Shown here piece by piece: positions 1 to 64,000 of a stretch of 64,000 nt of DNA (positions are counted from its first letter, which is position 1; the number at the start of each line of letters is the position of its first letter). The translations under genes and the position numbers were made by a program. The DNA is from Deltaproteobacteria bacterium (GTDB lineage: Bacteria > Desulfobacterota > Binatia > UBA12015), in the NCBI GenBank assembly GCA_016874795.1, contig VGTG01000001.1, positions 22,735-86,734 on the forward strand, given 5' to 3'. The notes beneath the pieces are model-generated. The model was not told the DNA's origin. It ran no database searches and saw nothing but the letters and a program-made list of their open reading frames with translations.

Positions 1-497
1 TTCGCACCTGCGGCCTCGCTCCCGCGAAGGCGAAGAACATCGCCGCGCTCTCGCAGATCCTCGTCGAGCGCTTCGACGGCAAGGTTCCGGCGGACATGGA
101 GGCGCTCGAGTCGCTGCCCGGCGTCGGTCACAAGACGGCGAGCGTGGTGATGTGCCAGGCGTTCGGGAAGCCGGCGTTCCCGGTCGACACGCACATCCAT
201 CGTCTGGCGGCGCGCTGGGGGCTCTCGAACGGGCGCAGCGTCGAGCAGACCGAGCGCGATCTGAAGAGCGTGTTCCCGCCGGAGTCGTGGATCCGGCTGC
301 ACCTGCAGATCATCTACTTCGGGAGGCAGTGCTGCCCGGCGCTGCGGCACGACCTCCGGCAGTGCCGGATCTGCTCTTGGGCGGCGACGGCGAAGCGGAT
401 CCGCGAGGAATCGCCGAAGCCGAAAGCGATGCCGAAAGCGACCGGCAAGGCGAAGGCAACGGGAAGAGCGCGGGCGAAGCGCGCCGGCGCCGCCTGA
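1..497 (+). CDS. nth: Endonuclease III-type HhH-GPD DNA glycosylase, 3' part (5' end upstream of window), with Lys/Ala-rich basic tail
   Basis: Frame of ORF 96..497 stays open back to nt 3 (..AKAKNIAALSQILVERFDGKVPADMEALESLPGVGHKTASVV..). Shows helix-hairpin-helix LPGVGHKTA, the PVDTHIHRL catalytic-Asp region and a C-terminal Cys cluster. Confidence 0.8.
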   Translation, partial: RTCGLAPAKAKNIAALSQILVERFDGKVPADMEALESLPGVGHKTASVVMCQAFGKPAFPVDTHIHRLAARWGLSNGRSVEQTERDLKSVFPPESWIRLHLQIIYFGRQCCPALRHDLRQCRICSWAATAKRIREESPKPKAMPKATGKAKATGRARAKRAGAA

Positions 498-520
498 CCG
501 CTCTCCGCCTCCCGAACGCG

Positions 521-1003
521 CTACTTCTTCGCGGCCGGGCTCGCCTCGGCAGCGGGAGCGGCTTCGCCTTGCGGCTTCGTCGCCGCGGGCGACGCGGCGG
601 CCGTCGGGGAAGCACTCGGCGAAGCACTGCTCTGCGGGCTCGCGGTGGCTGCCGCTCCAGGAAGGAGAGCGCGCGACACCTCGCCGATGAAGGCATCGAT
701 GCGTCCGCTGTATGCGGAACCGTCCTTCTGCGTCGCGCAGGCGGCGCCTTCCTCGGCGCGCTCGAACATGCGGTCGCGCCGCGCTTCGGCCTTGCTGAGA
801 CAATCCGACTCGACGGGCGCCTCGGCCTTCAGCGAGCGCTCCCAGCACTGCGCCTTGTCCTTCACTTCCTTGACGAGAGCGCGGAGCTTGATGACCGCGC
901 AGCGCCGCGCATCCATCTCCGCGGCGCCGGCCGTCGAGACGGCGAGCCCGAAGAAGGCCGTCACGGCAGCGGCGATCGCGATCGTTTGCACACCGGTTCT
1001 CAT
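521..1003 (-). CDS. Small secreted Cys-containing Lys/Ala/Glu-helical protein with Ala/Pro/Ser-rich tail (160 aa)
   Basis: Only the last 160 codons of track ORF 521..2416 look real. ATG at 1003 is preceded by GGAGG (cctcc at 1008-1012 on the + strand). Signal peptide MRTGVQTIAIAAAVTAFFGLAVSTAGA, then 4 spaced Cys in K/A/E-rich helices. The rest of the long ORF is antisense to the permease gene. Confidence 0.55.
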   Translation of the reverse strand: MRTGVQTIAIAAAVTAFFGLAVSTAGAAEMDARRCAVIKLRALVKEVKDKAQCWERSLKAEAPVESDCLSKAEARRDRMFERAEEGAACATQKDGSAYSGRIDAFIGEVSRALLPGAAATASPQSSASPSASPTAAASPAATKPQGEAAPAAEASPAAKK

Positions 1004-1059
1004 CGTTCCTCCCAGCTGGCGCACGGACTCCTCGAAGCTGCCGAACTTCGACGGAACGA

Positions 1060-2658
1060 TCAAGGCGAGTCGTCGTGCGCGGCTTCCGAGCGCGGAAGCA
1101 GTGCCGCGCCCCACACGAGGAGCGCGGTCGCGGCATAGCCGAGCGCCACGGCGTACGGCATCGGATCCTCGAGGCGCCAGGGCAGAAAGGTCGCGCCGCC
1201 CGGCAGCGGCGAGTGGATCACGCCGAACAGCGAAGCGACGGCAGCGATCACGAGCGTCGCGGCCGCGGCTCCGAATCGTCCGTCGATCAGGAACGCGAGG
1301 ACGGAGCCATACAGCATCGCGGTGAAGACGAAGCCCGCCGCGAGCACCTGGATCGCCTTGAACGTCGTCGCGGTCGCACCGGGAAGGCTCGCCGGCGTCG
1401 CTCCGGCGCCGTCGAGGATCTCGCCGCCGAGGATCAGGAGCACGTCGGCGAGGATCGGCAGGAAGCAGATCGCGACCGCCGCGGCATGACGGCGCGGCAC
1501 CGCGAGGAAGGCCTGTCCGCCGATCTCGAGGCCGATGTAGACGAGGATCGGCACGACGACGACCTCGGGCAGGGCGTGCACGAGCCACGAGAGGTACCCG
1601 AAGATCCCGCCGAGCCCGACGAACAGCGCCGTCGCGATCGTGTACGCCGCACGTCCGCCCATCTGCTTGTACGCGGGATGCCCGATGTACGGCGTCGTCT
1701 GAATCACGCCCCCGACGAGCCCCGCGACGAGCGTGCTGAAGCCTTCGGTCAGGAGGATCGAGCGCGTGTCGTACGGATCGCCCGCGGCGTTCGCCGACTC
1801 GGTGTTGTCGATGCCGCCGATGATCGTCGCGAACGCGAGCGGCAGAGCGAGCGGCAGGTAGTCGAGCGCCAACTCGAATCCGGCAAGAAAGCCGAGCGTC
1901 GGGATCGGCCAGGTCACGCCGAGAGCGACGGAGCCCCCGACCGGATCGGGCGGCGGCCCGTAGCCGAGGCTCTGGAGCCCGTAGAACGCGGCCGTGCAGA
2001 GCGCAACGATCGCGAGCACCGGCAGGAAGTTCCCCGGGAGGCGCGTGCGCGCGAGCAGCGCGAGGAGGATCAGGAAAAGTGCCACGAGCCCGACGAGCGG
2101 GTTCGCGAAGAGCTTCAGCATCGGCATGAACGCGATCAGGCCGACGCCGATCGCGCCGATCGTGCCGAGCATCGCCGCGGCGGGGACGACGTCGCGCAAG
2201 CGCGCTGCGAGCCAGGTGACGGCGATCTTGAACACGCCCATCATCACCATCAGCGCCATGCCGACCTGCCAGGCGAGCACCGCGTCGCCCGTCTGCCGGT
2301 AGACGGGACCGAGCGCGCCGAAGGTGAGGCCGAAGAGCGAAACCGTGTCGATGCCGAGCGGCATCGCCGTCACGTCGTCGCGCCCGGTGCGGCGCGCGAG
2401 ACGAAACGCGAGCCACGAGTAGATGAGATCGCCGACGAGCACGCCGAACGCCGTCCCCGGCAGCATGCGCGTCAGCACGATCTCGGCCGGGTAGTCGAAG
2501 ACGTGGATCAGGATCGTGCTGAAGACGATCAGCTGGGCGACGTTGTCGAACATCAGGCCCAGGAAGGCGCTGACGTCGCCGGGGCGAGCCCAGACGTACC
2601 GCGGTGCGGAGCCGGAAGGAGCTGCGGGAGGCGCTCCGGAAGGTGCGGTCGACGTCAT
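1060..2658 (-). CDS. Polytopic membrane permease, NCS2/AzgA (xanthine/uracil/vitamin C permease)-like
   Basis: 532-aa ORF that is hydrophobic throughout with more than 10 predicted TM segments. The motifs (MPLGIDTVSLFG, GGIDNTESANAAGD) recall the permease family. Family assignment is by recollection only. Confidence 0.6.
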   Translation of the reverse strand: MTSTAPSGAPPAAPSGSAPRYVWARPGDVSAFLGLMFDNVAQLIVFSTILIHVFDYPAEIVLTRMLPGTAFGVLVGDLIYSWLAFRLARRTGRDDVTAMPLGIDTVSLFGLTFGALGPVYRQTGDAVLAWQVGMALMVMMGVFKIAVTWLAARLRDVVPAAAMLGTIGAIGVGLIAFMPMLKLFANPLVGLVALFLILLALLARTRLPGNFLPVLAIVALCTAAFYGLQSLGYGPPPDPVGGSVALGVTWPIPTLGFLAGFELALDYLPLALPLAFATIIGGIDNTESANAAGDPYDTRSILLTEGFSTLVAGLVGGVIQTTPYIGHPAYKQMGGRAAYTIATALFVGLGGIFGYLSWLVHALPEVVVVPILVYIGLEIGGQAFLAVPRRHAAAVAICFLPILADVLLILGGEILDGAGATPASLPGATATTFKAIQVLAAGFVFTAMLYGSVLAFLIDGRFGAAAATLVIAAVASLFGVIHSPLPGGATFLPWRLEDPMPYAVALGYAATALLVWGAALLPRSEAAHDDSP

Positions 2659-2665
2659 TCCAAGC

Positions 2666-3763
2666 TCAGCTCGCCGGCAGGAGGCAGGAGTGGATGCTCG
2701 ACTCGCCGCCGCTCTCGCCGGCGAGCGTGCGGATCGCTTCTTCCGCGTCCTCGAGCGCGAAGTCGTGCGTGTGCATCCGCTCGAGCGGCACGCGACCCGA
2801 CTCGATCAGGCGGATCGCCGAGTCGTAGCCGCGGCTCGTCACCGCGAAAGCGCCGAGGATCGTGATCTCCTTCACGACGATCAGGTCGCTCACGAAGTCC
2901 GCGACCGGCTTGAAGCCCTTGACGCCCGCGAGGACGACGCGTGCTCCGGTCGCGGCGTAATGGAGCGCCTCGGCGACGGGAACGGTCGAGTTCGAGGAGA
3001 CCTCGACGACGACGTCGGCCCCGCGGCCCTGCGTCAGCTCCTTCACGCGCTTGCGCGCGTTCTCCTGCTCGACATCGATCACGTGGTCGGCGCCGAGCTC
3101 CTTCGCGAGCGCGAGCTTCTTCGCGTCACGCGAGAGTCCCGTCACGAGGATCGTGTCGGCACCCGCGGCTCGGGCCGCGATGACGCTCGCGAGACCGCGC
3201 TGGCCGGGGCCGAGGATGAGCACGGTATCGCCCGGGCCCGTTCCGGGCAGCTCGACGGCCCAGCGGAAGCCCGCGCCGAGCGGATTGAACATCACCGCGG
3301 TGGACGCGGGGATTTCCTTTCGCATCGGATGAACGATCGAGTGCGGATCGAGGTACATCACGTCCGCGTACGCACCCCAGAGGCCGGGCGCGTGCGACAC
3401 GGGCACGTACGAGTAGCCGAACATCCCGCCACGTCCGCGACAGACCTGGTAGCGCCCCTGCAGGCAGGCGCGGCAGTGTCCGCACGGGATCAGCGTCTCG
3501 ACGGCGACGCGATCGCCCGCGTCGACGCCCCAGCGCTTGGCGGCACGGTCGCCGATCTTCTCGATGATCCCGAGCGGCTCGTGGCCGAGGATCACGGGAT
3601 ACGGCGCCGGAAGGACGCCCGCGTACTGCTCGGCGTCGCTGCCGCAGATCCCGCACGCCTCGATGCGAAGGAGAGCACTGTCCTCGTCGATCTCAGGCAC
3701 CGGCAAGTCGCGAAGCTCGAGCTTGCGCGGCGCGGTCTGCACGACGGCGCGGGTCTTCTTCAT
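2666..3763 (-). CDS. Zinc-dependent medium-chain alcohol dehydrogenase/reductase
   Basis: Catalytic Zn motifs EACGICGSD and GHEPLG, a structural Zn Cys cluster (CGHCRACLQGRYQVC) and a Rossmann motif LILGPGQRGL. Confidence 0.9.
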   Translation of the reverse strand: MKKTRAVVQTAPRKLELRDLPVPEIDEDSALLRIEACGICGSDAEQYAGVLPAPYPVILGHEPLGIIEKIGDRAAKRWGVDAGDRVAVETLIPCGHCRACLQGRYQVCRGRGGMFGYSYVPVSHAPGLWGAYADVMYLDPHSIVHPMRKEIPASTAVMFNPLGAGFRWAVELPGTGPGDTVLILGPGQRGLASVIAARAAGADTILVTGLSRDAKKLALAKELGADHVIDVEQENARKRVKELTQGRGADVVVEVSSNSTVPVAEALHYAATGARVVLAGVKGFKPVADFVSDLIVVKEITILGAFAVTSRGYDSAIRLIESGRVPLERMHTHDFALEDAEEAIRTLAGESGGESSIHSCLLPAS

Positions 3764-3809
3764 GTCCTGCGCCTAGCCGCGTCCGGGTAGGGTGGTCAAG
3801 ACGAACGGG

Positions 3810-4196
3810 CTACTCTTCCGGCTCGACCTCGGACTCGGCGAGCTCCCGCAAGACCGGCCGCAAGCGATCGATCTCGTGCTCGAGCGTCGCGAGCGCCGCC
3901 GCGGCGTTGCCGAGCGAGCCGCTCGCGCCGAGAGCCTCGAGGCGGCTCGCGGCTTCCGAAGCATCGTCCGCCGCGAGGACGAGCAACGAGCCCTTCAGCT
4001 TGTGCGCGGCGCGCTGAAGGCTGCGCGCATCTCCGCCCGCGAGGGCACCGCGGATGCTGCTCAGGGCATTCGGGGTGTCCGCGAGGCACATCCCGGCCAG
4101 CTCGACGAGAAGCGACCGCGCGCCTCCGACCCGCTCGAGCGCTTCCGCTTCGTCGATGGGTCGGGGGAGCGCCGACGATCCTCTCGTTTCGTCCAT
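3810..4196 (-). CDS. Stand-alone histidine phosphotransfer (Hpt) domain protein
   Basis: HKLKGS phospho-His motif in a roughly 120-aa helical protein. I prefer the ATG at 4196 because GGGAGG lies about 8 nt upstream; the track ORF extends to 4241. Confidence 0.7.
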   Translation of the reverse strand: MDETRGSSALPRPIDEAEALERVGGARSLLVELAGMCLADTPNALSSIRGALAGGDARSLQRAAHKLKGSLLVLAADDASEAASRLEALGASGSLGNAAAALATLEHEIDRLRPVLRELAESEVEPEE

Positions 4197-4332
4197 GTCG
4201 TGAGCCTCCCGCATCGGAGCGGCGCTTCGAAGATGCACCACTCGCCCCTCCCAAGAGATCGACCGGGCCGCAGTACGTCTTTACCTCGGGCGCCCGTCGC
4301 CTGAGCCGGCGAACGACGCTACAGAGGACGCC

Positions 4333-5556
4333 ATGGAGAGCGTATCGCTGGAAGGGATCGACCTCCTCGGCCTCGAGAGCCATCGCGACGGCCCGCCGCA
4401 CGCGGCGTTCGCGCGGCTCCGCCGCGAGGACCCGGTCCACTGGCATCCCGAGGAGGGCGGCTCCGGCTTCTGGGCCGTGACGCGCTACCATGACGTCGTC
4501 CGCGTCTCGCGCGACTCCGAGACGTTCTCGTCGGAGCGCGGCGGCACGATGGCCTGGGACGCGGACGAGGCCCAGCTCATCGGCCTCCGGCAGATGATGC
4601 TCAACATGGACCCGCCGCGGCACAGCAAGCTGCGCGCGATCGTGAACAAGGGCTTCACGCCGCGCCGCGTCGCCGAGCTTCGCGGGAGGATCGGAGCGCT
4701 CTCTCGGGCGATCGTCGACGAGGCGCTCGCGAAGGAGGCGTTCGACTTCGTCGAGGACGTCGCCGGCGAGCTGCCGTCCTACGTCATCGCAGAGCTGATG
4801 GGCATCCCGCTCGACGACGGACGCGAGCTCTACCGCCTGACGGAGCGCATGCACACCACCGACCGGAGCGAAGCCGGGCGCATGGACGGCGCGCTCGCGA
4901 TCGGCGAGATGATGAACTACTCGCGCCGCGTGCAGGCCGAGCGCCGCGCGAAGCCGGGCGACGACATCGTGAGCGCGCTCCTCGCCGCGGAGGTCGACGG
5001 CGAAAAGCTCTCCGAGTTCGAGCTCGACATGTTCTTCATGCTGCTGATCAACGCCGGCGGCGACACGACGCGAAATCTCGTCGGCGGCGGGATGGAGGCG
5101 CTCTTCGAGCATCCCGAGGAGCGCGCGCGCTTGCAGAGGGACCTCGGCCTCCTCGATTCGGCGGTCGAGGAGATGCTCCGCTGGGTGACGCCCGTGATCC
5201 ACTTCCGCCGCACGGCGACGCGCGACGCGACCCTCGGCGAGCGCCAGATCCGCGCGGGCGACAAGGTCGTCGTCTTCTACACGTCCGCGAACCGGGACGA
5301 GGAGATCTTCCCCGAGCCGGATCGTTTCGACGTCGGCCGCACGCCGAACGAGCACGTCGCCTTCGGCGGCGGCGGAACCCACTATTGCCTCGGCGCGAAC
5401 CTCGCGCGGCTCGAGGGGCGGACGATGCTCGGTGAAGTGCTTCGACGCATGCCGGATCTCGTGCGCACCGGACCGATCGAGCGCCTCCACTCGAACTTCA
5501 TCCACGGGCCGCGGCGGATGCCGGTGTCCGTCCGCCCGCGCGCGGGCGCGACGTGA
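4333..5556 (+). CDS. Cytochrome P450 monooxygenase
   Basis: Heme-thiolate loop FGGGGTHYCLGANLA, ExxR (EEMLRW) and the I-helix NAGGDTT. Confidence 0.92.
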   Translation: MESVSLEGIDLLGLESHRDGPPHAAFARLRREDPVHWHPEEGGSGFWAVTRYHDVVRVSRDSETFSSERGGTMAWDADEAQLIGLRQMMLNMDPPRHSKLRAIVNKGFTPRRVAELRGRIGALSRAIVDEALAKEAFDFVEDVAGELPSYVIAELMGIPLDDGRELYRLTERMHTTDRSEAGRMDGALAIGEMMNYSRRVQAERRAKPGDDIVSALLAAEVDGEKLSEFELDMFFMLLINAGGDTTRNLVGGGMEALFEHPEERARLQRDLGLLDSAVEEMLRWVTPVIHFRRTATRDATLGERQIRAGDKVVVFYTSANRDEEIFPEPDRFDVGRTPNEHVAFGGGGTHYCLGANLARLEGRTMLGEVLRRMPDLVRTGPIERLHSNFIHGPRRMPVSVRPRAGAT

Positions 5557-6017
5557 GCGAAGCGAAGCACCTCCTGATCGTCTTCCATTCGCAGGGCGGT
5601 GGAACGGAGACGATGGCGGAGGCGGCGCGACGCGGCGCCTCGCAGGAGGAAGGCGTCGAGGTCCGCATGCTGCGCGCGCTCGAAGCGGGGCTCGACGACC
5701 TCCTCTGGGCGGGAGCCGTGATCTTCGGGACGCCCGAGAACTTCGGCTACATGTCGGGCGCGCTGAAGGACTTCTTCGACCGCACGTTCTACCCGGCGCA
5801 GGGAAAGGTGAACCAGCTCCCGTACGCCGTCTTCATCAAGGCGGGCAACGACGGCGGCGGCGCGCTGATGAACATCGAGCGCATCGCGAAGGGCTATCCG
5901 CTGCGCAAGGTCGCGGAGCCGATCGTGGCGAAAGGCGCTGTGACGGACGAGGTCCTCGCGCAGTGCGAGGAGCTCGGGCAAACCCTCGCCGCAGGCCTCG
6001 CTCTCGGGATTTTCTGA
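5553..6017 (+). CDS. Flavodoxin-like fold / FMN-dependent NAD(P)H oxidoreductase family protein, likely P450 redox partner
   Basis: N-terminal LLIVFHSQGGGTETMAE flavodoxin-like phosphate loop and GTPENFGYMSGALKDFFD. The GTG start overlaps the P450 stop (GTGA at 5553-5556). Confidence 0.75.
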   Translation: MSEAKHLLIVFHSQGGGTETMAEAARRGASQEEGVEVRMLRALEAGLDDLLWAGAVIFGTPENFGYMSGALKDFFDRTFYPAQGKVNQLPYAVFIKAGNDGGGALMNIERIAKGYPLRKVAEPIVAKGAVTDEVLAQCEELGQTLAAGLALGIF

Positions 6018-6024
6018 GCTCTCG

Positions 6025-7011
6025 TCAGCGCGCGAGGAAGTCGCGGATCGCGCGCGTCGTGTCGGCGGGGCGCTCGAGGACGAAGAAGTGCCCCGCATCG
6101 AGGAAGGCAACCGTGCCGTCGGGCATCGTGCCCTCGATTCCCTCGTAGAACTCGCGCGGCTGACGCGGGTCGTGCTCCCCCTGCAGCACGAGGACCGGAA
6201 ATCGCCAGCTCGAGATCAGGCGCGTGCGGCGATCGATCCACTCCTTCCGGAACGAAGACGACTGGTAGTAGCGCGCGACCGCAGCCCCGACGCCGGGATG
6301 GCTGAACTCGCGCACGGTGCGCATGAGATCGCTCGTCGCGACCAGATGACGGCAGAGCTCCGTGTACGCCGCCGCGACGAGCAGCGCCGGCAAGCGGAGG
6401 ATCTGCCCGCGGATCGGGTCGAGGAAGATCGCTTCCTGCGGCGCGAGCGCCGGATGGAAGTGGTAGAGATGCTGCTGCCCGCGCACGTAGCGACGGATGC
6501 GCGCGGGATGGCTCGCACCAACCCAGTCGCCGAGCACGGAGCCGCGGTCGTGCGTGACGAGGTTCACGCGGTCGAGGCCGAGGACGTCGAACAAAGCGAC
6601 GAGCTGCTCCGCGACGCCCTCGTGACGGTAGTCGCCCGGCGTCTTCTGGCTTTGCCCGTAGCCCTTCAGATCGATCGCGACGACGCGGTGATCCCGCGAC
6701 AGGTCCTCGATCTGCCGGTGCCAGCAAAACCACGAGTCCGGCAGGCCGTGCAGGAAGACGATCGGCTCGCCATGGCCCGCCTCGACGAAGTGCCAGCGGA
6801 TGCGGTCGCCGTCTCCCGGCGCCTCGACGAAGCGATGGATCGCGCGCACCTCGCCGAGCATCTCGACGTCGCCGTCCTCGTTGGGCGAGGGACGTCCTGC
6901 CGCGAGGAGCGACAGCGCACGCCGCGTGGTCGCGACAAGGACGCGCGGCGACATGCGATCCGCGTGTCGCAAGCGCTCCGGAACCTCCGTGTATCGAAGG
7001 GCGTGCGCCAT
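6025..7011 (-). CDS. Alpha/beta-fold hydrolase (epoxide hydrolase / haloalkane dehalogenase-like), last gene of the ebo operon
   Basis: IVFLHGLPDSWFCWHRQ oxyanion-region motif and nucleophile elbow THDRGS. The start lies 3 nt after the eboC stop. Confidence 0.85.
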   Translation of the reverse strand: MAHALRYTEVPERLRHADRMSPRVLVATTRRALSLLAAGRPSPNEDGDVEMLGEVRAIHRFVEAPGDGDRIRWHFVEAGHGEPIVFLHGLPDSWFCWHRQIEDLSRDHRVVAIDLKGYGQSQKTPGDYRHEGVAEQLVALFDVLGLDRVNLVTHDRGSVLGDWVGASHPARIRRYVRGQQHLYHFHPALAPQEAIFLDPIRGQILRLPALLVAAAYTELCRHLVATSDLMRTVREFSHPGVGAAVARYYQSSSFRKEWIDRRTRLISSWRFPVLVLQGEHDPRQPREFYEGIEGTMPDGTVAFLDAGHFFVLERPADTTRAIRDFLAR

Positions 7012-7014
7012 GCG

Positions 7015-7743
7015 TCAGTCTCCGCGAACGTAGCGCTGTCCGAAGCGAGTGAGGAGCATCGCCGCAGCTCCGACCGGGAGCCAGACCGTAGAGACGAGAA
7101 GCGCCAGGATCGCGCCGTCGAGGAGCGCCATTCCCGCGATCATCCAGGGAATCACCGGCCAAGAATAGCGACGACCGCGCTGATTCTCGTGTCGTGCAAC
7201 GACCGTGACGAGAAGCGTCCAGACGAGCTGCGCGATCCCGGCCAGCCACACGAGGCCCGGGACGGTGCCCGCGATCGCGACGGCGGTGACGACGTAGACG
7301 AGCGTCCGCGTCGCGGCCATCAGGAGAACCGTCCATGCCGCGGCCTTGTGCCAGCGGTCGTAGGCCCAGATCACCGCCAGCAGCACGAGGCCCGCGATCA
7401 CCGCGCTCGGATGCGGCGTGAAGAGCAGCAGCGACACACCCGCACCGAGGAGCACGACAGCGAGACGTATCGCCGCTGCCGCCGTGATCCGCCCCGCGGG
7501 GATCGGACGGAACGGCTGCTCGCGGGCGTCCCACTCGCGGTCGCAGAAGTCGTTCAGCACCATACCGCCGCAATACGAAGCGGAGAGCGCGACCATCAGC
7601 AGCAGCACGACGCCCGGCGCGAGAGCCGCGCCGGGCGAGCCGCTCGCGCCGGTGAGAAGCGCCGCCGCCAAGACGTTCATCCACACCGTCGGGAGGTTGC
7701 TGACGCGCGAGATCGCGAGCAGCGTCTTCGTGTCGACGGCCAT
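7015..7743 (-). CDS. eboC: UbiA-family prenyltransferase (EboC-like)
   Basis: Polytopic membrane protein with the NDFCDREWD (NDxxDxxxD) motif, located within the ebo gene set. Confidence 0.8.
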   Translation of the reverse strand: MAVDTKTLLAISRVSNLPTVWMNVLAAALLTGASGSPGAALAPGVVLLLMVALSASYCGGMVLNDFCDREWDAREQPFRPIPAGRITAAAAIRLAVVLLGAGVSLLLFTPHPSAVIAGLVLLAVIWAYDRWHKAAAWTVLLMAATRTLVYVVTAVAIAGTVPGLVWLAGIAQLVWTLLVTVVARHENQRGRRYSWPVIPWMIAGMALLDGAILALLVSTVWLPVGAAAMLLTRFGQRYVRGD

Positions 7744-7764
7744 GGCTCCGTCTCCGTCTTCGTC

Positions 7765-9129
7765 TCAGTCGCGGAAGAGGTGGTCGAGGATGCGATCGCG
7801 CACGTCCACCGCGCGGATCGACGAGGAATCGACGAAGCGCGGCTCGGAAGAAGCGAACACGGGGGTCTCCGGATCCGCGGTCGCGAGGCCGTGCGAGCCT
7901 TTCACGAGCGTCGCGTCGAGCGGCGTCAGCTCCATCGTGTAGCGAAAGCCGAGCGTCTTCCGTGCGAGCGTCAAGCCGGCGCGGACGTACGGCAGCGCGA
8001 GAGCCGGGTCGACGTAGAGCTCGCACGGATCGAAGCCGGGCTTCCGGTGGATCTCGACCATCCGCGCGTAGTCGGGCGCGCGCGCGTCGTCGAGCCAGAA
8101 GTAGTACGTGAACCAGCTGTCGGGCTCGGCGAGAAGCACGATCTCGCCGGACCGCTCGTGGTCGAGGCCGTGCGCGCGCTTCCCCGCGTCGTCGAGGATC
8201 TGCCCGATGCCCGGCACGCCGGTGAAGAGCTCCTTCACCGCGGCGACGTCCGCAGGATCGCCCACGTAGACGTGCGCGATCTGATGATCGGAGACGGCGA
8301 AGGCGCGGCTCGTCCCGGGATCGAGGTACTCGCGGCCGAGGTCGACCTTCACCCGGAGAAGGCCCGCCTCGCGCAGCAGCCGATTCGGGTGCACGGGCCG
8401 GCGTACCGGCACGATGCCGTACTCCGACAGCACGACGACGCGGAGCCCGCGCTCGCGGAAGTGGTCGATCAGCCGCCCCGCGACGGCGTCGATCTCGCCT
8501 AGATCGCGCGAAAGATCGGCTTCCGGACCCTCGCGCTGCAGGCAGTAGTCGAGGTGCGGCAGGTACACGAGCTGCAGCGTCGGCCGAAAGCGCTCCTCGA
8601 CGGCGATCGTCGCGTTCGCGATCCACTCCGAGGAGACGATCGAGGTGTTCGGCCCCCAGAAGTGGAACAGCGGGAACGTGCCGAGCTGCTTCGTCAGGTC
8701 GTCTCGCAGCTCGAGCGGGTACGTGTAGCAGTCCGGCAGCTTCAGCCCGTCCGCGCAGTAGAGAGGACGCGGCGTCAGGGACACGTCCGCGCGGGTCGCC
8801 ATCGCGTACCACCAGAAGGTGTTCGAGGAGGTGAACGACGGATCCCGCTTGCGTGCGACGTCCCAAACCTTGTCGCCCTGCACGAGGCGGTTGCTCTGCC
8901 GCCAGAGCCAGATCTCGCTCAGGTCGCGGAAGTACCAGCCGTTGGCGACGATGCCATGACCGGAGGGCGGCAGGCCCGTCGTATACGTGCTCTGGACGGT
9001 GCACGTGACGGCCGGCAGCACCGGTCCGATCGTCGCGACCTCCTTCGCGAACGCGGCGAGCCGCGGCGTGTGCGCTCCGAGCAGCCGGCGCGTCAGGCCG
9101 ACGACATCAAGGACGACCGTGCGATGCAT
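7765..9129 (-). CDS. eboF: Alkaline-phosphatase superfamily nucleotide pyrophosphatase/phosphodiesterase (EboF-like)
   Basis: LDVVGLT..LPAVTCTVQSTYTTGLPPSGHGIVANGWY metal/nucleophile region typical of type I phosphodiesterase/NPP. It overlaps the eboE 3' end by 23 nt. Confidence 0.8.
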   Translation of the reverse strand: MHRTVVLDVVGLTRRLLGAHTPRLAAFAKEVATIGPVLPAVTCTVQSTYTTGLPPSGHGIVANGWYFRDLSEIWLWRQSNRLVQGDKVWDVARKRDPSFTSSNTFWWYAMATRADVSLTPRPLYCADGLKLPDCYTYPLELRDDLTKQLGTFPLFHFWGPNTSIVSSEWIANATIAVEERFRPTLQLVYLPHLDYCLQREGPEADLSRDLGEIDAVAGRLIDHFRERGLRVVVLSEYGIVPVRRPVHPNRLLREAGLLRVKVDLGREYLDPGTSRAFAVSDHQIAHVYVGDPADVAAVKELFTGVPGIGQILDDAGKRAHGLDHERSGEIVLLAEPDSWFTYYFWLDDARAPDYARMVEIHRKPGFDPCELYVDPALALPYVRAGLTLARKTLGFRYTMELTPLDATLVKGSHGLATADPETPVFASSEPRFVDSSSIRAVDVRDRILDHLFRD

Positions 9130-10240
9130 CGATCCTCTGCCTGGCCCAGCGAAGCTCGCGCACGATCGAATCGCCGACCGAGCTCATGCGCAGATCCTCG
9201 GGGAGCACGTCGAAGGAGTAGGTCTCGACCTCGAGCGGAATCGCCGGATCGAGCCTCGGCAGGACGTCCTCGAGAAAGAAGCGCGTCGTCCCGCACGGAC
9301 CGAGGTGCTCCGCGAAGATCGGCACGTGGAAGTGTACTCGGCACTCCTCGATCGAAGAGCGCGTGGAGGCGTCGCGGCCGCGACCGTTCCCGCCGAAGAA
9401 CTCCGGCAGGTCGGCGGCGCGGTGCAGCGCTCCGTCCACGTCGCGCGCGACGACCTGATGCAGGTACGTGGGCTCGTCGAACTGGAGCAACCTCTCGATC
9501 TCCTCTCCGTGCGCGTGCAAGGCGGACGAGACCTGCACCTTGCCGATGACGATGCCGGCGGCCTGGATGGTGCGGAGGCTCTCCGCCGGATCCTCGAACT
9601 CGACCGCCTGGTGGCAGCAGTCGAAGCAGAGCCCGGCGCGCGACGCGAGCGCCGGCGGAAGGGCCAGGCGGTCGAAGAGCTCCACCGCCTGCTCCGTCGT
9701 CTCGACGACGCACGCCGACTCGGGCTCGAAGGCGAGGACGATCGACCGCCCGTGTCGCTGCGCGAGATCGTCGAGATGCTCGACCGCCGCGCGGACGTTC
9801 GCGCGGACGTGCGGCCAGTCGTCCTCTGCGAAGCCGTTCGTGAACGCGATCGGCGCCGTCGAGATCGAGCCGGGAACGCCCTCGGGCAACCACTCGACGA
9901 GTCGGTCGGCGATCCCCCTCGTATAGGCGACGCGCTCCTTGCTTCGCCAGTCGGGCTCGTAGACGCGCTCCTTGACGGACGTTCCGTGAAAGCGACCGTA
10001 GGGGAAGCCGTTGACGGTGAGGACGTAGAGATCGTTCACCTCGCACCACTCGCGGAAGCGTCGCGACTCCTCGTCCGTCAGCTCGTCGACCGCCTGAGCG
10101 GAAAGACGCAGGCCGATCGGAAACGCCTCCGTCGGCGAAACGCCGGCCTTGACGGCGATCAGGTGCGACTCGAGATTCGCGCGCACGTCCGCCCAGGACT
10201 CGCCCGGATGGATGTTCGTGCAATACGTCAGACGCCGCAC
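9107..10240 (-). CDS. eboE: TIM-barrel sugar-phosphate isomerase/epimerase-like 'metabolite traffic protein' EboE
   Basis: Characteristic N-terminus (M)RRLTYCTNIHPGESW and a xylose-isomerase-like barrel length. GTG start at 10240. Confidence 0.8.
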   Translation of the reverse strand: MRRLTYCTNIHPGESWADVRANLESHLIAVKAGVSPTEAFPIGLRLSAQAVDELTDEESRRFREWCEVNDLYVLTVNGFPYGRFHGTSVKERVYEPDWRSKERVAYTRGIADRLVEWLPEGVPGSISTAPIAFTNGFAEDDWPHVRANVRAAVEHLDDLAQRHGRSIVLAFEPESACVVETTEQAVELFDRLALPPALASRAGLCFDCCHQAVEFEDPAESLRTIQAAGIVIGKVQVSSALHAHGEEIERLLQFDEPTYLHQVVARDVDGALHRAADLPEFFGGNGRGRDASTRSSIEECRVHFHVPIFAEHLGPCGTTRFFLEDVLPRLDPAIPLEVETYSFDVLPEDLRMSSVGDSIVRELRWARQRIDASHGRP

Positions 10241-10256
10241 CCGCCGAGCCTACCGA

Positions 10257-10348
10257 GGGGGTCCGGTTCGTTGCAACGCATCTGCACCCAGGCTCACCAG
10301 GCTCGGGACGAGCCTGGGTGCAGATATGCGGAAACGAACCGGACCCCC
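10257..10348. repeat. 92-nt near-perfect inverted repeat (39-nt arms) in the eboD-eboE gap
   Basis: The left arm 10257-10295 pairs with the right arm 10310-10348 as 16 bp plus 15 bp perfect, around an 8-nt internal bubble. The loop is 14 nt and contains a direct repeat of CCAGGCTC. Confidence 0.8.
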
Positions 10349-10625
10349 AGAGGCGTCTTCGAATCCTTCGGCGAGGACGCGCGCCCGCTCCTCGGCGTGC
10401 GCGTACGCGGTCATGGCGATCGAGCTCGCGCGCCATCGTCTGGTTGGCCTCGATGATGTCGTTCAGCTCGTCGGCGATGCGTCCGCCGAGGCCGGTCCAA
10501 TCGCCCGGGCAGCGCCACGCTTCGGAGGCGGGATCTGGGCGGAACGGACGACGATCGCGTAGCGGTATCCGAGGCGTCCGTAGCGCATCGGCTCACCCTC
10601 GTATGGGTCCTCCGAGCGATAGCGT

Positions 10626-11771
10626 CTAATGAGGTCGGGACGCGTGATTGCGAAGATCCGCCACGCAGGAGCGCATCGTGCCAACGTCGATTTCACGAAC
10701 GTCGACACCGTGGCCGATGCGATCGATCAGCGTCACGCAGAGGTTGCCGCCGAGGTGCGCTCGAAAGTCCTCGAGCGCCTGCTCGACGTCGAGATGCTCG
10801 AAGACGGGGAGTGCTACGTCGAAGCCGAGATCGTCCAGCGTCTCGAAGATCGCGTGCCGTGCTTCGTCGGCGATGAGTCCCTTGCGGTTCGCGTAGAGAG
10901 AGTCGAGCGCGATGCCCGCGGCGACGGCTTCGCCGTGGCGCAGCTCGTATCCCGAGAGCTCCTCGAGCTTGTGCGCCGCCCAGTGGCCGAAGTCGAGGGG
11001 ACGGGCCGAGCCGAGCTCGAACGGATCGCCGCTCGTGCGGATGTGCTCGAGGTGGAGCTCGGCGCAGCGAACGACCATCTCCTCGGTCGCTTCGGGCTCG
11101 AACCGCGCGAGGCGCTCTCGGTTCTCGTGCAGCCAGCAAAAGAGCTTCGCGTCGCGGATGAGCGCGACCTTCACGGCCTCCGCGACGCCGGAGCGGCGGT
11201 CGCGCGCGCTCAGCGTCTCGAGGAAGTCGAGGTCGTTCAGGACGGCAAACGGCGGCACGAACGTTCCGAGAAAGTTCTTCCGCTGCTGGAAGTTGACCGC
11301 GTTCTTGACGCCGATCCCGGCGTCGTTCTGCGCGAGGACGGTCGTCGGAACGCGGAGGAGCCGCACGCCGCGGTGGACGAGCGCGGCAGCGTAGCCGGCC
11401 GCATCGAGGACGGACCCGCCGCCGATCGCGAGCACGAACGAGTGCCGACAGACGCCGTGCTGCGCGAGCAGACGGTGCAGCTCGTCGACGATCGACGGAT
11501 CCGACTTGGACGCCTCGCCTCCGGGGACGACGTGCGGCTCGGCGACGATCTCGAGCGACGGGTGCGCCCCGGCGTACGCCGTGATGCGCGCGGCGAGATC
11601 CGGCCAGGCGCGGAGGACGTTCTCGTCGACGACGACGACGGCGCGATGCGGTCCCTCGCCGGCGCGCGCGAGGACGTCCGCGAGCGTCGCGTTCTCCGGC
11701 GCGAAGACGGCGCGCGTGAAGATCACCGGGTAGCGGAACGAGACCGCGAACTCCTGCTCGATCTCACGCAC
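10626..11771 (-). CDS. eboD: 3-dehydroquinate-synthase-like sugar-phosphate cyclase (EboD-like)
   Basis: Motifs GGGSVLDAAGY, RVPTTVLAQNDAGIGVKNAVN and HGEAVAAGIA. I chose the GTG at 11771 (GGGAG 5-6 nt upstream), which overlaps the upstream gene stop by 8 nt; an alternative GTG lies at 11786. The N-terminal 200 aa of track ORF 10626..12407 is spurious. Confidence 0.82.
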   Translation of the reverse strand: MREIEQEFAVSFRYPVIFTRAVFAPENATLADVLARAGEGPHRAVVVVDENVLRAWPDLAARITAYAGAHPSLEIVAEPHVVPGGEASKSDPSIVDELHRLLAQHGVCRHSFVLAIGGGSVLDAAGYAAALVHRGVRLLRVPTTVLAQNDAGIGVKNAVNFQQRKNFLGTFVPPFAVLNDLDFLETLSARDRRSGVAEAVKVALIRDAKLFCWLHENRERLARFEPEATEEMVVRCAELHLEHIRTSGDPFELGSARPLDFGHWAAHKLEELSGYELRHGEAVAAGIALDSLYANRKGLIADEARHAIFETLDDLGFDVALPVFEHLDVEQALEDFRAHLGGNLCVTLIDRIGHGVDVREIDVGTMRSCVADLRNHASRPH

Positions 11772-13359
11772 GGCGGTCTCCCGCACCGGCGCGCGACGTC
11801 TCGGGGAGGACGAGCTTGTCGATGAAGCCCGTGAGCGGCACGGTTCCTTCCGGCCCCGGGATCGGCCGGCCGGGCGTGCCCATGCCCTGCGCGATGAAGA
11901 GCTCGCGGCCGCGCAGCGCGAGGTTCGTCGGCCCGTCGAGACCTTCCGCCAGGACGACGACCTCGCCCGTGTCGGGATCGATCGAGAGCAATCGGCCGGA
12001 GAAGCGGCGGAAGCCGCCGTGGCTCGGCTCGCTCCACAGCGCGGCGCGGTCGCGGATCGGATCTGCGAAGTCGCTGCAGAACTCGAGCACGTAGAGGCGG
12101 CCGTCGGGGCCGATCTCGAGATCGGTCGGCGCGGTGAGCCCCGTGACGAGCCAACGCATCTCGCCGGAGTCCGGATCGACGCGGACGACGCCGCCGGCGC
12201 GCGGCTCGAGCTCCGTGCCCTCTCCGCCTTCTTCGCCTTCCGTCGAGCCGGAGAAAAGCGTGACGAGAACGTCTCCGGAGCGCGGATCGTGTCGCAGGTA
12301 TCCGGGGACGGCGTCCTGCCCGCGCGGGAGCGGCGGCAGCTTGACGATGCGCCGCGAGCCGCGCTCGGGCTGGAGCTGCACGACCTCGTCGCTCGAGCTC
12401 GAGACACCGAGCCAGATCCCGCGCTTCGGGTCGAACGCGACGTCGTTGATGTTGCCGTACACCCGGCTCCACTCGCGCACCTTCCCGCCGTCGACGCGGT
12501 AGATCGTCGAAGGGCCTCCGAAGTACGCGAGGCTGACGAGCGTCGTTCCGTCGCCCTCGGCCATGCCGGCCATGCCGAAGACCTCGTCGCGGCGGACGAT
12601 GTCGACGATGTTCTTGGACTCCCGTCCGTTCAGGAGCTCGCGGCGCTCGCCCGGTCCGTCGAACCGGCCGTCGCCGTTCTCGTCTTCGAGGCGGAGGAGA
12701 GCGCCCGTCGCGGGCTTCGCGGGATCCCCCGTCCCCGCGACGGAGACGAGGAGCGCGTCGCCGGCGCGCGCGAGCATGCCGCGCGGATTCTCGAGGTGGT
12801 CCGCGACGCGGACGCGGGGAACGAGCTGCTTCGCCGGCGCGAGGGGCACCGCGACGGCGTCCGCGCCCACGACCGGGCCCGATGCGCCACTCGGCCGGGC
12901 GGTCCGCGCCGTCTGCGCCGTCTGCGCCGTCTGCGCCGCGCATCCACCGGCGAAGAGAAGGACCACGCAGAGAACGAGAGGCGCCGTCCGTGCGGCGAAG
13001 GGGCGCGCCGACCGGCGCGCGCAGCCGACCGCCGCGACCACCGCCATCCACAGGCCGCAGATCGCGAGCCCGAGCGACTCGCGCACCTCCTCGATGTCGA
13101 GCGACGCCATCCCGAACGAGGAGAACGCCGACGCGGCCGCACCACCCGCGTTCCCCGGGGTCTCCCGCCACGCGAAGAAGAGGTAGAGCGCGCCCGCGAT
13201 CGCGCTCGCGCGCGGGAAGTAGCGTCCCCGTCCCGACGCGAACGCCGACGCCGCGGCGATGCCGTACGCGAGGATCCAGATCGCGGGATCCGGATCGTTC
13301 GTCTGCACGACGACCGCGAAGGCGAAGAGGACGAAGGCGATCCAGGAAGCCAGGCGCAT
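11764..13359 (-). CDS. Fusion protein: N-terminal TMEM220-family 4-TM domain + fossil lipoprotein signal (TM5) + periplasmic beta-propeller-like domain (531 aa)
   Basis: Starts MRLASWIAFVLFAFAVVVQTNDPDPAIW, which carries the TMEM220 signature VQxNDPD. Positive-inside loops are RGRYFPR and RRSARPFAAR, and there is an internal lipobox-like LLFAGGC. The C-terminal roughly 390 aa has repeated G-x-hydrophobic strand motifs (GPDGRLYVLE, GPTNLALRGRELFIA). The upstream part of track ORF 11764..13923 is antisense to eboB. Confidence 0.72.
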   Translation of the reverse strand: MRLASWIAFVLFAFAVVVQTNDPDPAIWILAYGIAAASAFASGRGRYFPRASAIAGALYLFFAWRETPGNAGGAAASAFSSFGMASLDIEEVRESLGLAICGLWMAVVAAVGCARRSARPFAARTAPLVLCVVLLFAGGCAAQTAQTAQTARTARPSGASGPVVGADAVAVPLAPAKQLVPRVRVADHLENPRGMLARAGDALLVSVAGTGDPAKPATGALLRLEDENGDGRFDGPGERRELLNGRESKNIVDIVRRDEVFGMAGMAEGDGTTLVSLAYFGGPSTIYRVDGGKVREWSRVYGNINDVAFDPKRGIWLGVSSSSDEVVQLQPERGSRRIVKLPPLPRGQDAVPGYLRHDPRSGDVLVTLFSGSTEGEEGGEGTELEPRAGGVVRVDPDSGEMRWLVTGLTAPTDLEIGPDGRLYVLEFCSDFADPIRDRAALWSEPSHGGFRRFSGRLLSIDPDTGEVVVLAEGLDGPTNLALRGRELFIAQGMGTPGRPIPGPEGTVPLTGFIDKLVLPETSRAGAGDRRA

Positions 13360-13385
13360 CGATGAACGAGAGAAGCGCGTCCGTC

Positions 13386-14282
13386 CTAGTTCGGGACGGG
13401 CTGGTCGACGCGCGGCTCCTGGCCGCGCAGGACGGAGTTGTCGTTCCAGAGGCTTCGCTGATCGATCACGGGCGAGCGCGCGAGCGCTTCGAAGTCGATC
13501 TGGCCGGACTGGCCGTACGCGTCGAGAGCGTTCTTCCAGGTCGTCAGCTCGACGACGGCGGGAGCCACCCCGCGCTCGAGCATGCGCTGCGCCGTGCGCG
13601 GCACCGCGAGTGGATCGCTGACGCCCCAGTCCGCGGAGCTGTCGACGAGGAGGCGCTCGCCGCCGTAGCGCAACACGATCTCGACCATGCGCTCCGTTCC
13701 CATCTTGGTGTGCGGATAGATGCTGAACGCGGCCCACGCACCGCTCGCGAGGACGTCGTCGATCGTCTCCTCGTTGTTGTGATCGATGATCAGCTTCGAC
13801 ATCGGGATACGCATCTCCTCGGCGATCGCGAGGGAGCGGCGGATTCCGGTCTTCTTGTCGCGATGCGGGGAGTGCACCATCACGACCATGTCGTTCTCGC
13901 GCGCGACCTCGAGCTGCGCGCAATAGGCCTGCTCCTCCGCGGCGGTGATCTCGTCGAAGCCGATCTCGCCGATCGCGACGACGCCTTCCTTGAACGCGAA
14001 GCGCGGCAGGAGCTCGAGCACCTCGCGCGCGAGCGGCTCGTTGTTCGCCTCCTTCGCGTTGAGCCCGATCGCGCAGTAGTGCGCGATGCCGAACTGCGCG
14101 GCGCGGAAGCGCTCCCAGCCGACGAGGCTCGAGAAGTAGTCGACGAAGCTGCCGGCGCTCGTGCGCGGCTGGCCGAGCCAGAAGGCCGGCTCGATGACGG
14201 CGCGGATGCCGGCGCGCGCCATCGCCTCGTAGTCGTCGGTGGTGCGGCTCGTCATGTGGATGTGCGGATCGAAGAAGCGCAT
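13386..14282 (-). CDS. eboB: TatD-family metal-dependent hydrolase (EboB-like)
   Basis: MRFFDPHIHM metal-binding His pair, MVHSPH, and amidohydrolase-fold length. Confidence 0.85.
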   Translation of the reverse strand: MRFFDPHIHMTSRTTDDYEAMARAGIRAVIEPAFWLGQPRTSAGSFVDYFSSLVGWERFRAAQFGIAHYCAIGLNAKEANNEPLAREVLELLPRFAFKEGVVAIGEIGFDEITAAEEQAYCAQLEVARENDMVVMVHSPHRDKKTGIRRSLAIAEEMRIPMSKLIIDHNNEETIDDVLASGAWAAFSIYPHTKMGTERMVEIVLRYGGERLLVDSSADWGVSDPLAVPRTAQRMLERGVAPAVVELTTWKNALDAYGQSGQIDFEALARSPVIDQRSLWNDNSVLRGQEPRVDQPVPN

Positions 14283-14283
14283 C

Positions 14284-15180
14284 TCAGCTCCCTTCGGCGG
14301 CGAGCGCCGCGAAGGCCGTCTGATCGCACCGTCCCGCGCGCGCGTCCGCGAGAGAGCGAAGAGCGTCGGGGTCCGTCTCTTTTTCCGCGAGGTCGCGGAG
14401 GCGATCGGTCGCGCCCGCGCGCGCGAGTGCGAGAACGGCGGCGCGACGCGCGCGCGGATCCGGCACGCCGAGCTCGTGCTCGAGCGCGGCGAGCCCGCGA
14501 TCGCCGGCGTGCACGCCGAGGCAGAGCCAGAGCTCGTGCGGGATCGGCCGACCTGCGCTGCGCCGCTCGTCCGCGAGGTCGAGCGCCATTCGCGCCATCT
14601 CCGGCGAAAGGCGACGATCGAGCCCGTACACGCGCCAGAGCGGCGCCTCGATGAAGACCGCCTTGATCACGAGCTGGCGCCACGCGACTTCGTCGAAGAA
14701 ATGCGCCGGATACGGCGTGTCGCACGCCGTCGCTTCGAAGACGGTCTTGAGGTTCGTCCGGCAGCCTTCCCCGGCGCGCCACGCGAAGCGCTCGCCCCCG
14801 GGCAGATGGGCGAGCGCGCGGTAGAGAGCCTGCAGCTCGCCCTGGTCGGCGTAGCGGAAGCACTCCTCGAGAGCTTCGGGGAACGCGTCGCCGGCGGGGT
14901 CGGGATGCGCGACGAGGAGACGCACGCGCAGCGCTTCGAGGGTCGTCCAGCGCTCCGGATTCCAGCCCGGCAGCCCGTCGGCCGCCTGCTGCTTCTCCTC
15001 CGCCGTCGGCTCGAGGAGGCCGCGAGGCGCATGGCGGCTCGCCTGCGAGAGGAGGCTCGCGAGACGCATCGCGGACGCGCCGGCATCGATCTCACGGTCG
15101 CTCCGCCGGAGCCATTCGAGCGCTTCCGGACGGAGGCGGCGCTCGAGCATCTCGTCGAAACGTGTCTTCGTCGGAGTCAT
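14284..15180 (-). CDS. eboA: EboA-position protein (helical, C-terminal HEAT-like repeats)
   Basis: First gene of the cluster, ending 1 nt before the eboB start. ATG at 15180 (MTPTKTRFDEMLERRL). It has no enzymatic motif; the call rests on position and general resemblance to EboA. Confidence 0.6.
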   Translation of the reverse strand: MTPTKTRFDEMLERRLRPEALEWLRRSDREIDAGASAMRLASLLSQASRHAPRGLLEPTAEEKQQAADGLPGWNPERWTTLEALRVRLLVAHPDPAGDAFPEALEECFRYADQGELQALYRALAHLPGGERFAWRAGEGCRTNLKTVFEATACDTPYPAHFFDEVAWRQLVIKAVFIEAPLWRVYGLDRRLSPEMARMALDLADERRSAGRPIPHELWLCLGVHAGDRGLAALEHELGVPDPRARRAAVLALARAGATDRLRDLAEKETDPDALRSLADARAGRCDQTAFAALAAEGS

Positions 15181-15319
15181 GGGAAGGGCGAGGCCGATCC
15201 CGTCGAGCCTACCGCGGGCGGCGAAGCCGAGCCAGGCCGTCCGTCGCTGCGCGGTCGCGAAGAGGCTTCCAAAGGCCCGTCGCGAGGTGGTACGGCCCGA
15301 AGCGAAAGGACCGCGAGCC

Positions 15320-15703
15320 ATGACGATGAAGATCCGTCCCGACGAGCCGATCGAAGAGTTCGCCCGGCGGTTCCGGGCGGAGCACGCAGAGGCGCCGCTC
15401 GGCCCGGTCGCGAACAAGGTCCTGGTCGACAACGACCGCGTGCGGATCTGGGAGCTGAGCCTCGAGCCGGGCGAGGCGTCGAGCCTGCATCGCCACGATC
15501 TCGACTACATGGTGATCCTGCTCGACGGCGACCGCATCGCCGGCATCCCCGGACCGGCCTCGACGCGCGGCGGGCGTGCCGCCGACGTGGTCCCGGGCCG
15601 CGTCGCCTATCTGAAGCGCGGCGACACCGAGTGGGCCGTGAACATCGGCGACAAGCCGTACCGCGAGCTCCTGATCGAGCTGAAGGACTCGTCGTCGACT
15701 TGA
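15320..15703 (+). CDS. Cupin-domain protein (127 aa)
   Basis: Single cupin barrel signature (LEPGEASSLHRHDLDYMVILLDG ... GDTEWAVN). ATG at 15320 with AAAGGA upstream. Transcribed divergently from eboA. Confidence 0.7.
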   Translation: MTMKIRPDEPIEEFARRFRAEHAEAPLGPVANKVLVDNDRVRIWELSLEPGEASSLHRHDLDYMVILLDGDRIAGIPGPASTRGGRAADVVPGRVAYLKRGDTEWAVNIGDKPYRELLIELKDSSST

Positions 15704-16470
15704 CGCCTGCGCAGCGACAGGGCTGGGAGCGCGACGGCTTCTTCATCGTCGAGAGCTTCGCGCCCGCGTCGACGCTCGAAGCGATGACGGAGCGCATCGT
15801 CGCGCTGGCGCGCGCGGCGGAGCGCGGCGAGGACGTGAGCCCCGCGATCGTGCTTCCGGAGCCCGCGCTCGCGAGCCTCGAAGCGCCGGCCGAGAAGAAG
15901 CTCTCGAAGCTCTTCCGCGTCCATCGACAGGAGCCGGTGTTCCGCGAGTTCTGCGCAGCACCGGCGACGCTCGACCTCGTCACGCCGATCCTCGGCGAGG
16001 AGGTCGACTGCTTCCTCTCGCAGTTCATCTTCAAGCATCCCGGCGCGCTCGGTCAGCCGTGGCACCAGGACGGCTGGTACTTCCCGTTCGATCGCGGGCC
16101 GCAGGTCGGGCTCTGGCTCGCGGTAACGGAAGCGCGGCTCGACAACGGACCGCTCTGGGTGCTGCCCGGATCGCACCTCGAGCCGGTGCACGAGGTCGTT
16201 CCCGACCGGCGGCCGAACGCGCAATTCAGCTACGTCGAGATCGTCGACCACGACATGGAGCGCGCCGTCCCCGTGCGGATGGAGCCGGGCGACCTCCTCG
16301 TCTTCCACAGCCACCTGATGCACCGCTCGACGGACAACCAGAGCGACCGCGGCCGCGCGGCGATGGTGTTCCACTACGGCGAGGCGGGAACGGTCGATCG
16401 GAGCGAGGAGAAGTTCGGCTTCGTGCCGCCGAACGTCGACTGGATGCCGGTGCGCCGGCGCGCGGCCTGA
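15700..16470 (+). CDS. Phytanoyl-CoA dioxygenase (PhyH) family Fe(II)/2OG oxygenase
   Basis: GWERDGFFIVE, WHQDGWYF (HxD), and HSHLMHRS. The proposed TTG start at 15700 overlaps the cupin stop (TTGA). The upstream part of track ORF 14239..16470 is antisense to eboA. Confidence 0.82.
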   Translation: MTPAQRQGWERDGFFIVESFAPASTLEAMTERIVALARAAERGEDVSPAIVLPEPALASLEAPAEKKLSKLFRVHRQEPVFREFCAAPATLDLVTPILGEEVDCFLSQFIFKHPGALGQPWHQDGWYFPFDRGPQVGLWLAVTEARLDNGPLWVLPGSHLEPVHEVVPDRRPNAQFSYVEIVDHDMERAVPVRMEPGDLLVFHSHLMHRSTDNQSDRGRAAMVFHYGEAGTVDRSEEKFGFVPPNVDWMPVRRRAA

Positions 16471-16485
16471 CGCGCCCCTCCGCCT

Positions 16486-16654
16486 CTCAGAGTCTGTGAA
16501 TCAATCCCCTCCCGTCGCCGGAAGGCCGATGCATCCCTGCCTGCTGCGTTGCTCCTCCTGGGCATAGCCTACGGCTATGACTCGTCGTCGCGCCTTGCAG
16601 GCGGGGCGCCTCGACCTTCCGGCTCGGTCCGGGGATCGATTCACAAACTCTCAG
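16486..16654. repeat. 169-bp multi-segment inverted-repeat element between convergent genes (MITE-like, structured RNA or bidirectional terminator)
   Basis: Terminal 24-nt inverted repeats 16486-16509 and 16631-16654 match at 21/24. Inner pairings are GCCGGAAGG (16517-25) with CCTTCCGGC (16615-23), CCCTGCCTGC (16535-44) with GCAGGCGGGG (16597-606), and an apical CATAGCC/GGCTATG hairpin. Confidence 0.7.
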
Positions 16655-17070
16655 CGGAGCACGGCGCCCGCGATCGCGAGGAGCAGCGACGCGATCGAGA
16701 TCGTGTTCAGCATCGCGGAGGCGCGGTGCAGCCGGTCGAACCGCGGATCTTCGGCGTCGAGCCCCTCGTAGCGCGGCAGCAGCACCTCCCCTCCGACGAG
16801 CGAAGCGACCACGGCGACCGCGACCGGAACGGCGAGTCGCGCGAGCTCGGCTTCGGCCAGGCCCTCGCGCCCGAGCAGCAACGCCGCGAGCGCGACGAAG
16901 CCGAGAGCCGTGCCGACGCGATACGTCCGCCGGAACATCGGACGGAGGAAGCGCCGCGCGTCCGCCGACGGAAACGAGCCGTGTGCGACCGGCGTCACGA
17001 CGAAGGAGAGGCAGAGGAGGCTCCCGAACCAGGCGGCGACCGCGAGCGTGAAGATCAGCCGAAGCGGCAT
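16651..17070 (-). CDS. DUF4149/TMEM205-like 4-TM membrane protein (139 aa)
   Basis: ATG at 17070. MPLRLIFTLAVAAWFGSLLCLSFVVTPVAH is typical of DUF4149, and there are four hydrophobic segments. Confidence 0.6.
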   Translation of the reverse strand: MPLRLIFTLAVAAWFGSLLCLSFVVTPVAHGSFPSADARRFLRPMFRRTYRVGTALGFVALAALLLGREGLAEAELARLAVPVAVAVVASLVGGEVLLPRYEGLDAEDPRFDRLHRASAMLNTISIASLLLAIAGAVLR

Positions 17071-17133
17071 TTCGGCTTCGATACCGCGATGCCATCCGAT
17101 AGGGAAATCCCGGGGACCGGAAGGTCGCCTTCG

Positions 17134-17850
17134 ATGAGACGCACGCGAAGCACGACGAGAAGAGACGCGGCCGACACCGCGGCACTGGCGGCGGCGCTCG
17201 ACGAGCGCGGTCACGCACGTCTTCCGGGCCTCCTCGACGCGAGCGCATGCGAGCGTCTCATCGCGCTCTACGCGGAGCGCGAACGCTTCCGGAGCTTCAT
17301 CGACATGCGGCGGCATCGCTTCGGCGAAGGCGACTACCGCTACTTCGCGCATCCGCTTCCGCCGATCGTGCAACAGCTTCGCGAGCGGCTCTACGCGGCG
17401 CTGGCACCGATCGCGAACGCGTGGGAGGAGCGGCTCGAAACGGGGCGCTCGTTCCCGCCGCGTCTCGAGAGCTTCCTCGCCGTCTGCCGACGAAGCCGCC
17501 AGAAGCGGCCGACGCCGCTCCTCCTCCACTACGAGGCAGGCGGCTACAACTGCCTGCACCAGGACCTCTACGGGCCGGTCTACTTCCCGCTGCAGGTCGC
17601 GTGTCTTCTCTCGCGACCCGGCCGCGACTTCGAGGGCGGCGAGGTGCTGCTCGTCGAGCAGCGGCCGCGAAGCCAGTCGCGCGGCGAGGCGATCGTGCTG
17701 GAGCGGGGCGAAGGGCTCGTCTTTCCGTGCCGCGAGCGGCCGATCGAAGGTGCGCGCGGCGCGTACCGGGCGCGCGTGCGCCACGGCGTGAGCACGCTTC
17801 GGTCGGGCGAGCGCTTCACGCTCGGCATCATCTTCCACGACGCCGAGTGA
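17134..17850 (+). CDS. 2OG-Fe(II) oxygenase (prolyl-hydroxylase-like) family protein
   Basis: LHQDLYG (HxD), a distal His/Arg region (RVRHGVSTLRSGERFTLGIIFHDA), and ATG at 17134 with GGAAGG 9 nt upstream. Confidence 0.78.
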   Translation: MRRTRSTTRRDAADTAALAAALDERGHARLPGLLDASACERLIALYAERERFRSFIDMRRHRFGEGDYRYFAHPLPPIVQQLRERLYAALAPIANAWEERLETGRSFPPRLESFLAVCRRSRQKRPTPLLLHYEAGGYNCLHQDLYGPVYFPLQVACLLSRPGRDFEGGEVLLVEQRPRSQSRGEAIVLERGEGLVFPCRERPIEGARGAYRARVRHGVSTLRSGERFTLGIIFHDAE

Positions 17851-18138
17851 GCGAGTCTTCGCGGCTACGACGACGCTGCGACGGCTACGCGGCCGCGGCG
17901 CCCGCGCGTCCGGCGAAGCCGGGAAGACCGTGCGCGGCACCCGAGCGTGCGAGCACGATCGCGGCATGAAGCGCCTTCGCGAACGAAGCTTCGCCGCGGC
18001 GATCTCCTCCTCCGCCAACTTCGCGACCCTCGGCAGGTTACGGGTTTCAGATCACCGTTTTGTTCCCACCTCGTTACCGGATCGTGAAAGAAATCCGCGA
18101 CTTTTTCGAGGACCGCCGCGCCGCGGCCCTGAAGCGTC

Positions 18139-19329
18139 TCAGCCGAAGCGGACCGGGAGACGATCCGGCGAGCGGAACGCGAGCCCGACGATCCGACAGT
18201 CGACGTCCGGGTCGAGGCGCAGCGCCGACAGCCGGTCGAGCATCGCCGAGACCGCGATCCGCGCCTCGACGCGCGCGAGATGCGAGCCGAGGCAGAAGTG
18301 CTCGCCGAAGCCGAAGGCGACGTGGTCGCTCTTGTTCGCTCGATGGATGTCGAAGCGGTCCGGGTCCTCGAAGCGCCGCTCGTCGCGATTCGCGGAGCCG
18401 ACGGAGAGGATCGCGAGCTCCCCCTTCGGCGCGACGTGCCCGTCGATCTCGAAGTCCCGCGTCAGCTCGCGCGAGGTGAACTGGACGGGCGACTCCCAGC
18501 GCAGCGTCTCGTCGATCGCGTCGTCGAGGAGGCTCCGATCCGCGAGCACCTCCTCGAGCTGCTCGCGGTGCGTGAGGAGCGCGTAGAGGACGCTTCCCGT
18601 CAGCCGAAAGGTCGTCTCCGCTCCGGCCGGGAGCAGCAGGCGCAGGAAGCTCAGCACCTCCTCCTCGCTGAGCCGCTCGCCCTCGACCTCGGCGTGCACG
18701 AGCGTGCTCAGGAGGTCCGTCGTCGGCGCATTCCGTCTCTCCTCGAGGATGGGGCGAAGGTAGCCGACGATCGCCTCGGCCGCGGCGAAGCCTTTCCCCG
18801 GGTCGTCGGCGACCGAGATCAGGTCGAGCGCCCACTGATGGAACTCCTCGAAGTCGGAGATCGGGATCCCCATGATCCCCGCCATCACGCGGAGCGGGAA
18901 GGTCATCGTGAACTGTCCGACGAGGTCCGCTTCGCGGTCGCGCTCGAACTTGTCGATCAGGTGGTGCGTCGTCCTCTCGACCTCGCGTTCCACCTCGCCG
19001 CGAAGGGCGCGCAGCGAGAACGACGGTGTGACGATGCGGCGATGGCGCAGGTGCTCCTGGCCCTCCATCTCGAGGATCGTCCGCCCCATGACGAGGCCGA
19101 TGCCGCGGGCGTTGCCGCGCGGCGAGAAGAGCTCGCCGTTCTTCAGGCCAGCGGCGACGTCGTCGTAGCGCGAGACGAGGTAGCTCGTGTCCATCCAGCC
19201 GCTCAGCGCGACGATCGGCCGCTCGCGGCGAAGGCGAGCGTAGACCGGATACGGATTCGGCACGGGGCTCATGACGGAGCCGCCGAAGAGGAGGGTCGCG
19301 TTCTCGACGGAGACGTGGGGTTCGCTCAT
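18139..19329 (-). CDS. Cytochrome P450 monooxygenase (second copy)
   Basis: FGFGEHFCLGSHLA heme loop, ETLRW (ExxR) and AGAETT I-helix. ATG at 19329 with GAGGAG 7 nt upstream. Confidence 0.9.
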   Translation of the reverse strand: MSEPHVSVENATLLFGGSVMSPVPNPYPVYARLRRERPIVALSGWMDTSYLVSRYDDVAAGLKNGELFSPRGNARGIGLVMGRTILEMEGQEHLRHRRIVTPSFSLRALRGEVEREVERTTHHLIDKFERDREADLVGQFTMTFPLRVMAGIMGIPISDFEEFHQWALDLISVADDPGKGFAAAEAIVGYLRPILEERRNAPTTDLLSTLVHAEVEGERLSEEEVLSFLRLLLPAGAETTFRLTGSVLYALLTHREQLEEVLADRSLLDDAIDETLRWESPVQFTSRELTRDFEIDGHVAPKGELAILSVGSANRDERRFEDPDRFDIHRANKSDHVAFGFGEHFCLGSHLARVEARIAVSAMLDRLSALRLDPDVDCRIVGLAFRSPDRLPVRFG

Positions 19330-19360
19330 GGTGTGCTCCTCGCGGGCGGGGGTACGGTGT

Positions 19361-19412
19361 CGTTCGACCGATTGAATCAAACGCTTGATTCCCCGACAAG
19401 TCGATCGGAACG
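19361..19412. promoter_or_regulatory. Imperfect palindrome upstream of P450 #2 (putative operator)
   Basis: The core GAATCAA-acgc-TTGATTC (19374-19391) is nested in an outer CGTTCGACCGATT / (A)ATCGATCGGAACG symmetry. It lies 45-62 nt upstream of the P450 start and is AT-rich for this genome. Confidence 0.3.
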
Positions 19413-19607
19413 ATCGAGCAGTAGTCGTCGAAACACGGAGACGGAGCGCCTACACCGAGACGATGAGCTCCTCCTCCGAAGCAGACGGAGCGGCGCGGTG
19501 GGCGATGCTCGACCTCTTCACGCTCCTCGGGCGCGAGGACCCGCGCGCGGACCGCTACCAGCGCGAGCTCGCGCGCGTCCTCTAGTCGTCGCCGGAAGCG
19601 ACGCTGT

Positions 19608-20882
19608 TCAGCGGACGCGCTCGATGACCGCTTCCGGCGAGCCCGGGGGACCGAGCGGTCCCTCGAACCGAAGGAGCGTGCGCGGAGGATCCGCGGCGAT
19701 CCAGTAGAGCGTGTCCCCCGAGTACCAGCTTTCGCCGACGGCCTCCGCGCCCTGCTTCCAGTTCTCCGGAAGGTCGATCTCGCGCGCCGCCCGGCGCACG
19801 TCGAGCCCGACGCGAATGCGCTGGGCCTTCTCGGCTCGTCCGCGCGTCTGCAGCGTCTCCTCGCCGTCGACGTAGGCGTAGACCGGCAGCGGCATCCCAC
19901 GCCCGCCCCACACGAAGAATCGCACTACCGACTGCTCACCGATCGGGAAGCCCGAGATCGCGAGGCTCAGGCATCGCGCCTCGTACACGTTCGGTGGGAA
20001 CGGCTTTCGCCGGGCGGACCATGTGTCGTGGAACGTCTCCTTCTCGAAGTCGACCCAGCTCTGCTTCGTGCGCGAGCCGTCCGCGGCGAGCTCGACCTCG
20101 CCGTACGAGGTGTTGCGGAGATGTCCGTTCTCGAGCCGGAAGACGCAGCGGATCGAGCTCGTGCGTCCGTCGGCGGCGCGCATCACCTGCTGATAGTCGT
20201 AGAGCGTCTTCCCGCCGCGCTCCGCCTTCGCGAACGCCGTCGGTCCCGGCAGCACGAAGTCGCGGCTCAAGGTTCCCTGCTTCTCGATGTCGACGCGGTA
20301 GAGAGGCTTCTCCTCCTCCCACGGCTCGACCGACGGTGCGGAGAAGGACTCTGCGCCGGCGACACGGACGATCACGTCGTCGGGGCGCTCTTCGCCGACC
20401 AGGCCGGGCGTCTTCACGAGGATGTCGGGCCCGACCGCGATCGCACGCTCGCCTTCGATTTGCACCGGGCGATCGAGACGTCCGATGATCTCCCACTCCT
20501 CGGTAGCCTCGAGCTTCTCGGGTGCGTCGAGCGGCCCCGGAAGCCGCAGCGTCAGCTCGTCGCCGCCGTCCGAGAGAACGACGTAGCTCTCGCCGCCGGC
20601 GGTCCTCCCGACCTTCTCCACCTCGCCCGTGAAGCGGACGCGCGCGCCCGCGAGATCGAGCTCGAGGTCGTCGGAGTGCAGACGGTCGCCGGAGCTCTCG
20701 ACGATCTGCTCGATCTCGACCGGGATCGCCCCGGCGCGCGGCGCCGGAGGCTTCGCCGAAGCATCCGGAGCGCCGAGGGCGAGCTGCGCCGCGCACGCCG
20801 CGGCTGCGCAAAGCACCCGGACGCTTTCCCGCGAGCAGCATCTTCCGAAACGGTGGCGCGCGGTCGACTTGCGCGAATCCAT
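19608..20882 (-). CDS. Secreted protein of unknown function (424 aa)
   Basis: Signal peptide (MDSRKSTARHRFGRCCSRESVRVLCAAAACAAQLALGAPDASA) followed by a non-repetitive, mixed-charge sequence with good third-position GC. No family recognised. Confidence 0.65.
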   Translation of the reverse strand: MDSRKSTARHRFGRCCSRESVRVLCAAAACAAQLALGAPDASAKPPAPRAGAIPVEIEQIVESSGDRLHSDDLELDLAGARVRFTGEVEKVGRTAGGESYVVLSDGGDELTLRLPGPLDAPEKLEATEEWEIIGRLDRPVQIEGERAIAVGPDILVKTPGLVGEERPDDVIVRVAGAESFSAPSVEPWEEEKPLYRVDIEKQGTLSRDFVLPGPTAFAKAERGGKTLYDYQQVMRAADGRTSSIRCVFRLENGHLRNTSYGEVELAADGSRTKQSWVDFEKETFHDTWSARRKPFPPNVYEARCLSLAISGFPIGEQSVVRFFVWGGRGMPLPVYAYVDGEETLQTRGRAEKAQRIRVGLDVRRAAREIDLPENWKQGAEAVGESWYSGDTLYWIAADPPRTLLRFEGPLGPPGSPEAVIERVR

Positions 20883-20978
20883 GGCGTCGTGCGGGCGAGG
20901 GCGCATGGATTTGCTCTTGCCAGACCGGCCGGCCGGTGGCTACCTGGCTCTGGGCCGGCGAAGCCTGCGACCGAAACG

Positions 20979-22841
20979 ATGCTCACCGACGCGAAAGCGG
21001 AGGGCGCGGCACGTCCTGTCTGGACCGCGATCCTCGTCTCGTTCGCGGTCCTCTTGGCCGGCGGGCATGCTTACGCGCGCTGCACGAGCGGAAGCGAGCT
21101 CACGCAGATGGGCGGCAGCTTGCAGGTCGATCTCGCGTGCCGCGCGAGCCGGCTCGGCGGAAGCGGAACGGTGTGCACCCCTCCGGCGACGCCCGCCTGT
21201 GCCTCCGGCGTGTACGACGAGGTTGCGACGCTCGTCTTCGGCCAAGCCCAGGTCGATGCGGCTCTCGGCTTCTCTTCGCGTGCGCTCGCTTGCCAGAGAG
21301 CGATCGCCGTCGGCGCCGCGCGCTTCCTCGAGCGGCGGCTCGACGAGAGGGCGCGCGGGCAACGCCGCGCTCTCTCGGCGCGTGCGATGCGTTTGATCCG
21401 TAGTGCGTGCAGCCGATCGGTCGTGGAAGAGAACGCCAGCAGCCAAATGCTGCCCCGGGTGGGCAGCGAGTGCGCGGATCTCGTCGGCCCGCCGCAGTCG
21501 AGCCTCGATGGCGAAGGCCTCGAGCGCTGCGTGCGCGCCTCTCTCGAGCGCATCGTCGACGATCTCGCTCCCGAGCCGCTTCGCCCGAACGTCGTCGTCA
21601 TCCTCACCGACGACCAGCGCGCGGACAGCGTCGGCGCGATGCCGACGGTTTCGTCGTTGCGCGAAGAAGGCCTCTCGTTCACGAACGCGTTCACGACGAG
21701 CCCGATCTGCACGCCGAGCCGCGTGAGCTTCCTGACGAGCCGCTATCCGCGAAACCACGGCGTCACCGCCAACGCCCCCGTTCAGTTCGACGACACGGAT
21801 ACGCTCGCGACGTGGCTCGCCGCGGCCGGCTACACGAACGGGCTCTTCGGCAAGTACGTGAACGGCACCGACGTCTTCGGCGAGACCGTTCCGCCGGGCT
21901 GGCACGACTGGCACGCCTTCCTCGGCGGCGCCGGCGGCAACTTCTACGGCTTCCGGCTGAACGAGAACGGCACGTTCAAGACCTACGGCGAGAGCAGGTA
22001 CTCGACCGACGTCCTGCGAGGCCGCCTCCTGACGTTCCTCCGAGCGCAGGCCGCAAAGCCCTTCTTCGCGATCTTCACGCCGTTCGCTCCGCACGACCCT
22101 TCCGAGCCTGCGCGCCGGCACGAGGACGCGTTCGCCGACTGGACTCCGATGCACCCGCCGAGCTGGCTCGAGGAGGACCTGTCCGACAAGCCGAGCTGGG
22201 TACGCTTCCTGAAGACGATCCGCGGTCCCGACTGGCCCGCGCAGACGGACGAGAATCATCGCCAGGCCCTGCAGACGCTCGTCGCCGTCGATGAAGCCAT
22301 CGCGAAGGTCCTGGAGAAGCTCGAGAGCCTGGGCCTCGCCGACAACACGGTCGTCGTCTTCACCTCGGATCACGGCGTCCACTTCGGCGAGCATTGGTCG
22401 GCGAACAAGTTCACCGCGTACGAAGAGGCGATCCGCATCCCGTACGTGCTGTGGCACCCGGGTCGAATCCCGGCGGGCGAGACGCGCGACGAGCTCGCAC
22501 TGAACCTCGATCTCGCCCCGACGATTGCAGCGCTCGGTGGAGCGACGCCTTCGCCGAACGCCGACGGGATGAGCCTCGTTCCGCTTCTCGAGACGGGTGG
22601 CGCTCCGTGGCGGGAGGACTTCCTCGTCGAGAGCAGCGGCGAGATCTTCGTCCCGCCGCTCGAGGCCGTGCGCACCGACCGTTGGAAATACGTCGATCTG
22701 GCCGGCAACGGCGGGATCCGCGAGGAGCTCTACGATCTCGCGGCGGACCCCTACGAGCTGCAGAACGTGGCGCAGAACCCCGGCTACGCAGCAAAGCTCG
22801 CCGAGATGCAGGGCCGCCTCGACGCGCTGCGCCAACCCTGA
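20979..22841 (+). CDS. Formylglycine-dependent sulfatase with a roughly 170-aa 8-Cys N-terminal module
   Basis: Sulfatase signature CTPSRVSFLTSR, ILTDDQRAD, and TSDHG. N-terminal TM/signal segment. ATG at 20979. Confidence 0.9.
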   Translation: MLTDAKAEGAARPVWTAILVSFAVLLAGGHAYARCTSGSELTQMGGSLQVDLACRASRLGGSGTVCTPPATPACASGVYDEVATLVFGQAQVDAALGFSSRALACQRAIAVGAARFLERRLDERARGQRRALSARAMRLIRSACSRSVVEENASSQMLPRVGSECADLVGPPQSSLDGEGLERCVRASLERIVDDLAPEPLRPNVVVILTDDQRADSVGAMPTVSSLREEGLSFTNAFTTSPICTPSRVSFLTSRYPRNHGVTANAPVQFDDTDTLATWLAAAGYTNGLFGKYVNGTDVFGETVPPGWHDWHAFLGGAGGNFYGFRLNENGTFKTYGESRYSTDVLRGRLLTFLRAQAAKPFFAIFTPFAPHDPSEPARRHEDAFADWTPMHPPSWLEEDLSDKPSWVRFLKTIRGPDWPAQTDENHRQALQTLVAVDEAIAKVLEKLESLGLADNTVVVFTSDHGVHFGEHWSANKFTAYEEAIRIPYVLWHPGRIPAGETRDELALNLDLAPTIAALGGATPSPNADGMSLVPLLETGGAPWREDFLVESSGEIFVPPLEAVRTDRWKYVDLAGNGGIREELYDLAADPYELQNVAQNPGYAAKLAEMQGRLDALRQP

Positions 22842-22858
22842 CGCGACGCCTTCCCTCT

Positions 22859-22879
22859 CGAAGAGGCCTCGCCTCTTCG
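22859..22879 (+). terminator. Hairpin after sulfatase 1 (weak intrinsic-terminator candidate)
   Basis: CGAAGAGGC-ctc-GCCTCTTCG forms a 9-bp stem 18 nt after the stop codon. No U-tract follows. Confidence 0.3.
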
Positions 22880-23023
22880 ATCGTCCGAAGGTGCACGGCG
22901 GCGACTCTACGCACTCCGTAGGGAGTATTGCGCCCTTGCCAGAGCGATCGAATCGGTGCCTACTGCGCCCACAAGCAACAACCCTGGCCGAGTCATCCAC
23001 CGATCCGCCAACGGAGGCGCTGA

Positions 23024-24856
23024 GTGTATCGTCTGCCCGCGACGCTCGGAGCTCTCGCCATAGCCGCCTTGCTCCAACCGAGCATCGCGGATGCGCGCTG
23101 CGACGCGACGGAGCTCGTGCAGGTCGGGGTGAACGTCCGGGTCGATCTCGCGTGCCGCGCGAGTCGACTCGCTGCGAGCGGCGCCACGTGCACTCCGCCC
23201 GCGACGCCCGCGTGCGCCGCGGGCGCCTACGAGGAGATCGCGGAGATCGTCTTCGGCGATCCGCAGGTCGAGCCCGCGACGGGCTTTTCGTCCAAAGCCC
23301 TCGCGTGCCAGCGTTCGCTCGCTCTCGCGTCGGCGAGGTTCGTCGGAAAGCGTACGCAGGAACGCGCGCAGGGACAGCGCCGCGCGGCTTCCGCGCGAGG
23401 GATGCGACTGGTCGGGAGGACGTGCGGGCGCGCCTTCGTCGAGCAGAACCCGAACGACGCCGTCCTCCCCGCCGTCGGCGGATCGTGCGCGGGCCTGCTC
23501 GGAGCGCCCGACAGCGCGATCGACGGCACGGCGGTCGAGCGCTGTGTCCGCGCTTCGCTCGAGCGGATCGTCGACGACCTCGCCCCCGAAGCGCTTCGTC
23601 CGAACGTCGTCCTCATCTTGACGGACGATCAGCGCGCCGACTCGATCTCGGTGATGCCCACCGTCTCGTCTCTGCGATCCGAGGGGCTCACCTTCACGAA
23701 CGCATTCACGACGAGCCCGCTCTGCACGCCGAGCCGGGTGAGCTTCCTCACCGGCCTCTACGCGCATCACCACGGCGTCCTGGGGAACTGGCTCACGCCG
23801 TTCGACGACACCCAGACGATCGCGACGTGGCTCGCGGCCGCGGGCTACACGAACGGGCTCTTTGGCAAGTATAGAAACGGGGTCGAGAACTTCGGCGAAA
23901 CGGTCCCGCCGGGATGGCACGACTGGCACGCGCTGCTCGGAGGCGCGGGCGGCAACTACTACGGCTTCGGTCTCAACGAGAACGGGACGTTCAAGTGCTT
24001 CGGATCGAGCCGGTACTCGACCGACCTGCTGCGAGGGCGCGTCCTGACCTTCATCCGCGCGCAGGCTTCGCGTCCGTTCTTTGCCATGTTCACGCCGTTC
24101 GCGCCGCACGAGCCGTGGGAGCCGGCGCAGCGTCATCTCGGGCTCTTGTACAACGTGCCGCTGAATCGCCCCCCGAGCTGGCTCGAGAGCGATCTCTCCG
24201 ACAAGCCGACCTGGGTGAAGTTCCTGCGTGCGATCCGCGGCGAGCACTTCGACGATCAGATGGACGAGAACCGCCTCCGCTCGCTCCAGACGCTGCTCGC
24301 GGTCGACGATGCCGTCGCGAAGATCCGCGAGAAGCTGGAGAGCCTCGGAATCGCCGACAACACGGTCATCGTCTACACCTCCGACCACGGAATCCACTTC
24401 GGCGAGCACTGGTTGTCGGGCAAGTTCGATTCGTACGAAGAATCCGTTCGCATCCCCCTGGTCGTGCACCACCCCGGACGCATCCCCGCAGGCGAGACGC
24501 GCGACGAGCTGGTGCTGAGTCTCGATCAGGCGCCGACGATCGCCGAGCTCGCCGGGGCGGCGGTTCCGCAGAGCATCGACGGCGAGAGCTACGCTCCCCT
24601 GTTCCCGGGCGGTGGGATTCCGTGGCGCGACGAGCTCCTGATCGAGAGCCCGGGGGAGTTCATCACGCCGGCGCACGCCTCCGTGCGCACGGCGAGCTGG
24701 AAGTACATCGACCTGGACGCAAACTCGGGCATCACCGAAGAGCTCTACGATCTCGTCGCGGACCCGTACGAGCTGCAGAACGTCGCGCAGAACCCGGCGT
24801 ACGCGAGCGTCCTCGCGGACATGCAGGCCCGCCTCGCGGGGTTGCTGGCGGAGTAG
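23024..24856 (+). CDS. Formylglycine-dependent sulfatase, tandem paralog with the same 8-Cys N-terminal module
   Basis: CTPSRVSFLTGL and TSDHG. GTG start at 23024 with ACGGAGG 6 nt upstream. Collinear with the 20979..22841 product along its full length. Confidence 0.9.
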   Translation: MYRLPATLGALAIAALLQPSIADARCDATELVQVGVNVRVDLACRASRLAASGATCTPPATPACAAGAYEEIAEIVFGDPQVEPATGFSSKALACQRSLALASARFVGKRTQERAQGQRRAASARGMRLVGRTCGRAFVEQNPNDAVLPAVGGSCAGLLGAPDSAIDGTAVERCVRASLERIVDDLAPEALRPNVVLILTDDQRADSISVMPTVSSLRSEGLTFTNAFTTSPLCTPSRVSFLTGLYAHHHGVLGNWLTPFDDTQTIATWLAAAGYTNGLFGKYRNGVENFGETVPPGWHDWHALLGGAGGNYYGFGLNENGTFKCFGSSRYSTDLLRGRVLTFIRAQASRPFFAMFTPFAPHEPWEPAQRHLGLLYNVPLNRPPSWLESDLSDKPTWVKFLRAIRGEHFDDQMDENRLRSLQTLLAVDDAVAKIREKLESLGIADNTVIVYTSDHGIHFGEHWLSGKFDSYEESVRIPLVVHHPGRIPAGETRDELVLSLDQAPTIAELAGAAVPQSIDGESYAPLFPGGGIPWRDELLIESPGEFITPAHASVRTASWKYIDLDANSGITEELYDLVADPYELQNVAQNPAYASVLADMQARLAGLLAE

Positions 24857-24932
24857 ACAGCGCGGTCGAGCCGGACGAGGCTCCACGAAGCCTCGATGAC
24901 AACGCGTCGGACGGCGTGCTAGCACGGGCGCC

Positions 24933-25703
24933 GTGAAGGTCTCCGGCCGGATCGTCGTGGTGACGGGAGCGGCGAGCGGCATCGGCCGCGCTCTCGTTGC
25001 GCGCTTTGCCGTGGAGGGAGCGAAGGCCGTCGTCGCCGTCGATCGCGACGAAGCCGGCGTCCGCGCGGTGGCCGAGGCGCACGGTGCGAAGGCGCTTGCC
25101 GCGGACGTCTCCGTCGAGGCGGACAACCGCGAGATCGTCGAGCGTACGGAGCGCGACGTCGGGCCGATCGACCTCTTCTGCGCGAACGCTGGAATCTTCA
25201 CCGAAGGCGGGTTCGAGGTCCCCGACGACGCCTGGGATCGCATCTGGCGGATCAACGTTCTCGCGCACGTGCAGGCCGCGCGCGCGGTCGTCCCACGGAT
25301 GCTCGCTCGAGGCGGCGGCTACATGCTCCACACCGCTTCCGCGGCGGGCCTCCTTTCCCAGATCGGCTCGGCTCCGTACGCGGTGACGAAGCACGCCGCC
25401 GTCGCCTTCGCGGAGTGGCTCTCGATCACGTACGGCGACCGCGGGCTCAAGGTCTCCGTCCTCTGCCCGCAGGCCGTCAACACGCAGATGACCGCGGGAA
25501 CCGAGAACGGGGGCGTCGCGGGCGTCGACGGCATGCTCGAGCCCGAGCAGGTCGCCGAGACCGTGATCCGCGGTCTCGAAGAGGAGCGCTTCTTGATCCT
25601 GCCGCATCCGCAGGTCCTCGAGTACGCCCAGAGAAAGACGACCGACTACGACCGCTGGATCCGCGGCATGCGCCGCTTGATGGGACGCTTCCTGCCCAGC
25701 TGA
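24933..25703 (+). CDS. Short-chain dehydrogenase/reductase (SDR)
   Basis: TGAASGIGRA cofactor motif and YAVTKHA (YxxxK). Confidence 0.9.
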   Translation: MKVSGRIVVVTGAASGIGRALVARFAVEGAKAVVAVDRDEAGVRAVAEAHGAKALAADVSVEADNREIVERTERDVGPIDLFCANAGIFTEGGFEVPDDAWDRIWRINVLAHVQAARAVVPRMLARGGGYMLHTASAAGLLSQIGSAPYAVTKHAAVAFAEWLSITYGDRGLKVSVLCPQAVNTQMTAGTENGGVAGVDGMLEPEQVAETVIRGLEEERFLILPHPQVLEYAQRKTTDYDRWIRGMRRLMGRFLPS

Positions 25704-25714
25704 GCGGCGGGCCG

Positions 25715-27076
25715 CTACTCGCAGCGCGGGTCGCCGAACTCGGGATCGGTCCCGTTGCAGACGGCGGCGGTCCCGATCGGGTTCGTGACGCAGGTGCCGT
25801 TCTGACACGCGCCGAACACCGTGCAGCCGGGGACGAAGGCCGTGCAATCGATCTCGACGTCGCAGTCGAAGTCGCCGACGCATCCGCAGACGCAGGCGGT
25901 CGCGTCGAAGGTGCAGGCGTCGGTGCACGCGAGCGATCCCGTGCAGGTGTCCTTTCCGAACACGACGTCCTCGCAGAGCGCGTCGTCGAGGTCGGCCCCG
26001 TCGCAGCCCTCGAAGCCGTCGATCACCCCGTTCCCGCACGCGCCGGCACCGGGCGTCGAGCCCGGAGTCGGACCCGGCGAGCCGGTCGTCGTGGGAGCGG
26101 GCGTCGGCCCGGGAGGAGGTGCCCGATCCACCGCGGGCATGCGCGCACCCGCTCCGAAGGCCGCGAGCGATTGGCTGAAGATCCCGAAGACGCTGCCGAC
26201 GGCGGCGCCCGTCTCGAAGAACGCCTTGCCGCTCGACACGAGCGCCGTGCCGCCGGCGATCGACTGCAGGTCGCTCAGGAGGACCCCGTCGATCACGAGA
26301 TCGCGCGAGGAGACGACGTTCCCCTCGGTCGCCGCCAGAGTCGCGCGCGTCTGCACGGTGTTCGGCCCGAGATCGAAGCGGCTGCCGTACCGATCGACGA
26401 ACGCGGCGAGGATCACGCGGTTGCCGTCCTTCTCCGGCGGATCGAGCGTCTCGGGATCGTAGTACGCGGGAACGAGAAGGACGTCCGGCGTGAATCGCTG
26501 GTAGCGCGTCGCAGCTCCGTCGACCACGGTTCCCGGGACCGCGAGATTCCCTCCCGCACCGACCGCACGGCGTCCCATCGGGCTGTCGCCGAAGGCAGCG
26601 CCGAGCCCACCGCCGAGGGACGTATTCGCGACCGTGTACCCGCCGGTGAGCGGAAGCGGCGGCACGACCGGTTGCAACTCGCTTTCGCTCCGGACGGGGG
26701 TGACGACGAGGAGACCCGCTTGCCCGTTGCCGACGCCGCCCGCTTCCTCGGTCGGATTGATCACGCGGTTGCCCCGTCCGGGGAGGATCCGGACGGACTG
26801 CCCGAGTCGACCGTCGAGGCTCGTCGGGTAGAAGGCGATCTCGATCGTGACCGGCTCGGACGCCGGGTTTGCGACCGTCACGAACGGCACCCGATCGGTT
26901 CGCCCGTCGAAGAAGAAGATCAGCTGATCGCCGGTGTCGCCGGGTACCGCAACGGTGGACTGTGCCGAGACCGGCCGCGAGCTCGCGAGGCACGCCGTGA
27001 AGATCGTACACACGGCGGCGAGCACGGGCGCGAGGCCCCGCGCTCCGCCTCGCGAGGACGGCGCCTCCGGGATCAC
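25715..27076 (-). CDS. Secreted protein with a C-terminal Cys-rich domain beginning with a Myxococcus-type cysteine-rich repeat
   Basis: Signal peptide, a Pro/Thr linker (PPPGPTPAPTTTGSPGPTPGSTPG), then CGNGVIDGFEGCDGADLDD followed by a dense Cys array. Confidence 0.78.
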   Translation of the reverse strand: MIPEAPSSRGGARGLAPVLAAVCTIFTACLASSRPVSAQSTVAVPGDTGDQLIFFFDGRTDRVPFVTVANPASEPVTIEIAFYPTSLDGRLGQSVRILPGRGNRVINPTEEAGGVGNGQAGLLVVTPVRSESELQPVVPPLPLTGGYTVANTSLGGGLGAAFGDSPMGRRAVGAGGNLAVPGTVVDGAATRYQRFTPDVLLVPAYYDPETLDPPEKDGNRVILAAFVDRYGSRFDLGPNTVQTRATLAATEGNVVSSRDLVIDGVLLSDLQSIAGGTALVSSGKAFFETGAAVGSVFGIFSQSLAAFGAGARMPAVDRAPPPGPTPAPTTTGSPGPTPGSTPGAGACGNGVIDGFEGCDGADLDDALCEDVVFGKDTCTGSLACTDACTFDATACVCGCVGDFDCDVEIDCTAFVPGCTVFGACQNGTCVTNPIGTAAVCNGTDPEFGDPRCE

Positions 27077-27174
27077 GGCCGCATTTCATCGCGCAGCCCG
27101 GGCACGGTCAAACGGCTTTTCGTGCGATCCGGTTCATCCCTCGGGTAATTCGGAGCTTCGCCGTCGATCGCTTC

Positions 27175-28320
27175 TTGCACCTGGCCAGATTTCACGCTTA
27201 CCTCAACCGGTCGATGAGGAGGATGAGGAGGCATGTGTCCCCGACGATCTCGGTGGTGATCCCGGTGCACCAGGCGGCAGCCATGTTGCGGGCCTGTCTG
27301 CAGCACCTCCGAGACGGCTCCGAGCCGCCCTTCGAGTGCATCGTCGTCGACGACGGCTCGACCGATGCTTCGGCGGAGGTCGCGCGAAGCTACGGAGCGC
27401 GCGTGCTCGCGACCGGAGCCCGTCGCGGCCCGGCGCACGCGCGCAACAAGGGCGTGCAGGCCGCTCGGGGGAACGTCATCCTCTTTCTCGACGCAGACGT
27501 CTGCCCGGCCCCGGACACGATCGCGCGCGTCCGCGAAGCCTTCGAGAAGGAGCCGGACCTCGACGCCCTCATCGGATCGTACGACGACGCTCCTTCGAGC
27601 CCGGGCTTCGTCTCCCAGTACAAGAACCTGATGCACTGCTTCGTGCACCAGAGCGGCCGCCGCGCCGCGAGCACGTTTTGGAGCGGTTGCGGAGCGATCC
27701 ATCGCGACGTGTTTCTCGCTCTCGGCGGCTTCGACGAAGCGTACGATCGGCCCGCGATCGAGGACATCGAGCTCGGCTACCGGCTCGTCGGAGCGCGCCG
27801 GAAGGTCCGGCTCGACCCGCACCTCACGGTCAAGCACTTGAAGCACTGGACGCTCACGGGCCTGATCCGCTCCGACATCTTCGATCGCGGCGTGCCGTGG
27901 ACGGAGCTGATCTGGCGCGATCGGCTGATGCCGAACGACCTGAACCTCCGCACGAGCCAGCGTGTCAGCGTGGCGCTCGTCGTCCTCCTGGTCGCGCTCT
28001 CGGGCATCGCGGCGCTCGGGTGGGACGCAGGCTCGTCGATCTCGCTCGGTCTCGGCGTTCTCGGTGGCTGGCTCCTCGGGCTCGCCGCGATCCTCCTTCT
28101 GAATCGGCGCTTCTACGCGTTCCTCGCGCAGCGTCGTGGTCCGGCCTTCGCGTGCGCCGCGGTTCCGATGCAGCTCGCCTACTACGCCTACAGCGGCTTC
28201 TCCTTCGCGGTCGGAACGTTCCGCTTCGCGGCCGGCCTCGCCCGCGAGCGCGTCGTCCTCCTCGAAGCCGAAGGCGAGCCCGTTCCGGGCAAGATCGTCG
28301 AGAGCCGGCAGGTCGCGTGA
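27175..28320 (+). CDS. Family 2 glycosyltransferase with C-terminal multi-TM domain
   Basis: ISVVIPVHQ, VVDDGSTD and FLDADV motifs, with 4 C-terminal hydrophobic segments. The true start is probably downstream (ATG 27214/27223 or GTG 27232). Confidence 0.85.
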   Translation: MHLARFHAYLNRSMRRMRRHVSPTISVVIPVHQAAAMLRACLQHLRDGSEPPFECIVVDDGSTDASAEVARSYGARVLATGARRGPAHARNKGVQAARGNVILFLDADVCPAPDTIARVREAFEKEPDLDALIGSYDDAPSSPGFVSQYKNLMHCFVHQSGRRAASTFWSGCGAIHRDVFLALGGFDEAYDRPAIEDIELGYRLVGARRKVRLDPHLTVKHLKHWTLTGLIRSDIFDRGVPWTELIWRDRLMPNDLNLRTSQRVSVALVVLLVALSGIAALGWDAGSSISLGLGVLGGWLLGLAAILLLNRRFYAFLAQRRGPAFACAAVPMQLAYYAYSGFSFAVGTFRFAAGLARERVVLLEAEGEPVPGKIVESRQVA

Positions 28321-28336
28321 CGCTCCGGACTCTCGC

Positions 28337-29044
28337 ATGACGGCGGACCGCTCTCCTCGCACGCTCGCGATCGACGTCGGCGGCACCGGTCTCAAGATGA
28401 TCGTGCTCGATCCGAACGGGGCCGCCATCGAGGAGCGGCACCGGGTTCCGACGCCGCGGCCGGCGACGCCACGAGCGGTCCTCGAGGCGCTCCGCGGGCT
28501 CATCGGCACGCAGCCGCCGTTCGACCGCGTGTCCGTCGGATTTCCGGGTGTCGTGCACGAAGGCGTCGTTGCGACCGCGCCGAACCTCGACGGCGACTGG
28601 CACGGATTCAAGCTCGCAAACGCGCTTTCGACTCTCACCGGCAAGCCGGTGCGCGTCGCCAACGACGCGGACGTGCAAGGTTACGCGGACATCGAAGGTC
28701 GAGGCGTCGAGATGGTCCTCACTCTCGGCACCGGACTCGGCTCCGCGCTCTTCGTCGACGGGCACCTCGTGCCGAACCTCGAGCTCGCGCATCATCCGTA
28801 CGACGGTAAGCGCACCTACGAAGACTACGTCGGCAAGCGCGCGCTCGAGAAAGTCGGGAAGAAGCGCTGGCGAAGACGCGTCGGCAAGATGATCGAGCAC
28901 GTGGAGCCGATCTGGAACTACCGCCTGCTCCACCTCGGCGGCGGCAACGCGAAGCTCCTCCACGCGGAGGGCTTGCCGGCGAACGTGCTGGTGCACTCGA
29001 ACGAAGCCGGCGTCCTCGGCGGTATCGCGCTCTGGAAGGACTGA
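28337..29044 (+). CDS. ppgK: ROK-family polyphosphate/ATP glucokinase
   Basis: LAIDVGGTGLK and LGTGLGSALF, about 235 aa as in polyphosphate glucokinases. ATG at 28337. Confidence 0.75.
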   Translation: MTADRSPRTLAIDVGGTGLKMIVLDPNGAAIEERHRVPTPRPATPRAVLEALRGLIGTQPPFDRVSVGFPGVVHEGVVATAPNLDGDWHGFKLANALSTLTGKPVRVANDADVQGYADIEGRGVEMVLTLGTGLGSALFVDGHLVPNLELAHHPYDGKRTYEDYVGKRALEKVGKKRWRRRVGKMIEHVEPIWNYRLLHLGGGNAKLLHAEGLPANVLVHSNEAGVLGGIALWKD

Positions 29045-29054
29045 GCTTCGCGGC

Positions 29055-30455
29055 TCACTTCACCGTCACGCCGAGCGGCGCCGTCCACCCGCCGTACGCA
29101 GCGGTGAGACGATCCGCTTCCTTCGGTCCCATCGAGCCCTTCGCGTAGCGGTGCGCGGGGCCCGTGTCGCCGAGGATGCCGTCGATCGCCGCCCACGTCC
29201 CTTCGACCGCGCGCTCCGTCGCGAAGAGCGTCGGGTCGCCCGTCAGCGCGTCCCCGAGGAGACGCTCGTACGGAAGTGGCGAGTCGCCGAGGGCCTGCGA
29301 GAAGTCGACGTTCAGGGTCACCGCCTCGGAGTGCATCCCCTCGCCCGGGCGCTTCGCCTGCACGTCGAGGCCGACGCCCGCGTTGCTGCCGAGCCGGAAG
29401 CGCAGGCGATTCGTCTGCGGGATCGCGACGCCGGGCGCGTCGAAGAACCGTTTCGGCGGGCCGCGGAACTCGACCACCGCCTCGGTCGCCGTCGCGGCGA
29501 GGGCCTTTCCCGTGCGGAGGAAGAACGGGACGCCTTCCCAGCGCCACGAATCGATGTCGATCCGCAGCGCACAGTACGTCGCGGTGCGCGATCCCTTCTT
29601 GACGCCCTCGACCTTCTGGTAGCCGTCGTACTGGCCGCGCACGAAGTTCTTCGGGTCGATCGGACGCATCGAAGCGAACACCTTCACCTGCTCCTCGTGC
29701 AGGCAGTGCGCGCTCGCCGAGGTCGGCGGCTCCATCGCGAGCAGGGCGACCACCTGCATCATGTGGTTCTGCACGACGTCCTTCAGAGCGCCGACCGCGT
29801 CGTAGAACGAGCCACGGTCTTCGACGCCGAAGGCCTCCGCCATCGTGATCTGGACGTTCGAGACGTAGCGGCGGTTCCAAACCGGCTCGAAGAGCGTGTT
29901 GCCGAACCGCCAGACGAGGAGGTCCTGCACCGGCTCCTTCCCGAGGTAGTGATCGATCCGATAGAGCTGCTCCTCGCGCAGCACCTTCAAGAGCGAGGCG
30001 TTCAGCGCCTGCGCGGAAGCGAGGTCGTGTCCGAACGGCTTCTCGATGACGACTCGCGCACCCTCGATCAGGCCCGCCTTCTGCAGGTTGTAGGTCACCA
30101 TCTCGAAGAGCGAGGGCGGGATCTCGAGGTAGAAGAGCGGCCGCTTCGCCTTTCCGAGGGCGGCCTTCAAGTCGCGGAACGTGCCCGGCTTCGAGTAGTC
30201 GCCCTTCACGAACTTCATCCCGCGCGTCATGCGGGCGAAGACCTTCGCGTCGACGCGAATCCCCGCGTCACGGATCGCGCGGCGCGCGTACTCCTTCAGG
30301 TCGGCCGTCTTCCAGTCGGAGAACGAGACGCCGACGATCGGCACGTTCAGGAGCTTCCGGCGCGCGAGGCGGTAGAGCGACGGGAACGTCATCTTCCGCG
30401 CCAGGTCCCCCGATGCACCGAACAGGACGAGGACGTCCGACTTCTCAGCCCGCAT
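29055..30455 (-). CDS. zwf: Glucose-6-phosphate 1-dehydrogenase
   Basis: LFGASGDLARKMTFPSLY and RIDHYLGKE active-site motif. Confidence 0.95.
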   Translation of the reverse strand: MRAEKSDVLVLFGASGDLARKMTFPSLYRLARRKLLNVPIVGVSFSDWKTADLKEYARRAIRDAGIRVDAKVFARMTRGMKFVKGDYSKPGTFRDLKAALGKAKRPLFYLEIPPSLFEMVTYNLQKAGLIEGARVVIEKPFGHDLASAQALNASLLKVLREEQLYRIDHYLGKEPVQDLLVWRFGNTLFEPVWNRRYVSNVQITMAEAFGVEDRGSFYDAVGALKDVVQNHMMQVVALLAMEPPTSASAHCLHEEQVKVFASMRPIDPKNFVRGQYDGYQKVEGVKKGSRTATYCALRIDIDSWRWEGVPFFLRTGKALAATATEAVVEFRGPPKRFFDAPGVAIPQTNRLRFRLGSNAGVGLDVQAKRPGEGMHSEAVTLNVDFSQALGDSPLPYERLLGDALTGDPTLFATERAVEGTWAAIDGILGDTGPAHRYAKGSMGPKEADRLTAAYGGWTAPLGVTVK

Positions 30456-30722
30456 GCAAGCCTCCCCTTTCCTCCGCGCCTGCCAAGGAATTGCGCACGC
30501 GGAGGTCTATCGGCATCCCGGCCGACTCCCCCAAGCGGCCCGCGGGCTCGCGCGACGTGATCGAGCGCCGCGGACGCCGTCCTAGCGCAACTCTCACCGC
30601 TTTGCTCGTGTACGGTACCCCTTTTACAAGGTCGGAACGCATGGTAGGGGCGCCCGGTGACCGCTGGTCGCGAAGCGCGCGGTGTTGGCCCACGCACCGG
30701 CACACGCACGAGGGAGTCATCG

Positions 30723-31910
30723 GTGCGTGCGGTGAAGCAGGTTCTTCTGGCGAGCGTTTTCGCCGTCGCGGCGTGCGGCAAGAGCGCGCCCCCGACGATG
30801 CCCCCCCCGGAGGTCCTGGTCGCGCCGGTCGTGCAGCGCGACGTCGCGGTCCACTCGGAGTGGGTGGGAACGATCGAGGGCTACGTCAACGCCCAGATCC
30901 GCCCGAAGGTGCAGGGATACCTCCTGACGCAGGACTACCCGAACGGCGGCGTCGTCCAGGCAAACCAGCTCCTCTTCCAGATCGACCCGCGGCAATTCAA
31001 AGCCGCGTACGACGAAGCCGTCGGCGACCTGGGGCAAGCGAAGGCGCAGTACGAGCTGACCCAGCTCGACGTCGCCCGCTACACCCCGCTCGCCGCGAAG
31101 GGCGCCGTCAGCCAGCAGGAGCTGGACGACGCGGTCCAGCAGAACCAGGCGAACCGCGCCGCGGTCCAGCAGGCGGAAGCCGCCGTCGAGCAAGCGCGGC
31201 TGAATCTCGAGTGGACGAAAGTGCAGTCCCCGATCACGGGCATCGCAGGCATCAACCAGGCGCAGATCGGCGACCTCGTCGGAACGACCACGGTGCTGAC
31301 GACGGTCTCGACCGTCGATCCGATCAAGGTCCAGTTCCCGATCAGCGAGCCCGAGTACCTTCGCTTCGCGAGCCGGATCAACCAGGCGTCGCTCGAGGGC
31401 CGCCATCCCGGCCCGGACGCACCGAAGCTCGAGCTGCTTCTCGCCAACGAGAGCGTCTATCCGCATGAGGGCCACATCTTCGCGGTCGATCGCCAGGTCG
31501 ACGTGACGACGGGAACGCTCCTCCTGCAGGCCGTGTTCCCGAATCCGGCCAACGAGCTCCGCCCGGGAGGCTACGGGCGGGTGCGCGCTTCCACCGACTC
31601 GATCAAGAACGCGCTCGTCGTCTCGCAGCGCGCCGTCAACGACTTGCAGGGCACCTACCAGATCTACGTGCTGAACGGCGACAAGGTGCAGGTGCGCGAC
31701 GTCAAGATGGGACCTCGCACGGGAAGCGACTGGGTCGTGAGCGAAGGGCTTCAACCCGGCGACACCGTCGTCGTCGAAGGGCTGCAGAAGATCAGGGACG
31801 GCATGACCGTGATCGCCAAGCCCGCGCCTCCGAGCGAAGCGCCGGGAATGGAAGCGGCTCCAGCTCCAGCTCCCGCCCCCGCTGCAAGCGCCGCGCCGAC
31901 AGCGGGCTGA
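30723..31910 (+). CDS. RND efflux periplasmic adaptor (membrane fusion protein), lipoprotein
   Basis: GTG at 30723 with AGGGAG upstream and lipobox VAAC. HlyD/AcrA-like coiled-coil and barrel regions. Confidence 0.9.
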   Translation: MRAVKQVLLASVFAVAACGKSAPPTMPPPEVLVAPVVQRDVAVHSEWVGTIEGYVNAQIRPKVQGYLLTQDYPNGGVVQANQLLFQIDPRQFKAAYDEAVGDLGQAKAQYELTQLDVARYTPLAAKGAVSQQELDDAVQQNQANRAAVQQAEAAVEQARLNLEWTKVQSPITGIAGINQAQIGDLVGTTTVLTTVSTVDPIKVQFPISEPEYLRFASRINQASLEGRHPGPDAPKLELLLANESVYPHEGHIFAVDRQVDVTTGTLLLQAVFPNPANELRPGGYGRVRASTDSIKNALVVSQRAVNDLQGTYQIYVLNGDKVQVRDVKMGPRTGSDWVVSEGLQPGDTVVVEGLQKIRDGMTVIAKPAPPSEAPGMEAAPAPAPAPAASAAPTAG

Positions 31911-31932
31911 GCGAAGCCGAAAGGCTGGACTG

Positions 31933-34900
31933 ATGTCAGCTTTCTTCGTCCGGCGGCCGATCGTCGCGATGGTCATCGCGATCATCATGACCATCGTCGG
32001 CGCAGTATCGATGGTCCAGCTCCCCATCGCGCAGTTCCCCGACATCGCACCCCCCGAGGTGCAGCTCTCCGCGACCTACACCGGCGCGGACGCTCTCACG
32101 ATCGAGCAGTCGGTCGCGACGCCCATCGAGCAGCAGATGAGCGGCGTCACCGACTCGATCTACATGTACTCGATCAACGCGAACAACGGCACGATGACCC
32201 TGCGTGTCGACTTCGACGTCGGGACGAACATCAACACCGACCAGATCCTGACCCAGATGCGCTACGGGCAAGCTGCCTCGCAGCTCCCGATGGACGTGCA
32301 GCAGTACGGCGTCACCATCAAGCAGTCGACGACCGCGCCGCTGGCTCTCTTCTCGGTCTTCTCGCCGAAGGGCACCTACGACGCGCTCTTCCTCACGAAC
32401 TACGCCCAGATCAACATCAACGACCCGATGACGCGCGTACCCGGCATCGGCCAGGTCTCGATCTTCGGCGCCGGACAGTACGCGATGCGCATGTGGGTGC
32501 GTCCGGACAACCTCGCGAAGCTCGGCATCACCGTCAGCGAGATCCTCGACGCGATCAAGCAGCAGAACACGGTGAACCCCGCAGGACAGGTCGGCGGCGA
32601 GCCGGTCCCGCCCGGCCAGGAGTTCACCTACACCGTCCGCGCCCAGGGCCGCCTCCAGTCCGTCGAGGACTTCGAGAACGTCGTCATCCGGGCGAATGCC
32701 GACGGCTCGATGATCAAGGTGAAGGACGTCGCGCGCGTCGAGCTCGGCGCCCAGCTCTACACGTCGAAAGGGCGCCTCAACGGCAAGCCCGCGGCGATCA
32801 TCGCGATCTATCAGCTCGCCGGGTCGAACGCGATCGACACGATGGAGCAGGCGCGCGCCTTGATGGAGAAAGCGAAGGAGCGCTTTCCCGAGGACCTCGA
32901 CTACGTCGTGTCGCTCGACACCACGAAGGCGGTCACCGCGGGCATCGAGGAGATCGTCAAGACGCTGTTCGAGGCGCTCCTCCTCGTCATCATCGTCGTG
33001 TTCATCTTCTTGCAGGGATTCCGGACGACGCTGATCCCGCTCCTCGCCGTTCCCGTGTCGCTCGTCGGCACGTTCATGCTCTTCCCGCTGCTCGGCTTCT
33101 CGATCAACACGCTGTCGCTCTTCGGGCTCGTCCTCGCGATCGGCATCGTCGTCGACGACGCGATCGTCGTCGTCGAGGCCGTCGAGCACAACATGGAGCA
33201 AGGCCTATCGCCGCGGGACGCGACCCTGAAGGCGATGAGCGAGGTCTCGGCGCCCGTCATCGCGATCGCGCTGATCCTCGTCGCGGTCTTCGTACCGACG
33301 GCGTTCATCCCGGGCATCACGGGCCGCCTGTACCAGCAGTTCGCGGTGACGATCGCGGTCTCCGTCGTGTTCTCCGCGTTCAACGCGCTGACGCTCAGCC
33401 CGGCGCTCGCGGCGCTGCTCCTGCGGCCGAAGAAGGAGATGCGGGGTGTCCTCGGTGCCTTCTTCCGCTGGTTCAACAAGTGGTTCGGGAAGGCGACCGA
33501 CGGATACGTCAACTGGTGCCACCACCTGATCAAGCGTCCCGCGCTCGGACTGCTCGGTCTGGCCGGCCTCGCGGTTGCGGCCGTCTGGCTCGGCTCGAAG
33601 CTCCCGACGGGGTTCGTACCCGACGAGGACCAGGGCTACTTCTACATGAACGTGCAGCTTCCCGACGCCGCTTCGCTGCAGCGGACGGACGAGGTCTGCA
33701 AGCGGATCGAGAAGCTCCTCGAGAAGACGCCCGGCGTCCAGACCTTCAACACCGTCGTCGGGTTCAGCCTCCTCAGCAGCACGAACACGACGTACAGCGG
33801 GTTCTACTTCGTCACCTTGAAGCCGTGGGACGAGCGCGATCCCGAGGGGCTCACGGCCGACGTGATCATGGCGCGCCTGAACGCGCAGCTCCACGAGATG
33901 CCCGACGCGGTCGCGTTCGCGTTCCCGCCGCCGGCGATCCCCGGCGTCGGCACCTCGGGCGGCGTCACGTTCATGCTCGGCGACCACTCGGGGGGCACCG
34001 TCGAGTTCCTCGCGGAGAACACCGCGAAATTCATCGCCGCGGCGAACAAGCGGCCCGAGTTCGCGCAGATCTTCACGACCTTCGTGCCGAACGTGCCGCA
34101 GATCTATGCCCACGTCGACCGCGAGAAGGTCCTGAAGCAGGGCGTCGACCTCAGCTCGGTCTACAAGACGCTGCAGGCGTTCATGGGTGGCGTCTTCATC
34201 AACTACTTCAACCGATTCGGCCGCGTCTGGCAGGTCTACGTCCAGGCCGAAGGCGAATACCGCACGAACACGCGCGCGATGGGCCAGTTCTACGTCAAGA
34301 ATAAGGAAGGCGGGATGGTCCCGCTCGACGCCATCGTCGAGACGAGCAGCATCTACGGCCCCGAGTTCACGATCCGCTTCAACAAGCACCGTTCGGCGCA
34401 AATCAATGCGTCGCTCAAGCCGGGATACAGCTCCTCGCGGGGCATGAAGGCGCTCGAGGAAGTCTTCGCCGAGACGATGCCGCCCGAGATGGGGTACGAC
34501 TACATGGGCATGTCGTACCAGGAGCAGGTCGCAGCCCAGGGCGTCTCGCCGATGGTCATCTTCGGCTTCTCGCTCTTGATGGTGTTCCTGATCCTCGCCG
34601 CACAGTACGAGAGCTGGACCCTGCCCTTCAGCGTCCTCCTCGGTATCCCGATCGCGGTCTTCGGCGCGTTCTTCGGCCTCTTCGTGCGCGAGATGGTCAA
34701 CAACGTGTACGCACAGATCGGCCTCGTCATGCTGATCGGCCTCACTGCGAAGAACGCCATCCTGATCGTCGAATTCGCGAAGGACGAGTACGAGAAGGGG
34801 AAGCCGCTCATCGACGCGACGCTCTACGCGGCCAAGCTCCGGCTCCGCCCGATCCTGATGACGGCCTTCGCCTTCATTCTCGGCGTCGTGCCGCTCGTGC

Positions 34901-35097
34901 GGGCGACGGGCGCGGGGGCCGTTTCGCGGCAGATCATGGGAACCGCTGTGATGAGCGGAATGCTGACCGCGTCCCTGATCGCGATCTTCATCATCCCGCT
35001 GTCGTTCTACGTCGTCGAGCGGCTCGCCGGCACGGAGCACGGGCCGGCGGATCTGCCTGCCGGCTCGCCGGCGGCAAGCCCGGAAGGATCGCACTGA
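31933..35097 (+). CDS. RND (HAE1, AcrB/MexB-like) multidrug efflux permease
   Basis: 1054 aa, MSAFFVRRPIVAMVIAIIM..., 12-TM/2 large loop architecture. Confidence 0.97.
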   Translation: MSAFFVRRPIVAMVIAIIMTIVGAVSMVQLPIAQFPDIAPPEVQLSATYTGADALTIEQSVATPIEQQMSGVTDSIYMYSINANNGTMTLRVDFDVGTNINTDQILTQMRYGQAASQLPMDVQQYGVTIKQSTTAPLALFSVFSPKGTYDALFLTNYAQININDPMTRVPGIGQVSIFGAGQYAMRMWVRPDNLAKLGITVSEILDAIKQQNTVNPAGQVGGEPVPPGQEFTYTVRAQGRLQSVEDFENVVIRANADGSMIKVKDVARVELGAQLYTSKGRLNGKPAAIIAIYQLAGSNAIDTMEQARALMEKAKERFPEDLDYVVSLDTTKAVTAGIEEIVKTLFEALLLVIIVVFIFLQGFRTTLIPLLAVPVSLVGTFMLFPLLGFSINTLSLFGLVLAIGIVVDDAIVVVEAVEHNMEQGLSPRDATLKAMSEVSAPVIAIALILVAVFVPTAFIPGITGRLYQQFAVTIAVSVVFSAFNALTLSPALAALLLRPKKEMRGVLGAFFRWFNKWFGKATDGYVNWCHHLIKRPALGLLGLAGLAVAAVWLGSKLPTGFVPDEDQGYFYMNVQLPDAASLQRTDEVCKRIEKLLEKTPGVQTFNTVVGFSLLSSTNTTYSGFYFVTLKPWDERDPEGLTADVIMARLNAQLHEMPDAVAFAFPPPAIPGVGTSGGVTFMLGDHSGGTVEFLAENTAKFIAAANKRPEFAQIFTTFVPNVPQIYAHVDREKVLKQGVDLSSVYKTLQAFMGGVFINYFNRFGRVWQVYVQAEGEYRTNTRAMGQFYVKNKEGGMVPLDAIVETSSIYGPEFTIRFNKHRSAQINASLKPGYSSSRGMKALEEVFAETMPPEMGYDYMGMSYQEQVAAQGVSPMVIFGFSLLMVFLILAAQYESWTLPFSVLLGIPIAVFGAFFGLFVREMVNNVYAQIGLVMLIGLTAKNAILIVEFAKDEYEKGKPLIDATLYAAKLRLRPILMTAFAFILGVVPLVRATGAGAVSRQIMGTAVMSGMLTASLIAIFIIPLSFYVVERLAGTEHGPADLPAGSPAASPEGSH

Positions 35098-36707
35098 TGC
35101 GAGGGCGCTTCCGCGGCACGGTCGCGGTTTCCGCGCTCGCCGGGCTCGCCCTCCTCGCGACCGGCTGCCCGGTCGGGCCGAACTACGTCCGCCCGGACGT
35201 CGAGATGCCGCCCGAGTACCGCTACGAGCTCCAGCCCGAGGAAGCGGCTTCGCTCGCGAACCTCGCGTGGTGGCAGGTCTTCGGCGACCCGGTCCTCCAG
35301 GACCTCATCCAGCAAGCCCTCGAGAACAACTACGACCTCGCGAGCGCCGTCGCCGCGGTCGAGCAGGCCCAGTCCCTCGTCGGCGTCGCGCGTGCGCCGC
35401 TCTTCCCCCAGATCAGCTACTCGGGAAGCGCTTCGCGCGGCAAGAGCTTCGTGTTCGGCGACAACAACCCGACGTTCAACAACTTCCTCGGCTCGTTCAA
35501 CGCGGCGTGGGAGATCGACATCTGGGGGCGGATCCGACGCGCGACCGAGGCGGCCCAGGCGACGATGCTCGCGACGGAGCAGTTCCGCCGCGGCGTGATG
35601 CTGTCGCTCGTGAGCGACGTCGCGCAAACCTACTTCGGTTTGCTCGAGCTCGACCTCGAGCTCGCGATCGCACGAGATACGGTCGTCTCCTTCCGCGACA
35701 CCGTCGAGCTCTTCCAGTTCCGCTACGAGGGCGGCGTCGGCAACAAGCTCGAGGTCGATCGGGCGATCGGGGCCCTCAAGGAGACCGAAGCGACGATTCC
35801 CGAGCTCGAGCGACGGATCGTCGAAGCCGAGAACCTGCTTCGCGTGCTGATCGGAAGCACACCCGGGCCGATCGCGCGCGGGGCTCCGTTGATCGACCAG
35901 AACGCGCCACCCGAGGTGCCGGCGGGAATTCCCTCGCAGCTCCTCGAGCGCCGGCCCGACGTCGTGCAGGCGGAGCAGGATCTGGTCAGCGCGAACGCGC
36001 AGGTCGGCGTCGCCGTCGCGAACTTCTTCCCGCAAATCGGGCTGACGGCACTGTACGGAGGACAGAGCAACGAGCTCGAGAACCTCGTCAAGAGCCAGGG
36101 CAACATCTGGAACATCGCCGGATCCATCGCAGGCCCGATCTTCACCGGCGGGCAGAACTACGAGACGTACAAGGCGCAGGTCGCCTTCTTCGAGCAATCG
36201 AGGGCGGAGTACATCCAGGCGATCCTGGTCGCGCTGCAGGACGTCTCGAACACGCTCACCTTTCAGGAGAAGCTGCGCGCGATCCGCAAGGCGCGCGAGG
36301 AGCAGGTCGTCGCGCTGCAGGAGTCGGTGGAGCTCTCGCTGCTGCGCTACGACCAGGGTCTCGCGAACTACTACGAGGTCCTCGAGGCGCAGCAGCAGCT
36401 CTTCCCGGCGCAGAACCAGCTCGCCCAGGTGCGTCGCGACCAGCTGACGGTGATCGTCCAGCTCTATCTCGCTCTCGGCGGCGGTTGGAGCCTCACCGAC
36501 GAGGAGTGGGTGACGCGCACGACGGCCGAGCCGGACCCGAATGCGGGCTCGATGGTGATCCCGGTCGATCCGGGTGCGTCGAACGCTGCCTTCGAGACGC
36601 CGACTTCGCAGCGCGGCCAGAGAGTCCCTCCCAGGCCGACGACGGCACCGCCTCCCGCACCGACGGCTTCGCCGCGCGCCGCTCCGACACCGGTTCCGTC
36701 GCCCTGA
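35097..36707 (+). CDS. Outer-membrane factor lipoprotein (NodT/OprM family) with Pro-rich C-terminal tail
   Basis: The start overlaps the RND stop (TGATG). Lipobox LATGC followed by PVGPNYVRP. Two alpha-barrel repeats. Confidence 0.92.
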   Translation: MRGRFRGTVAVSALAGLALLATGCPVGPNYVRPDVEMPPEYRYELQPEEAASLANLAWWQVFGDPVLQDLIQQALENNYDLASAVAAVEQAQSLVGVARAPLFPQISYSGSASRGKSFVFGDNNPTFNNFLGSFNAAWEIDIWGRIRRATEAAQATMLATEQFRRGVMLSLVSDVAQTYFGLLELDLELAIARDTVVSFRDTVELFQFRYEGGVGNKLEVDRAIGALKETEATIPELERRIVEAENLLRVLIGSTPGPIARGAPLIDQNAPPEVPAGIPSQLLERRPDVVQAEQDLVSANAQVGVAVANFFPQIGLTALYGGQSNELENLVKSQGNIWNIAGSIAGPIFTGGQNYETYKAQVAFFEQSRAEYIQAILVALQDVSNTLTFQEKLRAIRKAREEQVVALQESVELSLLRYDQGLANYYEVLEAQQQLFPAQNQLAQVRRDQLTVIVQLYLALGGGWSLTDEEWVTRTTAEPDPNAGSMVIPVDPGASNAAFETPTSQRGQRVPPRPTTAPPPAPTASPRAAPTPVPSP

Positions 36708-36734
36708 TCTACCGCTCGCCGCCGCGGCGCCGCC

Positions 36735-37637
36735 TCAGAGTCGCGCCGCTTCCGGTCCTCCCGGTCCGATCAAGAGCGTCGCGACGCCGTGCGTGCCGCC
36801 GCGCACCGTGCAGACGCGCGTGCCTTCCTTCCGCCCCTTCCGGACCTCGCTCACGTCGATGCCGGCCGCGGCGATCCGTGCCTGCGACCGTGTGACATCC
36901 GGCACGCGATACGCGACGCCCCAGAGCGCGTCCGGCCTCTCCGGCTCGACCGCAGCCCCGAGCGAAGCGCCGGCCTCGATCGTGATCCCGCCGAGGCGGA
37001 AGAAGAGGAGACGCGAGCCGAACTTCTCGAAGGTCCGATCGAGGGCGAGTCGGATGCCGAGCCGGTCCCCGTAGAGCTGCCGCGTGCTGTCCGCGTCCTT
37101 CGTGAGGACGACGACGTGGTCGAGCTCGGCGACGGCCGCCGAGCCGTCTCCGGTCGGTTCGGCGAGGGGCAGCGCGTCGGGCGGCGAGAGGTGCTCGATC
37201 GCGAAGAGGGGGATGCCGCGCGTCTCGTCGTCGGGGAGGAAGAGGTTCCGCCAGCGCCGCTCCGCGCCGATCCGGCTCTCGCGCCCGGAGCCGGCCGCGG
37301 GATCGAAGGGATGGAGACCGCGTCTCCGGAGCTCGGCGGCGCATGCGTCCGCGTCGGCGCAGCGGAACGCCAGGGCCCAGAGCCCTTCTCCGCCCGCGTC
37401 GAGCCGCGCGCGCAGCACGTCGGCGAAGGGCGCCTCGCGCACGGGAGCGAGCAGCTCCACGTAGGCGTTGCCGAGCCGGAAGAGGACGTTCGCGGTGCCG
37501 AAGTCCGGATGCTCTCCGTACCAAGACGGCTTTCGTCCGAGGAACGCCGCGTAGTCGTCCGCCGCGCTCGCGAGGTCGCGCACCGCGATCACCACGTGAT
37601 CGAGAGCTTCGAGCGGACCGCTCGCTTCTTCGCTCAC
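36735..37637 (-). CDS. Two-module VOC (glyoxalase/bleomycin-resistance/dioxygenase) family protein
   Basis: Duplicated LDHVVIAV / LDHVVVLT modules. The GTG start at 37637 overlaps the lgt stop (GTGA). Confidence 0.78.
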   Translation of the reverse strand: MSEEASGPLEALDHVVIAVRDLASAADDYAAFLGRKPSWYGEHPDFGTANVLFRLGNAYVELLAPVREAPFADVLRARLDAGGEGLWALAFRCADADACAAELRRRGLHPFDPAAGSGRESRIGAERRWRNLFLPDDETRGIPLFAIEHLSPPDALPLAEPTGDGSAAVAELDHVVVLTKDADSTRQLYGDRLGIRLALDRTFEKFGSRLLFFRLGGITIEAGASLGAAVEPERPDALWGVAYRVPDVTRSQARIAAAGIDVSEVRKGRKEGTRVCTVRGGTHGVATLLIGPGGPEAARL

Positions 37638-38332
37638 GTCTCGACCAGGCGGACGCCGCCGCCGCTCCGGAGCCGTGCGAGAGCGGGCCACGCGAGCGCC
37701 AGAGCGATCAGCGCGAGCGCGATCCCCTGCTGGTGCGAGAGCCCGAGAAACCTCTCGGGCCGCCCGTCGGCGCGAAGCGGATCGAGCAGCAGCCGGAGCG
37801 ATCCGTACAGCAGCAGGTAGAGCCGGAACGCCGAGCCGAGTGGAAGCTCGCCCGCTTCCACGCGCGCGAGCCGCGACCGGCACGCCCAGGCGATCGAAGC
37901 GAGCCCGAGCGCCTCGTAGAGCTGCACCGGATGCGGCGGCAGGCCCGCGCAGCAACCCGCGCAGAAGCACCCGATCCGGCCGATGGCATGGCCCATCGGC
38001 ACCGCGACCGCAAAGTAGTCGGCGCCGCGCGCGAAGCTCAAGCCGCGAAGACGCGCCACCGCGAAGCCCGCGACTCCCGCTCCGATCAAACCGCCGAAGA
38101 AGACGAAGCCGACGCCGAAGTCCGCCCAGAAGCGGAGCTCGCCGCGTGCGTAGTGCTCCCAGCCGAGGAAGACGAAGAGCGCCTTCGCGCCGATCACCGC
38201 GCCGATCAGCATCGTCCACGCGGCGGCCCAGAAGCCGTTCTCGGTGAGGCCGAGGCGCTCGTGGCGCTGCTTCAGCCAGAGCACCGCCACGACGCAGCCG
38301 GTCGCGGCGAAGATCCCGTAGAGGGTCGGCAT
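37634..38332 (-). CDS. lgt: Prolipoprotein diacylglyceryl transferase family protein
   Basis: HPVQLYE motif, GRIGCF, polytopic. Confidence 0.82.
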   Translation of the reverse strand: MPTLYGIFAATGCVVAVLWLKQRHERLGLTENGFWAAAWTMLIGAVIGAKALFVFLGWEHYARGELRFWADFGVGFVFFGGLIGAGVAGFAVARLRGLSFARGADYFAVAVPMGHAIGRIGCFCAGCCAGLPPHPVQLYEALGLASIAWACRSRLARVEAGELPLGSAFRLYLLLYGSLRLLLDPLRADGRPERFLGLSHQQGIALALIALALAWPALARLRSGGGVRLVET

Positions 38333-38362
38333 GCGCGGGAGGTGCCTGTGGCCCGGGCCGGC

Positions 38363-38539
38363 TCAGTGGCCCTCGCTCGCACGCTGCTGCTCGCAGTCGA
38401 TCTTCGCCTGCCCGGTCATGCTCTCACAGGCGACCTCCGCTCGAGGCTTCTCCGAGCTGCGGTCGAACAGCCCGAAGCAAGCCGTCGTCGCCGCGAACAG
38501 CGCCGCCATCGTTGCCAGCATCACGAGATTCTTCGCCAT
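38363..38539 (-). CDS. Small secreted 3-Cys peptide (58 aa) upstream of lgt
   Basis: MAKNLVMLATMAALFAATTAC signal-like N-terminus and good third-position GC. Short, with no clear RBS. Confidence 0.35.
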   Translation of the reverse strand: MAKNLVMLATMAALFAATTACFGLFDRSSEKPRAEVACESMTGQAKIDCEQQRASEGH

Positions 38540-38640
38540 GTCCCTGCAAAGCCATTTCGCGGCGGCGAACGCAAGCCGTGCTCCGCGCCCTGACGAACCG
38601 CCGGGCCTCTGGTACGAACCGTCGGACGACGCGACGCTCC

Positions 38641-39678
38641 ATGAAGACCCTGGCAAAGGCCGGAGTGGCGCTCCTCCTCCCCTGGATCGTTCTCGAGCTC
38701 GGCCTGCGGATCGCCGGATACCATGCGCCGGACAACCGAAGTCGCACGCTCCTCTTCCCGCGCTTCCCGGCATTCTACGAGCCCGATCGCGATCTCGCGT
38801 GGAAGCTCCGGCCGAACGTCGCGTGGCAGGCGCGGGACTTCGTACAGCCGTTCACGACCGACGGCGAAGGGCATCGCTCGACGCCGCAGCCGGAAGGCGA
38901 TGCCGGGGCGCCGCGCGTCGACTTCATCGGCGACTCGTCGACGTTCGGCTACGGCTCGCTCGACGCGAGCACCTTCCCCGCCGTGCTCGCCGACCTCGCT
39001 GCGGAAGCCGGAACCCCCGTCCGCGCGCGTAATCTCGGCGTGCCCGGATACAACGCGCAGTCCGCGCGCCTGATCGCCGCGTCGGTCGACGAGCCGGCGG
39101 CGGTGACGGTCGTGATGGTCGGGTTCAACGACCACTTTCCCGCGAATCGCTCCGCCGCCGAGGACCTCTGGATCCGCCGCGCCGCGTACGCGTGCTTCGC
39201 GAGTCGCGTCTGCGCTCTCCTCTTCGACCATCTCGCGGAGCCGCGCGCCGCGAAGCAGACCCCGCCGACGGAGTACCGGCCCGCGGTGTCGCCGGAGGAG
39301 TACCGCGAGCAGCTCGGTGAGACCGTGCGCGCTCTTCGCGAGCGCGGCAGCGAGCCGATCCTCCTCGTCTACCCGTCGATCCTGGGCGACGAGGAGACGC
39401 GCGCCGCGGTCGCTTCGTACTGGAAGCACCCGCGCTCGCTCGTCGACGCGAACGTCGAGGCGCATCCCCGCTATCAGCAGATCACGCGCGAGGTCGCGGC
39501 AGCGGAGGGCGTTCGCATCGTCGACCTGGCGGAGATCTTCGATGCGGCGGGCAACGAGGGCCTGCACATCGACTGGGTCCACCCGAACGACGCGGGCTAT
39601 CGGCTGATCGCGCAGTCGATCCTGCCCGAGGTGCAGGCCGCGCTCGCTGCGAAGAGGGCCGCGCCCCCGAGCGACTGA
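38641..39678 (+). CDS. Membrane-anchored SGNH/GDSL hydrolase
   Basis: Block I FIGDSSTFG, block III MVGFNDH and block V DWVHPN, with an N-terminal TM anchor. Confidence 0.8.
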   Translation: MKTLAKAGVALLLPWIVLELGLRIAGYHAPDNRSRTLLFPRFPAFYEPDRDLAWKLRPNVAWQARDFVQPFTTDGEGHRSTPQPEGDAGAPRVDFIGDSSTFGYGSLDASTFPAVLADLAAEAGTPVRARNLGVPGYNAQSARLIAASVDEPAAVTVVMVGFNDHFPANRSAAEDLWIRRAAYACFASRVCALLFDHLAEPRAAKQTPPTEYRPAVSPEEYREQLGETVRALRERGSEPILLVYPSILGDEETRAAVASYWKHPRSLVDANVEAHPRYQQITREVAAAEGVRIVDLAEIFDAAGNEGLHIDWVHPNDAGYRLIAQSILPEVQAALAAKRAAPPSD

Positions 39679-39684
39679 GGCGCG

Positions 39685-40389
39685 TCAGCCGCGCGCGAGT
39701 GCCGCTCGGCAAAAACGGCGTAGGTGCCGCGAGAGACGGTCGCGCGGCGGCGGCTCGTCGGCGGAGAGGACGCGCGTCAGCGTACCGGCGAGCACGCCGT
39801 GCAGCGCCCAAGCGTCTTCCGCCGGCTCCACCTTCGGGAAGTCGCCGCTCGCGCGTCCCGCCGTCACGATTTCGACGAGGAGGCCGACGAGCTGCTCCTG
39901 GCAAGCCCGCACCTCGCTCGAGTAGCGCTCGCGGAGCTCCGCCGGGACGCTCGAGAAGAGCTTCGTCTCGCGCCGGTAGCGCGGCTCGTACGCGAGGTCG
40001 AGCGTCGCGTCGATGTACGCGTCGAGGCGTGCCGGCGGGCTCTTCTGGCGCGAGACGACGTCCCCGAGGCGCGCCATCGCGGCGTCGTTCGCGCGTGCGA
40101 ACAGCTCGAGGAAGAGCTCGTCCTTCCCAGCATGGAACCGGTAGAACGCCCGGGTCGAGATGCCCGCTTCGCGCAGCACGTCCTCGACGCGCGTGTCCGC
40201 GTAGCCCCGCGCGACGAACGCGCGCAGTGCCGCGGCGAGAAGCTCCTGGTGCTCGATCTCGCGACGCTCGCGCAAGGCTTCGAGGCGAGCCTCCTGCCCG
40301 GCGACCGCCCGGGCGACGCCGCGACGCCGCGGCCGCCCGGCGGACCCCGCGGTTCGCTCCGCAGCTCGAGGATTGACAGAGGTGGCCAA
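39685..40389 (-). CDS. TetR-family transcriptional regulator
   Basis: HTH VEDVLREAGISTRAFYRFH. TTG start at 40389. Divergent from the amidohydrolase operon. Confidence 0.85.
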   Translation of the reverse strand: MATSVNPRAAERTAGSAGRPRRRGVARAVAGQEARLEALRERREIEHQELLAAALRAFVARGYADTRVEDVLREAGISTRAFYRFHAGKDELFLELFARANDAAMARLGDVVSRQKSPPARLDAYIDATLDLAYEPRYRRETKLFSSVPAELRERYSSEVRACQEQLVGLLVEIVTAGRASGDFPKVEPAEDAWALHGVLAGTLTRVLSADEPPPRDRLSRHLRRFCRAALARG

Positions 40390-40404
40390 GCGCGATACTT
40401 CCCG

Positions 40405-40470
40405 TCTCGTAAAACGAAAATATCATTTTCAATTGACGAGTGGAAGTGTTCCGCTCGATTTTGAACGAAA
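40405..40470. promoter_or_regulatory. AT-rich divergent promoter/operator region with palindrome GAAAAT-atc-ATTTTC
   Basis: This is the only strongly AT-rich stretch in the region. The palindrome at 40416-40430 is followed by TTGACG at 40433-40438. It lies between the TetR gene and its presumed target operon. Confidence 0.4.
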
Positions 40471-40479
40471 GGTGCGCCG

Positions 40480-41556
40480 ATGCCGTCCCCCCGCCTGATC
40501 TCGGCCGATTCCCACGTCAACGAGCCTCCGGAGATGTTCGCCGAGCGCCTCCCGGCCACCCTGCGCGAGCGTGCGCCGCGCGTGGAGGAGGTCGACGGGA
40601 TCCCGTCGCTCCTCGTCGAGGGCATGCGCCCGCGGAAGCTCCCGAAGGGACGCGACGTCCTCACGGGCGAGGCGCTCGAGCGCGCGCAGGCCGGCGGCTG
40701 GGACCCGGCGCTTCGCATGCGCGACCAGGATCGCGACGGCGTCTCCGCCGAGGTCGTGTTCCCGACGCTCGCGCTGCAGGCGTGCTTCGCTTCGCCCGAT
40801 CCCGCGTTCCAGATGGCGATGGCGCGCGCCTACAACGACTGGGTCACGGAGGTCTTCGGCCCGCACCCGGACCGCTTCGCTGCCGCGGCGGTGATCCCGA
40901 TGGCGGACGTCTCGGCCGCGATCGTCGAAGCGAAGCGCACCGCGAAGCTCGGGCTGCGCTCGCTCTTCCTGCCGATCCAGATGCCGGCCCGACCCTACAA
41001 CGATCCCGCGTACGACCCGTTCTGGGCCGTCGCCGAGGAGATCGGCCTGCCGCTGACGTTCCACTCCGGCACCGGTCACGAGCCGCGCATCGAGCGCGGG
41101 CCGGGCGGTGCCGTGATCAACTACATCCTCGGCTCACAAGCCGACGGCGCGCACCTGATCTGCTACTTGACGATGTCCGGCGTGCTCGAGCGCTACCCGA
41201 AGCTGCACGTGGTCACCGTCGAGACCGGCAGCGCGTGGCTCGCGTGGGTCGTGACGAGCATGGACGAGATCCACGAGAAGCACCAGATGTGGGCGCGCCC
41301 GAAGCTCGCGTTGAAGCCGAGCGAGTACGTCAAGCGCCAGGCGCACGTCACCTTCCAGAACGACCCCGTCGGTGTCGAGAACCGGCGCTTCACCGGCGTC
41401 GAGTCGCTGATCTGGGGAAGCGACTATCCGCATCCCGAGGGGACGTGGCCCAACTCGCGCGCTTCGCTCGAGGAGCAGCTCGCCGGCGTTCCGGACGACG
41501 AGCGGGCCCAGATGACCGGCGGCACCGCCGCGCGGCTCTTCGGGTTCGCCGCATGA
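40480..41556 (+). CDS. Amidohydrolase-2 (ACMSD/metal-dependent hydrolase or decarboxylase) family protein
   Basis: ISADSHVNEP metal-binding His, FHSGTGH, WGSDYPHPEG. Confidence 0.85.
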   Translation: MPSPRLISADSHVNEPPEMFAERLPATLRERAPRVEEVDGIPSLLVEGMRPRKLPKGRDVLTGEALERAQAGGWDPALRMRDQDRDGVSAEVVFPTLALQACFASPDPAFQMAMARAYNDWVTEVFGPHPDRFAAAAVIPMADVSAAIVEAKRTAKLGLRSLFLPIQMPARPYNDPAYDPFWAVAEEIGLPLTFHSGTGHEPRIERGPGGAVINYILGSQADGAHLICYLTMSGVLERYPKLHVVTVETGSAWLAWVVTSMDEIHEKHQMWARPKLALKPSEYVKRQAHVTFQNDPVGVENRRFTGVESLIWGSDYPHPEGTWPNSRASLEEQLAGVPDDERAQMTGGTAARLFGFAA

Positions 41557-42725
41557 GGGACCAGACCTGCATCGTCGGCACGGGAACGACCGCGTACGGC
41601 CGCCGCGGCGACTTCTACGAGCGCGGTCAGGTCGACCAGATTCGCGAGGCGCTCGACCTGGCGCTCGCGGAGTCCGGCCTCGATCGGCGCGACGTCGACG
41701 GCTTCGCGTCGTACTCCGTCGATGCGAACGATCCGAGCCTCCTCGCCCCGGCGCTCGGCATTCCGAACGTCAACTTCTCGAACCTCGTCTTCGGCGGCGG
41801 GGGCGGCGGGACGTGCGGCGCGATCGCGAACGCAGCCGCGGCCGTCATCGCGGGGCTCGCGAAGGTCGTGATGGTCTACAAGGTCATCACGCAGCCGCCG
41901 CACATGCGCTTCGGCGCCGCGTACGGCTCGGCGCAGGTCGCGGCCGACCCGATGAGCGACTTCCACCGGCCGTACGGCCTCGTCTCGCCGGTGCAGTTCT
42001 TCGCGCTCCTCTTCCAGCGCCACATGCATCGCTACGGGACGACGACGCGCGCTCTCGCCGAGGTGGCGGTGCAGACGCGAGCGCACGCGCGGCGGAACCC
42101 GAAGGCTCGTCGGCAGGAGCCGATGACGATCGAGGACCATCAGAGCTCCCGCTTCATCGCTGAGCCCTTCCGCCTCTTCGACTGCTGCCAGGAGAACGAC
42201 GGCGGCGCCGTCGTCCTCGTCACGTCGGCGGAGCGTGCGCGCGACCTGAAAGCGAAGCCGATCTACGTCATGGGCGGCGCGCAGGGCGGCGACAGCCTCT
42301 GGGGACAGGGCCTGACGAGCCAGAACCAGCCCGAGGACCTCTACACCTCGGCCGGACACCGCCACCTCGCGAAGCGTCTCTACGAGATGGCGGGCGTCGG
42401 CCCTTCCGACGTCGACGTCGCCCTCTTCTACGACCACTTCAGCGGGATGGTGCTCCTGCAGCTCGAGGACTACGGCTTCTGCAAGCCGGGCGAGAGCGGC
42501 GCGTTCGTCGAGAACGGCGGCATCTCGTGGCAAGGCGGTCGCCTTCCCGTGAACACGCACGGCGGCAACCTCTCCGAGGTCTACCTGCTCGGCATGACCC
42601 ACGTCGTCGAGGCGTGCCGCCAGCTTCGCGGCGAGTCGACGAGCCAGGTCGACGGCGCGGAGATCGCGCTCGTGACCGCCGGCCCGAGCAACCTTCCCAC
42701 CAGCTCGCTGCTGCTTCGACGTTGA
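41553..42725 (+). CDS. SCP-x/Ltp-type thiolase-like protein
   Basis: The ATG overlaps the upstream stop (ATGA). Thiolase-like fold with NTHGGNLSE, resembling nonspecific lipid-transfer/BbsB-like thiolases. Confidence 0.85.
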   Translation: MRDQTCIVGTGTTAYGRRGDFYERGQVDQIREALDLALAESGLDRRDVDGFASYSVDANDPSLLAPALGIPNVNFSNLVFGGGGGGTCGAIANAAAAVIAGLAKVVMVYKVITQPPHMRFGAAYGSAQVAADPMSDFHRPYGLVSPVQFFALLFQRHMHRYGTTTRALAEVAVQTRAHARRNPKARRQEPMTIEDHQSSRFIAEPFRLFDCCQENDGGAVVLVTSAERARDLKAKPIYVMGGAQGGDSLWGQGLTSQNQPEDLYTSAGHRHLAKRLYEMAGVGPSDVDVALFYDHFSGMVLLQLEDYGFCKPGESGAFVENGGISWQGGRLPVNTHGGNLSEVYLLGMTHVVEACRQLRGESTSQVDGAEIALVTAGPSNLPTSSLLLRR

Positions 42726-42736
42726 GCGTGAGAGAC

Positions 42737-43156
42737 ATGGCACTTTCCGAAGAGCTCGCCCGGATCGGACCGAACGCGACGACGCGCCCCTTCTGGGAGG
42801 CGTGCCTCCGCCGCGAGCTGCGCATCCAGCGCTGTGGGTCGTGCGGCCGCTTCCGCCATCCGCCGCTGCCCGGCTGTCCGCACTGCGGCTCGGCCGAGAG
42901 CGAGTGGCCGCTCGTCTCGGGCCGCGGGCGCATCCACAGCTTCACGATCGTGCACCATCCGGCCCTGCCGTTCCTCGCGGAGGCGGTGCCCTACAACGTC
43001 GTCGTCGTCTCCCTCGACGACGCGCCGGGCGCGCGCATGATCAGCAACCTCCTCGACGCGGAGCCGGGCGAGCTGCGGATCGACCTGCCGGTCGAGGTCT
43101 GGTGGGACGAGGCCGGGCCCGACGTCGTCCTGCCCTGCTTCCGGCGCGCGCGATGA
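42737..43156 (+). CDS. DUF35 Zn-ribbon + OB-fold protein (thiolase partner)
   Basis: CGSCGRFRHPPLPGCPHCGS rubredoxin-like ribbon followed by an OB-fold. 139 aa. Confidence 0.85.
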   Translation: MALSEELARIGPNATTRPFWEACLRRELRIQRCGSCGRFRHPPLPGCPHCGSAESEWPLVSGRGRIHSFTIVHHPALPFLAEAVPYNVVVVSLDDAPGARMISNLLDAEPGELRIDLPVEVWWDEAGPDVVLPCFRRAR

Positions 43157-45663
43157 GCGGGTCGGCGGGCCGTTCGACGGAAAGCGGTTCGACGTCGAAC
43201 GTTTCGACGTCGAACGAGGTCCCGCCCAGCGCCCTCGGCGGCCTCCGCGTCCTCGACCTGAGCCGCGGTTTCGCCGGTTCGCTCGTCTCCCTGATCCTCG
43301 CGGACTACGGCGCCGAGGTCGTACGCGTCGAGCCGCCGGGCGGCGACGAGCTCCGGGAGCATCCGGCCTTCGCTCTCTGGGGACGGGGCAAGAAGAGCGT
43401 CGTGCTCGACCTCGCGCGCGCCGAGGACCGTGCGACCGCCCGCCGCCTCGCAGAGCGCTCGGACGTCCTCCTCGAGACCTTTCGTCCGGGCGTCGCCGAG
43501 CGCTTCGGCCTCGGCTTCGACGAGCTCGCGCGCGCCTGCCCGGGCCTCGTGTACACCTCGATCACCGGATTCGGCCGGCGCGGACCGTACGCGCACCTGA
43601 AGGGCTACGACGGCATCGTGCTCGCGAAGCTCGGCGGCATGTTCCACGTCGCGGGCATGGCACCGCGGCCCGGCCCCGCGTTCCCGGCTGTACCGTACGC
43701 GAGCTTCGGCGCCGCGCAGACGGCGCTCCACGGAACGCTCGCGGCTCTCTACCTGCGTGAGCGAACCGGCCGCGGGCAGCGCGTCGACGCGACGCTCGTC
43801 CAGGGCATGGCCGCGCACGATCCGTGGGAGTGGTTCCTGCGCGTTCTGTGCGAACGCTTCCCGGAAGCCTACAAGCCGGCGCCGCCCTACTCCGAGCGAG
43901 GGGTCCCGACCCAGAGCTTCGCCTTCCGTCTCCTCGTATGCTTGACGAAAGACGGACGCTGGCTCCAGTTCTCGCAGACGTCGCCGCACCTCTTCCGCGC
44001 GTTCATGGAGGTGCTCGGGCTCGCCTGGATGTGGGACGACCCGGAGTGGGCGACCGCTCCCGATTTCGAGGACGAGGAGAAGCGCGAGCGCTTCTGGGAG
44101 CGGATGCTCGAAGCGGCACGGCAGCGCACGGTCGCCGAGTGGGAAGAGGTCTTCCGCGAACACCCGAACGTCTGGGCCGAGGTGTTTCGGACGACGCGCG
44201 AGGCGATGGATCACGCGCAGATGCAGCACAACGGGCACGTGATCACCGTCGCCGATCCGCGGCACGGATCGACCCGGCAGCTCGGGCCCCTCGTGCGCAT
44301 GGGCAAGACGCCGGGTCGCGTCCGCGCTCCCGCCCCGGCGCTCGACGAGCACGGGAGCGAGCTGCGCGACGGCGCGACCGCGACCGCTCCGGCAGCGCCG
44401 ACTCGGTCCACGCGCGATGCGGAGCTGCCGCGCGGTCCACTCGAGGGCGTCACCGTGCTCGAGCTCGGGCTCTGGTACGCCGCTCCCTTCGGGCCCGCGA
44501 TCCTCGCCGACCTCGGCGCACGCGTCATCAAGATCGAGCCGCTCGCCGGCGAGCCGATGCGCCACATGATGCCGGTTCCCGACGCGGGCGCGATCAAGGT
44601 CCTGCAGGGGAAGGAGAGCGTCGCTCTCGACCTCGATCGGCCGGAAGGTCGGGAGATCGTGCACCGTCTCGCGAAGCGCGCCGATCTGGTCCTCGTCGCC
44701 TATCGTGGCGGCGTCGCGGAGAAGCTCGGCGTCGACTACCGGACCCTCTCCGGCCTGAACCCGCGGCTCGTCTACCTGAGCGCGCCCGGGTACGGGACGG
44801 ACGGGCCCTTCGCGCGCAAGCCGGCGTTCGCGCCGACGATCGGCGTCGCGACCGGCGCCGGCCTCTTCCAGGCGGGACCGGCCCTGCCTTCGGGTCCGGA
44901 GCTGACACTCGCGGAGATCAAGCCGGCCTCGATCCGCCTGAACTACGCCGCCCAGGCGCCGGGGAACGCGGACGGCTGCTCGGCTCTCGGGGTCGCGACG
45001 GCACTCCTCCTCGGTCTGGTCGCACGCGAGCGCACCGGGATCGGCCAGGAGATGCTGACGTCGATGCTCTGCACGAGCGCCTACGCGGTCTCCGACGACG
45101 CCGTCGACTACCCGGGCCGTCCGCCTCGGATCGTGCCCGACGCGGATCTGTACGGGCTCGGGCCGCTCTACCGCCTCTACGCGGCGCGCGAGGGCTGGAT
45201 CTTTCTCGCCGTCACGCGGGACGCCGAGTGGGCCGCGCTCGCGGCGGAGCTGGATCTCGCCTCGGAGGCGCGCTTCCACAGCTCCGCAGAGCGGGAGAGG
45301 AACGCCGACGCCCTCGCCGCGGTCTTGTCCGAGGCCTTCGCCCAGCGTACCGCCGCCGAATGGGAGCGGGATCTCGGGAAGCGCGACGTCGCCTGCGTCG
45401 AGGCGGCTCCGGGACCCATCTCGCGCGCCGTCCTCGCCGACCCGATCGGCGCCGAGTTCCTGTCCACCGTCGAGCACCCCACCTACGGCCAGCACCGGCG
45501 GCTCGCGCCGCTGGTCGAGCTCTCGCTCACGCCCGGAGAGGCTCGACCCGCTCCTCTCCTCGGTCAGGACACGGAGGCCGTGCTGCGCGAGCTCGGCTAC
45601 GCGGCGGACGCCGTCGAGGCGCTCGCCGGCGCGCGAGTGATCCTGCGCGCCTCCCAGACCTGA
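43153..45663 (+). CDS. Tandem-fused double family III (CaiB/BaiF) CoA-transferase (836 aa)
   Basis: The ATG overlaps the DUF35 stop (ATGA). Two complete modules begin at LRVLDLSRGFAGSLVSLILADYGAEVVRVEPPGGD and VTVLELGLWYAAPFGPAILADLGARVIKIEPLAGE. Confidence 0.87.
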   Translation: MSGSAGRSTESGSTSNVSTSNEVPPSALGGLRVLDLSRGFAGSLVSLILADYGAEVVRVEPPGGDELREHPAFALWGRGKKSVVLDLARAEDRATARRLAERSDVLLETFRPGVAERFGLGFDELARACPGLVYTSITGFGRRGPYAHLKGYDGIVLAKLGGMFHVAGMAPRPGPAFPAVPYASFGAAQTALHGTLAALYLRERTGRGQRVDATLVQGMAAHDPWEWFLRVLCERFPEAYKPAPPYSERGVPTQSFAFRLLVCLTKDGRWLQFSQTSPHLFRAFMEVLGLAWMWDDPEWATAPDFEDEEKRERFWERMLEAARQRTVAEWEEVFREHPNVWAEVFRTTREAMDHAQMQHNGHVITVADPRHGSTRQLGPLVRMGKTPGRVRAPAPALDEHGSELRDGATATAPAAPTRSTRDAELPRGPLEGVTVLELGLWYAAPFGPAILADLGARVIKIEPLAGEPMRHMMPVPDAGAIKVLQGKESVALDLDRPEGREIVHRLAKRADLVLVAYRGGVAEKLGVDYRTLSGLNPRLVYLSAPGYGTDGPFARKPAFAPTIGVATGAGLFQAGPALPSGPELTLAEIKPASIRLNYAAQAPGNADGCSALGVATALLLGLVARERTGIGQEMLTSMLCTSAYAVSDDAVDYPGRPPRIVPDADLYGLGPLYRLYAAREGWIFLAVTRDAEWAALAAELDLASEARFHSSAERERNADALAAVLSEAFAQRTAAEWERDLGKRDVACVEAAPGPISRAVLADPIGAEFLSTVEHPTYGQHRRLAPLVELSLTPGEARPAPLLGQDTEAVLRELGYAADAVEALAGARVILRASQT

Positions 45664-45801
45664 ACCGCCGGCGAGCGAGCGTCCTCTCGCCCATCGAGCC
45701 GGGAGCCGTCGCCCCGAACAGGCGTTCGAAGTTCGATGGCAGTTCCATCTTGTGCCGACCGCGAGGCTGGGCAATGGTCCCCCCGGTAGGCAGGCCCAGG
45801 G

Positions 45802-46170
45802 GTGCGACTCGATCGGAGAAGGCTGCTGCGCCGGCTCGGGATCTGGCTGTTTTTCCCCGCCGTGCTCATCGGTACAGGGTGGGCCACTCTCGCGTTCGTC
45901 GAAGGCTGGCTCGGCGTTGCGCTGTGGATCGCGCTCTCGCTGCCGCTCTGCCTGCTGATCGACGTCCTGTTCGCGCGCGAGTCCGCACGGCCGCGCACGG
46001 CGAAGTCGCTGCCGCGCATGCGCGTCCGCGTTCCGCTACGCGGCTCCGAGCGTGGACAGCCCGTCGCGAAGTCCGTCGAGAAACCCTTCGTGTGGCAACG
46101 CGAGCCCGTCGAGCAGCGCGGCCATCGGAGCTCCGGCCCGCGCGCTGCGCAAAACCGGCGAGCGCGCTGA
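45802..46170 (+). CDS. Possible small 2-TM membrane protein (122 aa)
   Basis: High third-position GC and two hydrophobic segments (LGIWLFFPAVLIGTGWATLAFV, LGVALWIALSLPLCLLIDVLF). GTG start, weak RBS, no family recognised. Confidence 0.35.
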   Translation: MRLDRRRLLRRLGIWLFFPAVLIGTGWATLAFVEGWLGVALWIALSLPLCLLIDVLFARESARPRTAKSLPRMRVRVPLRGSERGQPVAKSVEKPFVWQREPVEQRGHRSSGPRAAQNRRAR

Positions 46171-46312
46171 GCGGCGGAGGGGCGAGGTCTCTCACTCGCA
46201 TTCCGAGACGCCGCCAGTATCGCCGGCCGACCGCGACCGTCGATTCAGAAAAACTGCGCCGCTCGCGACGTAGATTCCGACGCGAGCCGCGTAGGATTGC
46301 CGAGACAGAGGC

Positions 46313-47695
46313 TCAGATGTCGCGGAAATCCCGCACGCCCGGCGCGGCCTCCGCCACCTTGCGCAGCGCCCGCGCGCAGTCGCGTACGTACTCGGGCGGA
46401 ACCTTGGCGAACGCGGGCAGCGACACGAGCCGCGTGACGAGCTTCCTCGTGTTCGGAAGCTCCGGCGCCGGATTCTTCCGGTAGTTGTCGAGCGCGATGC
46501 CCATCGGGCCGCCGAGCCCCTTCGTCTCCATCGTCGTGAACATCGGCGAGTCCGGAAGGAGCGCCCAGCGGTTGCCGAACTGCGTGTAGCGATCGACGGA
46601 GAGAGGCACGCCCTCGGCCTTCGCCGCTTGCACGAAGGCCTCGCGCGACCAGTCGCCGCACTGCTTCGGATCGAAGTTCAAGATGAAGTTCAGAAAGCCG
46701 CCGCGCTCCGCTTCCTCGTACGTCCCGACGGGCTGGATGCCGGGACAACCGCGCAGCTCCTCCTCGAGGATCCGGTAGTTGCGGCGGCGCAGCTCGTTCA
46801 GCTCGCCCAACCGGTCGAGCCCGCCGAGCGCGAGGATCACACCGTAGACATGCGGACGGTACTTCAGACCGAAGCTCACGTTGTCGAGGCCTTCGAACGT
46901 GCCGTTCACCTGGCCGCGACCGGTACGCCCGTTGTGACCGAGAGCGAGCATGCGGTCGTAGAGGTCGGGATCGTCGGTGACGGCGACGCCGCACTCGCCT
47001 CCCGAGACCGCCTTCGCACCCTGCAGGCTGAAGCAGCCGATGTCTCCCCACGAGCCGACGGGACGACCCGCGTAGCTCGCGCCCGGCGCGTGCGAAGCGT
47101 CCTCGATCAGCGCGACACGATGGCGGCGTGCGATGTCGAGGAACGCGTCCATCTTTCCGGGATTGCCCCACACGTGCACGACGCAGATCGCGCGCGTCCG
47201 CGGCGTGATGAGGCGCTCGACGTGCGCGGGATCGGCGATCAGCGTCTTCTCGTCGACGTCGCAGAAGACCGGCGTCGCACCGACCTGCAGGATCGGAGTC
47301 GACGAAGCGAAGAACGTGTACGCGGGGACGATCACCTCGTCGCCGGGACCGCAGCCGGTCGCGAAGTACGCGCTGTGCAGCGTCGCGGTGCCGCTGTTCA
47401 TGACGATCGCGTACTTGGTGCCGCACATCTCGGCGAATTTCTTCTCGAACTGCCGGAGCGGACCGCCGCCGTCGGAGACGGTGTTGACGTCGCGAAGCCC
47501 GCTGTAGAGGACCGTGCCGATCTCGCGGAGCGTGACCTTGCGCCACTTCTCCTTCGCCTTCTTCTGCACGGCCTTCTTGCCGCCGAAGATCGCGAGGCGA
47601 CCGTTGCGACTCGCCTTGCCGCCCGCGCTCTCGTCGGCGCCGTTCGCCGCGCTCGCCTTCGCCCGGCCGGTCTCGTTCTCGCTCGTCTCGCTCAT
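46313..47695 (-). CDS. DegT/DnrJ/EryC1/StrS-family PLP-dependent aminotransferase with Lys/Ala-rich N-terminal extension
   Basis: MNSGTATLH, DASHAPG, and FSLQGAKAVSGGECG (PLP-Lys region). Confidence 0.9.
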   Translation of the reverse strand: MSETSENETGRAKASAANGADESAGGKASRNGRLAIFGGKKAVQKKAKEKWRKVTLREIGTVLYSGLRDVNTVSDGGGPLRQFEKKFAEMCGTKYAIVMNSGTATLHSAYFATGCGPGDEVIVPAYTFFASSTPILQVGATPVFCDVDEKTLIADPAHVERLITPRTRAICVVHVWGNPGKMDAFLDIARRHRVALIEDASHAPGASYAGRPVGSWGDIGCFSLQGAKAVSGGECGVAVTDDPDLYDRMLALGHNGRTGRGQVNGTFEGLDNVSFGLKYRPHVYGVILALGGLDRLGELNELRRRNYRILEEELRGCPGIQPVGTYEEAERGGFLNFILNFDPKQCGDWSREAFVQAAKAEGVPLSVDRYTQFGNRWALLPDSPMFTTMETKGLGGPMGIALDNYRKNPAPELPNTRKLVTRLVSLPAFAKVPPEYVRDCARALRKVAEAAPGVRDFRDI

Positions 47696-47728
47696 GCTGC
47701 TTCGCCCTGCTCCGTCTGGCTTTCTTCT

Positions 47729-48892
47729 CTACCTTGCCTGTCCGCCGACCGCCGAGAGACCGGGGGCCTGGCTGCCGCCACGGTCGCGATTCCGATAGTC
47801 GTCGGCGCTGATCCCGCGATAGTACGTCGCCCGGTCGTCGAGCGGAAACTCCACCGGCGTTCCGAGAAGCGCCGAGGTGTAGATGCCCGTCGCGAGCTCG
47901 ACCGCGGGACGAGACTCCTCCGGCCCGATCGGCAGCGGCTGATCCAGCTCGAGCGCCTTCAGGATCGCCTCGAAGTAGCGGCGATGCGTCCCGCCGTCGC
48001 CCTTCTTCGGGACCGGCCGCCCGAGTCGCGCCTTCACCTTCTCGGACCCGCGAGCCATCGCCTTGCCGGCGAGCTCCTGATAGCGCGCGAGCCCGCTCTT
48101 CTTCTTCGCGTCCTCGTCCTCGGAGACGTAGCGGAACACCTTCTTCGTTCCGACGACGTCGAACGAGACGCCCGAGCGGCCGACGCCGGTCGACGAGCTG
48201 CACGAGACGATCGCGCCGTTCCGGAACTTGACCGAAGCGGCGAACACGTCCTCCGACTCGATGCCGAGACGGACCGTGTCCATCGTCGCGGAGACGCTCG
48301 CCGGCGGTCCGTACACGAGGCACATCAGGTCGAGCTCGTGGACGAACTGGGTCATCACCGTTCCGCCGCCCGCCATCGCCCAGCTTCCCCAGCTCTTCGC
48401 CGCCTGGACGAACGCGCCGCGCGCGGTACGATTGAACGTGCCGCCGACGAGCTGTCCGAGGGACTCGTCGTCCTTCGCACTCATCAGCTTCTCGACGACG
48501 GGCGCGTAGCGCCGCTGGAAGACGGTCGAGAGCTTTCCCGGATACTGGCGCGCGAATGCGATCAGCTCGTCCATCTGCTCGAGCGTCGGTGCGAGCGGCT
48601 TCTCGCAGACGACGAGCTTGCCCGCCGAGAGCGCGTCGCGCACGACGCGCGAGTGCACTCCCGGCGGCGTGCAGATGTCGATCAGATCGATGTCGGGACG
48701 GTCGAGCAGCCGGCGATAGTCGGTGGTCGCGACGGGGAGGAAGTGCTTCCCACCCGCCGCGCGAAGCCGGAACTCGTCGGTGTCCGCGATTCCGAGCACG
48801 CGGAAGTTCTTCGAAAGGTACTTGTAGGCCGTCAGATGCGACGGGAAGATCGCACCCGCTCCAACGACACCGACGCCGAGCTTCCTTGCCAT
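47729..48892 (-). CDS. Gfo/Idh/MocA-family NAD(P)-dependent oxidoreductase
   Basis: VGVVGAGAIFPSHL Rossmann motif and the CEKPLA motif. Confidence 0.9.
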   Translation of the reverse strand: MARKLGVGVVGAGAIFPSHLTAYKYLSKNFRVLGIADTDEFRLRAAGGKHFLPVATTDYRRLLDRPDIDLIDICTPPGVHSRVVRDALSAGKLVVCEKPLAPTLEQMDELIAFARQYPGKLSTVFQRRYAPVVEKLMSAKDDESLGQLVGGTFNRTARGAFVQAAKSWGSWAMAGGGTVMTQFVHELDLMCLVYGPPASVSATMDTVRLGIESEDVFAASVKFRNGAIVSCSSSTGVGRSGVSFDVVGTKKVFRYVSEDEDAKKKSGLARYQELAGKAMARGSEKVKARLGRPVPKKGDGGTHRRYFEAILKALELDQPLPIGPEESRPAVELATGIYTSALLGTPVEFPLDDRATYYRGISADDYRNRDRGGSQAPGLSAVGGQAR

Positions 48893-48937
48893 GCTGCCTC
48901 TACTCTCCGCTCCGTCGTCGAATCGCGACGACGGCTC

Positions 48938-49807
48938 TCAACCGCGCATCCGCGCGCCGACGCGCTTGAGCTGGCCGCTCACGCGCTCCGCCGTCGCACG
49001 GCTGTTTCTCCAGAGGGTCTCGACGCGGCCTGGATGATGCACCGGCTCGGCCGCGAGGTTGCGCCAGATGCCGGAAGGCGACTTCCACTCGGGGAACCAG
49101 CGATCCATCGCGGCGCCGCAGATCTTCTCGAACGAGGCGCGCTGACGCGGCGTCCATCGCTCCCAGTAGCTGACCGGCTGGCGCGCGGTGTTGAGCTGCT
49201 CGACCTGGACCTTCCCGAGCTCCGGGAGCTCGAGAAACTTCTGCAGCCGTGGGAGCGAGGACGTGAGACGATCGAGACGAACCTTCGCCCACATCGACGG
49301 CTCGAGCCGAGAGAGCTGATCCTCGATGACCTGGTTGTACTTGAGCCAGCACCAGCAGCACTTCTCGAAGCGGCTCATCGCCGCCCACTGCTCGTGCGTG
49401 TAGTCGCCCGTGCGATCGCCGTGCAAGCGGCCTTTCCGCCACTCCGGTCCTTGACGCGGGTACACCTCGTCGTACCAGCCGCGGTAGTACATCGAAGCGA
49501 CGGAATCGCGACCGTCGCGGATCAGCCAAATGTACTTCGCTTCGGGGAAGACGTCGCGCAGGATCGGAAAGAGGAGCGTGTGCTGTAGGTTGACCTCTCC
49601 GTAGACCTTGCCGTCGAGCGTCGACTTGCGTGTCTCGCGCAAGACCTTCTCGATCTCCGCGCGTGGCTCCGTGCCGCAGAAGAACGCAGTCGCCTCCGCC
49701 ACCAGCTCCGGCTTCGGATGGTGCAGGCACACGGTGCCGGGAATCTGATTGAGAGCGGTGGCAATGGTCCGGCTGCCGGCCCGCCCCGTGCTCAAGACAA
49801 AATACAT
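48938..49807 (-). CDS. PAPS-dependent sulfotransferase family protein
   Basis: 5'-PSB-like loop LSTGRAGSRT and 3'-PB-like IRDGRDSVASM. About 290 aa. Confidence 0.75.
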   Translation of the reverse strand: MYFVLSTGRAGSRTIATALNQIPGTVCLHHPKPELVAEATAFFCGTEPRAEIEKVLRETRKSTLDGKVYGEVNLQHTLLFPILRDVFPEAKYIWLIRDGRDSVASMYYRGWYDEVYPRQGPEWRKGRLHGDRTGDYTHEQWAAMSRFEKCCWCWLKYNQVIEDQLSRLEPSMWAKVRLDRLTSSLPRLQKFLELPELGKVQVEQLNTARQPVSYWERWTPRQRASFEKICGAAMDRWFPEWKSPSGIWRNLAAEPVHHPGRVETLWRNSRATAERVSGQLKRVGARMRG

Positions 49808-49999
49808 CGCCGACTGTCGAAGCGCGACGCGCTCCTCGCGCGTGGGTTAACGAATCCTTGGGTTCGCCGGGTATATCGGTATCGGTGGGCTGGTTCTCAA
49901 GCAAGTCGAACGCCCGATCCTGCAGGCCCGCGTCGGCCCCGGGCAAGTCCCTTTTTTCGGCCTGTATCCGCGGGCTTTCTTCGACTACCCACGCAGATC

Positions 50000-51439
50000 A
50001 TGAACGGACCCGTGAACTCGCCCGCTCGGACGCGACACTCGGTCGCGGCGTCGATCGCCGTCCTCCTCTGCGGGGTAGCGTCTGCTCAGGCGCGCACCGA
50101 GCTGACCGCGCTCAGCGGCGCGACCGAAAAGCTCGTCGCCGAGGTACAACCCGGCGTCGTCCAGGTGATGGCGACGGGATACGGACCCGGCGCCCCGACG
50201 GCGCAGACCGCGGCGACGAGCAGTCTCCTGACGACGCAGCGATCGGCGGGCTCCGGCGTCATCGTCGATCCCAACGGATACGTCGTGACGAACGCGCACG
50301 TGATCGACGGTGCGGAGCGCGTCTACGTCGTTCTTCCGCCCTTGCCACCGCGCTCGCCCGAGAAGAAGTCGATCGTGCGGCCGCGTGGGCATCAGATCGA
50401 AGCGGAGATCGTCGGGATCGATCGCGAGACCGACCTCGCGGTGCTGAAGATCGACGAGAGCGACCTTCCGGCCGTTCGCTTCGGCGACTCGGACGAGCTG
50501 CGCACCGGCGAAATCGTGCTCGCCGTCGGGAACCCGATGGGGCTCGGCAGCTCCGTCTCCCTCGGCGTCGTGAGCGCCCTCGGACGCCAGCGCGGTCCGG
50601 AAGATCCGATGGTCTACATCCAGACCGATGCGCCCATCAATCCGGGCCACAGCGGCGGCGCCCTCGTCGACACGGACGGCTCGCTCGTCGGCATCAACAC
50701 CTTCCTCCTGTCTCATTCGGGCGGCAGCGAAGGTCTCGGCTTTGCCGCGCCGATCAACATCGTGCGCGCGGTGTACGAGCAGCTCCGAAGAACGGGGAAG
50801 GTCCAGCGCGGCAACATCGGCGTCGTCGCGCAAACGATCACGCCGCTCCTCGCGGCCGCGCTCGCTATGCCGCGTGATCAAGGCGTCGTCCTCGGCGACG
50901 TCGAGCCCGGCGGACCCGGCGAAGCGGCGGGCCTGAAGAACGGCGACATCATCCTCGCGATGAACGGCAAGCCGATGGAGAATGGGCGCCAGCTCGAAGT
51001 GAACGTGTATCAACGCACGCCGGGCGACGTCGTCGAGCTCGAGGTGCTGCGCGGAGAGGAAAAGAGCACCGAGTTCGTCGCCGTGCGCGAGCGGCAAGGC
51101 GCCGGCGAGCCGGAGCGGATCGCGGAGATGGTTCGTCCCGATCGGAACCTCGTGCGCGGCCTCGGCATCCTCGGGATCGAGGTCAGCGACGAGGTCCAGA
51201 AGCACCTGCCGCCCTTGCGGATCCCGCACGGCGTCGTCGTCGCGGGACGCGCGGCGGACGGCCCGATCTTCGACGTGCCGCTGGTCCCGGGCGACATCAT
51301 CATCGGGCTGAACGGGACGGAGATCGAGACTCTCGACGACCTCCGCGCGAAGGTCTCCGCGCTGCGGAGCGGCCATCCGGCGGTGCTGCAGATCCAGCGC
51401 GGGCCGCGACTCGCGTACGTCGCATTCGAGGCGATGTAG
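50000..51439 (+). CDS. DegP/HtrA-family periplasmic serine protease with two PDZ domains
   Basis: Signal peptide and catalytic triad regions TNAHVI, DLAVLKI and NPGHSGGALV, followed by two PDZ-like segments. Confidence 0.92.
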   Translation: MNGPVNSPARTRHSVAASIAVLLCGVASAQARTELTALSGATEKLVAEVQPGVVQVMATGYGPGAPTAQTAATSSLLTTQRSAGSGVIVDPNGYVVTNAHVIDGAERVYVVLPPLPPRSPEKKSIVRPRGHQIEAEIVGIDRETDLAVLKIDESDLPAVRFGDSDELRTGEIVLAVGNPMGLGSSVSLGVVSALGRQRGPEDPMVYIQTDAPINPGHSGGALVDTDGSLVGINTFLLSHSGGSEGLGFAAPINIVRAVYEQLRRTGKVQRGNIGVVAQTITPLLAAALAMPRDQGVVLGDVEPGGPGEAAGLKNGDIILAMNGKPMENGRQLEVNVYQRTPGDVVELEVLRGEEKSTEFVAVRERQGAGEPERIAEMVRPDRNLVRGLGILGIEVSDEVQKHLPPLRIPHGVVVAGRAADGPIFDVPLVPGDIIIGLNGTEIETLDDLRAKVSALRSGHPAVLQIQRGPRLAYVAFEAM

Positions 51440-51454
51440 CCGCGCGAGACGCAG

Positions 51455-53947
51455 TCAGGAACGTCGCCCGCCGGTACGGGCGCGCGAAGGCAGAGCGAGG
51501 AGCGTTCCCATGCCCGTGTCGCGATAGGGCGCGCGCCGCAGCGCCGAGAGCACGGCCGCGCGCAGAAGCCGGCGCTTGATCGGCTTCGTCACCATCGTGT
51601 GGACGCCGAGCCGCGCGAGGTCTGGAACCGGTCCGCCGAGCAGCGGATTCATCAAGACGAGCGGCACGTCCGCCCCGCGGCTCGAGCCGCGGATCCAGCG
51701 CGCGGTCGTCGCGCCGTCCGGATCGGGCATCGCGAGATCGAGTACGACGAGCGCGTACGGCGAGCCTTCGCGCACGGCCTGGTTGAGACGCGTGCACGCC
51801 GAGGTTCCGTCCCGCACCGCGTCCACGTGCGCGCCGAAGCCGCGCAGCGTGTGCGCGAGGTGCCGTGCGCTCGCCTCGTTGTCGTCGACGACGAGGACGC
51901 GGAGAGCGCCGAGGCGCGGTCCCGGCTCCGCGGCGTCCGCTTCTCCACGCCGCAGATCGACGCCGAAGCGGAACGTGCTGCCGCGACCGGGCGTGCTGTC
52001 GACCTCGACTCGACCGCCCATGCGCTCGACGAGCCGCTGCACGATCGTCAAACCGAGGCCCGTGCCGCCGTACTGGCGCGTCGTCGAGCTGTCGACCTGC
52101 GTGAACGCCTCGAAGATGCGCGCGCGCTGCTCCCGCGGAATCCCGATGCCGGTGTCGCGGACAGTGCCGACGAGCCGCGTGGCGGAGCCGCTCGAGCCCG
52201 CCTCGAGGGCCAGGCGGATCAGCACCTCGCCCCGCTCCGTGAACTTGATCGCGTTTCCGCCGAGGTTGACGAGGATCTGCCGCAAGCGTCCGGGGTCGCC
52301 GACGAGAGTCGGCGGAACCGACTCGTCGACGCAGCCGATCAGCTCGAGCCCCTTCCGCTGCGCCTCGGCGGCGAGCGTGTCGAGGACGCCCTCGAGGAGC
52401 GTCTCCGGATCGAACTCGATCGACTCGAGCGGCAGCCGCCCCGCCTCGATCTTCGAGAAGTCGAGGACGTCGTTCAGAACGGTCATCAGCCCGTAGGCCG
52501 CCGCGCGTGCGCGGACGAGGAAGTCCTGGCGCTCGTGGTCGTCGCGCGTGTCGAGCGCGAGCTCGGTCATCCCGAAGATGCCGTTCAGCGGCGTACGGAT
52601 CTCGTGGCTGATGGTCGCGAGGAAATCGCTCTTCGCGTGCGCCGCGGCCTCCGCGGCCTCCTTCGCTTCGCGGAGGATGCGCTCGCCTTCGACGCGCTCC
52701 GTGATGTCTCGAACGAACGCGGTGAAGGTGACGCCGAGGCAGCGCCGGATCGGCGACACCGAGAACTCGACGGGGAACTCCTGTCCGTTCCGCCGGAGCG
52801 CACGCGACTCGATGCGCGCGCCGACCCCGTGGCCGCGGCCCGTCGCCTGGAACTTCTCCGACTCCGCCACGAAGCGCTCGTGAAGATCGGGCGGGACGAT
52901 CGTCTCGAGGAGAGGGGCTCCGAGGATCTCTTCTCGGCTCCAGCCGAAGATCCGTTCCGCTTGCGCGTTCCATCCGACGATGCGCGCACGGCCGTCGACC
53001 GAGACGACGGCGTCGAGCGCCGTGTCGACGATCAAGCGGTTCCGCTCCTCGCTGTCGCGGAGCGCTCTCTGGATCGACGTCTGCTCCGTCACGTCGCGAA
53101 GCGTGACGACCGTGTGCAGGTGGTGCGCGTGCTTCACCTCCTTCCGCGTCAGCTCGACCCACGCGACCTCGCCGTTCGGACGGCGCGCCGGAAGCGGCGC
53201 CGCGGTCCCGTCCCTCTCGCGGTGACAGAAGGGACAGCTCGCCTGCGGATAGCTCCGAGCTCCGTCCGGCTCCCAGTGAAGGGTCGCGTGCTCGGATCGG
53301 CGGATCAGCTCGCTCGCCGGCCGTCCGAGGATCCGCTCCGTCGCGGGATTCGCGAAGGTGACGCAGCCTGCGTGGTCGACGCCGTAGATGCCTTCGCCCG
53401 CCGCGTCGAGCAAGAGACCGTTCTCCCGATTCAGCTGCTCGAGCCGCTGGAACGTGCGCCGCCGGACGACGGTGACGATCGTCGCGATCACGGCCGTCGA
53501 GACGAGATCGACGAGCCAGTGCGGCTCGGGAGGCTCCGCCAGTCGCGGCACCAGCGCGAGCCAGCCCGTCGTGCCGACGATCGAGACGATCGCCATCAAC
53601 CAGGGCTGGATGAGGACGCATCCCGCGGCGAGTAGCGTGATGAGAAGCGTCGTCGTCTGCTCGGGGTTCCGCGTGAGCGCGACGAACGCGAGCGCATACG
53701 CGACCGCGATCAACGTCACGGCGAGGATGATCGGGTGCACGGCGCGCACGGGTGCGCGCCCGACGATCCGCCACGAGAGCGCGAAGCTGAGCGCCGCGAC
53801 GAGGGAGATCCCGGAGTAGACCCAGGCCGGCTCGATCGGCGGCGCCAGCGCGTACAACGCCGCGACGCCGGCGTATACGGCGGCAACCCAGAGGAATCCC
53901 GCGCGCGCGCCCGAGCGCGCACGCTCCGCGAGGTCGAGCGGCTCCAC
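51455..53947 (-). CDS. Hybrid sensor histidine kinase (multi-TM sensor, 2 PAS, HisKA-HATPase, receiver)
   Basis: H-box SHEIRTPLNGI; N/G boxes NLGGNAIKFT, DTGIGIP and GTGLGLTI; receiver VLVVDDNE..DLAMPDPDG..TKPIK. GTG start at 53947. Confidence 0.92.
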   Translation of the reverse strand: MEPLDLAERARSGARAGFLWVAAVYAGVAALYALAPPIEPAWVYSGISLVAALSFALSWRIVGRAPVRAVHPIILAVTLIAVAYALAFVALTRNPEQTTTLLITLLAAGCVLIQPWLMAIVSIVGTTGWLALVPRLAEPPEPHWLVDLVSTAVIATIVTVVRRRTFQRLEQLNRENGLLLDAAGEGIYGVDHAGCVTFANPATERILGRPASELIRRSEHATLHWEPDGARSYPQASCPFCHRERDGTAAPLPARRPNGEVAWVELTRKEVKHAHHLHTVVTLRDVTEQTSIQRALRDSEERNRLIVDTALDAVVSVDGRARIVGWNAQAERIFGWSREEILGAPLLETIVPPDLHERFVAESEKFQATGRGHGVGARIESRALRRNGQEFPVEFSVSPIRRCLGVTFTAFVRDITERVEGERILREAKEAAEAAAHAKSDFLATISHEIRTPLNGIFGMTELALDTRDDHERQDFLVRARAAAYGLMTVLNDVLDFSKIEAGRLPLESIEFDPETLLEGVLDTLAAEAQRKGLELIGCVDESVPPTLVGDPGRLRQILVNLGGNAIKFTERGEVLIRLALEAGSSGSATRLVGTVRDTGIGIPREQRARIFEAFTQVDSSTTRQYGGTGLGLTIVQRLVERMGGRVEVDSTPGRGSTFRFGVDLRRGEADAAEPGPRLGALRVLVVDDNEASARHLAHTLRGFGAHVDAVRDGTSACTRLNQAVREGSPYALVVLDLAMPDPDGATTARWIRGSSRGADVPLVLMNPLLGGPVPDLARLGVHTMVTKPIKRRLLRAAVLSALRRAPYRDTGMGTLLALPSRARTGGRRS

Positions 53948-54024
53948 GACCGAAGTCTCGCGCCGCTTCTATCACGGCCGCTTCGTTGATGGATCGAGGA
54001 GTTTGCCAGGGCGTTCGAGCGGGC

Positions 54025-54984
54025 TCAGGCCCGCAGGCCTTCGCTCTCGTCGAGCCCGAGCATCAGGTTCATGCTCTGGATCGCCGCGCCGGAGGCGCCC
54101 TTCCCGAGGTTGTCGAGGAGGCCGATCAGCAGCACGTGCCCATCGGGATGCGGCAGCACGTGCAGCTCGACGCGGTTCGTGTCGTTGCAGGCTTGCGGAT
54201 CGAAGCTCCGCTCGTCGGTCGCGAGCGGCTCGCGGAGCGGCGCGACGCGAACGAACCGCGTTCCGTCGTACCTCTCGCGAAGGAGCTCGTGGATGCGCTT
54301 TCCCGAAGCGCCGTTCGCGAGGACGCTCGCGTGCAGCGGCATCTCGACGCGCATGCCGCAGCGAAACGGCCCGACGGCCGGCACGAACTGCGGCGAGCTC
54401 GCGAGCCCCGTGTACTGCACCATCTCCGGGACGTGCTTGTGGCTGCGCTCGAGCGCGTACGGCGCCTCGTGCGGAAGGTGCGCGAGCCCGAGCGCCGGAT
54501 CCTCCCAGCGTTCGATCAACCCTCGCCCGCCCCCCGTGTAGCCGGACAGCGCGTGCACCGTCACCGGCGCGCTCGACGGAAGGAGACCTTCCTCGACGAG
54601 CGGACGGAGACCGAGGATCACGGACGTCGGGTAGCAACCCGGGTTCGACAAGCGCTTCGCCGACGACACCGCTTCACGCTGCGCGGCGGAGATCTCCGGC
54701 AGCCCGTACACCCAGCCCGGCTCGACGCGATGAGCGGTGCTCGCATCGACGACGCGCGTTTCCTCGTTCTCGATCCAGCCGGCCGCTTCGCGCGCAGCGT
54801 CGTCCGGGAGGCAGAGCACGACGACGTCGGCGCGGTTCGCGAGATCGCGCCGCACGCCGGCGTCCTTCCGCTGCGCCTCGTCGGGCTCGAGCAGCTCGAG
54901 GTCACGGCGCGGCGCGAGCCACTCGCGGATGCGCAGGCCCGTCGTTCCGACGTGCCCGTCGACGAAGATGCGCGGTCGCGCCAT
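54025..54984 (-). CDS. argC: N-acetyl-gamma-glutamyl-phosphate reductase
   Basis: Active-site NPGCYPT and GLLDNLGKGASGAAIQ. ATG at 54984 (MARPRIFVDGH). Confidence 0.88.
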   Translation of the reverse strand: MARPRIFVDGHVGTTGLRIREWLAPRRDLELLEPDEAQRKDAGVRRDLANRADVVVLCLPDDAAREAAGWIENEETRVVDASTAHRVEPGWVYGLPEISAAQREAVSSAKRLSNPGCYPTSVILGLRPLVEEGLLPSSAPVTVHALSGYTGGGRGLIERWEDPALGLAHLPHEAPYALERSHKHVPEMVQYTGLASSPQFVPAVGPFRCGMRVEMPLHASVLANGASGKRIHELLRERYDGTRFVRVAPLREPLATDERSFDPQACNDTNRVELHVLPHPDGHVLLIGLLDNLGKGASGAAIQSMNLMLGLDESEGLRA

Positions 54985-55273
54985 GGGCGCATTCTCGCAA
55001 GCGGGCCGGGGCATTGGCTAGCCCCGCGCGGACGGTTCCACGCCCGTGTGCGCGCGAGTCGTCCTTGCCGGACCGGAGCCGTCCGGCTAGCGTGCCGCCC
55101 GTGGAGCGCTGGGGGCAGGGCCGATAGGCCGCACCGCACGCCTCGCGCTGAGCGTCGCGGTCCTCGCGATCCTCTTCTACCGCGTCGGCCTTCTCGACGT
55201 CCTCGCGATCTGCGCGGACGCGGATCCGCGCTGGCTCGCGGGCGCGTTCCTGCTGTACGGCGCCGGCCAGGTC

Positions 55274-56020
55274 GTGAGCGCGATTCGCTGGCGCGCGCTC
55301 GCGCGCGCGGTCGGGTTCTCCGTGCCGCTCGCCGACTACCTGCGCTTCTACTTCATCGGGATGTTCTTCGGGCTCGCCGTCCCGAGCACGATCGGCGCGG
55401 ACGGCACGCGCTCTCTCTACCTCGGACGATCGCCGCCGGGGCGCGCGGCGGCGCTCTCGTCGGTCGTGTTCGACCGCTGGGTGGGCCTCGTCGCGCTCGT
55501 CGCGGTCGGCGTGCTCGCACTCCTCCTCGGTCCGAGCGGCGAGCTCCCGGCCGGGCTCGTCACGATGCTTCTCGTCGTCGGCGTGACGCTCGTGGTCGGC
55601 TGGCTTCTCGCCCCACGCTTCGCTTCGCTCCTGCCGGAGGGACGCTGGCGACGCTTGATCCGCGAGGAGCTCGCGCCGTTCTTCCGCGACGCACCGCTCC
55701 TCGCTCGCGCGGTCGTGCTCTCGCTCGCCGTGCAAGGCCTCCAGATCCTCGCGCAGAAGCTCCTCGCGGACGCGCTCGGGCTCGCGGTGCCGCTCGGCTT
55801 CATCGCGATCTATCACCCGCTCGTCGCGCTCGCGGCCGCCGCGCCGATCACGGTCGGTGGGTTCGGGTTGCGCGAGGCGACATACGCGTACCTCCTTCCG
55901 CACGTCGGCATCGCCACGGACGACGCGGTCGCGCTCGGACTTCTCTGGTGGGCGATCGGTGCCGCGGGAGGGCTCCTCGGCGGCGCGCTCTATCTCTCAC
56001 GTCGCGACCGCGGCGAATAG
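55274..56020 (+). CDS. UPF0104 / MprF-flippase-like (lysylphosphatidylglycerol synthase TM region) membrane protein; N-terminus unresolved
   Basis: Family-typical ..RWRALARAVG..LRFYFIGMFFGLAVPSTIGADGTRSLYL. The reading frame is open and family-like back to 55091, but has no ATG/GTG/TTG before 55274. Confidence 0.72.
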   Translation: MSAIRWRALARAVGFSVPLADYLRFYFIGMFFGLAVPSTIGADGTRSLYLGRSPPGRAAALSSVVFDRWVGLVALVAVGVLALLLGPSGELPAGLVTMLLVVGVTLVVGWLLAPRFASLLPEGRWRRLIREELAPFFRDAPLLARAVVLSLAVQGLQILAQKLLADALGLAVPLGFIAIYHPLVALAAAAPITVGGFGLREATYAYLLPHVGIATDDAVALGLLWWAIGAAGGLLGGALYLSRRDRGE

Positions 56021-56028
56021 CTCTCCGC

Positions 56029-57240
56029 TCACTTCGCGGCCGGAATGCGCTGCAGCGCCACGACGACGATCGCGAGCGTGCGCGCGTCGAGGCCGGGGAC
56101 GCTCGCTTGCTCTTGGAGCGCGCGAAGCAGGTCGGCGCTCGGCGAGCGCAGCGGAGCCGTGCGCACGAGCTCGACGCGGAGCGCCCGGTCGATGCGGTCG
56201 ATCGCGGGCCGCAGGTCGGTTCCCAGGTCGAACGAAGGCGCCGACGCCGCGCTCGGATCGGCGAGAACCGCTCGCTGCACCGCCTTCGCCGCCCCGATGT
56301 TCGCGTGGACGAGCGCTGCATAGGGCTCCGGCGCGAGCCCGACGCGGCGCGCCGTCTTCCGCGCCGAGCATTCGATCTCGATCTCCCGCTCGCGATCCTC
56401 GACCGGCAGGCTCGCGCGCCGCTTCGCCTCGGCCACGTACGGCATGAGGAGGAGCCGGCGCGCGAGGAGATCGACGACGCGCGCCTCGCCCGCGGGAAGC
56501 GTCCCGTTCTCCGGCGAGCCGAGCCAGCGCGCGCGCGAGGCCGCGAGCGTGCCGTCGCTCTCGCGCTCCGCGAGCCACGCGTCGAGGTCGCCCGCGAGGT
56601 CCTCGTCGCCGGGAGCGACCCAGTAGGCCTTTCGATCCCTCGTGAGGATCGCGACGACACGCGGCGTCTCCGGGAACGTCCGTACCTCCACCGAGTCGGT
56701 GACGACGGCGTCGATCTCGCCGGAGGCGAGAAGGCGACGCAGGCTCTCGTTGTCGTCGACCGTGCGCAGGGTCGCGCGTTGGATGTGCGCACGCGCGACC
56801 TTCTCGAGGTGCCCGCCGCGATTCACGACGACCGTCCGCCCCGCGCGATCGACGTCGTCCAGGCTCGAGAGCTTCGTCGACGCGGGAACCACGACGATCG
56901 CCTCGGCGCGCGCGACCGCGGCGGTCATCGGCGCCTGGGCGAGACGGTCGCCGCGTACCGTCACGCCGCCCATCGCGACGTCGAACTCCTTCGCGAGGAG
57001 CTTCGCCTCGAGGTCCGGCCAGCGAAACGGCACGATCTCCACTTTGCGGCCGCGATCGCCTGCGTAGGCGCGGGCGACGTCGATGTCGAAGCCGACCGGA
57101 GCTCCGTCGCGGTCGCGCGTCGAGAACGGTGCGTAGTCGCCGCTCGTGCCGACGCGCAGCGGCGCCGTCGCGCAAGCGGCGAAGCCGAGCGCGAGAAGAG
57201 CGAACGTCGCGGCCGCCGCTCGGCGGAGCGCTCGCCGGTT
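56029..57240 (-). CDS. Periplasmic cyclohexadienyl (prephenate) dehydratase PheC-like SBP domain fused to secreted AroQ-type chorismate mutase; start codon unresolved
   Basis: Lipobox/signal RRAAAATFALLALGFAAC. The PheC-like region is LRVGTSGDYAPFS..GFDIDVA..FDVAMGGVT. The chorismate mutase region is VVDLLARRLLLMPYVAEAKR..PVEDREREIE, with an extra C-terminal domain as in exported AroQ. There is no canonical in-frame start near 57240-57291. Confidence 0.78.
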   Translation of the reverse strand, partial: NRRALRRAAAATFALLALGFAACATAPLRVGTSGDYAPFSTRDRDGAPVGFDIDVARAYAGDRGRKVEIVPFRWPDLEAKLLAKEFDVAMGGVTVRGDRLAQAPMTAAVARAEAIVVVPASTKLSSLDDVDRAGRTVVVNRGGHLEKVARAHIQRATLRTVDDNESLRRLLASGEIDAVVTDSVEVRTFPETPRVVAILTRDRKAYWVAPGDEDLAGDLDAWLAERESDGTLAASRARWLGSPENGTLPAGEARVVDLLARRLLLMPYVAEAKRRASLPVEDREREIEIECSARKTARRVGLAPEPYAALVHANIGAAKAVQRAVLADPSAASAPSFDLGTDLRPAIDRIDRALRVELVRTAPLRSPSADLLRALQEQASVPGLDARTLAIVVVALQRIPAAK

Positions 57241-57273
57241 GTCGCCCCGGCAGGCCTCCGCTAGCGTCCGCGC

Positions 57274-57891
57274 ATGATCGCCTGCCTCGATCTCGAAGGC
57301 GTCCTCGTTCCGGAGATCTGGATCAACGTCGCCGAGCGCACCGGCATCGAAGCGCTCCGCCGGACGACGCGCGACGAGCCCGACTACGACAAGCTCATGC
57401 GCTACCGCCTCGGCATCCTCGACGAGAAGGGCATCACCCTCGGCCAGATCCAGAGCGTCATCGAGGGAATGGGGCCGATGCCCGGAGCGGCAGGGTTCCT
57501 CGGCTGGCTGCGCGACCGCGCGCAGGTCGTCATCCTCTCCGACACGTTCTACCAGTTCGCCGCTCCCCTGATGCGCCAGCTCGGCCACCCCTGCCTGTTC
57601 TGCCACACGCTCGAGGTCGACGGCCAGGATCGCATCGTCGGCTACCGATTGCGGATCGACGACGGCAAGCGGCGCGCGGTCCGCGCGCTCCGGGACCTGA
57701 ACTTCCACGTCGTCGCCGCGGGCGACTCCTACAACGACACGAGCATGCTCGGCGAAGCGAACGGCGGCATCCTGTTCCGTCCGCCCGCGAACGTCATCGC
57801 CGAGTTCCCTCAGTACCCCGTCACGACGACCTACGACGAGCTGCGCACGGCCTTCGTCCAGGCGAGCCAGGGCGAGATCCGCGGGGACTGA
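57274..57891 (+). CDS. thrH: Phosphoserine phosphatase / homoserine phosphotransferase ThrH (HAD family)
   Basis: [49 protein letters not shown] is near-collinear with Pseudomonas ThrH as I recall it. Confidence 0.85.
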
Positions 57892-57897
57892 GCTCGC

Positions 57898-58848
57898 GTG
57901 CGCTTCGTCGTCGCCGGTGCCGGTGCGGTGGGCTCGGTCTTCGGCGGGCTCCTCGCGGGACGGGGCCACGACGTGCTCCTGGTCGGCCGCGAGCCGCACA
58001 TGGCGGCGATCCGCGAGAGCGGCCTCGCCGTCACCGGCCTCTTCGGCGACCAGGTCACCCGGCCGCGCGTCGCCACCGACCTCGCACGCGCGGCGGAGCC
58101 GACCGACGCCGTGCTCGTCGGCGTCAAGTCGCACGCGACGGAGTCGATCGCGCGCACTCTCGCCGCATGGGCCGACAGGCCGCGGCTCGTCGTCTCCCTC
58201 CAGAACGGCCTCGGCAACGTCGAGACGCTGGCCGCGTCGCTCCCGGCGCGCGTACTCGCCGCTCGCGTGATCTTCGGCGCGATCGTCACCGCTCCCGGAC
58301 GCGCACACGTCACCGTCTGCGCGAAGCCGGTCGCCGTCGGCCCACTCCGGGACGACCCGGCGAGCGAGGCCGACGCGCAGCGCCTGGCCGAGGTCTTCGC
58401 GGACGCCGGAATCCCGAGCGAGGCCGCCGGGGCGACCGAGCCGATCCTCTGGGAGAAGGCTCTGTACAACTGCGGATTGAATCCGCTCGGCGCTCTGCAC
58501 GGGCTCACCTATGGAGAGGTCGCCGCTTCCGAAGCATTGCGGCCGCTCCTCGACGGCGCGATGGACGAGGCCTTCGCGGTCGCTCGCGCCTCCGGCATCG
58601 CCCTCGTCTGGAAAACCGAAGCCGAGTTCCGCGTCCATTTCCACTCGACCCTGCTGCCCCCGACCGCCGCCCACCGCTCTTCGATGCGGCAGGACCTCGA
58701 GGGCGGACGCCCGACGGAGGTCGACGCGATCGGTGGCGCCATCGTGCGCGCCGGCGAGCGGCACGGCGTGCCGACGCCGATCAACCGGCGGCTCGTCGCC
58801 GAGATCCACGAAGCGGAGCGGAAGGGCTCGCGCAGCGAACCTGCTTGA
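57898..58848 (+). CDS. panE: 2-dehydropantoate 2-reductase (ketopantoate reductase, PanE/ApbA family)
   Basis: VVAGAGAVGSVFGG Rossmann motif, KAL(Y)N, SSMRQDLE motif. GTG start at 57898. Confidence 0.85.
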   Translation: MRFVVAGAGAVGSVFGGLLAGRGHDVLLVGREPHMAAIRESGLAVTGLFGDQVTRPRVATDLARAAEPTDAVLVGVKSHATESIARTLAAWADRPRLVVSLQNGLGNVETLAASLPARVLAARVIFGAIVTAPGRAHVTVCAKPVAVGPLRDDPASEADAQRLAEVFADAGIPSEAAGATEPILWEKALYNCGLNPLGALHGLTYGEVAASEALRPLLDGAMDEAFAVARASGIALVWKTEAEFRVHFHSTLLPPTAAHRSSMRQDLEGGRPTEVDAIGGAIVRAGERHGVPTPINRRLVAEIHEAERKGSRSEPA

Positions 58849-58880
58849 CTTCCCGCCTCGTCCAAGGCGTTCTACGCTTC

Positions 58881-59348
58881 ATGTATCGGCTGGCCAAGGA
58901 GAACTACGACGAGCTGAAGCGACACGCCATCGAGGCGTTTCCGGAGGAGTGCTGCGGCTTCGTCCTCTATGACGTCGAGAACGATCGAGAGATCGTGCGG
59001 CGCATCACCAACGTCGCGACCGAGCGTCACAAGAAGGATCCCGAAACGTACCCGCGCGACGGCCGTGACGGGTACCACATGGACGAGAAGGAGCTCCTCG
59101 CGGCGACGCGCGAGTTCGAGTCGTCGGAGTTCGAGCTCCGCTCGATCTACCACTCGCATCCGAATGGGCGCGCCTACTTCTCGAAGGAAGACGAAGCGCG
59201 CGCGAAGGATCCGTGGGACGAGCCACTCTATCCCGAAGCGGTCTACATCGTCCTCGGCGTCGACGGCCAGAACATCACGGGCTCGGCCGGATTCATCTGG
59301 AACGAAGAGCGCCTCGAGTACGAGGAGATCCGGATCGTCAAGACCTGA
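58881..59348 (+). CDS. JAMM/MPN+ (Mov34) metalloprotease domain protein
   Basis: EECCGF upstream Glu and HSHPNGRAYFSKED (HxH-x7-S-xx-D). 155 aa. Confidence 0.85.
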   Translation: MYRLAKENYDELKRHAIEAFPEECCGFVLYDVENDREIVRRITNVATERHKKDPETYPRDGRDGYHMDEKELLAATREFESSEFELRSIYHSHPNGRAYFSKEDEARAKDPWDEPLYPEAVYIVLGVDGQNITGSAGFIWNEERLEYEEIRIVKT

Positions 59349-60357
59349 TTTCGGTTTCGTCTCCCGCGCCGCGGCGCCCGAAGAGCGCGCTCGCGGCGAG
59401 GTAGACGATTCCGGGCAGCGTCCAGCCGATGTCGCGCACCCGCGCGACCGTTCCCGCGATCACGGCGAGCCGCGCGTCGTCGTCCGCGAGCCCGAAGACC
59501 GCCGCCTGTGCGCCCTCGAGAGCGCCGAGCGAAGCGGGAATCGGGAGCGCGTGCGCGAGGCCGACGCCGAGGAGCGCGCCGGCGAGGTCCGGCAGAGTCG
59601 GCCACACGCCGAACGCGATGAAGAGCACGCCGTACTCGGCGAGGATCATCGCGTTCAGCACGAGAGAAGCCGCCATCGCCCCGACGAGGAGGCGCCGGCG
59701 CGCGAAGAGGAGCTCACGCAGCGCAGCGTCCATGCTCTCGGTCGTCTCCGCCTTTGCACCGAGGCGCTCGAGCACGGCGCGAAGGCGTGCCGGGACGATC
59801 GAATCGCCGCGCCGGAGGCGGTGGACGAGGTAGAGCGTCGCCGCGAGGAACGCGACGCCGCTCGCCGCGACGACGACGAGGACCCGCAGGGCGCTCGTGC
59901 GATCGCGGAGCGCGAACAGAGCGCAGTACGCGACGGCGAAGACGAGGTTCGCGACGAGCTCGAGCGCACGGTCGACCGCGACGCTCGCGATCGCCGGACC
60001 GCCCGGCACACCGTCACGCGCGATCAGGTACGCACGGAGCGGCTCACCGCCGAGCTTCGCCCCCGGGGTGAGCGTCCCCATCGCGAGGCCGGCGATACGC
60101 ACACCGACGAGCCGCGGCAACCGCACGTCCGCACCCAGGCCGCGAAGCAGGCTTCGCCAGCGCAGAGTCAGCCCGATGAAGATCGCCGCCTCGACGACGA
60201 GCCAGACGACGAGCCATTCGGGACGGACGCTCGTGAGAGTGTCCCGGACCTGCTCGACGCCGGCCCGCCGCACGAGCCCGACGAGCACCGCCAGGCCGAG
60301 GAGGGCGAGCAGCGCCCGCCAGAGACGGCTGCGCGCCGCGCGGGACGGCCACCTCAC
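59338..60357 (-). CDS. Second UPF0104 / MprF-flippase-like membrane protein, translationally coupled to the MMPL gene
   Basis: The GTG at 60357 overlaps the MMPL stop (GTGA). Family-typical LRWRSLLRGLG..RIAGLAMGTLTPGAKLGGEPLRAYL. Confidence 0.8.
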   Translation of the reverse strand: MRWPSRAARSRLWRALLALLGLAVLVGLVRRAGVEQVRDTLTSVRPEWLVVWLVVEAAIFIGLTLRWRSLLRGLGADVRLPRLVGVRIAGLAMGTLTPGAKLGGEPLRAYLIARDGVPGGPAIASVAVDRALELVANLVFAVAYCALFALRDRTSALRVLVVVAASGVAFLAATLYLVHRLRRGDSIVPARLRAVLERLGAKAETTESMDAALRELLFARRRLLVGAMAASLVLNAMILAEYGVLFIAFGVWPTLPDLAGALLGVGLAHALPIPASLGALEGAQAAVFGLADDDARLAVIAGTVARVRDIGWTLPGIVYLAASALFGRRGAGDETEIRS

Positions 60358-62885
60358 GTCGCCTCGCCCCGCCCGGTGTCTGGGCGTGGTTCGCGCCGAA
60401 GCCACGACGGTGACACGAGCGCCGGCAGAAGAAGGACCGTCACGAAGAAGCAGATCGTCAAGCTCATCGCCGCCATGAGGCCGAGGCTGGAAAGGGCCGG
60501 GTACCGCGACAGAGCGAGCACGCCGAAGCCCGTGATCGTCGTCGCGCTCGTGATCGTCATCACTCGACCGCCGGTCGCGACCGCCTCCGCCACGTCGCCG
60601 GTCTCGCGATAGCGCTCGACGAGGAACAGGCAACCCTCCATCCCGAGACCGATCGTCAGCGGCAGGATCGCGACCGTCACCGGGTTGAGCGGAATCCCGA
60701 CGGCGCCCGAGAGGCCGAGGACGAGCACCGTCGAAGCGGCCGGAATCGCGACGAGGCCGATCGTCGGTCGAACGCGGCGCTCCCGCGCTCCGATCAGGAG
60801 GAGCGTGCCGATCAGGACCGCCGCGAGAAACCCGATCATCTCGCGCCGTGCGACGTGCGCGAGCGCGCGCTCCATCAGCGGGCGTCCCGTCACGACGACC
60901 GAAACTCCGTCGGGACGTGGCACCGCAGCGAGCCGGTCCGCGACCTCCTCCAGCGCCTCGGCGTCTCGCGGCGAGAACGAGACGAGGATCGAGAGGCCCT
61001 GGGTGTCGCGGCGGAGATGCCGATCGAGCAGGATCTCGAGCCCGGGCAGCGCCGCCTGCGTCGCATCGACCGGCGCGGGCAGGCGGCGGAGCGAGGCCGT
61101 CGCGGTCACGAAGGCTTCGAGGCGGAACCCGGCCTGCGCGAGCGCGTTCTCGAGATGCTCCGCCGCGGCCTCGCGCGGCAGCGCCGCCCAGGCCGCGAGC
61201 CGCTCCTCCTGTGTCGCACGCGAAGGCAGGAGCACCGCGGGGCTCGTCACCGACAGGGCGGTGCCCGAGACACGCTCGGCCTCGAGCCGCCGCGTCACGT
61301 CCTCGACCGTCCGCAGGACCGCTTCGACCTGCTCTTCACCGACGGGCGCCGGGGTCTCGACGAGGACCGAGCCATGCGGATCGGTGAAGCCGAACTCCCG
61401 CTGGATCTCCTCCTCGACCACGCGCGCCTGCGAAGCGCTCGGCCGGAGGTGGAACAGGTCCGTGTCGAGCGAGGTGCGCCACGCTCCGGCGAGCGCGACG
61501 ACGAGGACGACCGCCGCCATCGCGAGGCTCGTCCGACGATGGCGTGCGACCACGACCGCAAGCCGCGCGAGCCACCGTGCCGGCGTCACGCCGCGATCCT
61601 GCGGCCGCACGAGAAGACCGCGCCGGTCGAACCAGAGCTGCAACGCCGACACGACGACGAATGTCGCGGGGATGTTCAGCACGAGACCGAGCGCGGTGAG
61701 GAAGCCGAGCTGTGCGACTCCCGCAAGAGCCGAGAAGCCGATCGCGACGAACGCGGTCGCCGTCGTCGCGGTGCTGAGGACCATCGGCCAGAAGAGCCCC
61801 GTCATCGTCCGCCCGAGTGCCAGCTCGAGGTCGTCCGTGTGCTCGCGCTCCTCGAGGTAGCGCGTGTACCAGTGGATCGCCGTGTCGATGCCGAGCCCGT
61901 AGAAGATCGTCGCGAACGCGAGCGCGAGAAGGTTCAAGCTGCCGGAGACGACGAGGCCGAGCGCGAGCGTGACCGCCGTGGTCAGCAGCAGGTGATAGGT
62001 GACGAACGGCAGGATGCGCAGGTTCCGGTAGCCGACGTAGAAGACCGAGAGCACGCCGACGAGCCCGAGCGCCGTGAGGAGGATCGTGTCCTGCTGCAGC
62101 AAGCCCGAATCCTCGCGCGCGTGCGCGAAGGCGCCCGTGTAGCCGACGCTGATCCCGTCCCCGCCGACGGCGGCGCGCGCTTCCGCTTCGGCCTCCGCGA
62201 GGACGGCGGCGAGCCTCTCGCCGGCGGCGAGATCGAAGCCCGCTTCGGCGGGACGGATGAGGAGGAGAAGGCGCGTACCGTCCGGCGAGGCGAGCACGTC
62301 GCTGCCGGGATCGAGCGTCCGATCGGGCCGCGCGCCCGCGAGCGCTCCTCCGAGGATTCCCGAGAGCCCGAGGGGGTCGATCGAAAGAAACGGCGAGAGC
62401 CCGACCGCCCCCGGCGCCGCGAGCGCGCGACGGATGCCGGTGACCGTCGCGTCGACCGCCTCCGGCCGGAGCCGGGCCGCGACTTCGCCTTGCACCTCGA
62501 CGGGGAGCATCCGCGGCAGCGCTCCGTCGGCGAGCGCGCGGAGGAACGCGATGCGGTCGACGCCGCTTCGCACCGCGACGATCTCCGGGCGTCCCTCGAG
62601 CGCCCCGGCGAGCGCTGCGCCGAAGCGTCGCGCCGAGGCGCGATCGGGGGCGCGCACGAGAGCGACGACGACGTCCTGCGTTCCGAAGCGCTCGACGTAG
62701 CGCTGATAGTCGGAGAAGCGCGCGTTCCCCTGCGGGAGCATCGAGACGAGCCCGACGTCGAACTCGAGACGGAGCAGGGAGAGGCTCGTGACGACGGAGA
62801 TCACGAGCGAGACGATCAGGATCGTGCCGGTGCGCGGCGAGAGCCACGCGATGAAGCGAGCCGCCCGCGGATCGACGCCGCTCAT
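60354..62885 (-). CDS. MMPL/RND-superfamily lipid exporter (HpnN-like, 843 aa)
   Basis: ATG at 62885. Two 6-TM bundles with large periplasmic loops and GLGIDTAIHW / GLGMEGCLFL RND motifs. The upstream 290 aa of track ORF 60354..63761 is spurious. Confidence 0.9.
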   Translation of the reverse strand: MSGVDPRAARFIAWLSPRTGTILIVSLVISVVTSLSLLRLEFDVGLVSMLPQGNARFSDYQRYVERFGTQDVVVALVRAPDRASARRFGAALAGALEGRPEIVAVRSGVDRIAFLRALADGALPRMLPVEVQGEVAARLRPEAVDATVTGIRRALAAPGAVGLSPFLSIDPLGLSGILGGALAGARPDRTLDPGSDVLASPDGTRLLLLIRPAEAGFDLAAGERLAAVLAEAEAEARAAVGGDGISVGYTGAFAHAREDSGLLQQDTILLTALGLVGVLSVFYVGYRNLRILPFVTYHLLLTTAVTLALGLVVSGSLNLLALAFATIFYGLGIDTAIHWYTRYLEEREHTDDLELALGRTMTGLFWPMVLSTATTATAFVAIGFSALAGVAQLGFLTALGLVLNIPATFVVVSALQLWFDRRGLLVRPQDRGVTPARWLARLAVVVARHRRTSLAMAAVVLVVALAGAWRTSLDTDLFHLRPSASQARVVEEEIQREFGFTDPHGSVLVETPAPVGEEQVEAVLRTVEDVTRRLEAERVSGTALSVTSPAVLLPSRATQEERLAAWAALPREAAAEHLENALAQAGFRLEAFVTATASLRRLPAPVDATQAALPGLEILLDRHLRRDTQGLSILVSFSPRDAEALEEVADRLAAVPRPDGVSVVVTGRPLMERALAHVARREMIGFLAAVLIGTLLLIGARERRVRPTIGLVAIPAASTVLVLGLSGAVGIPLNPVTVAILPLTIGLGMEGCLFLVERYRETGDVAEAVATGGRVMTITSATTITGFGVLALSRYPALSSLGLMAAMSLTICFFVTVLLLPALVSPSWLRREPRPDTGRGEAT

Positions 62886-63874
62886 TTCGCCCGACCACGA
62901 GCGCGCCGAGCGAGCTTTCTCCTGCGAAGGCTCGGCGGGGAACTCTCCGCGCGCGAAGCGCGCGGCCGAGCGGAGAGCGAGCGGAGGAGTGGAGAGGTCG
63001 CGGCTTTGCCGCGGCCTGGGTGAGGGGGCGGCGCCCCCTCGCTGGTGACGAACAGGTTCTCGTCGAGCTCGAGGTTCAGCTTCTGCTCGAGGATGCGGAC
63101 GCTCGCGCGCCATCCCTGCGGCGAAGCCACCATCTCGATCGACGTCGGCAACGGGAGCGCGAGCGAGCAGTCGCGCACCGCGTAGTGCACGCGGATCACC
63201 TCGGAAGCGGGCGCGCCCTCCTGCCACACGACGCGCTCCGCCTCGACGCCGGTGGCGCCGACCCGCACCTGGCGCACGGCCGCGTGCGCCGAAGCCGGAT
63301 CGAGATCGAGCCAGCCGTCCGCGCCCGCGCGCGGCGTGCGTGCGCAGCGCTCGCGCCAGAGAGCCCAGAGCGCGAACGAGAGCCCCGCTTCCGGCTCCGT
63401 CGGCCGCTCTCCGGGGCGAAGCTCGAGAACGAGAGGTTCGCCGTCGAACGGCCGGCGGACGACGCCGCGCACGCTGCTTCCCTCCGCGACCCAGAGCGCG
63501 TCGTGGACGGTCATGCCGCCGATCCCGAAGAGCTTCACGCGAAGCGCTCCCGGTCGCCGCACGAGGAGCACGCCTTCGCTGCTGCGGCTCTCGTCTCCGA
63601 TCGTGACGTCGGCGCGAAAGCGCGCCTGAAGCGTCTCGATCCCGCCGTCCTCGCGACAGATCCGCTCTGCCGGCGGGGCACTCTCGAAGGCCGCGCACGA
63701 GCTTCGCGAGGGCGCGGGCGGCTGCGGCGCGCGCGCCGCACAGGCGATCAGCGCCGCGCACGCCGCGAGCACGAGGACCGTCCGTACGGCGCGGCGCGCG
63801 GCCGTGCGCGGCTCAGCCCGGCGCAGGAGCGGTCGCGCCTTCGCGGCTGATCTCGATCTCGGCCCGATCGCCAC
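62882..63874 (-). CDS. Lipoprotein, LolB/DUF4292-like fold suspected, with low-complexity Arg-rich tail
   Basis: Signal plus lipobox (VLVLAACAALIAC). The stop overlaps the MMPL start (ATGA at 62882-62885). The fold assignment is tentative. Confidence 0.6.
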   Translation of the reverse strand: MAIGPRSRSAAKARPLLRRAEPRTAARRAVRTVLVLAACAALIACAARAPQPPAPSRSSCAAFESAPPAERICREDGGIETLQARFRADVTIGDESRSSEGVLLVRRPGALRVKLFGIGGMTVHDALWVAEGSSVRGVVRRPFDGEPLVLELRPGERPTEPEAGLSFALWALWRERCARTPRAGADGWLDLDPASAHAAVRQVRVGATGVEAERVVWQEGAPASEVIRVHYAVRDCSLALPLPTSIEMVASPQGWRASVRILEQKLNLELDENLFVTSEGAPPPHPGRGKAATSPLLRSLSARPRASRAESSPPSLRRRKLARRARGRAK

Positions 63875-64000
63875 CGGCCTCGTTCAGCACGACGCGGCGC
63901 GGGACACCAGTCTCCGGGTCCAGGTCGAGATCGATCGCGACGAGGATGCGGAGAAGCGCCGGATCGCGCGGGACGAGCCGGAAGCGACCCGCGCCGGACG
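63813..64000 (-). CDS. 3' end of an upstream gene (LolA-like lipoprotein carrier suspected), partial
   Basis: Open frame from the window edge to TGA at 63815-63813 (..RFRLVPRDPALLRILVAIDLDLDPETGVPRRVVLNEAGGDRAEIEISREG..). High third-position GC. It overlaps the next gene's GTG start by 62 nt. Confidence 0.4.
   Translation of the reverse strand, partial: SGAGRFRLVPRDPALLRILVAIDLDLDPETGVPRRVVLNEAGGDRAEIEISREGATAPAPG

Follow-up and report, generated by a model that had tools for sequence, protein, structure and literature searches.

Eight co-directional minus-strand genes run from position 15180 down to 6025 of the window (the whole 64,000-nucleotide stretch of DNA analysed here). Members of the six ebo families lie among them, together with a gene between eboB and eboD that we call X and an epoxide-hydrolase-like gene, hyd, after eboC (Table 1). 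Frame composition across the eight ORFs gave GC3 of 0.78-0.94 versus GC2 of 0.43-0.59, the values for X and eboD being taken on longer stop-to-stop ORFs. The gene coordinates given in a first-pass annotation of this DNA were all correct, the four junctions it quoted (A/B, X/D, E/F and C/hyd) were exact, and both motifs that it singled out, NDFCDREWD and RRLTYCTNIHPGESW, were found in the predicted products. Its central claim, an ebo gene set with operon-like junctions, is upheld by family models and junction coordinates. Judged by these junctions, the genes would probably form two transcription units, eboA-eboB-X-eboD and eboE-eboF-eboC-hyd.

Table 1. Genes, junctions and other features of the cluster, in order of transcription
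Feature	Coordinates	Strand	Basis
eboA, 298 aa, proteobacterial type, C-terminal extension of ~75 aa	14284..15180	-	NCBIfam EboA_domain
eboA/eboB junction, 1-nt gap			
eboB, TatD-like metal-dependent hydrolase, 298 aa	13386..14282	-	Pfam TatD_DNase, 47.9 bits
eboB/X junction, 26-nt gap			
X, 531 aa, predicted fusion of TMEM220 domain, lipobox helix and beta-propeller	11764..13359	-	Pfam TMEM220, AlphaFold2
X, TMEM220 four-helix membrane domain, aa 1-118	13006..13359	-	alignment A3 and model
X, fifth helix with lipobox-like AGGC (Cys140)	12901..12984	-	homologue comparison and model
X, beta-propeller, six- or seven-bladed, aa 182-517	11809..12816	-	model, ~28 strands
X/eboD junction, 8-nt overlap			
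eboD	10626..11771	-	NF004852 (PRK06203), 550 bits, cut-off 333
eboD/eboE junction, 385-nt gap			
Non-coding spacer, 385 nt, eboD-eboE	10241..10625	-	no coding signal in frame plot
Long hairpin, 39-nt arms 87% complementary, 14-nt loop	10257..10348	-	arm search
eboE, TIM-barrel protein, 377 aa	9107..10240	-	NCBIfam TIM_EboE equivalog, 412.6 bits, cut-off 250
eboE/eboF junction, 23-nt overlap			
eboF, alkaline-phosphatase/phosphodiesterase-type, 454 aa	7765..9129	-	Pfam Phosphodiest, 189.6 bits
eboF/eboC junction, 21-nt gap			
Short UbiA-like prenyltransferase in eboC position, 242 aa	7015..7743	-	Pfam UbiA, 74.2 bits
eboC/hyd junction, 3-nt gap			
hyd, epoxide-hydrolase-like alpha/beta hydrolase, 328 aa	6025..7011	-	Pfam Abhydrolase_1, 84.2 bits

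The ebo gene set and its order

All six ebo genes are collinear with, and 48-85% identical to, those of A-B-D-E-F-C loci in Burkholderiaceae and Cellvibrionaceae, and at the level of sequence the region reads clearly as a Myxococcota-type copy of this proteobacterial gene set. Identity to the A-B-D-E-F-C loci is 73-85% for eboB and 61-77% for eboF, and eboA matches the A genes at L001, L002, L017 and L021-L025 with 56-69% identity. The eboD product falls below the AroB model (TIGR01357, 215 bits versus a cut-off of 305), and the same pattern on NF004852 and TIGR01357 is seen in D genes of A-B-C-D-E-F, A-B-D-E-F-C and D-E-C loci; its GTG start at 11771 is backed by homologue N-termini of the form MR(E/T)IEQSFSV. 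A pattern scan based on eboE returned at least 576 relatives in genomes.

The profile comparison suggested in the first-pass annotation gave a divided result. TIM_EboE, EboA_domain (148 bits, cut-off 50) and the eboD model all recognized their genes, but the UbiA-like protein scored 94 bits on NCBIfam prenyl_rel_EboC (cut-off 250) and eboA 185 bits on EboA_family (cut-off 320). This shortfall is common to every proteobacterial or myxobacterial ebo locus tested, including the A gene of the A-B-D-E-F-C cluster of Cupriavidus (174 bits on EboA_family), and thus reflects the scope of the two models rather than the absence of the genes. The UbiA-like protein does not contain a ~58-residue block of the long forms and keeps N64, D65, D68, D72, Y128, K133, E186 and D209.

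Outside Bacteroidota and Cyanobacteria, A-B-D-E-F-C is one standard arrangement (Yurchenko et al. 2016, Open Biol; PMC5133447, section 3.2), and our synteny survey of fetched loci found it plain, with no insert, in about 17 loci of Burkholderiaceae and Cellvibrionaceae. The earlier proposal, that a new rearrangement shifted eboC to the 3' side and put the propeller gene into its slot to give a variant pathway, is for this reason highly improbable. Compared with the canonical A-B-C-D-E-F order, C does follow F, and B and D are indeed separated by a new gene, but an insert-free version of the same order is common in Proteobacteria and has been in print since 2016. Moreover, A-B-D-E-F-C clusters end in C genes orthologous to that of the window (48-67% identity), so X was inserted independently of where C lies. 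Since the order pre-exists without the insert, X is best viewed as an insertion between B and D of such a cluster.

The spacer between eboD and eboE compares with gaps of mostly about 10-150 nt in relatives. None of the fetched loci contains a homologue of it, and Rfam gave no match; its RNA fold has a z-score of -3.7, and the hairpin within it, whose core 14-mer has no second copy in the window, ends 17 nt upstream of the eboE GTG. Among the fetched loci this hairpin-bearing spacer is unique to the window.

Architecture of gene X

The presence of an extra TMEM220/propeller gene, as first annotated, was confirmed by a Pfam TMEM220 (PF15071) match of 63.2 bits over aa 11-108 (cut-off 27 bits) and by the propeller in an AlphaFold2 model with a pLDDT of 87.8. 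Alignment and model together strongly support the prediction that X joins three parts in one fused protein: a TMEM220-family membrane protein, a lipoprotein signal helix with its lipobox, and a beta-propeller. The TMEM220 helices are modelled at residues 2-19, 26-43, 49-66 and 85-118, and the invariant residues are Q19, N21-D22-P23-D24, W28, Y32, E90, E94 and G97 (alignment A3). This domain has no structural relative in the PDB. It shares with the rest of its family the layout of four helices and the motifs Q-x-NDPD and E-x-x-RE, but its relatives are nearly all standalone proteins of 115-150 aa, whereas the domain in X is fused to a propeller. The fifth helix is modelled at aa 126-153. In both unfused (~400 aa) and fused homologues the lipobox cysteine is nearly invariant after a hydrophobic stretch, and the helix would descend from the signal peptide of a propeller that was once a lipoprotein.

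Foldseek ranks 2p4o, an SMP-30/gluconolactonase/LRE-like protein, first among PDB matches to the propeller (TM 0.70), ahead of YncE, PON1 and strictosidine synthase; these are generic six-bladed folds at 12-16% identity. A likeness to ScyD/ScyE is suggested by NCBIfam ScyE_fam and is borderline, at 69.1 bits (cut-off 80) and over aa 362-496 only. Neither the TMEM220 domain nor the propeller yields a readable enzymatic function, and one could propose that the propeller is a binding or sensing domain, with X working as a receptor, in self-protection or as the anchor of the secreted product. Its structural neighbours do include the non-enzymatic YncE, the PknD sensor domain and TolB, and no catalytic motif is assignable in it. 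However, equally many neighbours are enzymes (PON1, SMP-30-like lactonases, strictosidine synthase and virginiamycin B lyase), and X has no output domain. In addition, an invariant acidic or amide residue occurs about once per blade (N191, D258/E259, N303/N305, D324/E325, D349, D413 and N479), an arrangement that may resemble the central metal sites of the PON1/SMP-30-type enzyme group. We consider a purely non-enzymatic propeller unlikely.

X, TMEM220 and the hydrolase beside ebo genes

In three related Myxococcota-type assemblies (L001, L002 and L017) a homologue 60-64% identical to X likewise lies between B and D, and at L015/L016 a 55% identical fusion is the first gene of a cluster with another layout (X-A-B-F facing C-E-D), where it overlaps eboA by 4 nt. 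Inside ebo clusters, such fusions turned up solely in a narrow set of related assemblies. At L011-L014 a fusion with ~51% identity stands between amidase and DUF3604 genes, away from any ebo cluster, and all unfused propellers examined have neighbourhoods unrelated to ebo; these unfused paralogues are ordinary Myxococcota lipoproteins.

TMEM220 itself is more widely linked to ebo. Eight standalone PF15071 genes scoring 48-71 bits adjoin ebo genes (L019, L020, L061, L077, L078, L084, L091 and L094), and the lineages with ebo-adjoining TMEM220 comprise Hyphomicrobiales, Rhodospirillales, a Betaproteobacteria MAG and delta-type MAGs. In the reverse test, on a metagenome sample biased by a query drawn from ebo-linked TMEM220 genes, 59 of 80 TMEM220-anchored loci carried ebo genes, 53 of these 59 within 400 nt of TMEM220 (median gap 187 nt). 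A divergent eboD was the closest ebo gene in 44 loci; in 12 it was a same-strand eboF. Long TMEM220 loci free of ebo genes were mostly low-GC (six with at least 4 kb on both sides, two more on one side only). In several proteobacterial and myxobacterial lineages TMEM220 genes repeatedly lie directly next to ebo genes, a frequent association that had previously gone unremarked. No TMEM220 matches were found elsewhere in the ebo-anchored loci; the ~17 A-B-D-E-F-C loci without an insert, like most genome loci of the D-E-C type, had none within 10 kb. With so many ebo loci having no TMEM220 gene nearby, TMEM220 is not required for the pathway.

The annotation of hyd as an epoxide-hydrolase-like alpha/beta hydrolase appended after C holds: its closest solved relatives are epoxide hydrolases (5xm6 and human sEH), with its HGLP aligned to HGFP and its HDRGS to the Asp-nucleophile motif HDWGA. 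A homologue adjoins C in L002 and lies 2.6 kb away in L017, where a SulP-carbonic anhydrase gene stands between eboC and the hydrolase, and the gene was not found at L001 or any other fetched locus. It is lineage-specific and loosely linked to ebo. Comparison of synteny across genomes, as the first-pass annotation had advised, therefore shows that the X-containing order recurs and the hydrolase does so weakly, within an A-B-D-E-F-C arrangement that was already standard.

X and the hydrolase could both be passengers, inserted in one lineage and kept by descent with no role in the pathway. The ebo loci that contain X are closely related (ebo proteins 59-85% identical), the closest paralogues of the propeller, like some TMEM220-propeller fusions, are found away from ebo clusters, the hydrolase has the patchy distribution just described, and unrelated genes are sometimes inserted into ebo operons (Yurchenko 2016, PMC5133447). 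For X, however, this sits poorly with its 8-nt overlap onto eboD, its association with ebo in a second, rearranged architecture, and the presence of TMEM220 next to ebo in distant lineages and most of the TMEM220-anchored metagenome loci. We regard the passenger explanation as quite unlikely for the pair and plausible for the hydrolase alone. Of the two extra dedicated components first proposed, X, and especially its TMEM220 part, retains that description; the hydrolase does so weakly.

Possible function and comparison with known systems

Loop charges read from the sequence place the NDPD and EExRE loops of TMEM220 on the periplasmic side. Together with the lipoprotein origin of the propeller, this suggests that both the loops and the propeller lie on the periplasmic face of the inner membrane, a location from which X would act on the product after the UbiA step. 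In the scenario that we envision, X would work on the prenylated, lipid-anchored ebo product at the outer surface of the inner membrane: the TMEM220 part would bind it or hand it over, and the propeller would modify or release it. The Asp-nucleophile hydrolase could be a lineage-specific cytoplasmic tailoring enzyme. The combined model, a Myxococcota-type A-B-D-E-F-C cluster with X on the periplasmic face after UbiA and a tailoring hydrolase, is the one we favor and hold to be reasonably probable.

The product of ebo was at first described as undefined, a statement now outdated: a 2026 preprint assigns the genes to thallusin, an algal morphogen (bioRxiv 10.64898/2026.05.21.724671). According to literature cited in PMC12904256, EboD converts mannose 6-phosphate to a cyclitol. 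The cyclitol and aspartate give a hydroxyquinaldic-acid-type scaffold, which a membrane UbiA enzyme farnesylates to yield saccharoquinoline and thallusin-type meroterpenoids (10.64898/2026.05.21.724671; PMC12904256). [quoted passage not shown] Membrane or periplasmic accessory genes go unmentioned in that preprint.

Because the UbiA gene and eboA fall below the canonical NCBIfam models, the product may differ from thallusin. The short UbiA, the divergent EboA, X and the hydrolase might redirect the cyclitol-derived scaffold to a different prenylated product, a possibility that we take seriously without expecting it to prove correct. Canonical EboC scores 384 bits on the model that gives the window UbiA its 94, and the two align over 65 residues only, around the first Asp-rich motif; the missing UbiA block, the translationally adjacent epoxide-hydrolase-like enzyme and the oxygenases abundant nearby (PhyH, a 2OG oxygenase and two P450s) point the same way. 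Yet the catalytic residues of the UbiA fold are kept, EboB, EboD, EboE and EboF are well conserved, thallusin is reported from a Pseudomonadota strain with a different ebo order, and Myxococcota are listed among the phyla with the core genes (10.64898/2026.05.21.724671).

The window shares six families, order and orientation with the A-B-D-E-F-C operon of Yurchenko 2016 (PMC5133447), to which it adds X between B and D, the epoxide-hydrolase-like gene after C, and the hairpin-bearing spacer that splits D from E. With the scytonemin-linked ebo cluster of Nostoc punctiforme and its periplasmic ScyE (Klicki et al. 2018, PMC6282210) it has in common the pairing of ebo with a beta-propeller. The window differs in having no scyA, scyB or scyC among ORFs up to about 54 kb, as first annotated, although the NCBIfam ScyD/ScyE family model has its best match, a sub-threshold one, in the propeller of X. 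That match covers only the last third of the ScyE model, and X would be tethered by TMEM220, whereas ScyE has a cleaved Sec signal and a PEP-CTERM tail (PMC6282210). In Pseudomonas fluorescens NZI7, a genus outside the loci fetched for comparison, the EDB locus is described as six ebo homologues with three extra genes (Burlinson et al. 2013, as cited in PMC12904256 and PMC6282210), and some of the extra EDB ORFs are said there to bear signal peptides. By these accounts, ScyE in Nostoc and the signal-peptide ORFs in Pseudomonas provide a precedent for periplasmic partners of ebo.

The core ebo genes and their order

Positions 6025 to 15180 of the window hold an A-B-D-E-F-C ebo cluster, with an inserted gene, X, between eboB and eboD and an epoxide-hydrolase-like alpha/beta hydrolase gene, hyd, after the UbiA-like gene in the terminal C position. 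With a G+C content of about 70%, the window contains many long ORFs that are spurious. Codon-position bias is present in all eight minus-strand ORFs, with GC3 of 0.78-0.94 versus GC2 of 0.43-0.59 (computed, for X and eboD, on their longer stop-to-stop ORFs), and the GTG start of eboD is backed by homologue N-termini reading MR(E/T)IEQSFSV. On these points the first-pass annotation holds: its eight minus-strand ORFs have the expected bias and all four junctions that it quoted (A/B, X/D, E/F and C/hyd) are exact.

Features of the ebo region, in window coordinates; junctions are to the next gene in the direction of transcription
Feature	Coordinates	Strand	Start codon	Junction
eboA	14284-15180	-		A/B, 1-nt gap
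eboB	13386-14282	-		B/X, 26-nt gap
X (531 aa)	11764-13359	-		X/D, 8-nt overlap
eboD	10626-11771	-	GTG at 11771	D/E, 385-nt gap
eboD-eboE spacer	10241-10625
Hairpin in spacer	10257-10348
eboE	9107-10240	-	GTG	E/F, 23-nt overlap
eboF	7765-9129	-		F/C, 21-nt gap
UbiA-like gene (C position)	7015-7743	-		C/hyd, 3-nt gap
hyd	6025-7011	-
Downstream boundary genes	4333-6017	+
Upstream boundary genes	15320-19380

Divergent genes border the cluster on its upstream side (a cupin-like ORF and a PhyH dioxygenase, followed by DUF4149, a 2OG 'Oxygenase-NA' protein and a P450), and on its downstream side it meets a convergent P450 gene and the gene of a flavodoxin-like FMN reductase. These flanks are rich in oxygenases, and the P450, DUF4149, Oxygenase-NA and flavodoxin-like genes recur near the ebo clusters of two of the window's nearest relatives (L001 and L002). 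Elsewhere in the window there are two stretches of lower G+C (about 0.66), at 31933-35097 and 46313-49807; one carries an AcrB-type RND pump, and the other has minus-strand genes for a DegT-type aminotransferase, a GFO/IDH/MocA oxidoreductase and a sulfotransferase and looks like a sugar-modification module.

Family models gave a divided answer to the check that the first-pass annotation had proposed for EboA, EboC and EboE. The TIM-barrel protein EboE passes its NCBIfam equivalog NF035939 (412.6 bits, cut-off 250), and EboA passes the EboA_domain model (148 bits, cut-off 50) and falls below the EboA_family model (185 bits, cut-off 320), as does the EboA of a Cupriavidus A-B-D-E-F-C locus (174 bits). 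The UbiA-like protein matches Pfam UbiA (74.2 bits) and fails the NCBIfam EboC model NF035940 (94 bits, cut-off 250), tying with SCO3242_trans (92.8). When NF035940 was applied to the C proteins of six other loci, only that of a canonical A-B-C-D-E-F locus from a Rhodothermales MAG (L095) passed, at 384 bits; this locus also passes EboA_family (322 bits). The C proteins of the Cupriavidus locus (L021), a Pedobacter MAG (L043) and three D-E-C-type loci (L015, L067 and L083) score 74-111 bits. Against the C genes of at least 20 A-B-D-E-F-C loci the window's protein is 48-67% identical over about 97% of its length. It has 242 residues and its relatives 233-250; compared with the long forms it is missing a block of about 58 residues, and it retains NDxxDxxxD, Y128, K133, E186 and D209. 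This comparison rests on alignment, Kyte-Doolittle analysis being too crude for counting helices, and by it the protein is to be placed in a conserved short clade. Truncation or frameshift of a longer gene is ruled out by the same range of lengths in L001, in L017 (a further near relative) and in Cupriavidus, Ralstonia, Gilvimarinus and the Pedobacter MAG.

The remaining core proteins are readily placed. EboB matches Pfam TatD_DNase (47.9 bits) and is 73-85% identical to the B genes of A-B-D-E-F-C loci; EboF matches Pfam Phosphodiest (PF01663, 189.6 bits) and is 61-77% identical to the corresponding F genes. EboD, a DHQS-like sugar-phosphate cyclase, passes NF004852 (550 bits, cut-off 333) and fails the aroB model TIGR01357 (215 bits, cut-off 305). 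D genes from loci of the A-B-C-D-E-F, A-B-D-E-F-C and D-E-C orders behave alike in this, and we observed it in every architecture tested (the window, L021, L083 and L095). Since all three kinds pass NF004852, this model, which carries the NCBI name '3-dehydroquinate synthase', serves in practice as that of the EboD family, and automatic annotation will misname EboD as AroB, these proteins passing the equivalog and failing the true AroB model.

The first-pass annotation had called the gene order rearranged. The order A-B-D-E-F-C was already listed in 2016, with FABDEC and DECABF, among the usual ebo orders outside Bacteroidetes and Cyanobacteria (Yurchenko 2016, PMC5133447), and gene orders have since been described as phylum-specific (bioRxiv 10.64898/2026.05.21.724671). 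A pattern scan with EboE yielded 80 genome loci, which we mapped using the window's proteins. About 17 of them are plain A-B-D-E-F-C loci with short UbiA genes and neither X nor hyd, in Burkholderiaceae (Cupriavidus, Paraburkholderia, Trinickia, Ralstonia), Cellvibrionaceae (Cellvibrio, Marinimicrobium, Gilvimarinus) and one gammaproteobacterial MAG. In Polyangiaceae, Kofleriaceae, Hyphomicrobiales and others the arrangement is D-E-C facing F-B-A, or a variant of it. The nearest relatives of the window, L001 (an 8.1-Mb contig), L002 and L017 ('Deltaproteobacteria bacterium OFTM293'), all read A-B-X-D-E-F-C. Roughly 22 of the 80 loci, of Desulfobacterota type, have eboD and eboE as a pair and lack any further ebo gene within 10 kb, which suggests a separate two-gene cyclitol module; these loci (L033, L037-L041, L044-L057, L064 and others) come mostly from Desulfobacterota-type MAGs and Solidesulfovibrio. 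Some loci (L020, L034, L035, L036, L042 and L049) have a second, divergent TatD-like gene, 40-46% identical to eboB, immediately upstream of eboE, so that their order is D-B'-E-F-C. The cluster is thus a variant of a known ebo type whose A-B-D-E-F-C order was itself already known.

Gene X and the recurrence of TMEM220 beside ebo genes

X fuses TMEM220, lipoprotein and propeller parts, and its gene is in operonic contact with its neighbours eboB and eboD. Residues 11-108 match Pfam TMEM220 across nearly the whole model (63.2 bits, threshold 27; profile positions 1-98 of 100). Residues 362-496 align with positions 217-324 of the 333-position ScyD/ScyE model NF033206 at 69.1 bits, below its cut-off of 80, and all 35 aligned X homologues match this model (best E-value 1.4e-26). 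The AlphaFold2 model of X (pLDDT 87.8) comprises four helices, a fifth helix and then a propeller of about 28 strands. The Foldseek matches, at 12-16% identity, were all generic six-bladed folds, led by the SMP-30/gluconolactonase-like structure 2p4o (TM 0.70), with YncE, PON1, strictosidine synthase and PknD next; searching the X profile against PDB sequences gave only weak propeller-blade matches (E >= 0.008), and a separate model of the TMEM220 domain gave no Foldseek match below E = 3.

Homology searches with X returned a few fusions of about 500 residues and many proteins of about 400 residues, 54-63% identical, that lack the TMEM220 part, some of them named Polyangiales or Myxococcales by source. 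In alignment, the unfused homologues start with a lipoprotein signal, a hydrophobic stretch closed by a nearly invariant Cys, and the fusions have this helix and Cys (C140 in X) behind the TMEM220 domain. Both the lipobox-like AGGC and the hydrophobic helix are conserved, and in X they are internal, behind four helices. The Cys140 codon lies at window positions 12940-12942; the lipobox Cys of the lipoprotein ancestors has been kept in the fusions though internal. Since the internal lipobox is conserved, we speculate that signal peptidase II may cleave X into a membrane protein and a lipoprotein. Loop charges suggest that the N-terminus and the RGR and RRSAR loops of X lie in the cytoplasm and that the NDPD and EEVRE loops lie, with the propeller, in the periplasm, a topology that agrees with the lipoprotein ancestry of the propeller.

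The fusion is rare: a library of 1.84 billion representatives contains 596 relatives of the TMEM220 domain at E <= 0.001, and the best 150 of these are nearly all standalone proteins of 115-150 residues. A neighbour-joining tree of the propellers did not separate one origin of the fusion from several, monophyly of all fusions appearing in 0 of 100 bootstraps and that of the ebo-linked set in 12 of 100. The propeller alone is no marker of ebo, because the unfused propellers that we looked up share an unrelated conserved neighbourhood (acyl-CoA dehydrogenases, an outer-membrane barrel, TetR and rpoZ) and fusions about 51% identical to X sit between an amidase gene and a DUF3604 gene.

The TMEM220 domain, by comparison with ebo-anchored loci, is a recurrent neighbour of ebo genes. 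In L015 and L016 a 55% identical fusion heads an X-A-B-F series that faces C-E-D, overlapping eboA by 4 nt, and in L019 a standalone TMEM220 gene of 124 codons follows eboB. Downstream of the latter, L019 encodes (5425-6258, minus strand) a secreted-looking protein with a PEP-CTERM-like tail, the same kind of sorting signal as in ScyE and ScyF of the scytonemin cluster. When an HMM made from the TMEM220 region of X was run on the ebo-anchored loci, it matched small ORFs directly beside ebo genes in eight of them (L019, L020, L061, L077, L078, L084, L091 and L094) and nothing elsewhere. All eight pass PF15071 (48-71 bits) and share an invariant Q-x-NDPD...W...Y and E-x-x-(R)E-x-x-G.

As a reverse test, we anchored a metagenome scan on TMEM220 itself, with a six-sequence alignment as query, and obtained 80 loci. 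Ebo genes are present in 59 of them; the resulting 74% is an upper estimate because the metagenome sample is biased toward relatives of ebo-linked TMEM220 genes. The nearest ebo gene lies within 400 nt in 53 of the 59 (median 187 nt), and is a divergent eboD in 44 loci and a same-strand eboF in 12. The other 21 loci comprise 13 short contigs and eight long ones, mostly of low G+C, with TMEM220 flanked by 4 kb or more on both sides in six and on one side in two; these ebo-less neighbourhoods have no partner gene in common. The adjacency persists down to 30-40% identity. Many ebo loci lack TMEM220, so it is not essential to the ebo pathway in general. A literature search found no paper naming TMEM220 jointly with ebo or with a prenyltransferase.

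The terminal hydrolase and the eboD-eboE spacer

The hydrolase gene is less closely tied to the cluster. It adjoins the C gene in L002, lies 2.6 kb away behind a SulP-carbonic anhydrase gene in L017 and is absent from L001. Its motifs match those of epoxide hydrolase 5xm6, HGLP falling on HGFP as the HGxP oxyanion motif and HDRGS on HDWGA as the sm-x-D-x-sm motif with the Asp nucleophile, in an alignment to solved epoxide hydrolases that spans only residues 59-207 and leaves the cap region outside. No convincing export signal was found in the protein. Because its linkage is loose and lineage-limited, hyd would be at most a local tailoring enzyme.

The spacer between eboD and eboE is longer in the window than the D-E gaps of about 10-20 nt in L001, L002 and L017 or of about 70-150 nt in plain A-B-D-E-F-C loci. 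At its end, 17 nt before the eboE start, stands a hairpin whose 39-nt arms are 87% complementary, and the sequence is unique in the window. The spacer yielded neither a coding signal nor an Rfam family, its sigma-70 and terminator consensus matches do not exceed shuffled expectation, and it has no homologue among 176 fetched loci. A remnant of the second TatD-like gene that occupies the D-E position in some loci was considered and rejected, blastx and blastn showing no similarity.

A candidate late component of the ebo pathway

The first-pass annotation was right that this is a real ebo cluster; the novelty that it saw in the gene order did not survive, and its description of the pathway's product as undefined is out of date because a May 2026 preprint (bioRxiv 10.64898/2026.05.21.724671) links ebo to thallusin and saccharoquinoline. 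There, EboC farnesylates hydroxyquinaldates, and thallusin is lost in eboB, eboC, eboE and eboF deletions. The oxidative rearrangement and cyclisation steps are without an assigned enzyme, and the preprint makes no mention of membrane, periplasmic or export components. We rely on the literature for this core chemistry (the same preprint and PMC12904256). The oxygenase-rich flanks of the cluster may be set beside the oxidative step of the thallusin pathway, which so far has no assigned enzyme.

Where X would act follows from its predicted topology, at the periplasmic face of the inner membrane. Its substrate would be the product of the UbiA-like enzyme, which would be membrane-anchored because it is prenylated, and X might contribute binding, cyclisation, hydrolysis or lyase chemistry, or release. 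A broader proposal, which we put forward while thinking it unlikely, is that TMEM220 is a missing late ebo component in many Proteobacteria and Myxococcota, with ScyE-like propellers as its partners. As a periplasm-facing catalyst it might carry out, for example, the terpene-cyclising or rearranging step; as a flippase or hand-over device its cargo would be the farnesylated intermediate.

Gene order, hyd and the cluster itself are otherwise ordinary; follow-up should go to the TMEM220-ebo link rather than to the gene order. Ebo genes occur in thousands of genomes. Work on them has connected them with the export of scytonemin and with nematode repellence, and the latest work connects them with thallusin, a morphogen of algae. 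Terpene cyclisation, oxidative rearrangement and export, the late part of the pathway, have no assigned proteins, and a membrane family found repeatedly at the side of ebo genes is a concrete candidate for these steps, physically fused in the window to a periplasmic propeller. If TMEM220 is such a component, it would join two competing views of ebo, metabolite biosynthesis and transfer to the periplasm. The TMEM220 family has a human member, and the proposal, if true, would give this family (PF15071), human member included, its first functional context. It can be tested in strains that already produce an ebo product.

Comparison with known systems places the window among them. [quoted passage not shown] Uncharacterised genes are sometimes inserted in ebo operons, as Yurchenko 2016 (PMC5133447) noted without analysing them, and the Pseudomonas EDB cluster, as described in PMC12904256, consists of six ebo homologues and three unknown genes. 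A periplasmic role for X, as its topology suggests, would fit both the Nostoc system, in which the periplasmic ScyE is a partner of ebo, and the EDB cluster, some of whose extra ORFs carry signal peptides.

Follow-up and report, generated by a model that had tools for sequence, protein, structure and literature searches.

The ebo genes (eboA-F) occur as clusters in approximately 3% of genomes (3,304/124,295), and a 2026 preprint assigns them to the biosynthesis of thallusin, reporting the metal-chelating properties of that compound and finding no enzyme for the conversion of saccharoquinoline to thallusin. In Nostoc punctiforme, scyE and ebo mutants accumulate the same scytonemin monomer, and ScyE, a periplasmic protein, is assigned to a late biosynthetic step (PMC6282210); it is the putative catalyst of the final oxidative step in scytonemin synthesis, downstream of ebo. 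Cyanobacterial ScyD, ScyE and ScyF bear a C-terminal PEP-CTERM sorting domain (PMC12188702). The Pseudomonas EDB cluster reportedly has three extra genes. A propeller or TMEM220 accessory is mentioned neither in the thallusin preprint nor in the ebo papers, and literature searches on ebo with TMEM220, on internal lipoboxes and on ScyE-like proteins found nothing relevant. Searches for the function of any TMEM220 member, bacterial ones included, likewise found none, in keeping with a first-pass annotation of this DNA, which was aware of no function for bacterial TMEM220 proteins.

The window analysed here is a 64,000-nucleotide stretch of a Deltaproteobacteria bacterium genome (GCA_016874795.1 VGTG01000001.1:22735-86734). 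It contains, on the minus strand, an ebo operon interrupted by an additional gene (11764..13359) encoding 531 aa and running from an ATG at 13359 (MRLASWIAF...) to a TGA at 11766-11764; its full-length homologues, 99% and 49–64% identical, come from independent assemblies. Translation of 11764-13359 on the plus strand was full of stops and gave no ORF. The first-pass annotation, which had described a 531-aa ORF between eboB and eboD with its stop over the eboD GTG, had the coordinates right; the strand is minus, and all the sequence features it named (QTNDPDPAIW, the n- and h-regions, C140, the AQT linker, GPDGRLYVLE and GPTNLALRGRELFIAQG) were found in the minus-strand translation. Upstream lie eboA (14284..15180; NF035938 EboA_domain, 148 bits against a cut-off of 50) and, directly adjoining, the TatD-family hydrolase gene eboB (13386..14282; PF01026), which is 79–85% identical to the syntenic gene in four other loci (L001, L008, L034, L041) and whose TAG is separated from the fusion-gene start by 26 nt. 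Downstream, the fusion-gene stop overlaps the start of eboD by 8 nt (GTGCGTGA), the eboD GTG being at 11771. This gene encodes a DHQS-like sugar phosphate cyclase of PRK06203 type (10626..11771; NF004852, 550 bits) and is followed by eboE (9107..10240; NF035939 TIM_EboE, 412.6 bits against a cut-off of 250), eboF, of the phosphodiesterase/alkaline phosphatase family (7765..9129; PF01663, Phosphodiest, 190 bits), and, at the operon end, a short UbiA-type, eboC-like prenyltransferase gene (7015..7743; PF01040, 74 bits), whose product scores 94 bits on NF035940 EboC, under the cut-off of 250. All of these genes share its strand, and the fusion gene is a co-directional, translationally coupled member of the ebo operon. 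The approximately 8 kb around it also hold genes for an alpha/beta hydrolase, P450s, DUF4149, PhyH and Oxygenase-NA proteins, and no scyA-C-like neighbours. Internal in-frame starts (ATG105 and GTG107) are present in the gene; neither is conserved among homologues, and an internal translation start was therefore judged unlikely.

Residues 1-116 (13012..13359, minus strand) make up a TMEM220 domain with transmembrane helices at residues 2-21, 25-43, 49-66 and 90-116. Pfam TMEM220 (PF15071) matched with 63.2 bits against a gathering threshold of 27, residues 11-108 aligning with profile positions 1-98 of 100, and the AF2 model of the domain alone (pLDDT 92.5) consisted of four long helices, bearing out the four-helix TMEM220 domain first proposed. 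Eleven residues (Q19, N21, D22, P23, D24, W28, Y32, E90, R93, E94 and G97) were invariant in 95 bacterial TMEM220 proteins including the fusion domain, which retains the pattern QxNDPD...W...Y...EExRE..G. Foldseek returned no significant match for this domain alone (best E 2.3), and hence no solved relative of the fold; a likeness to four-helix proteins of the SMR, DsbB or VKOR type was rejected, having neither Foldseek support nor conserved Cys pairs. Across 17 fused homologues, basic residues prevail in the N-terminus, loop 2 and loop 4 (mean K+R 1.1, 0.9 and 2.7, with D+E approximately 0), and acidic ones in loops 1 and 3 (D+E 2.0 and 4.8). This charge pattern, together with the N-terminal lipoprotein signal peptides of all stand-alone homologues, which are lipoprotein precursors, places the propeller outside the cytoplasmic membrane. 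The prediction agrees with the proposed topology of a cytoplasmic N-terminus and five transmembrane helices, and no cytoplasmic C-terminal domain, which would have spoken against it, is predicted. The QxNDPD and EExRE motifs are predicted to face the periplasm.

Between the two domains, residues 114-139 (12943..13020, minus strand) form, on hydropathy and charge analysis, a signal-peptide-like segment that would cross the membrane from inside to outside as a fifth helix, and that aligns with the N-terminal signal peptides of stand-alone homologues. It comprises a basic n-region (ARRSARPFAAR) and an h-region (TAPLVLCVVLLFAGG) followed by C140; the uncharged stretch TAPLVLCVVLLF precedes AGG-C140, and the h/c-region is 15 residues long. 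In the homologue alignment the lipobox is A137-G-G-C140 (12940..12951, minus strand). The elements of a signal peptide II (basic n-region, uncharged h-region and lipobox [LVI..][ASTVIG][GAS]C) are thus all present, as had been claimed, within the reading frame; their location is not N-terminal, the Cys being residue 140, after four transmembrane helices. A Tat signal was considered and rejected, there being no Tat-like motif behind the RR of the n-region, which itself varies in homologues. As for the export signal of the ScyD/ScyE family, the internal lipoprotein-type segment appears to supply one, and the positive-inside pattern agrees. Beyond the lipobox, residues 141-171 (12847..12939, minus strand) are a hypervariable, disordered linker (pLDDT <50 at residues 144-158 in AF2; column conservation 8–40%), with an AQT/ART repeat encoded by 4.1 tandem copies of a 9-bp unit at 12902-12938.

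Conservation within this segment was very uneven. C140 was invariant in 25/25 aligned fused and stand-alone proteins, and the lipobox Cys aligned in 137/151 sequences, the remaining 14 being N-truncated or misaligned; among fused proteins the residue at -1 was G, A or S and that at +2 was A or S in every case (100%), and stand-alone homologues likewise keep G, A or S at -1. By the E. coli rule, alanine or serine at +2 would permit sorting of a lipoprotein to the outer membrane. The h-region, the linker and the columns flanking the lipobox were at most 45% conserved. Because the Cys and the small -1 residue are kept in all fused proteins amid an otherwise scrambled segment, the internal signal is probably still lipidated and cleaved, and its description as a fossil in the first-pass annotation is not supported.

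Residues 172-518 (11806..12846, minus strand) are modelled by AF2 as a six-bladed beta-propeller of 26 strands, mostly at pLDDT >90 (full-length model pLDDT 89.3, pTM 0.81), and Foldseek with the full model recovered generic six-blade propellers (E ~1e-9, probability 1.0), in line with the propeller-like repeats seen earlier. A relationship to ScyD/ScyE had been suspected and is now shown: the family profile NF033206 was matched by 120/120 family members (best E 2.9e-29), and hhalign of the 120-sequence family against 15 ScyE-family proteins gave a probability of 100% (E 2.5e-39, 273 columns, residues 182-491), the comparison set being 15 remote search matches, six of which were scanned against NF033206 and scored 134–281 bits. 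The fusion protein itself scores 69.1 bits, below the cut-off of 80, over profile positions 217-324 of 333 only; intermediate relatives exceed the cut-off over the full profile length (among them P0258, 91.5 bits, and P0264, 91.9 bits). By these profile comparisons, the propeller belongs to the ScyD/ScyE family as a divergent branch. Close relatives are few, with 56 representatives at E<=1e-30 among 1.84 billion, and a PDB search with the propeller profile gave nothing better than E=0.003, with single-blade NHL-like matches only. Top Foldseek neighbours include enzymes (strictosidine synthase, PON1, virginiamycin B lyase, PAL) and the matches also include non-enzymes (YncE, the PknD sensor domain, TolB, lectins); since only generic propellers are matched, no catalytic type can be assigned. 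Approximately 45 propeller positions are invariant in 120 sequences, for example R257, D258, E259, N303, N305, Q348, D349, E376, H447, R456 and R498. The C-terminus (...LVLPETSRAGAGDRRA) has no hydrophobic helix and no PEP motif with basic tail, and no helix is present beyond residue 443 of the AF2 model.

The two halves of the protein also exist apart. Approximately 100 stand-alone propeller relatives carry N-terminal lipoprotein signal peptides, and in four loci (L029, L030, L031 and L035) TMEM220 and lipoprotein-propeller are separate, adjoining genes, with overlapping stop and start in L031. These arrangements support the earlier proposal that a lipoprotein gene has fused to a TMEM220 gene and, as far as gene order can tell, the fused partners are functionally coupled. 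A single origin of the fusion was not supported: fused proteins were not monophyletic on the propeller tree (0/100 NJ bootstraps, from NJ on ~345 columns, a weak method), implying repeated fusion or fission.

Linkage to ebo was found in four arrangements. The order eboA-eboB-fusion-eboD-eboE-eboF-ubiA is shared by the present locus and five others (L001, L008, L009, L034, L041; L009 has a probable eboD frameshift); in L039 the fusion gene precedes eboA-eboB-eboF, with ubiA, eboE and eboD opposite; in L015 and L018 a stand-alone lipoprotein propeller is convergent with eboF; and in L027 TMEM220 adjoins eboD, with the propeller two genes away. TMEM220 alone adjoins eboD in two further loci (L117, L119). 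EboE identities in ebo-linked loci range from 37% to 71%. However, 0/80 other metagenomic EboE loci had the propeller and 2/80 had TMEM220, and in the nearest ebo clusters eboB is followed directly by eboD, the absence of the propeller from the 80 loci indicating that the fusion gene is dispensable for the core ebo pathway. The co-occurrence count suggested by the first-pass annotation thus revealed a linkage that is recurrent, yet confined to few lineages. Many family members, including the fused L002, L010 and L011, have no ebo genes within 10 kb. A general association of TMEM220 with ebo was rejected, as 3/4 additional stand-alone TMEM220 contexts had neither ebo genes nor propeller. A second neighbourhood recurs in the four loci with separate genes, namely a module of SDR, lipoprotein propeller, TMEM220 and TonB-dependent receptor, while L036 contains, of this set, just TMEM220 and the orthologous receptor; the module suggests that a small molecule is handled in the periplasm. 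The ebo-linked loci examined showed no TonB-dependent receptor.

The explanation that we regard as moderately probable, judging from these sequence comparisons, is that a two-part envelope module with a live lipobox has been inserted into the ebo operon and acts in the periplasm on the ebo product. Its first part is the four-helix TMEM220 inner-membrane domain, both of whose termini are predicted to lie in the cytoplasm and its conserved acidic motifs to face the periplasm; the second is the ScyD/ScyE-family propeller, carried across the membrane by the fifth hydrophobic segment, a lipoprotein-type signal peptide. Lipidation of Cys140 by Lgt and cleavage ahead of it by LspA would yield a five-helix TMEM220 protein and a mature lipoprotein propeller at 1:1, and so recreate the two-gene state of other lineages. 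Both would work on a prenylated, membrane-associated ebo product (a thallusin-type meroterpenoid, precursor or close analogue), the propeller possibly as the part that catalyses or binds, as the analogy with ScyE suggests, and TMEM220 perhaps as its partner in the inner membrane, handing over or accepting the lipid-soluble ligand. The first-pass annotation had set the gene among others thought to deliver a prenylated cyclitol-type intermediate to the periplasm, and had proposed its product as a candidate periplasmic acceptor or processing enzyme; the ebo location stands, the processing role is putative, and the view of the cluster has shifted, with the 2026 preprint, to thallusin biosynthesis.

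As in the model of the first-pass annotation, the fifth helix could be an anchor only, so that a single 531-aa protein keeps the propeller beside TMEM220 on the periplasmic side of the inner membrane, a possibility to be taken seriously though not, we think, a likely one. In its favour, the reading frame runs on unbroken, homologues retain the fusion, the full-length model has a high pTM, literature searches found no documented LspA processing at an internal lipobox, and nothing would hold two parts together more simply than a covalent joint. For anchoring alone, though, a Cys and a small -1 residue would be superfluous, yet both are 100% conserved in fused proteins while the rest drifts; the hydrophobic stretch is short and signal-peptide-like, with 12–19 residues from the last charged residue to the lipobox Cys in the alignment of fused proteins; and the ancestral, extant state is two separate polypeptides. 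That the whole arrangement is an artefact of assembly or frameshift, or its ebo position an accident, is scarcely credible. All sources are metagenome-assembled and one shows the probable eboD frameshift noted above, but approximately 17 homologues or clusters from independent samples and assemblers, at 49–99% identity, retain the fused architecture, which rules out a stop codon lost through assembly error; the four gene orders and the spread of EboE identities argue likewise, and the rarity of ebo clusters among genomes makes chance adjacency negligible.

The module could serve uptake or recycling instead of a tailoring step in biosynthesis, the pair handling a small molecule that arrives through a TonB-dependent receptor, such as a thallusin-like metal chelate, and in ebo operons serving re-uptake, sensing or self-protection. 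We consider this rather unlikely: the four-gene set with its receptor, the partial set in L036, the metal-chelating nature of thallusin and the many family members outside ebo clusters all favour it, but the receptor is missing from the ebo-linked loci examined, translational coupling with eboD fits a pathway component, and ScyE, the closest of the characterised relatives, has been assigned a late step of biosynthesis. A propeller without catalysis, like many of the six-bladed kind, acting in binding, as a scaffold or as a chaperone, for example in passing a hydrophobic product from inner to outer membrane, is unlikely, although the non-enzymes among the Foldseek matches, the failure to find a cofactor or catalytic motif, and a +2 residue that would, after processing, permit outer-membrane sorting are consistent with such a role. 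The invariant positions, many of them charged or polar, are more typical of an active site, and among the top structural neighbours are also enzymes whose substrates are small aromatic or lipophilic molecules. On the boldest reading, one gene might yield two envelope proteins through its internal lipobox, the ScyE-like lipoprotein with TMEM220 being the missing late-oxidation enzyme on ebo meroterpenoids, for instance from saccharoquinoline to thallusin; this is a speculative proposal and an improbable one, but were it true it would explain mechanistically the shared phenotype of ebo and scyE mutants in Nostoc, and would give TMEM220, including the human protein, a first function as membrane partner of a lipid-ligand-handling enzyme.

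The two-part envelope module matters in three respects. Comparative genomics links ScyE-type periplasmic propellers to the ebo pathway outside cyanobacteria, and this linkage bears on the present dispute about ebo, seen either as exporting scytonemin precursors or as making thallusin. The fusion, the operonic pairing and the two recurring neighbourhoods provide the TMEM220 family with a partner and a cellular context. The conserved internal lipobox, moreover, is a candidate case of lipoprotein processing within a polytopic precursor.

Compared with the ebo/thallusin pathway, the fusion gene is coupled to and co-directional with eboA, B, D, E, F and the UbiA gene, yet it does not count among the six defined ebo genes, and 80/80 other ebo loci sampled lack it. 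Like ScyE and ScyD, the fusion protein has a homologous propeller, predicted to cross the cytoplasmic membrane and to remain attached to a membrane, and tied genetically to ebo. It differs in that ScyE and ScyD have a Sec signal and a C-terminal PEP-CTERM anchor, whereas the fusion has a lipoprotein signal and no PEP-CTERM; it belongs to a small separate branch under the family cut-off, joined to TMEM220, in Myxococcota-like (non-cyanobacterial) genomes; and, in the approximately 8 kb scanned, it does not share the scy operon context, with scyA-C, of cyanobacterial ScyD, ScyE and ScyF. With strictosidine synthase, PON1, SGL/SMP-30, virginiamycin B lyase and PAL the propeller has its overall fold in common, at 10–18% identity and TM-scores of 0.45–0.78 on the target, no shared catalytic residues being established with these six-bladed enzymes. 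Its membrane domain resembles the TMEM220 family (PF15071; human TMEM220) in exceeding the threshold and keeping the family-invariant pattern, but the typical bacterial member is a stand-alone protein of 110–150 aa, whereas in the fusion protein it continues into a fifth helix and a 390-aa periplasmic domain. For the proposed processing, one parallel is FbcH, the Bradyrhizobium cytochrome b-c1 polyprotein, which is cut at an internal signal peptide by signal peptidase I. FbcH, like the fusion, consists of a polytopic domain, an internal signal peptide and a periplasmic domain, and cleavage frees its two partners; the difference lies in the enzyme, the lipobox of the fusion implying, by prediction, Lgt and LspA in place of signal peptidase I.

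The fusion gene occupies the minus strand, running over 531 codons from an ATG at 13359 to a TGA at 11766–11764, and translation of the + strand of 11764–13359 gave no ORF. A real gene does therefore lie where the first-pass annotation had placed one, on the minus strand, and every motif which that annotation cited was found in the minus-strand translation. Its start follows the eboB stop by 26 nt and its stop overlaps the eboD start (GTGCGTGA); G+C of the window is ~70%. Along the minus strand, eboA (EboA_domain, 148 bits) and eboB (TatD family) precede the fusion gene, and eboD (PRK06203, 550 bits), eboE (TIM_EboE, 413 bits), eboF (Phosphodiest), a short UbiA prenyltransferase gene (7015–7743) and an alpha/beta hydrolase gene follow it in that order. 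The prenyltransferase gene lies at the operon end, not between eboB and eboD, and its 242 aa product (233–236 aa for the counterparts in related loci L001 and L041) matched only positions 3–209 of the 292 in the EboC profile, with 94 bits against a cut-off of 250, a score nearly equalled by that against the SCO3242 family. Five genes beside the operon (15649–16470, 17101–17850 and 4333–5556 on the plus strand, 16651–17073 and 18139–19380 on the minus strand) encode a PhyH-type Fe/2OG dioxygenase, an ‘Oxygenase-NA’ (PF09859), two cytochrome P450s and a DUF4149 membrane protein; of these, the P450 and DUF4149 genes paired upstream of eboA are kept in L001 and L041.

Residues 11–108 of the product match Pfam TMEM220 (63 bits, cut-off 27). 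An AlphaFold2 model of the full 531 aa, built from a 120-sequence alignment (pLDDT 89.3, pTM 0.81), places helices at 2–21, 25–43, 49–66 and 90–116, a fifth starting at residue 122, a disordered segment at 144–158, and 26 strands between residues 182 and 517, forming six four-stranded blades and two closing strands. Hydropathy and charge put the N-terminus inside, the NDPDP and acidic EExRE loops outside, the GRGRYFPR and ARRSARPFAAR loops inside, and TM5 running from in to out; the mean charge pattern of 17 fused homologues matches this topology. Following the lipobox Cys, linker residues 141–153 (12902–12938, minus strand) are encoded by a 9-bp tandem repeat specifying AQT/ART units. This repeat is evolving quickly, since its composition differs between P0001, a 99%-identical homologue (AQT x2, ART x3), and the window (AQT x3, ART x2).

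A search of 5.8 billion proteins recovered 291 relatives, ~17 of them fused (497–531 aa, 49–99% identity, with Pfam TMEM220 precomputed) and the remainder propellers of ~390–410 aa; an exhaustive search added two fused representatives, P0244 and P0245. Given these fused homologues, and a 99%-identical protein present in independent samples, assembly error was ruled out as the source of the fusion. Every full-length stand-alone homologue bears a lipoprotein signal peptide at its N-terminus (for example ...CMVGC, ...ALLGC and ...LACAC), and four loci have TMEM220 and the lipoprotein propeller as two genes side by side, which converge in L029, L030 and L035 and stand in tandem with overlapping stop and start in L031. 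These observations support the earlier proposal that a lipoprotein gene had fused to a TMEM220 gene, and the two look like a Rosetta-stone pair. On a neighbour-joining tree of the propeller domain, a weak method, fused proteins fell at three places and were monophyletic in 0/100 bootstraps, which suggests that fusion or fission happened repeatedly. A different fusion was seen in P0249 (817 aa, representative library), where an N-terminal BNR/sortilin-like region of ~450 aa precedes a propeller of the same family at residues 455–805.

The signal embedded between the two domains had been described as a ‘fossil’, a description that its conservation argues against. Cys140 is the sole invariant residue from TM4 to the first propeller strand in a 25-sequence alignment, and the lipobox Cys is aligned in 137/151 sequences, the other 14 being N-truncated fragments or misaligned yet with a lipobox of their own. 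All fused proteins have G, A or S at −1 and A or S at +2, amid columns that drift (4–45% conservation near the Cys, 8–40% in the downstream linker). The last charged residue precedes the Cys by 12–19 residues, a span typical of signal peptides and not of stable anchors. Were the segment an uncleaved plain anchor, tethering the propeller through TM5, neither the conserved Cys, −1 and +2 residues nor the short span would be needed; from this we infer that Lgt and LspA probably still act on the internal lipobox, and the precursor would then give two products, a TMEM220 protein with five TM segments and a mature lipoprotein. No precedent for an internal lipobox came up in a literature search, and the cytochrome b-c1 polyprotein precedent involves signal peptidase I. 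A second lipobox-like string, AVGC (residues 110–113; 13021–13032, minus strand), closes TM4 at what is predicted to be its cytoplasmic end; homologues do not conserve the string, which is probably meaningless.

The window protein itself gave a partial match to NCBIfam ScyE_fam of 69 bits, under the 80-bit cut-off, and 120/120 family members matched that model (best E 2.9e-29). With HMMER run exhaustively against 1.84 billion representatives, the family proved to be small (56 matches at E<=1e-30, 1,129 at E<=1e-3), its remote matches being bona fide ScyD/ScyE proteins at 134–281 bits, and profile–profile comparison with ScyD/ScyE over window residues 182–491 gave a probability of 100% (E 2.5e-39, 27% identity). 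By sequence, the propeller thus belongs to the ScyD/ScyE family, as had been suspected, and forms a divergent branch within it. Foldseek matched only generic six-blade propellers, a sequence search of the propeller against the PDB was empty, and Foldseek with the AlphaFold2 model of the TMEM220 domain found no solved structural relative.

Among ~35 distinct loci inspected starting from the propeller, ebo genes were adjacent in four arrangements: eboA-eboB-FUSION-eboD-eboE-eboF-ubiA (the window, L001, L008, L009, L034 and L041); FUSION-eboA-eboB-eboF with ubiA, eboE and eboD on the opposite strand (L039); a stand-alone lipoprotein propeller convergent with eboF (L015 and L018); and TMEM220 convergent with eboD, the propeller two genes off (L027). 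Across these, EboE identity to the window ranged from 37% to 71%. As ebo clusters are present in only ~3% of genomes (2026 preprint), the association is far from chance. Sampled in reverse, the propeller was found at 0/80 metagenomic EboE loci and divergent TMEM220 beside eboD at 2/80 (L117 and L119), and in the nearest ebo clusters eboB abuts eboD; the fusion gene is therefore not part of the core ebo set but an insertion particular to certain lineages. Three ebo loci that differ in other respects have a stand-alone TMEM220 gene immediately beside eboD, and two of the three have no propeller nearby: L117 (TMEM220 474–830, minus; eboD 1059–2153, plus), L119 (3–257, minus; 390–1532, plus) and L027 (7193–7576, plus; 7587–8801, minus). 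In an unrelated ebo locus (L116 115–2076, minus strand), an ORF of ~650 aa adjoins eboF and matches the ScyE family weakly (27.5 bits). The eboD of L009 (6111–7248), a MAG contig of low coverage (cov 2.5), was recovered as two overlapping tblastn pieces, and a frameshift or a misassembly in the record is the probable cause.

Published work locates ScyE in the periplasm and reports that scytonemin monomer accumulates both in the scyE mutant and in all ebo mutants; it proposed that export through ebo precedes an oxidative dimerisation that depends on ScyE (PMC6282210). In a 2026 preprint ebo instead serves thallusin biosynthesis, by way of a cyclitol from EboD, aspartate and the farnesylation of a hydroxyquinaldate by EboC; the preprint notes that thallusin chelates metals and names no enzyme for the oxidative step from saccharoquinoline to thallusin. 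The best-supported reading is that the TMEM220–propeller pair acts in the periplasm on a lipophilic ebo product or analogue: the propeller would be the catalytic or binding component and TMEM220 its inner-membrane partner, with conserved acidic motifs facing the periplasm. Other possible candidates for the unassigned oxidations of ebo products are the oxygenases and P450s that flank the operon. The role of the pair may be biosynthetic tailoring or else uptake and recycling; in non-ebo contexts the latter is favoured by a second recurring arrangement, SDR–propeller–TMEM220–TonB-dependent receptor (L029 3491–8097; L030; L031 9249–13370; L035 5895–10252). L036 has TMEM220 and the orthologous receptor alone, and no ebo genes were found near fused copies in L002, L010 and L011, near many stand-alone propellers or near other TMEM220 genes (L037 and L038). 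We hold the structural and evolutionary claims with high confidence, and the functional ones with only moderate confidence.

The four-gene receptor module occurs in Binatia and Deltaproteobacteria MAGs, with receptors 59–75% identical. DUF3604 genes (L002 11579–13837, minus strand; L040 5515–7442 and 13377–15392) adjoin both the non-ebo fused copy P0032 and the stand-alone propeller P0023, in the latter case together with SDRs and alpha/beta hydrolases.

All component parts belong to known families. The searchable literature yielded no account of the fusion architecture, the conserved internal lipobox or the recurrent triangle of TMEM220, ScyE-like propeller and ebo outside cyanobacteria, and it is these that are new. 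Cyanobacterial ScyD/ScyE proteins, by comparison, carry a PEP-CTERM anchor, whereas the propeller of the window is without one.
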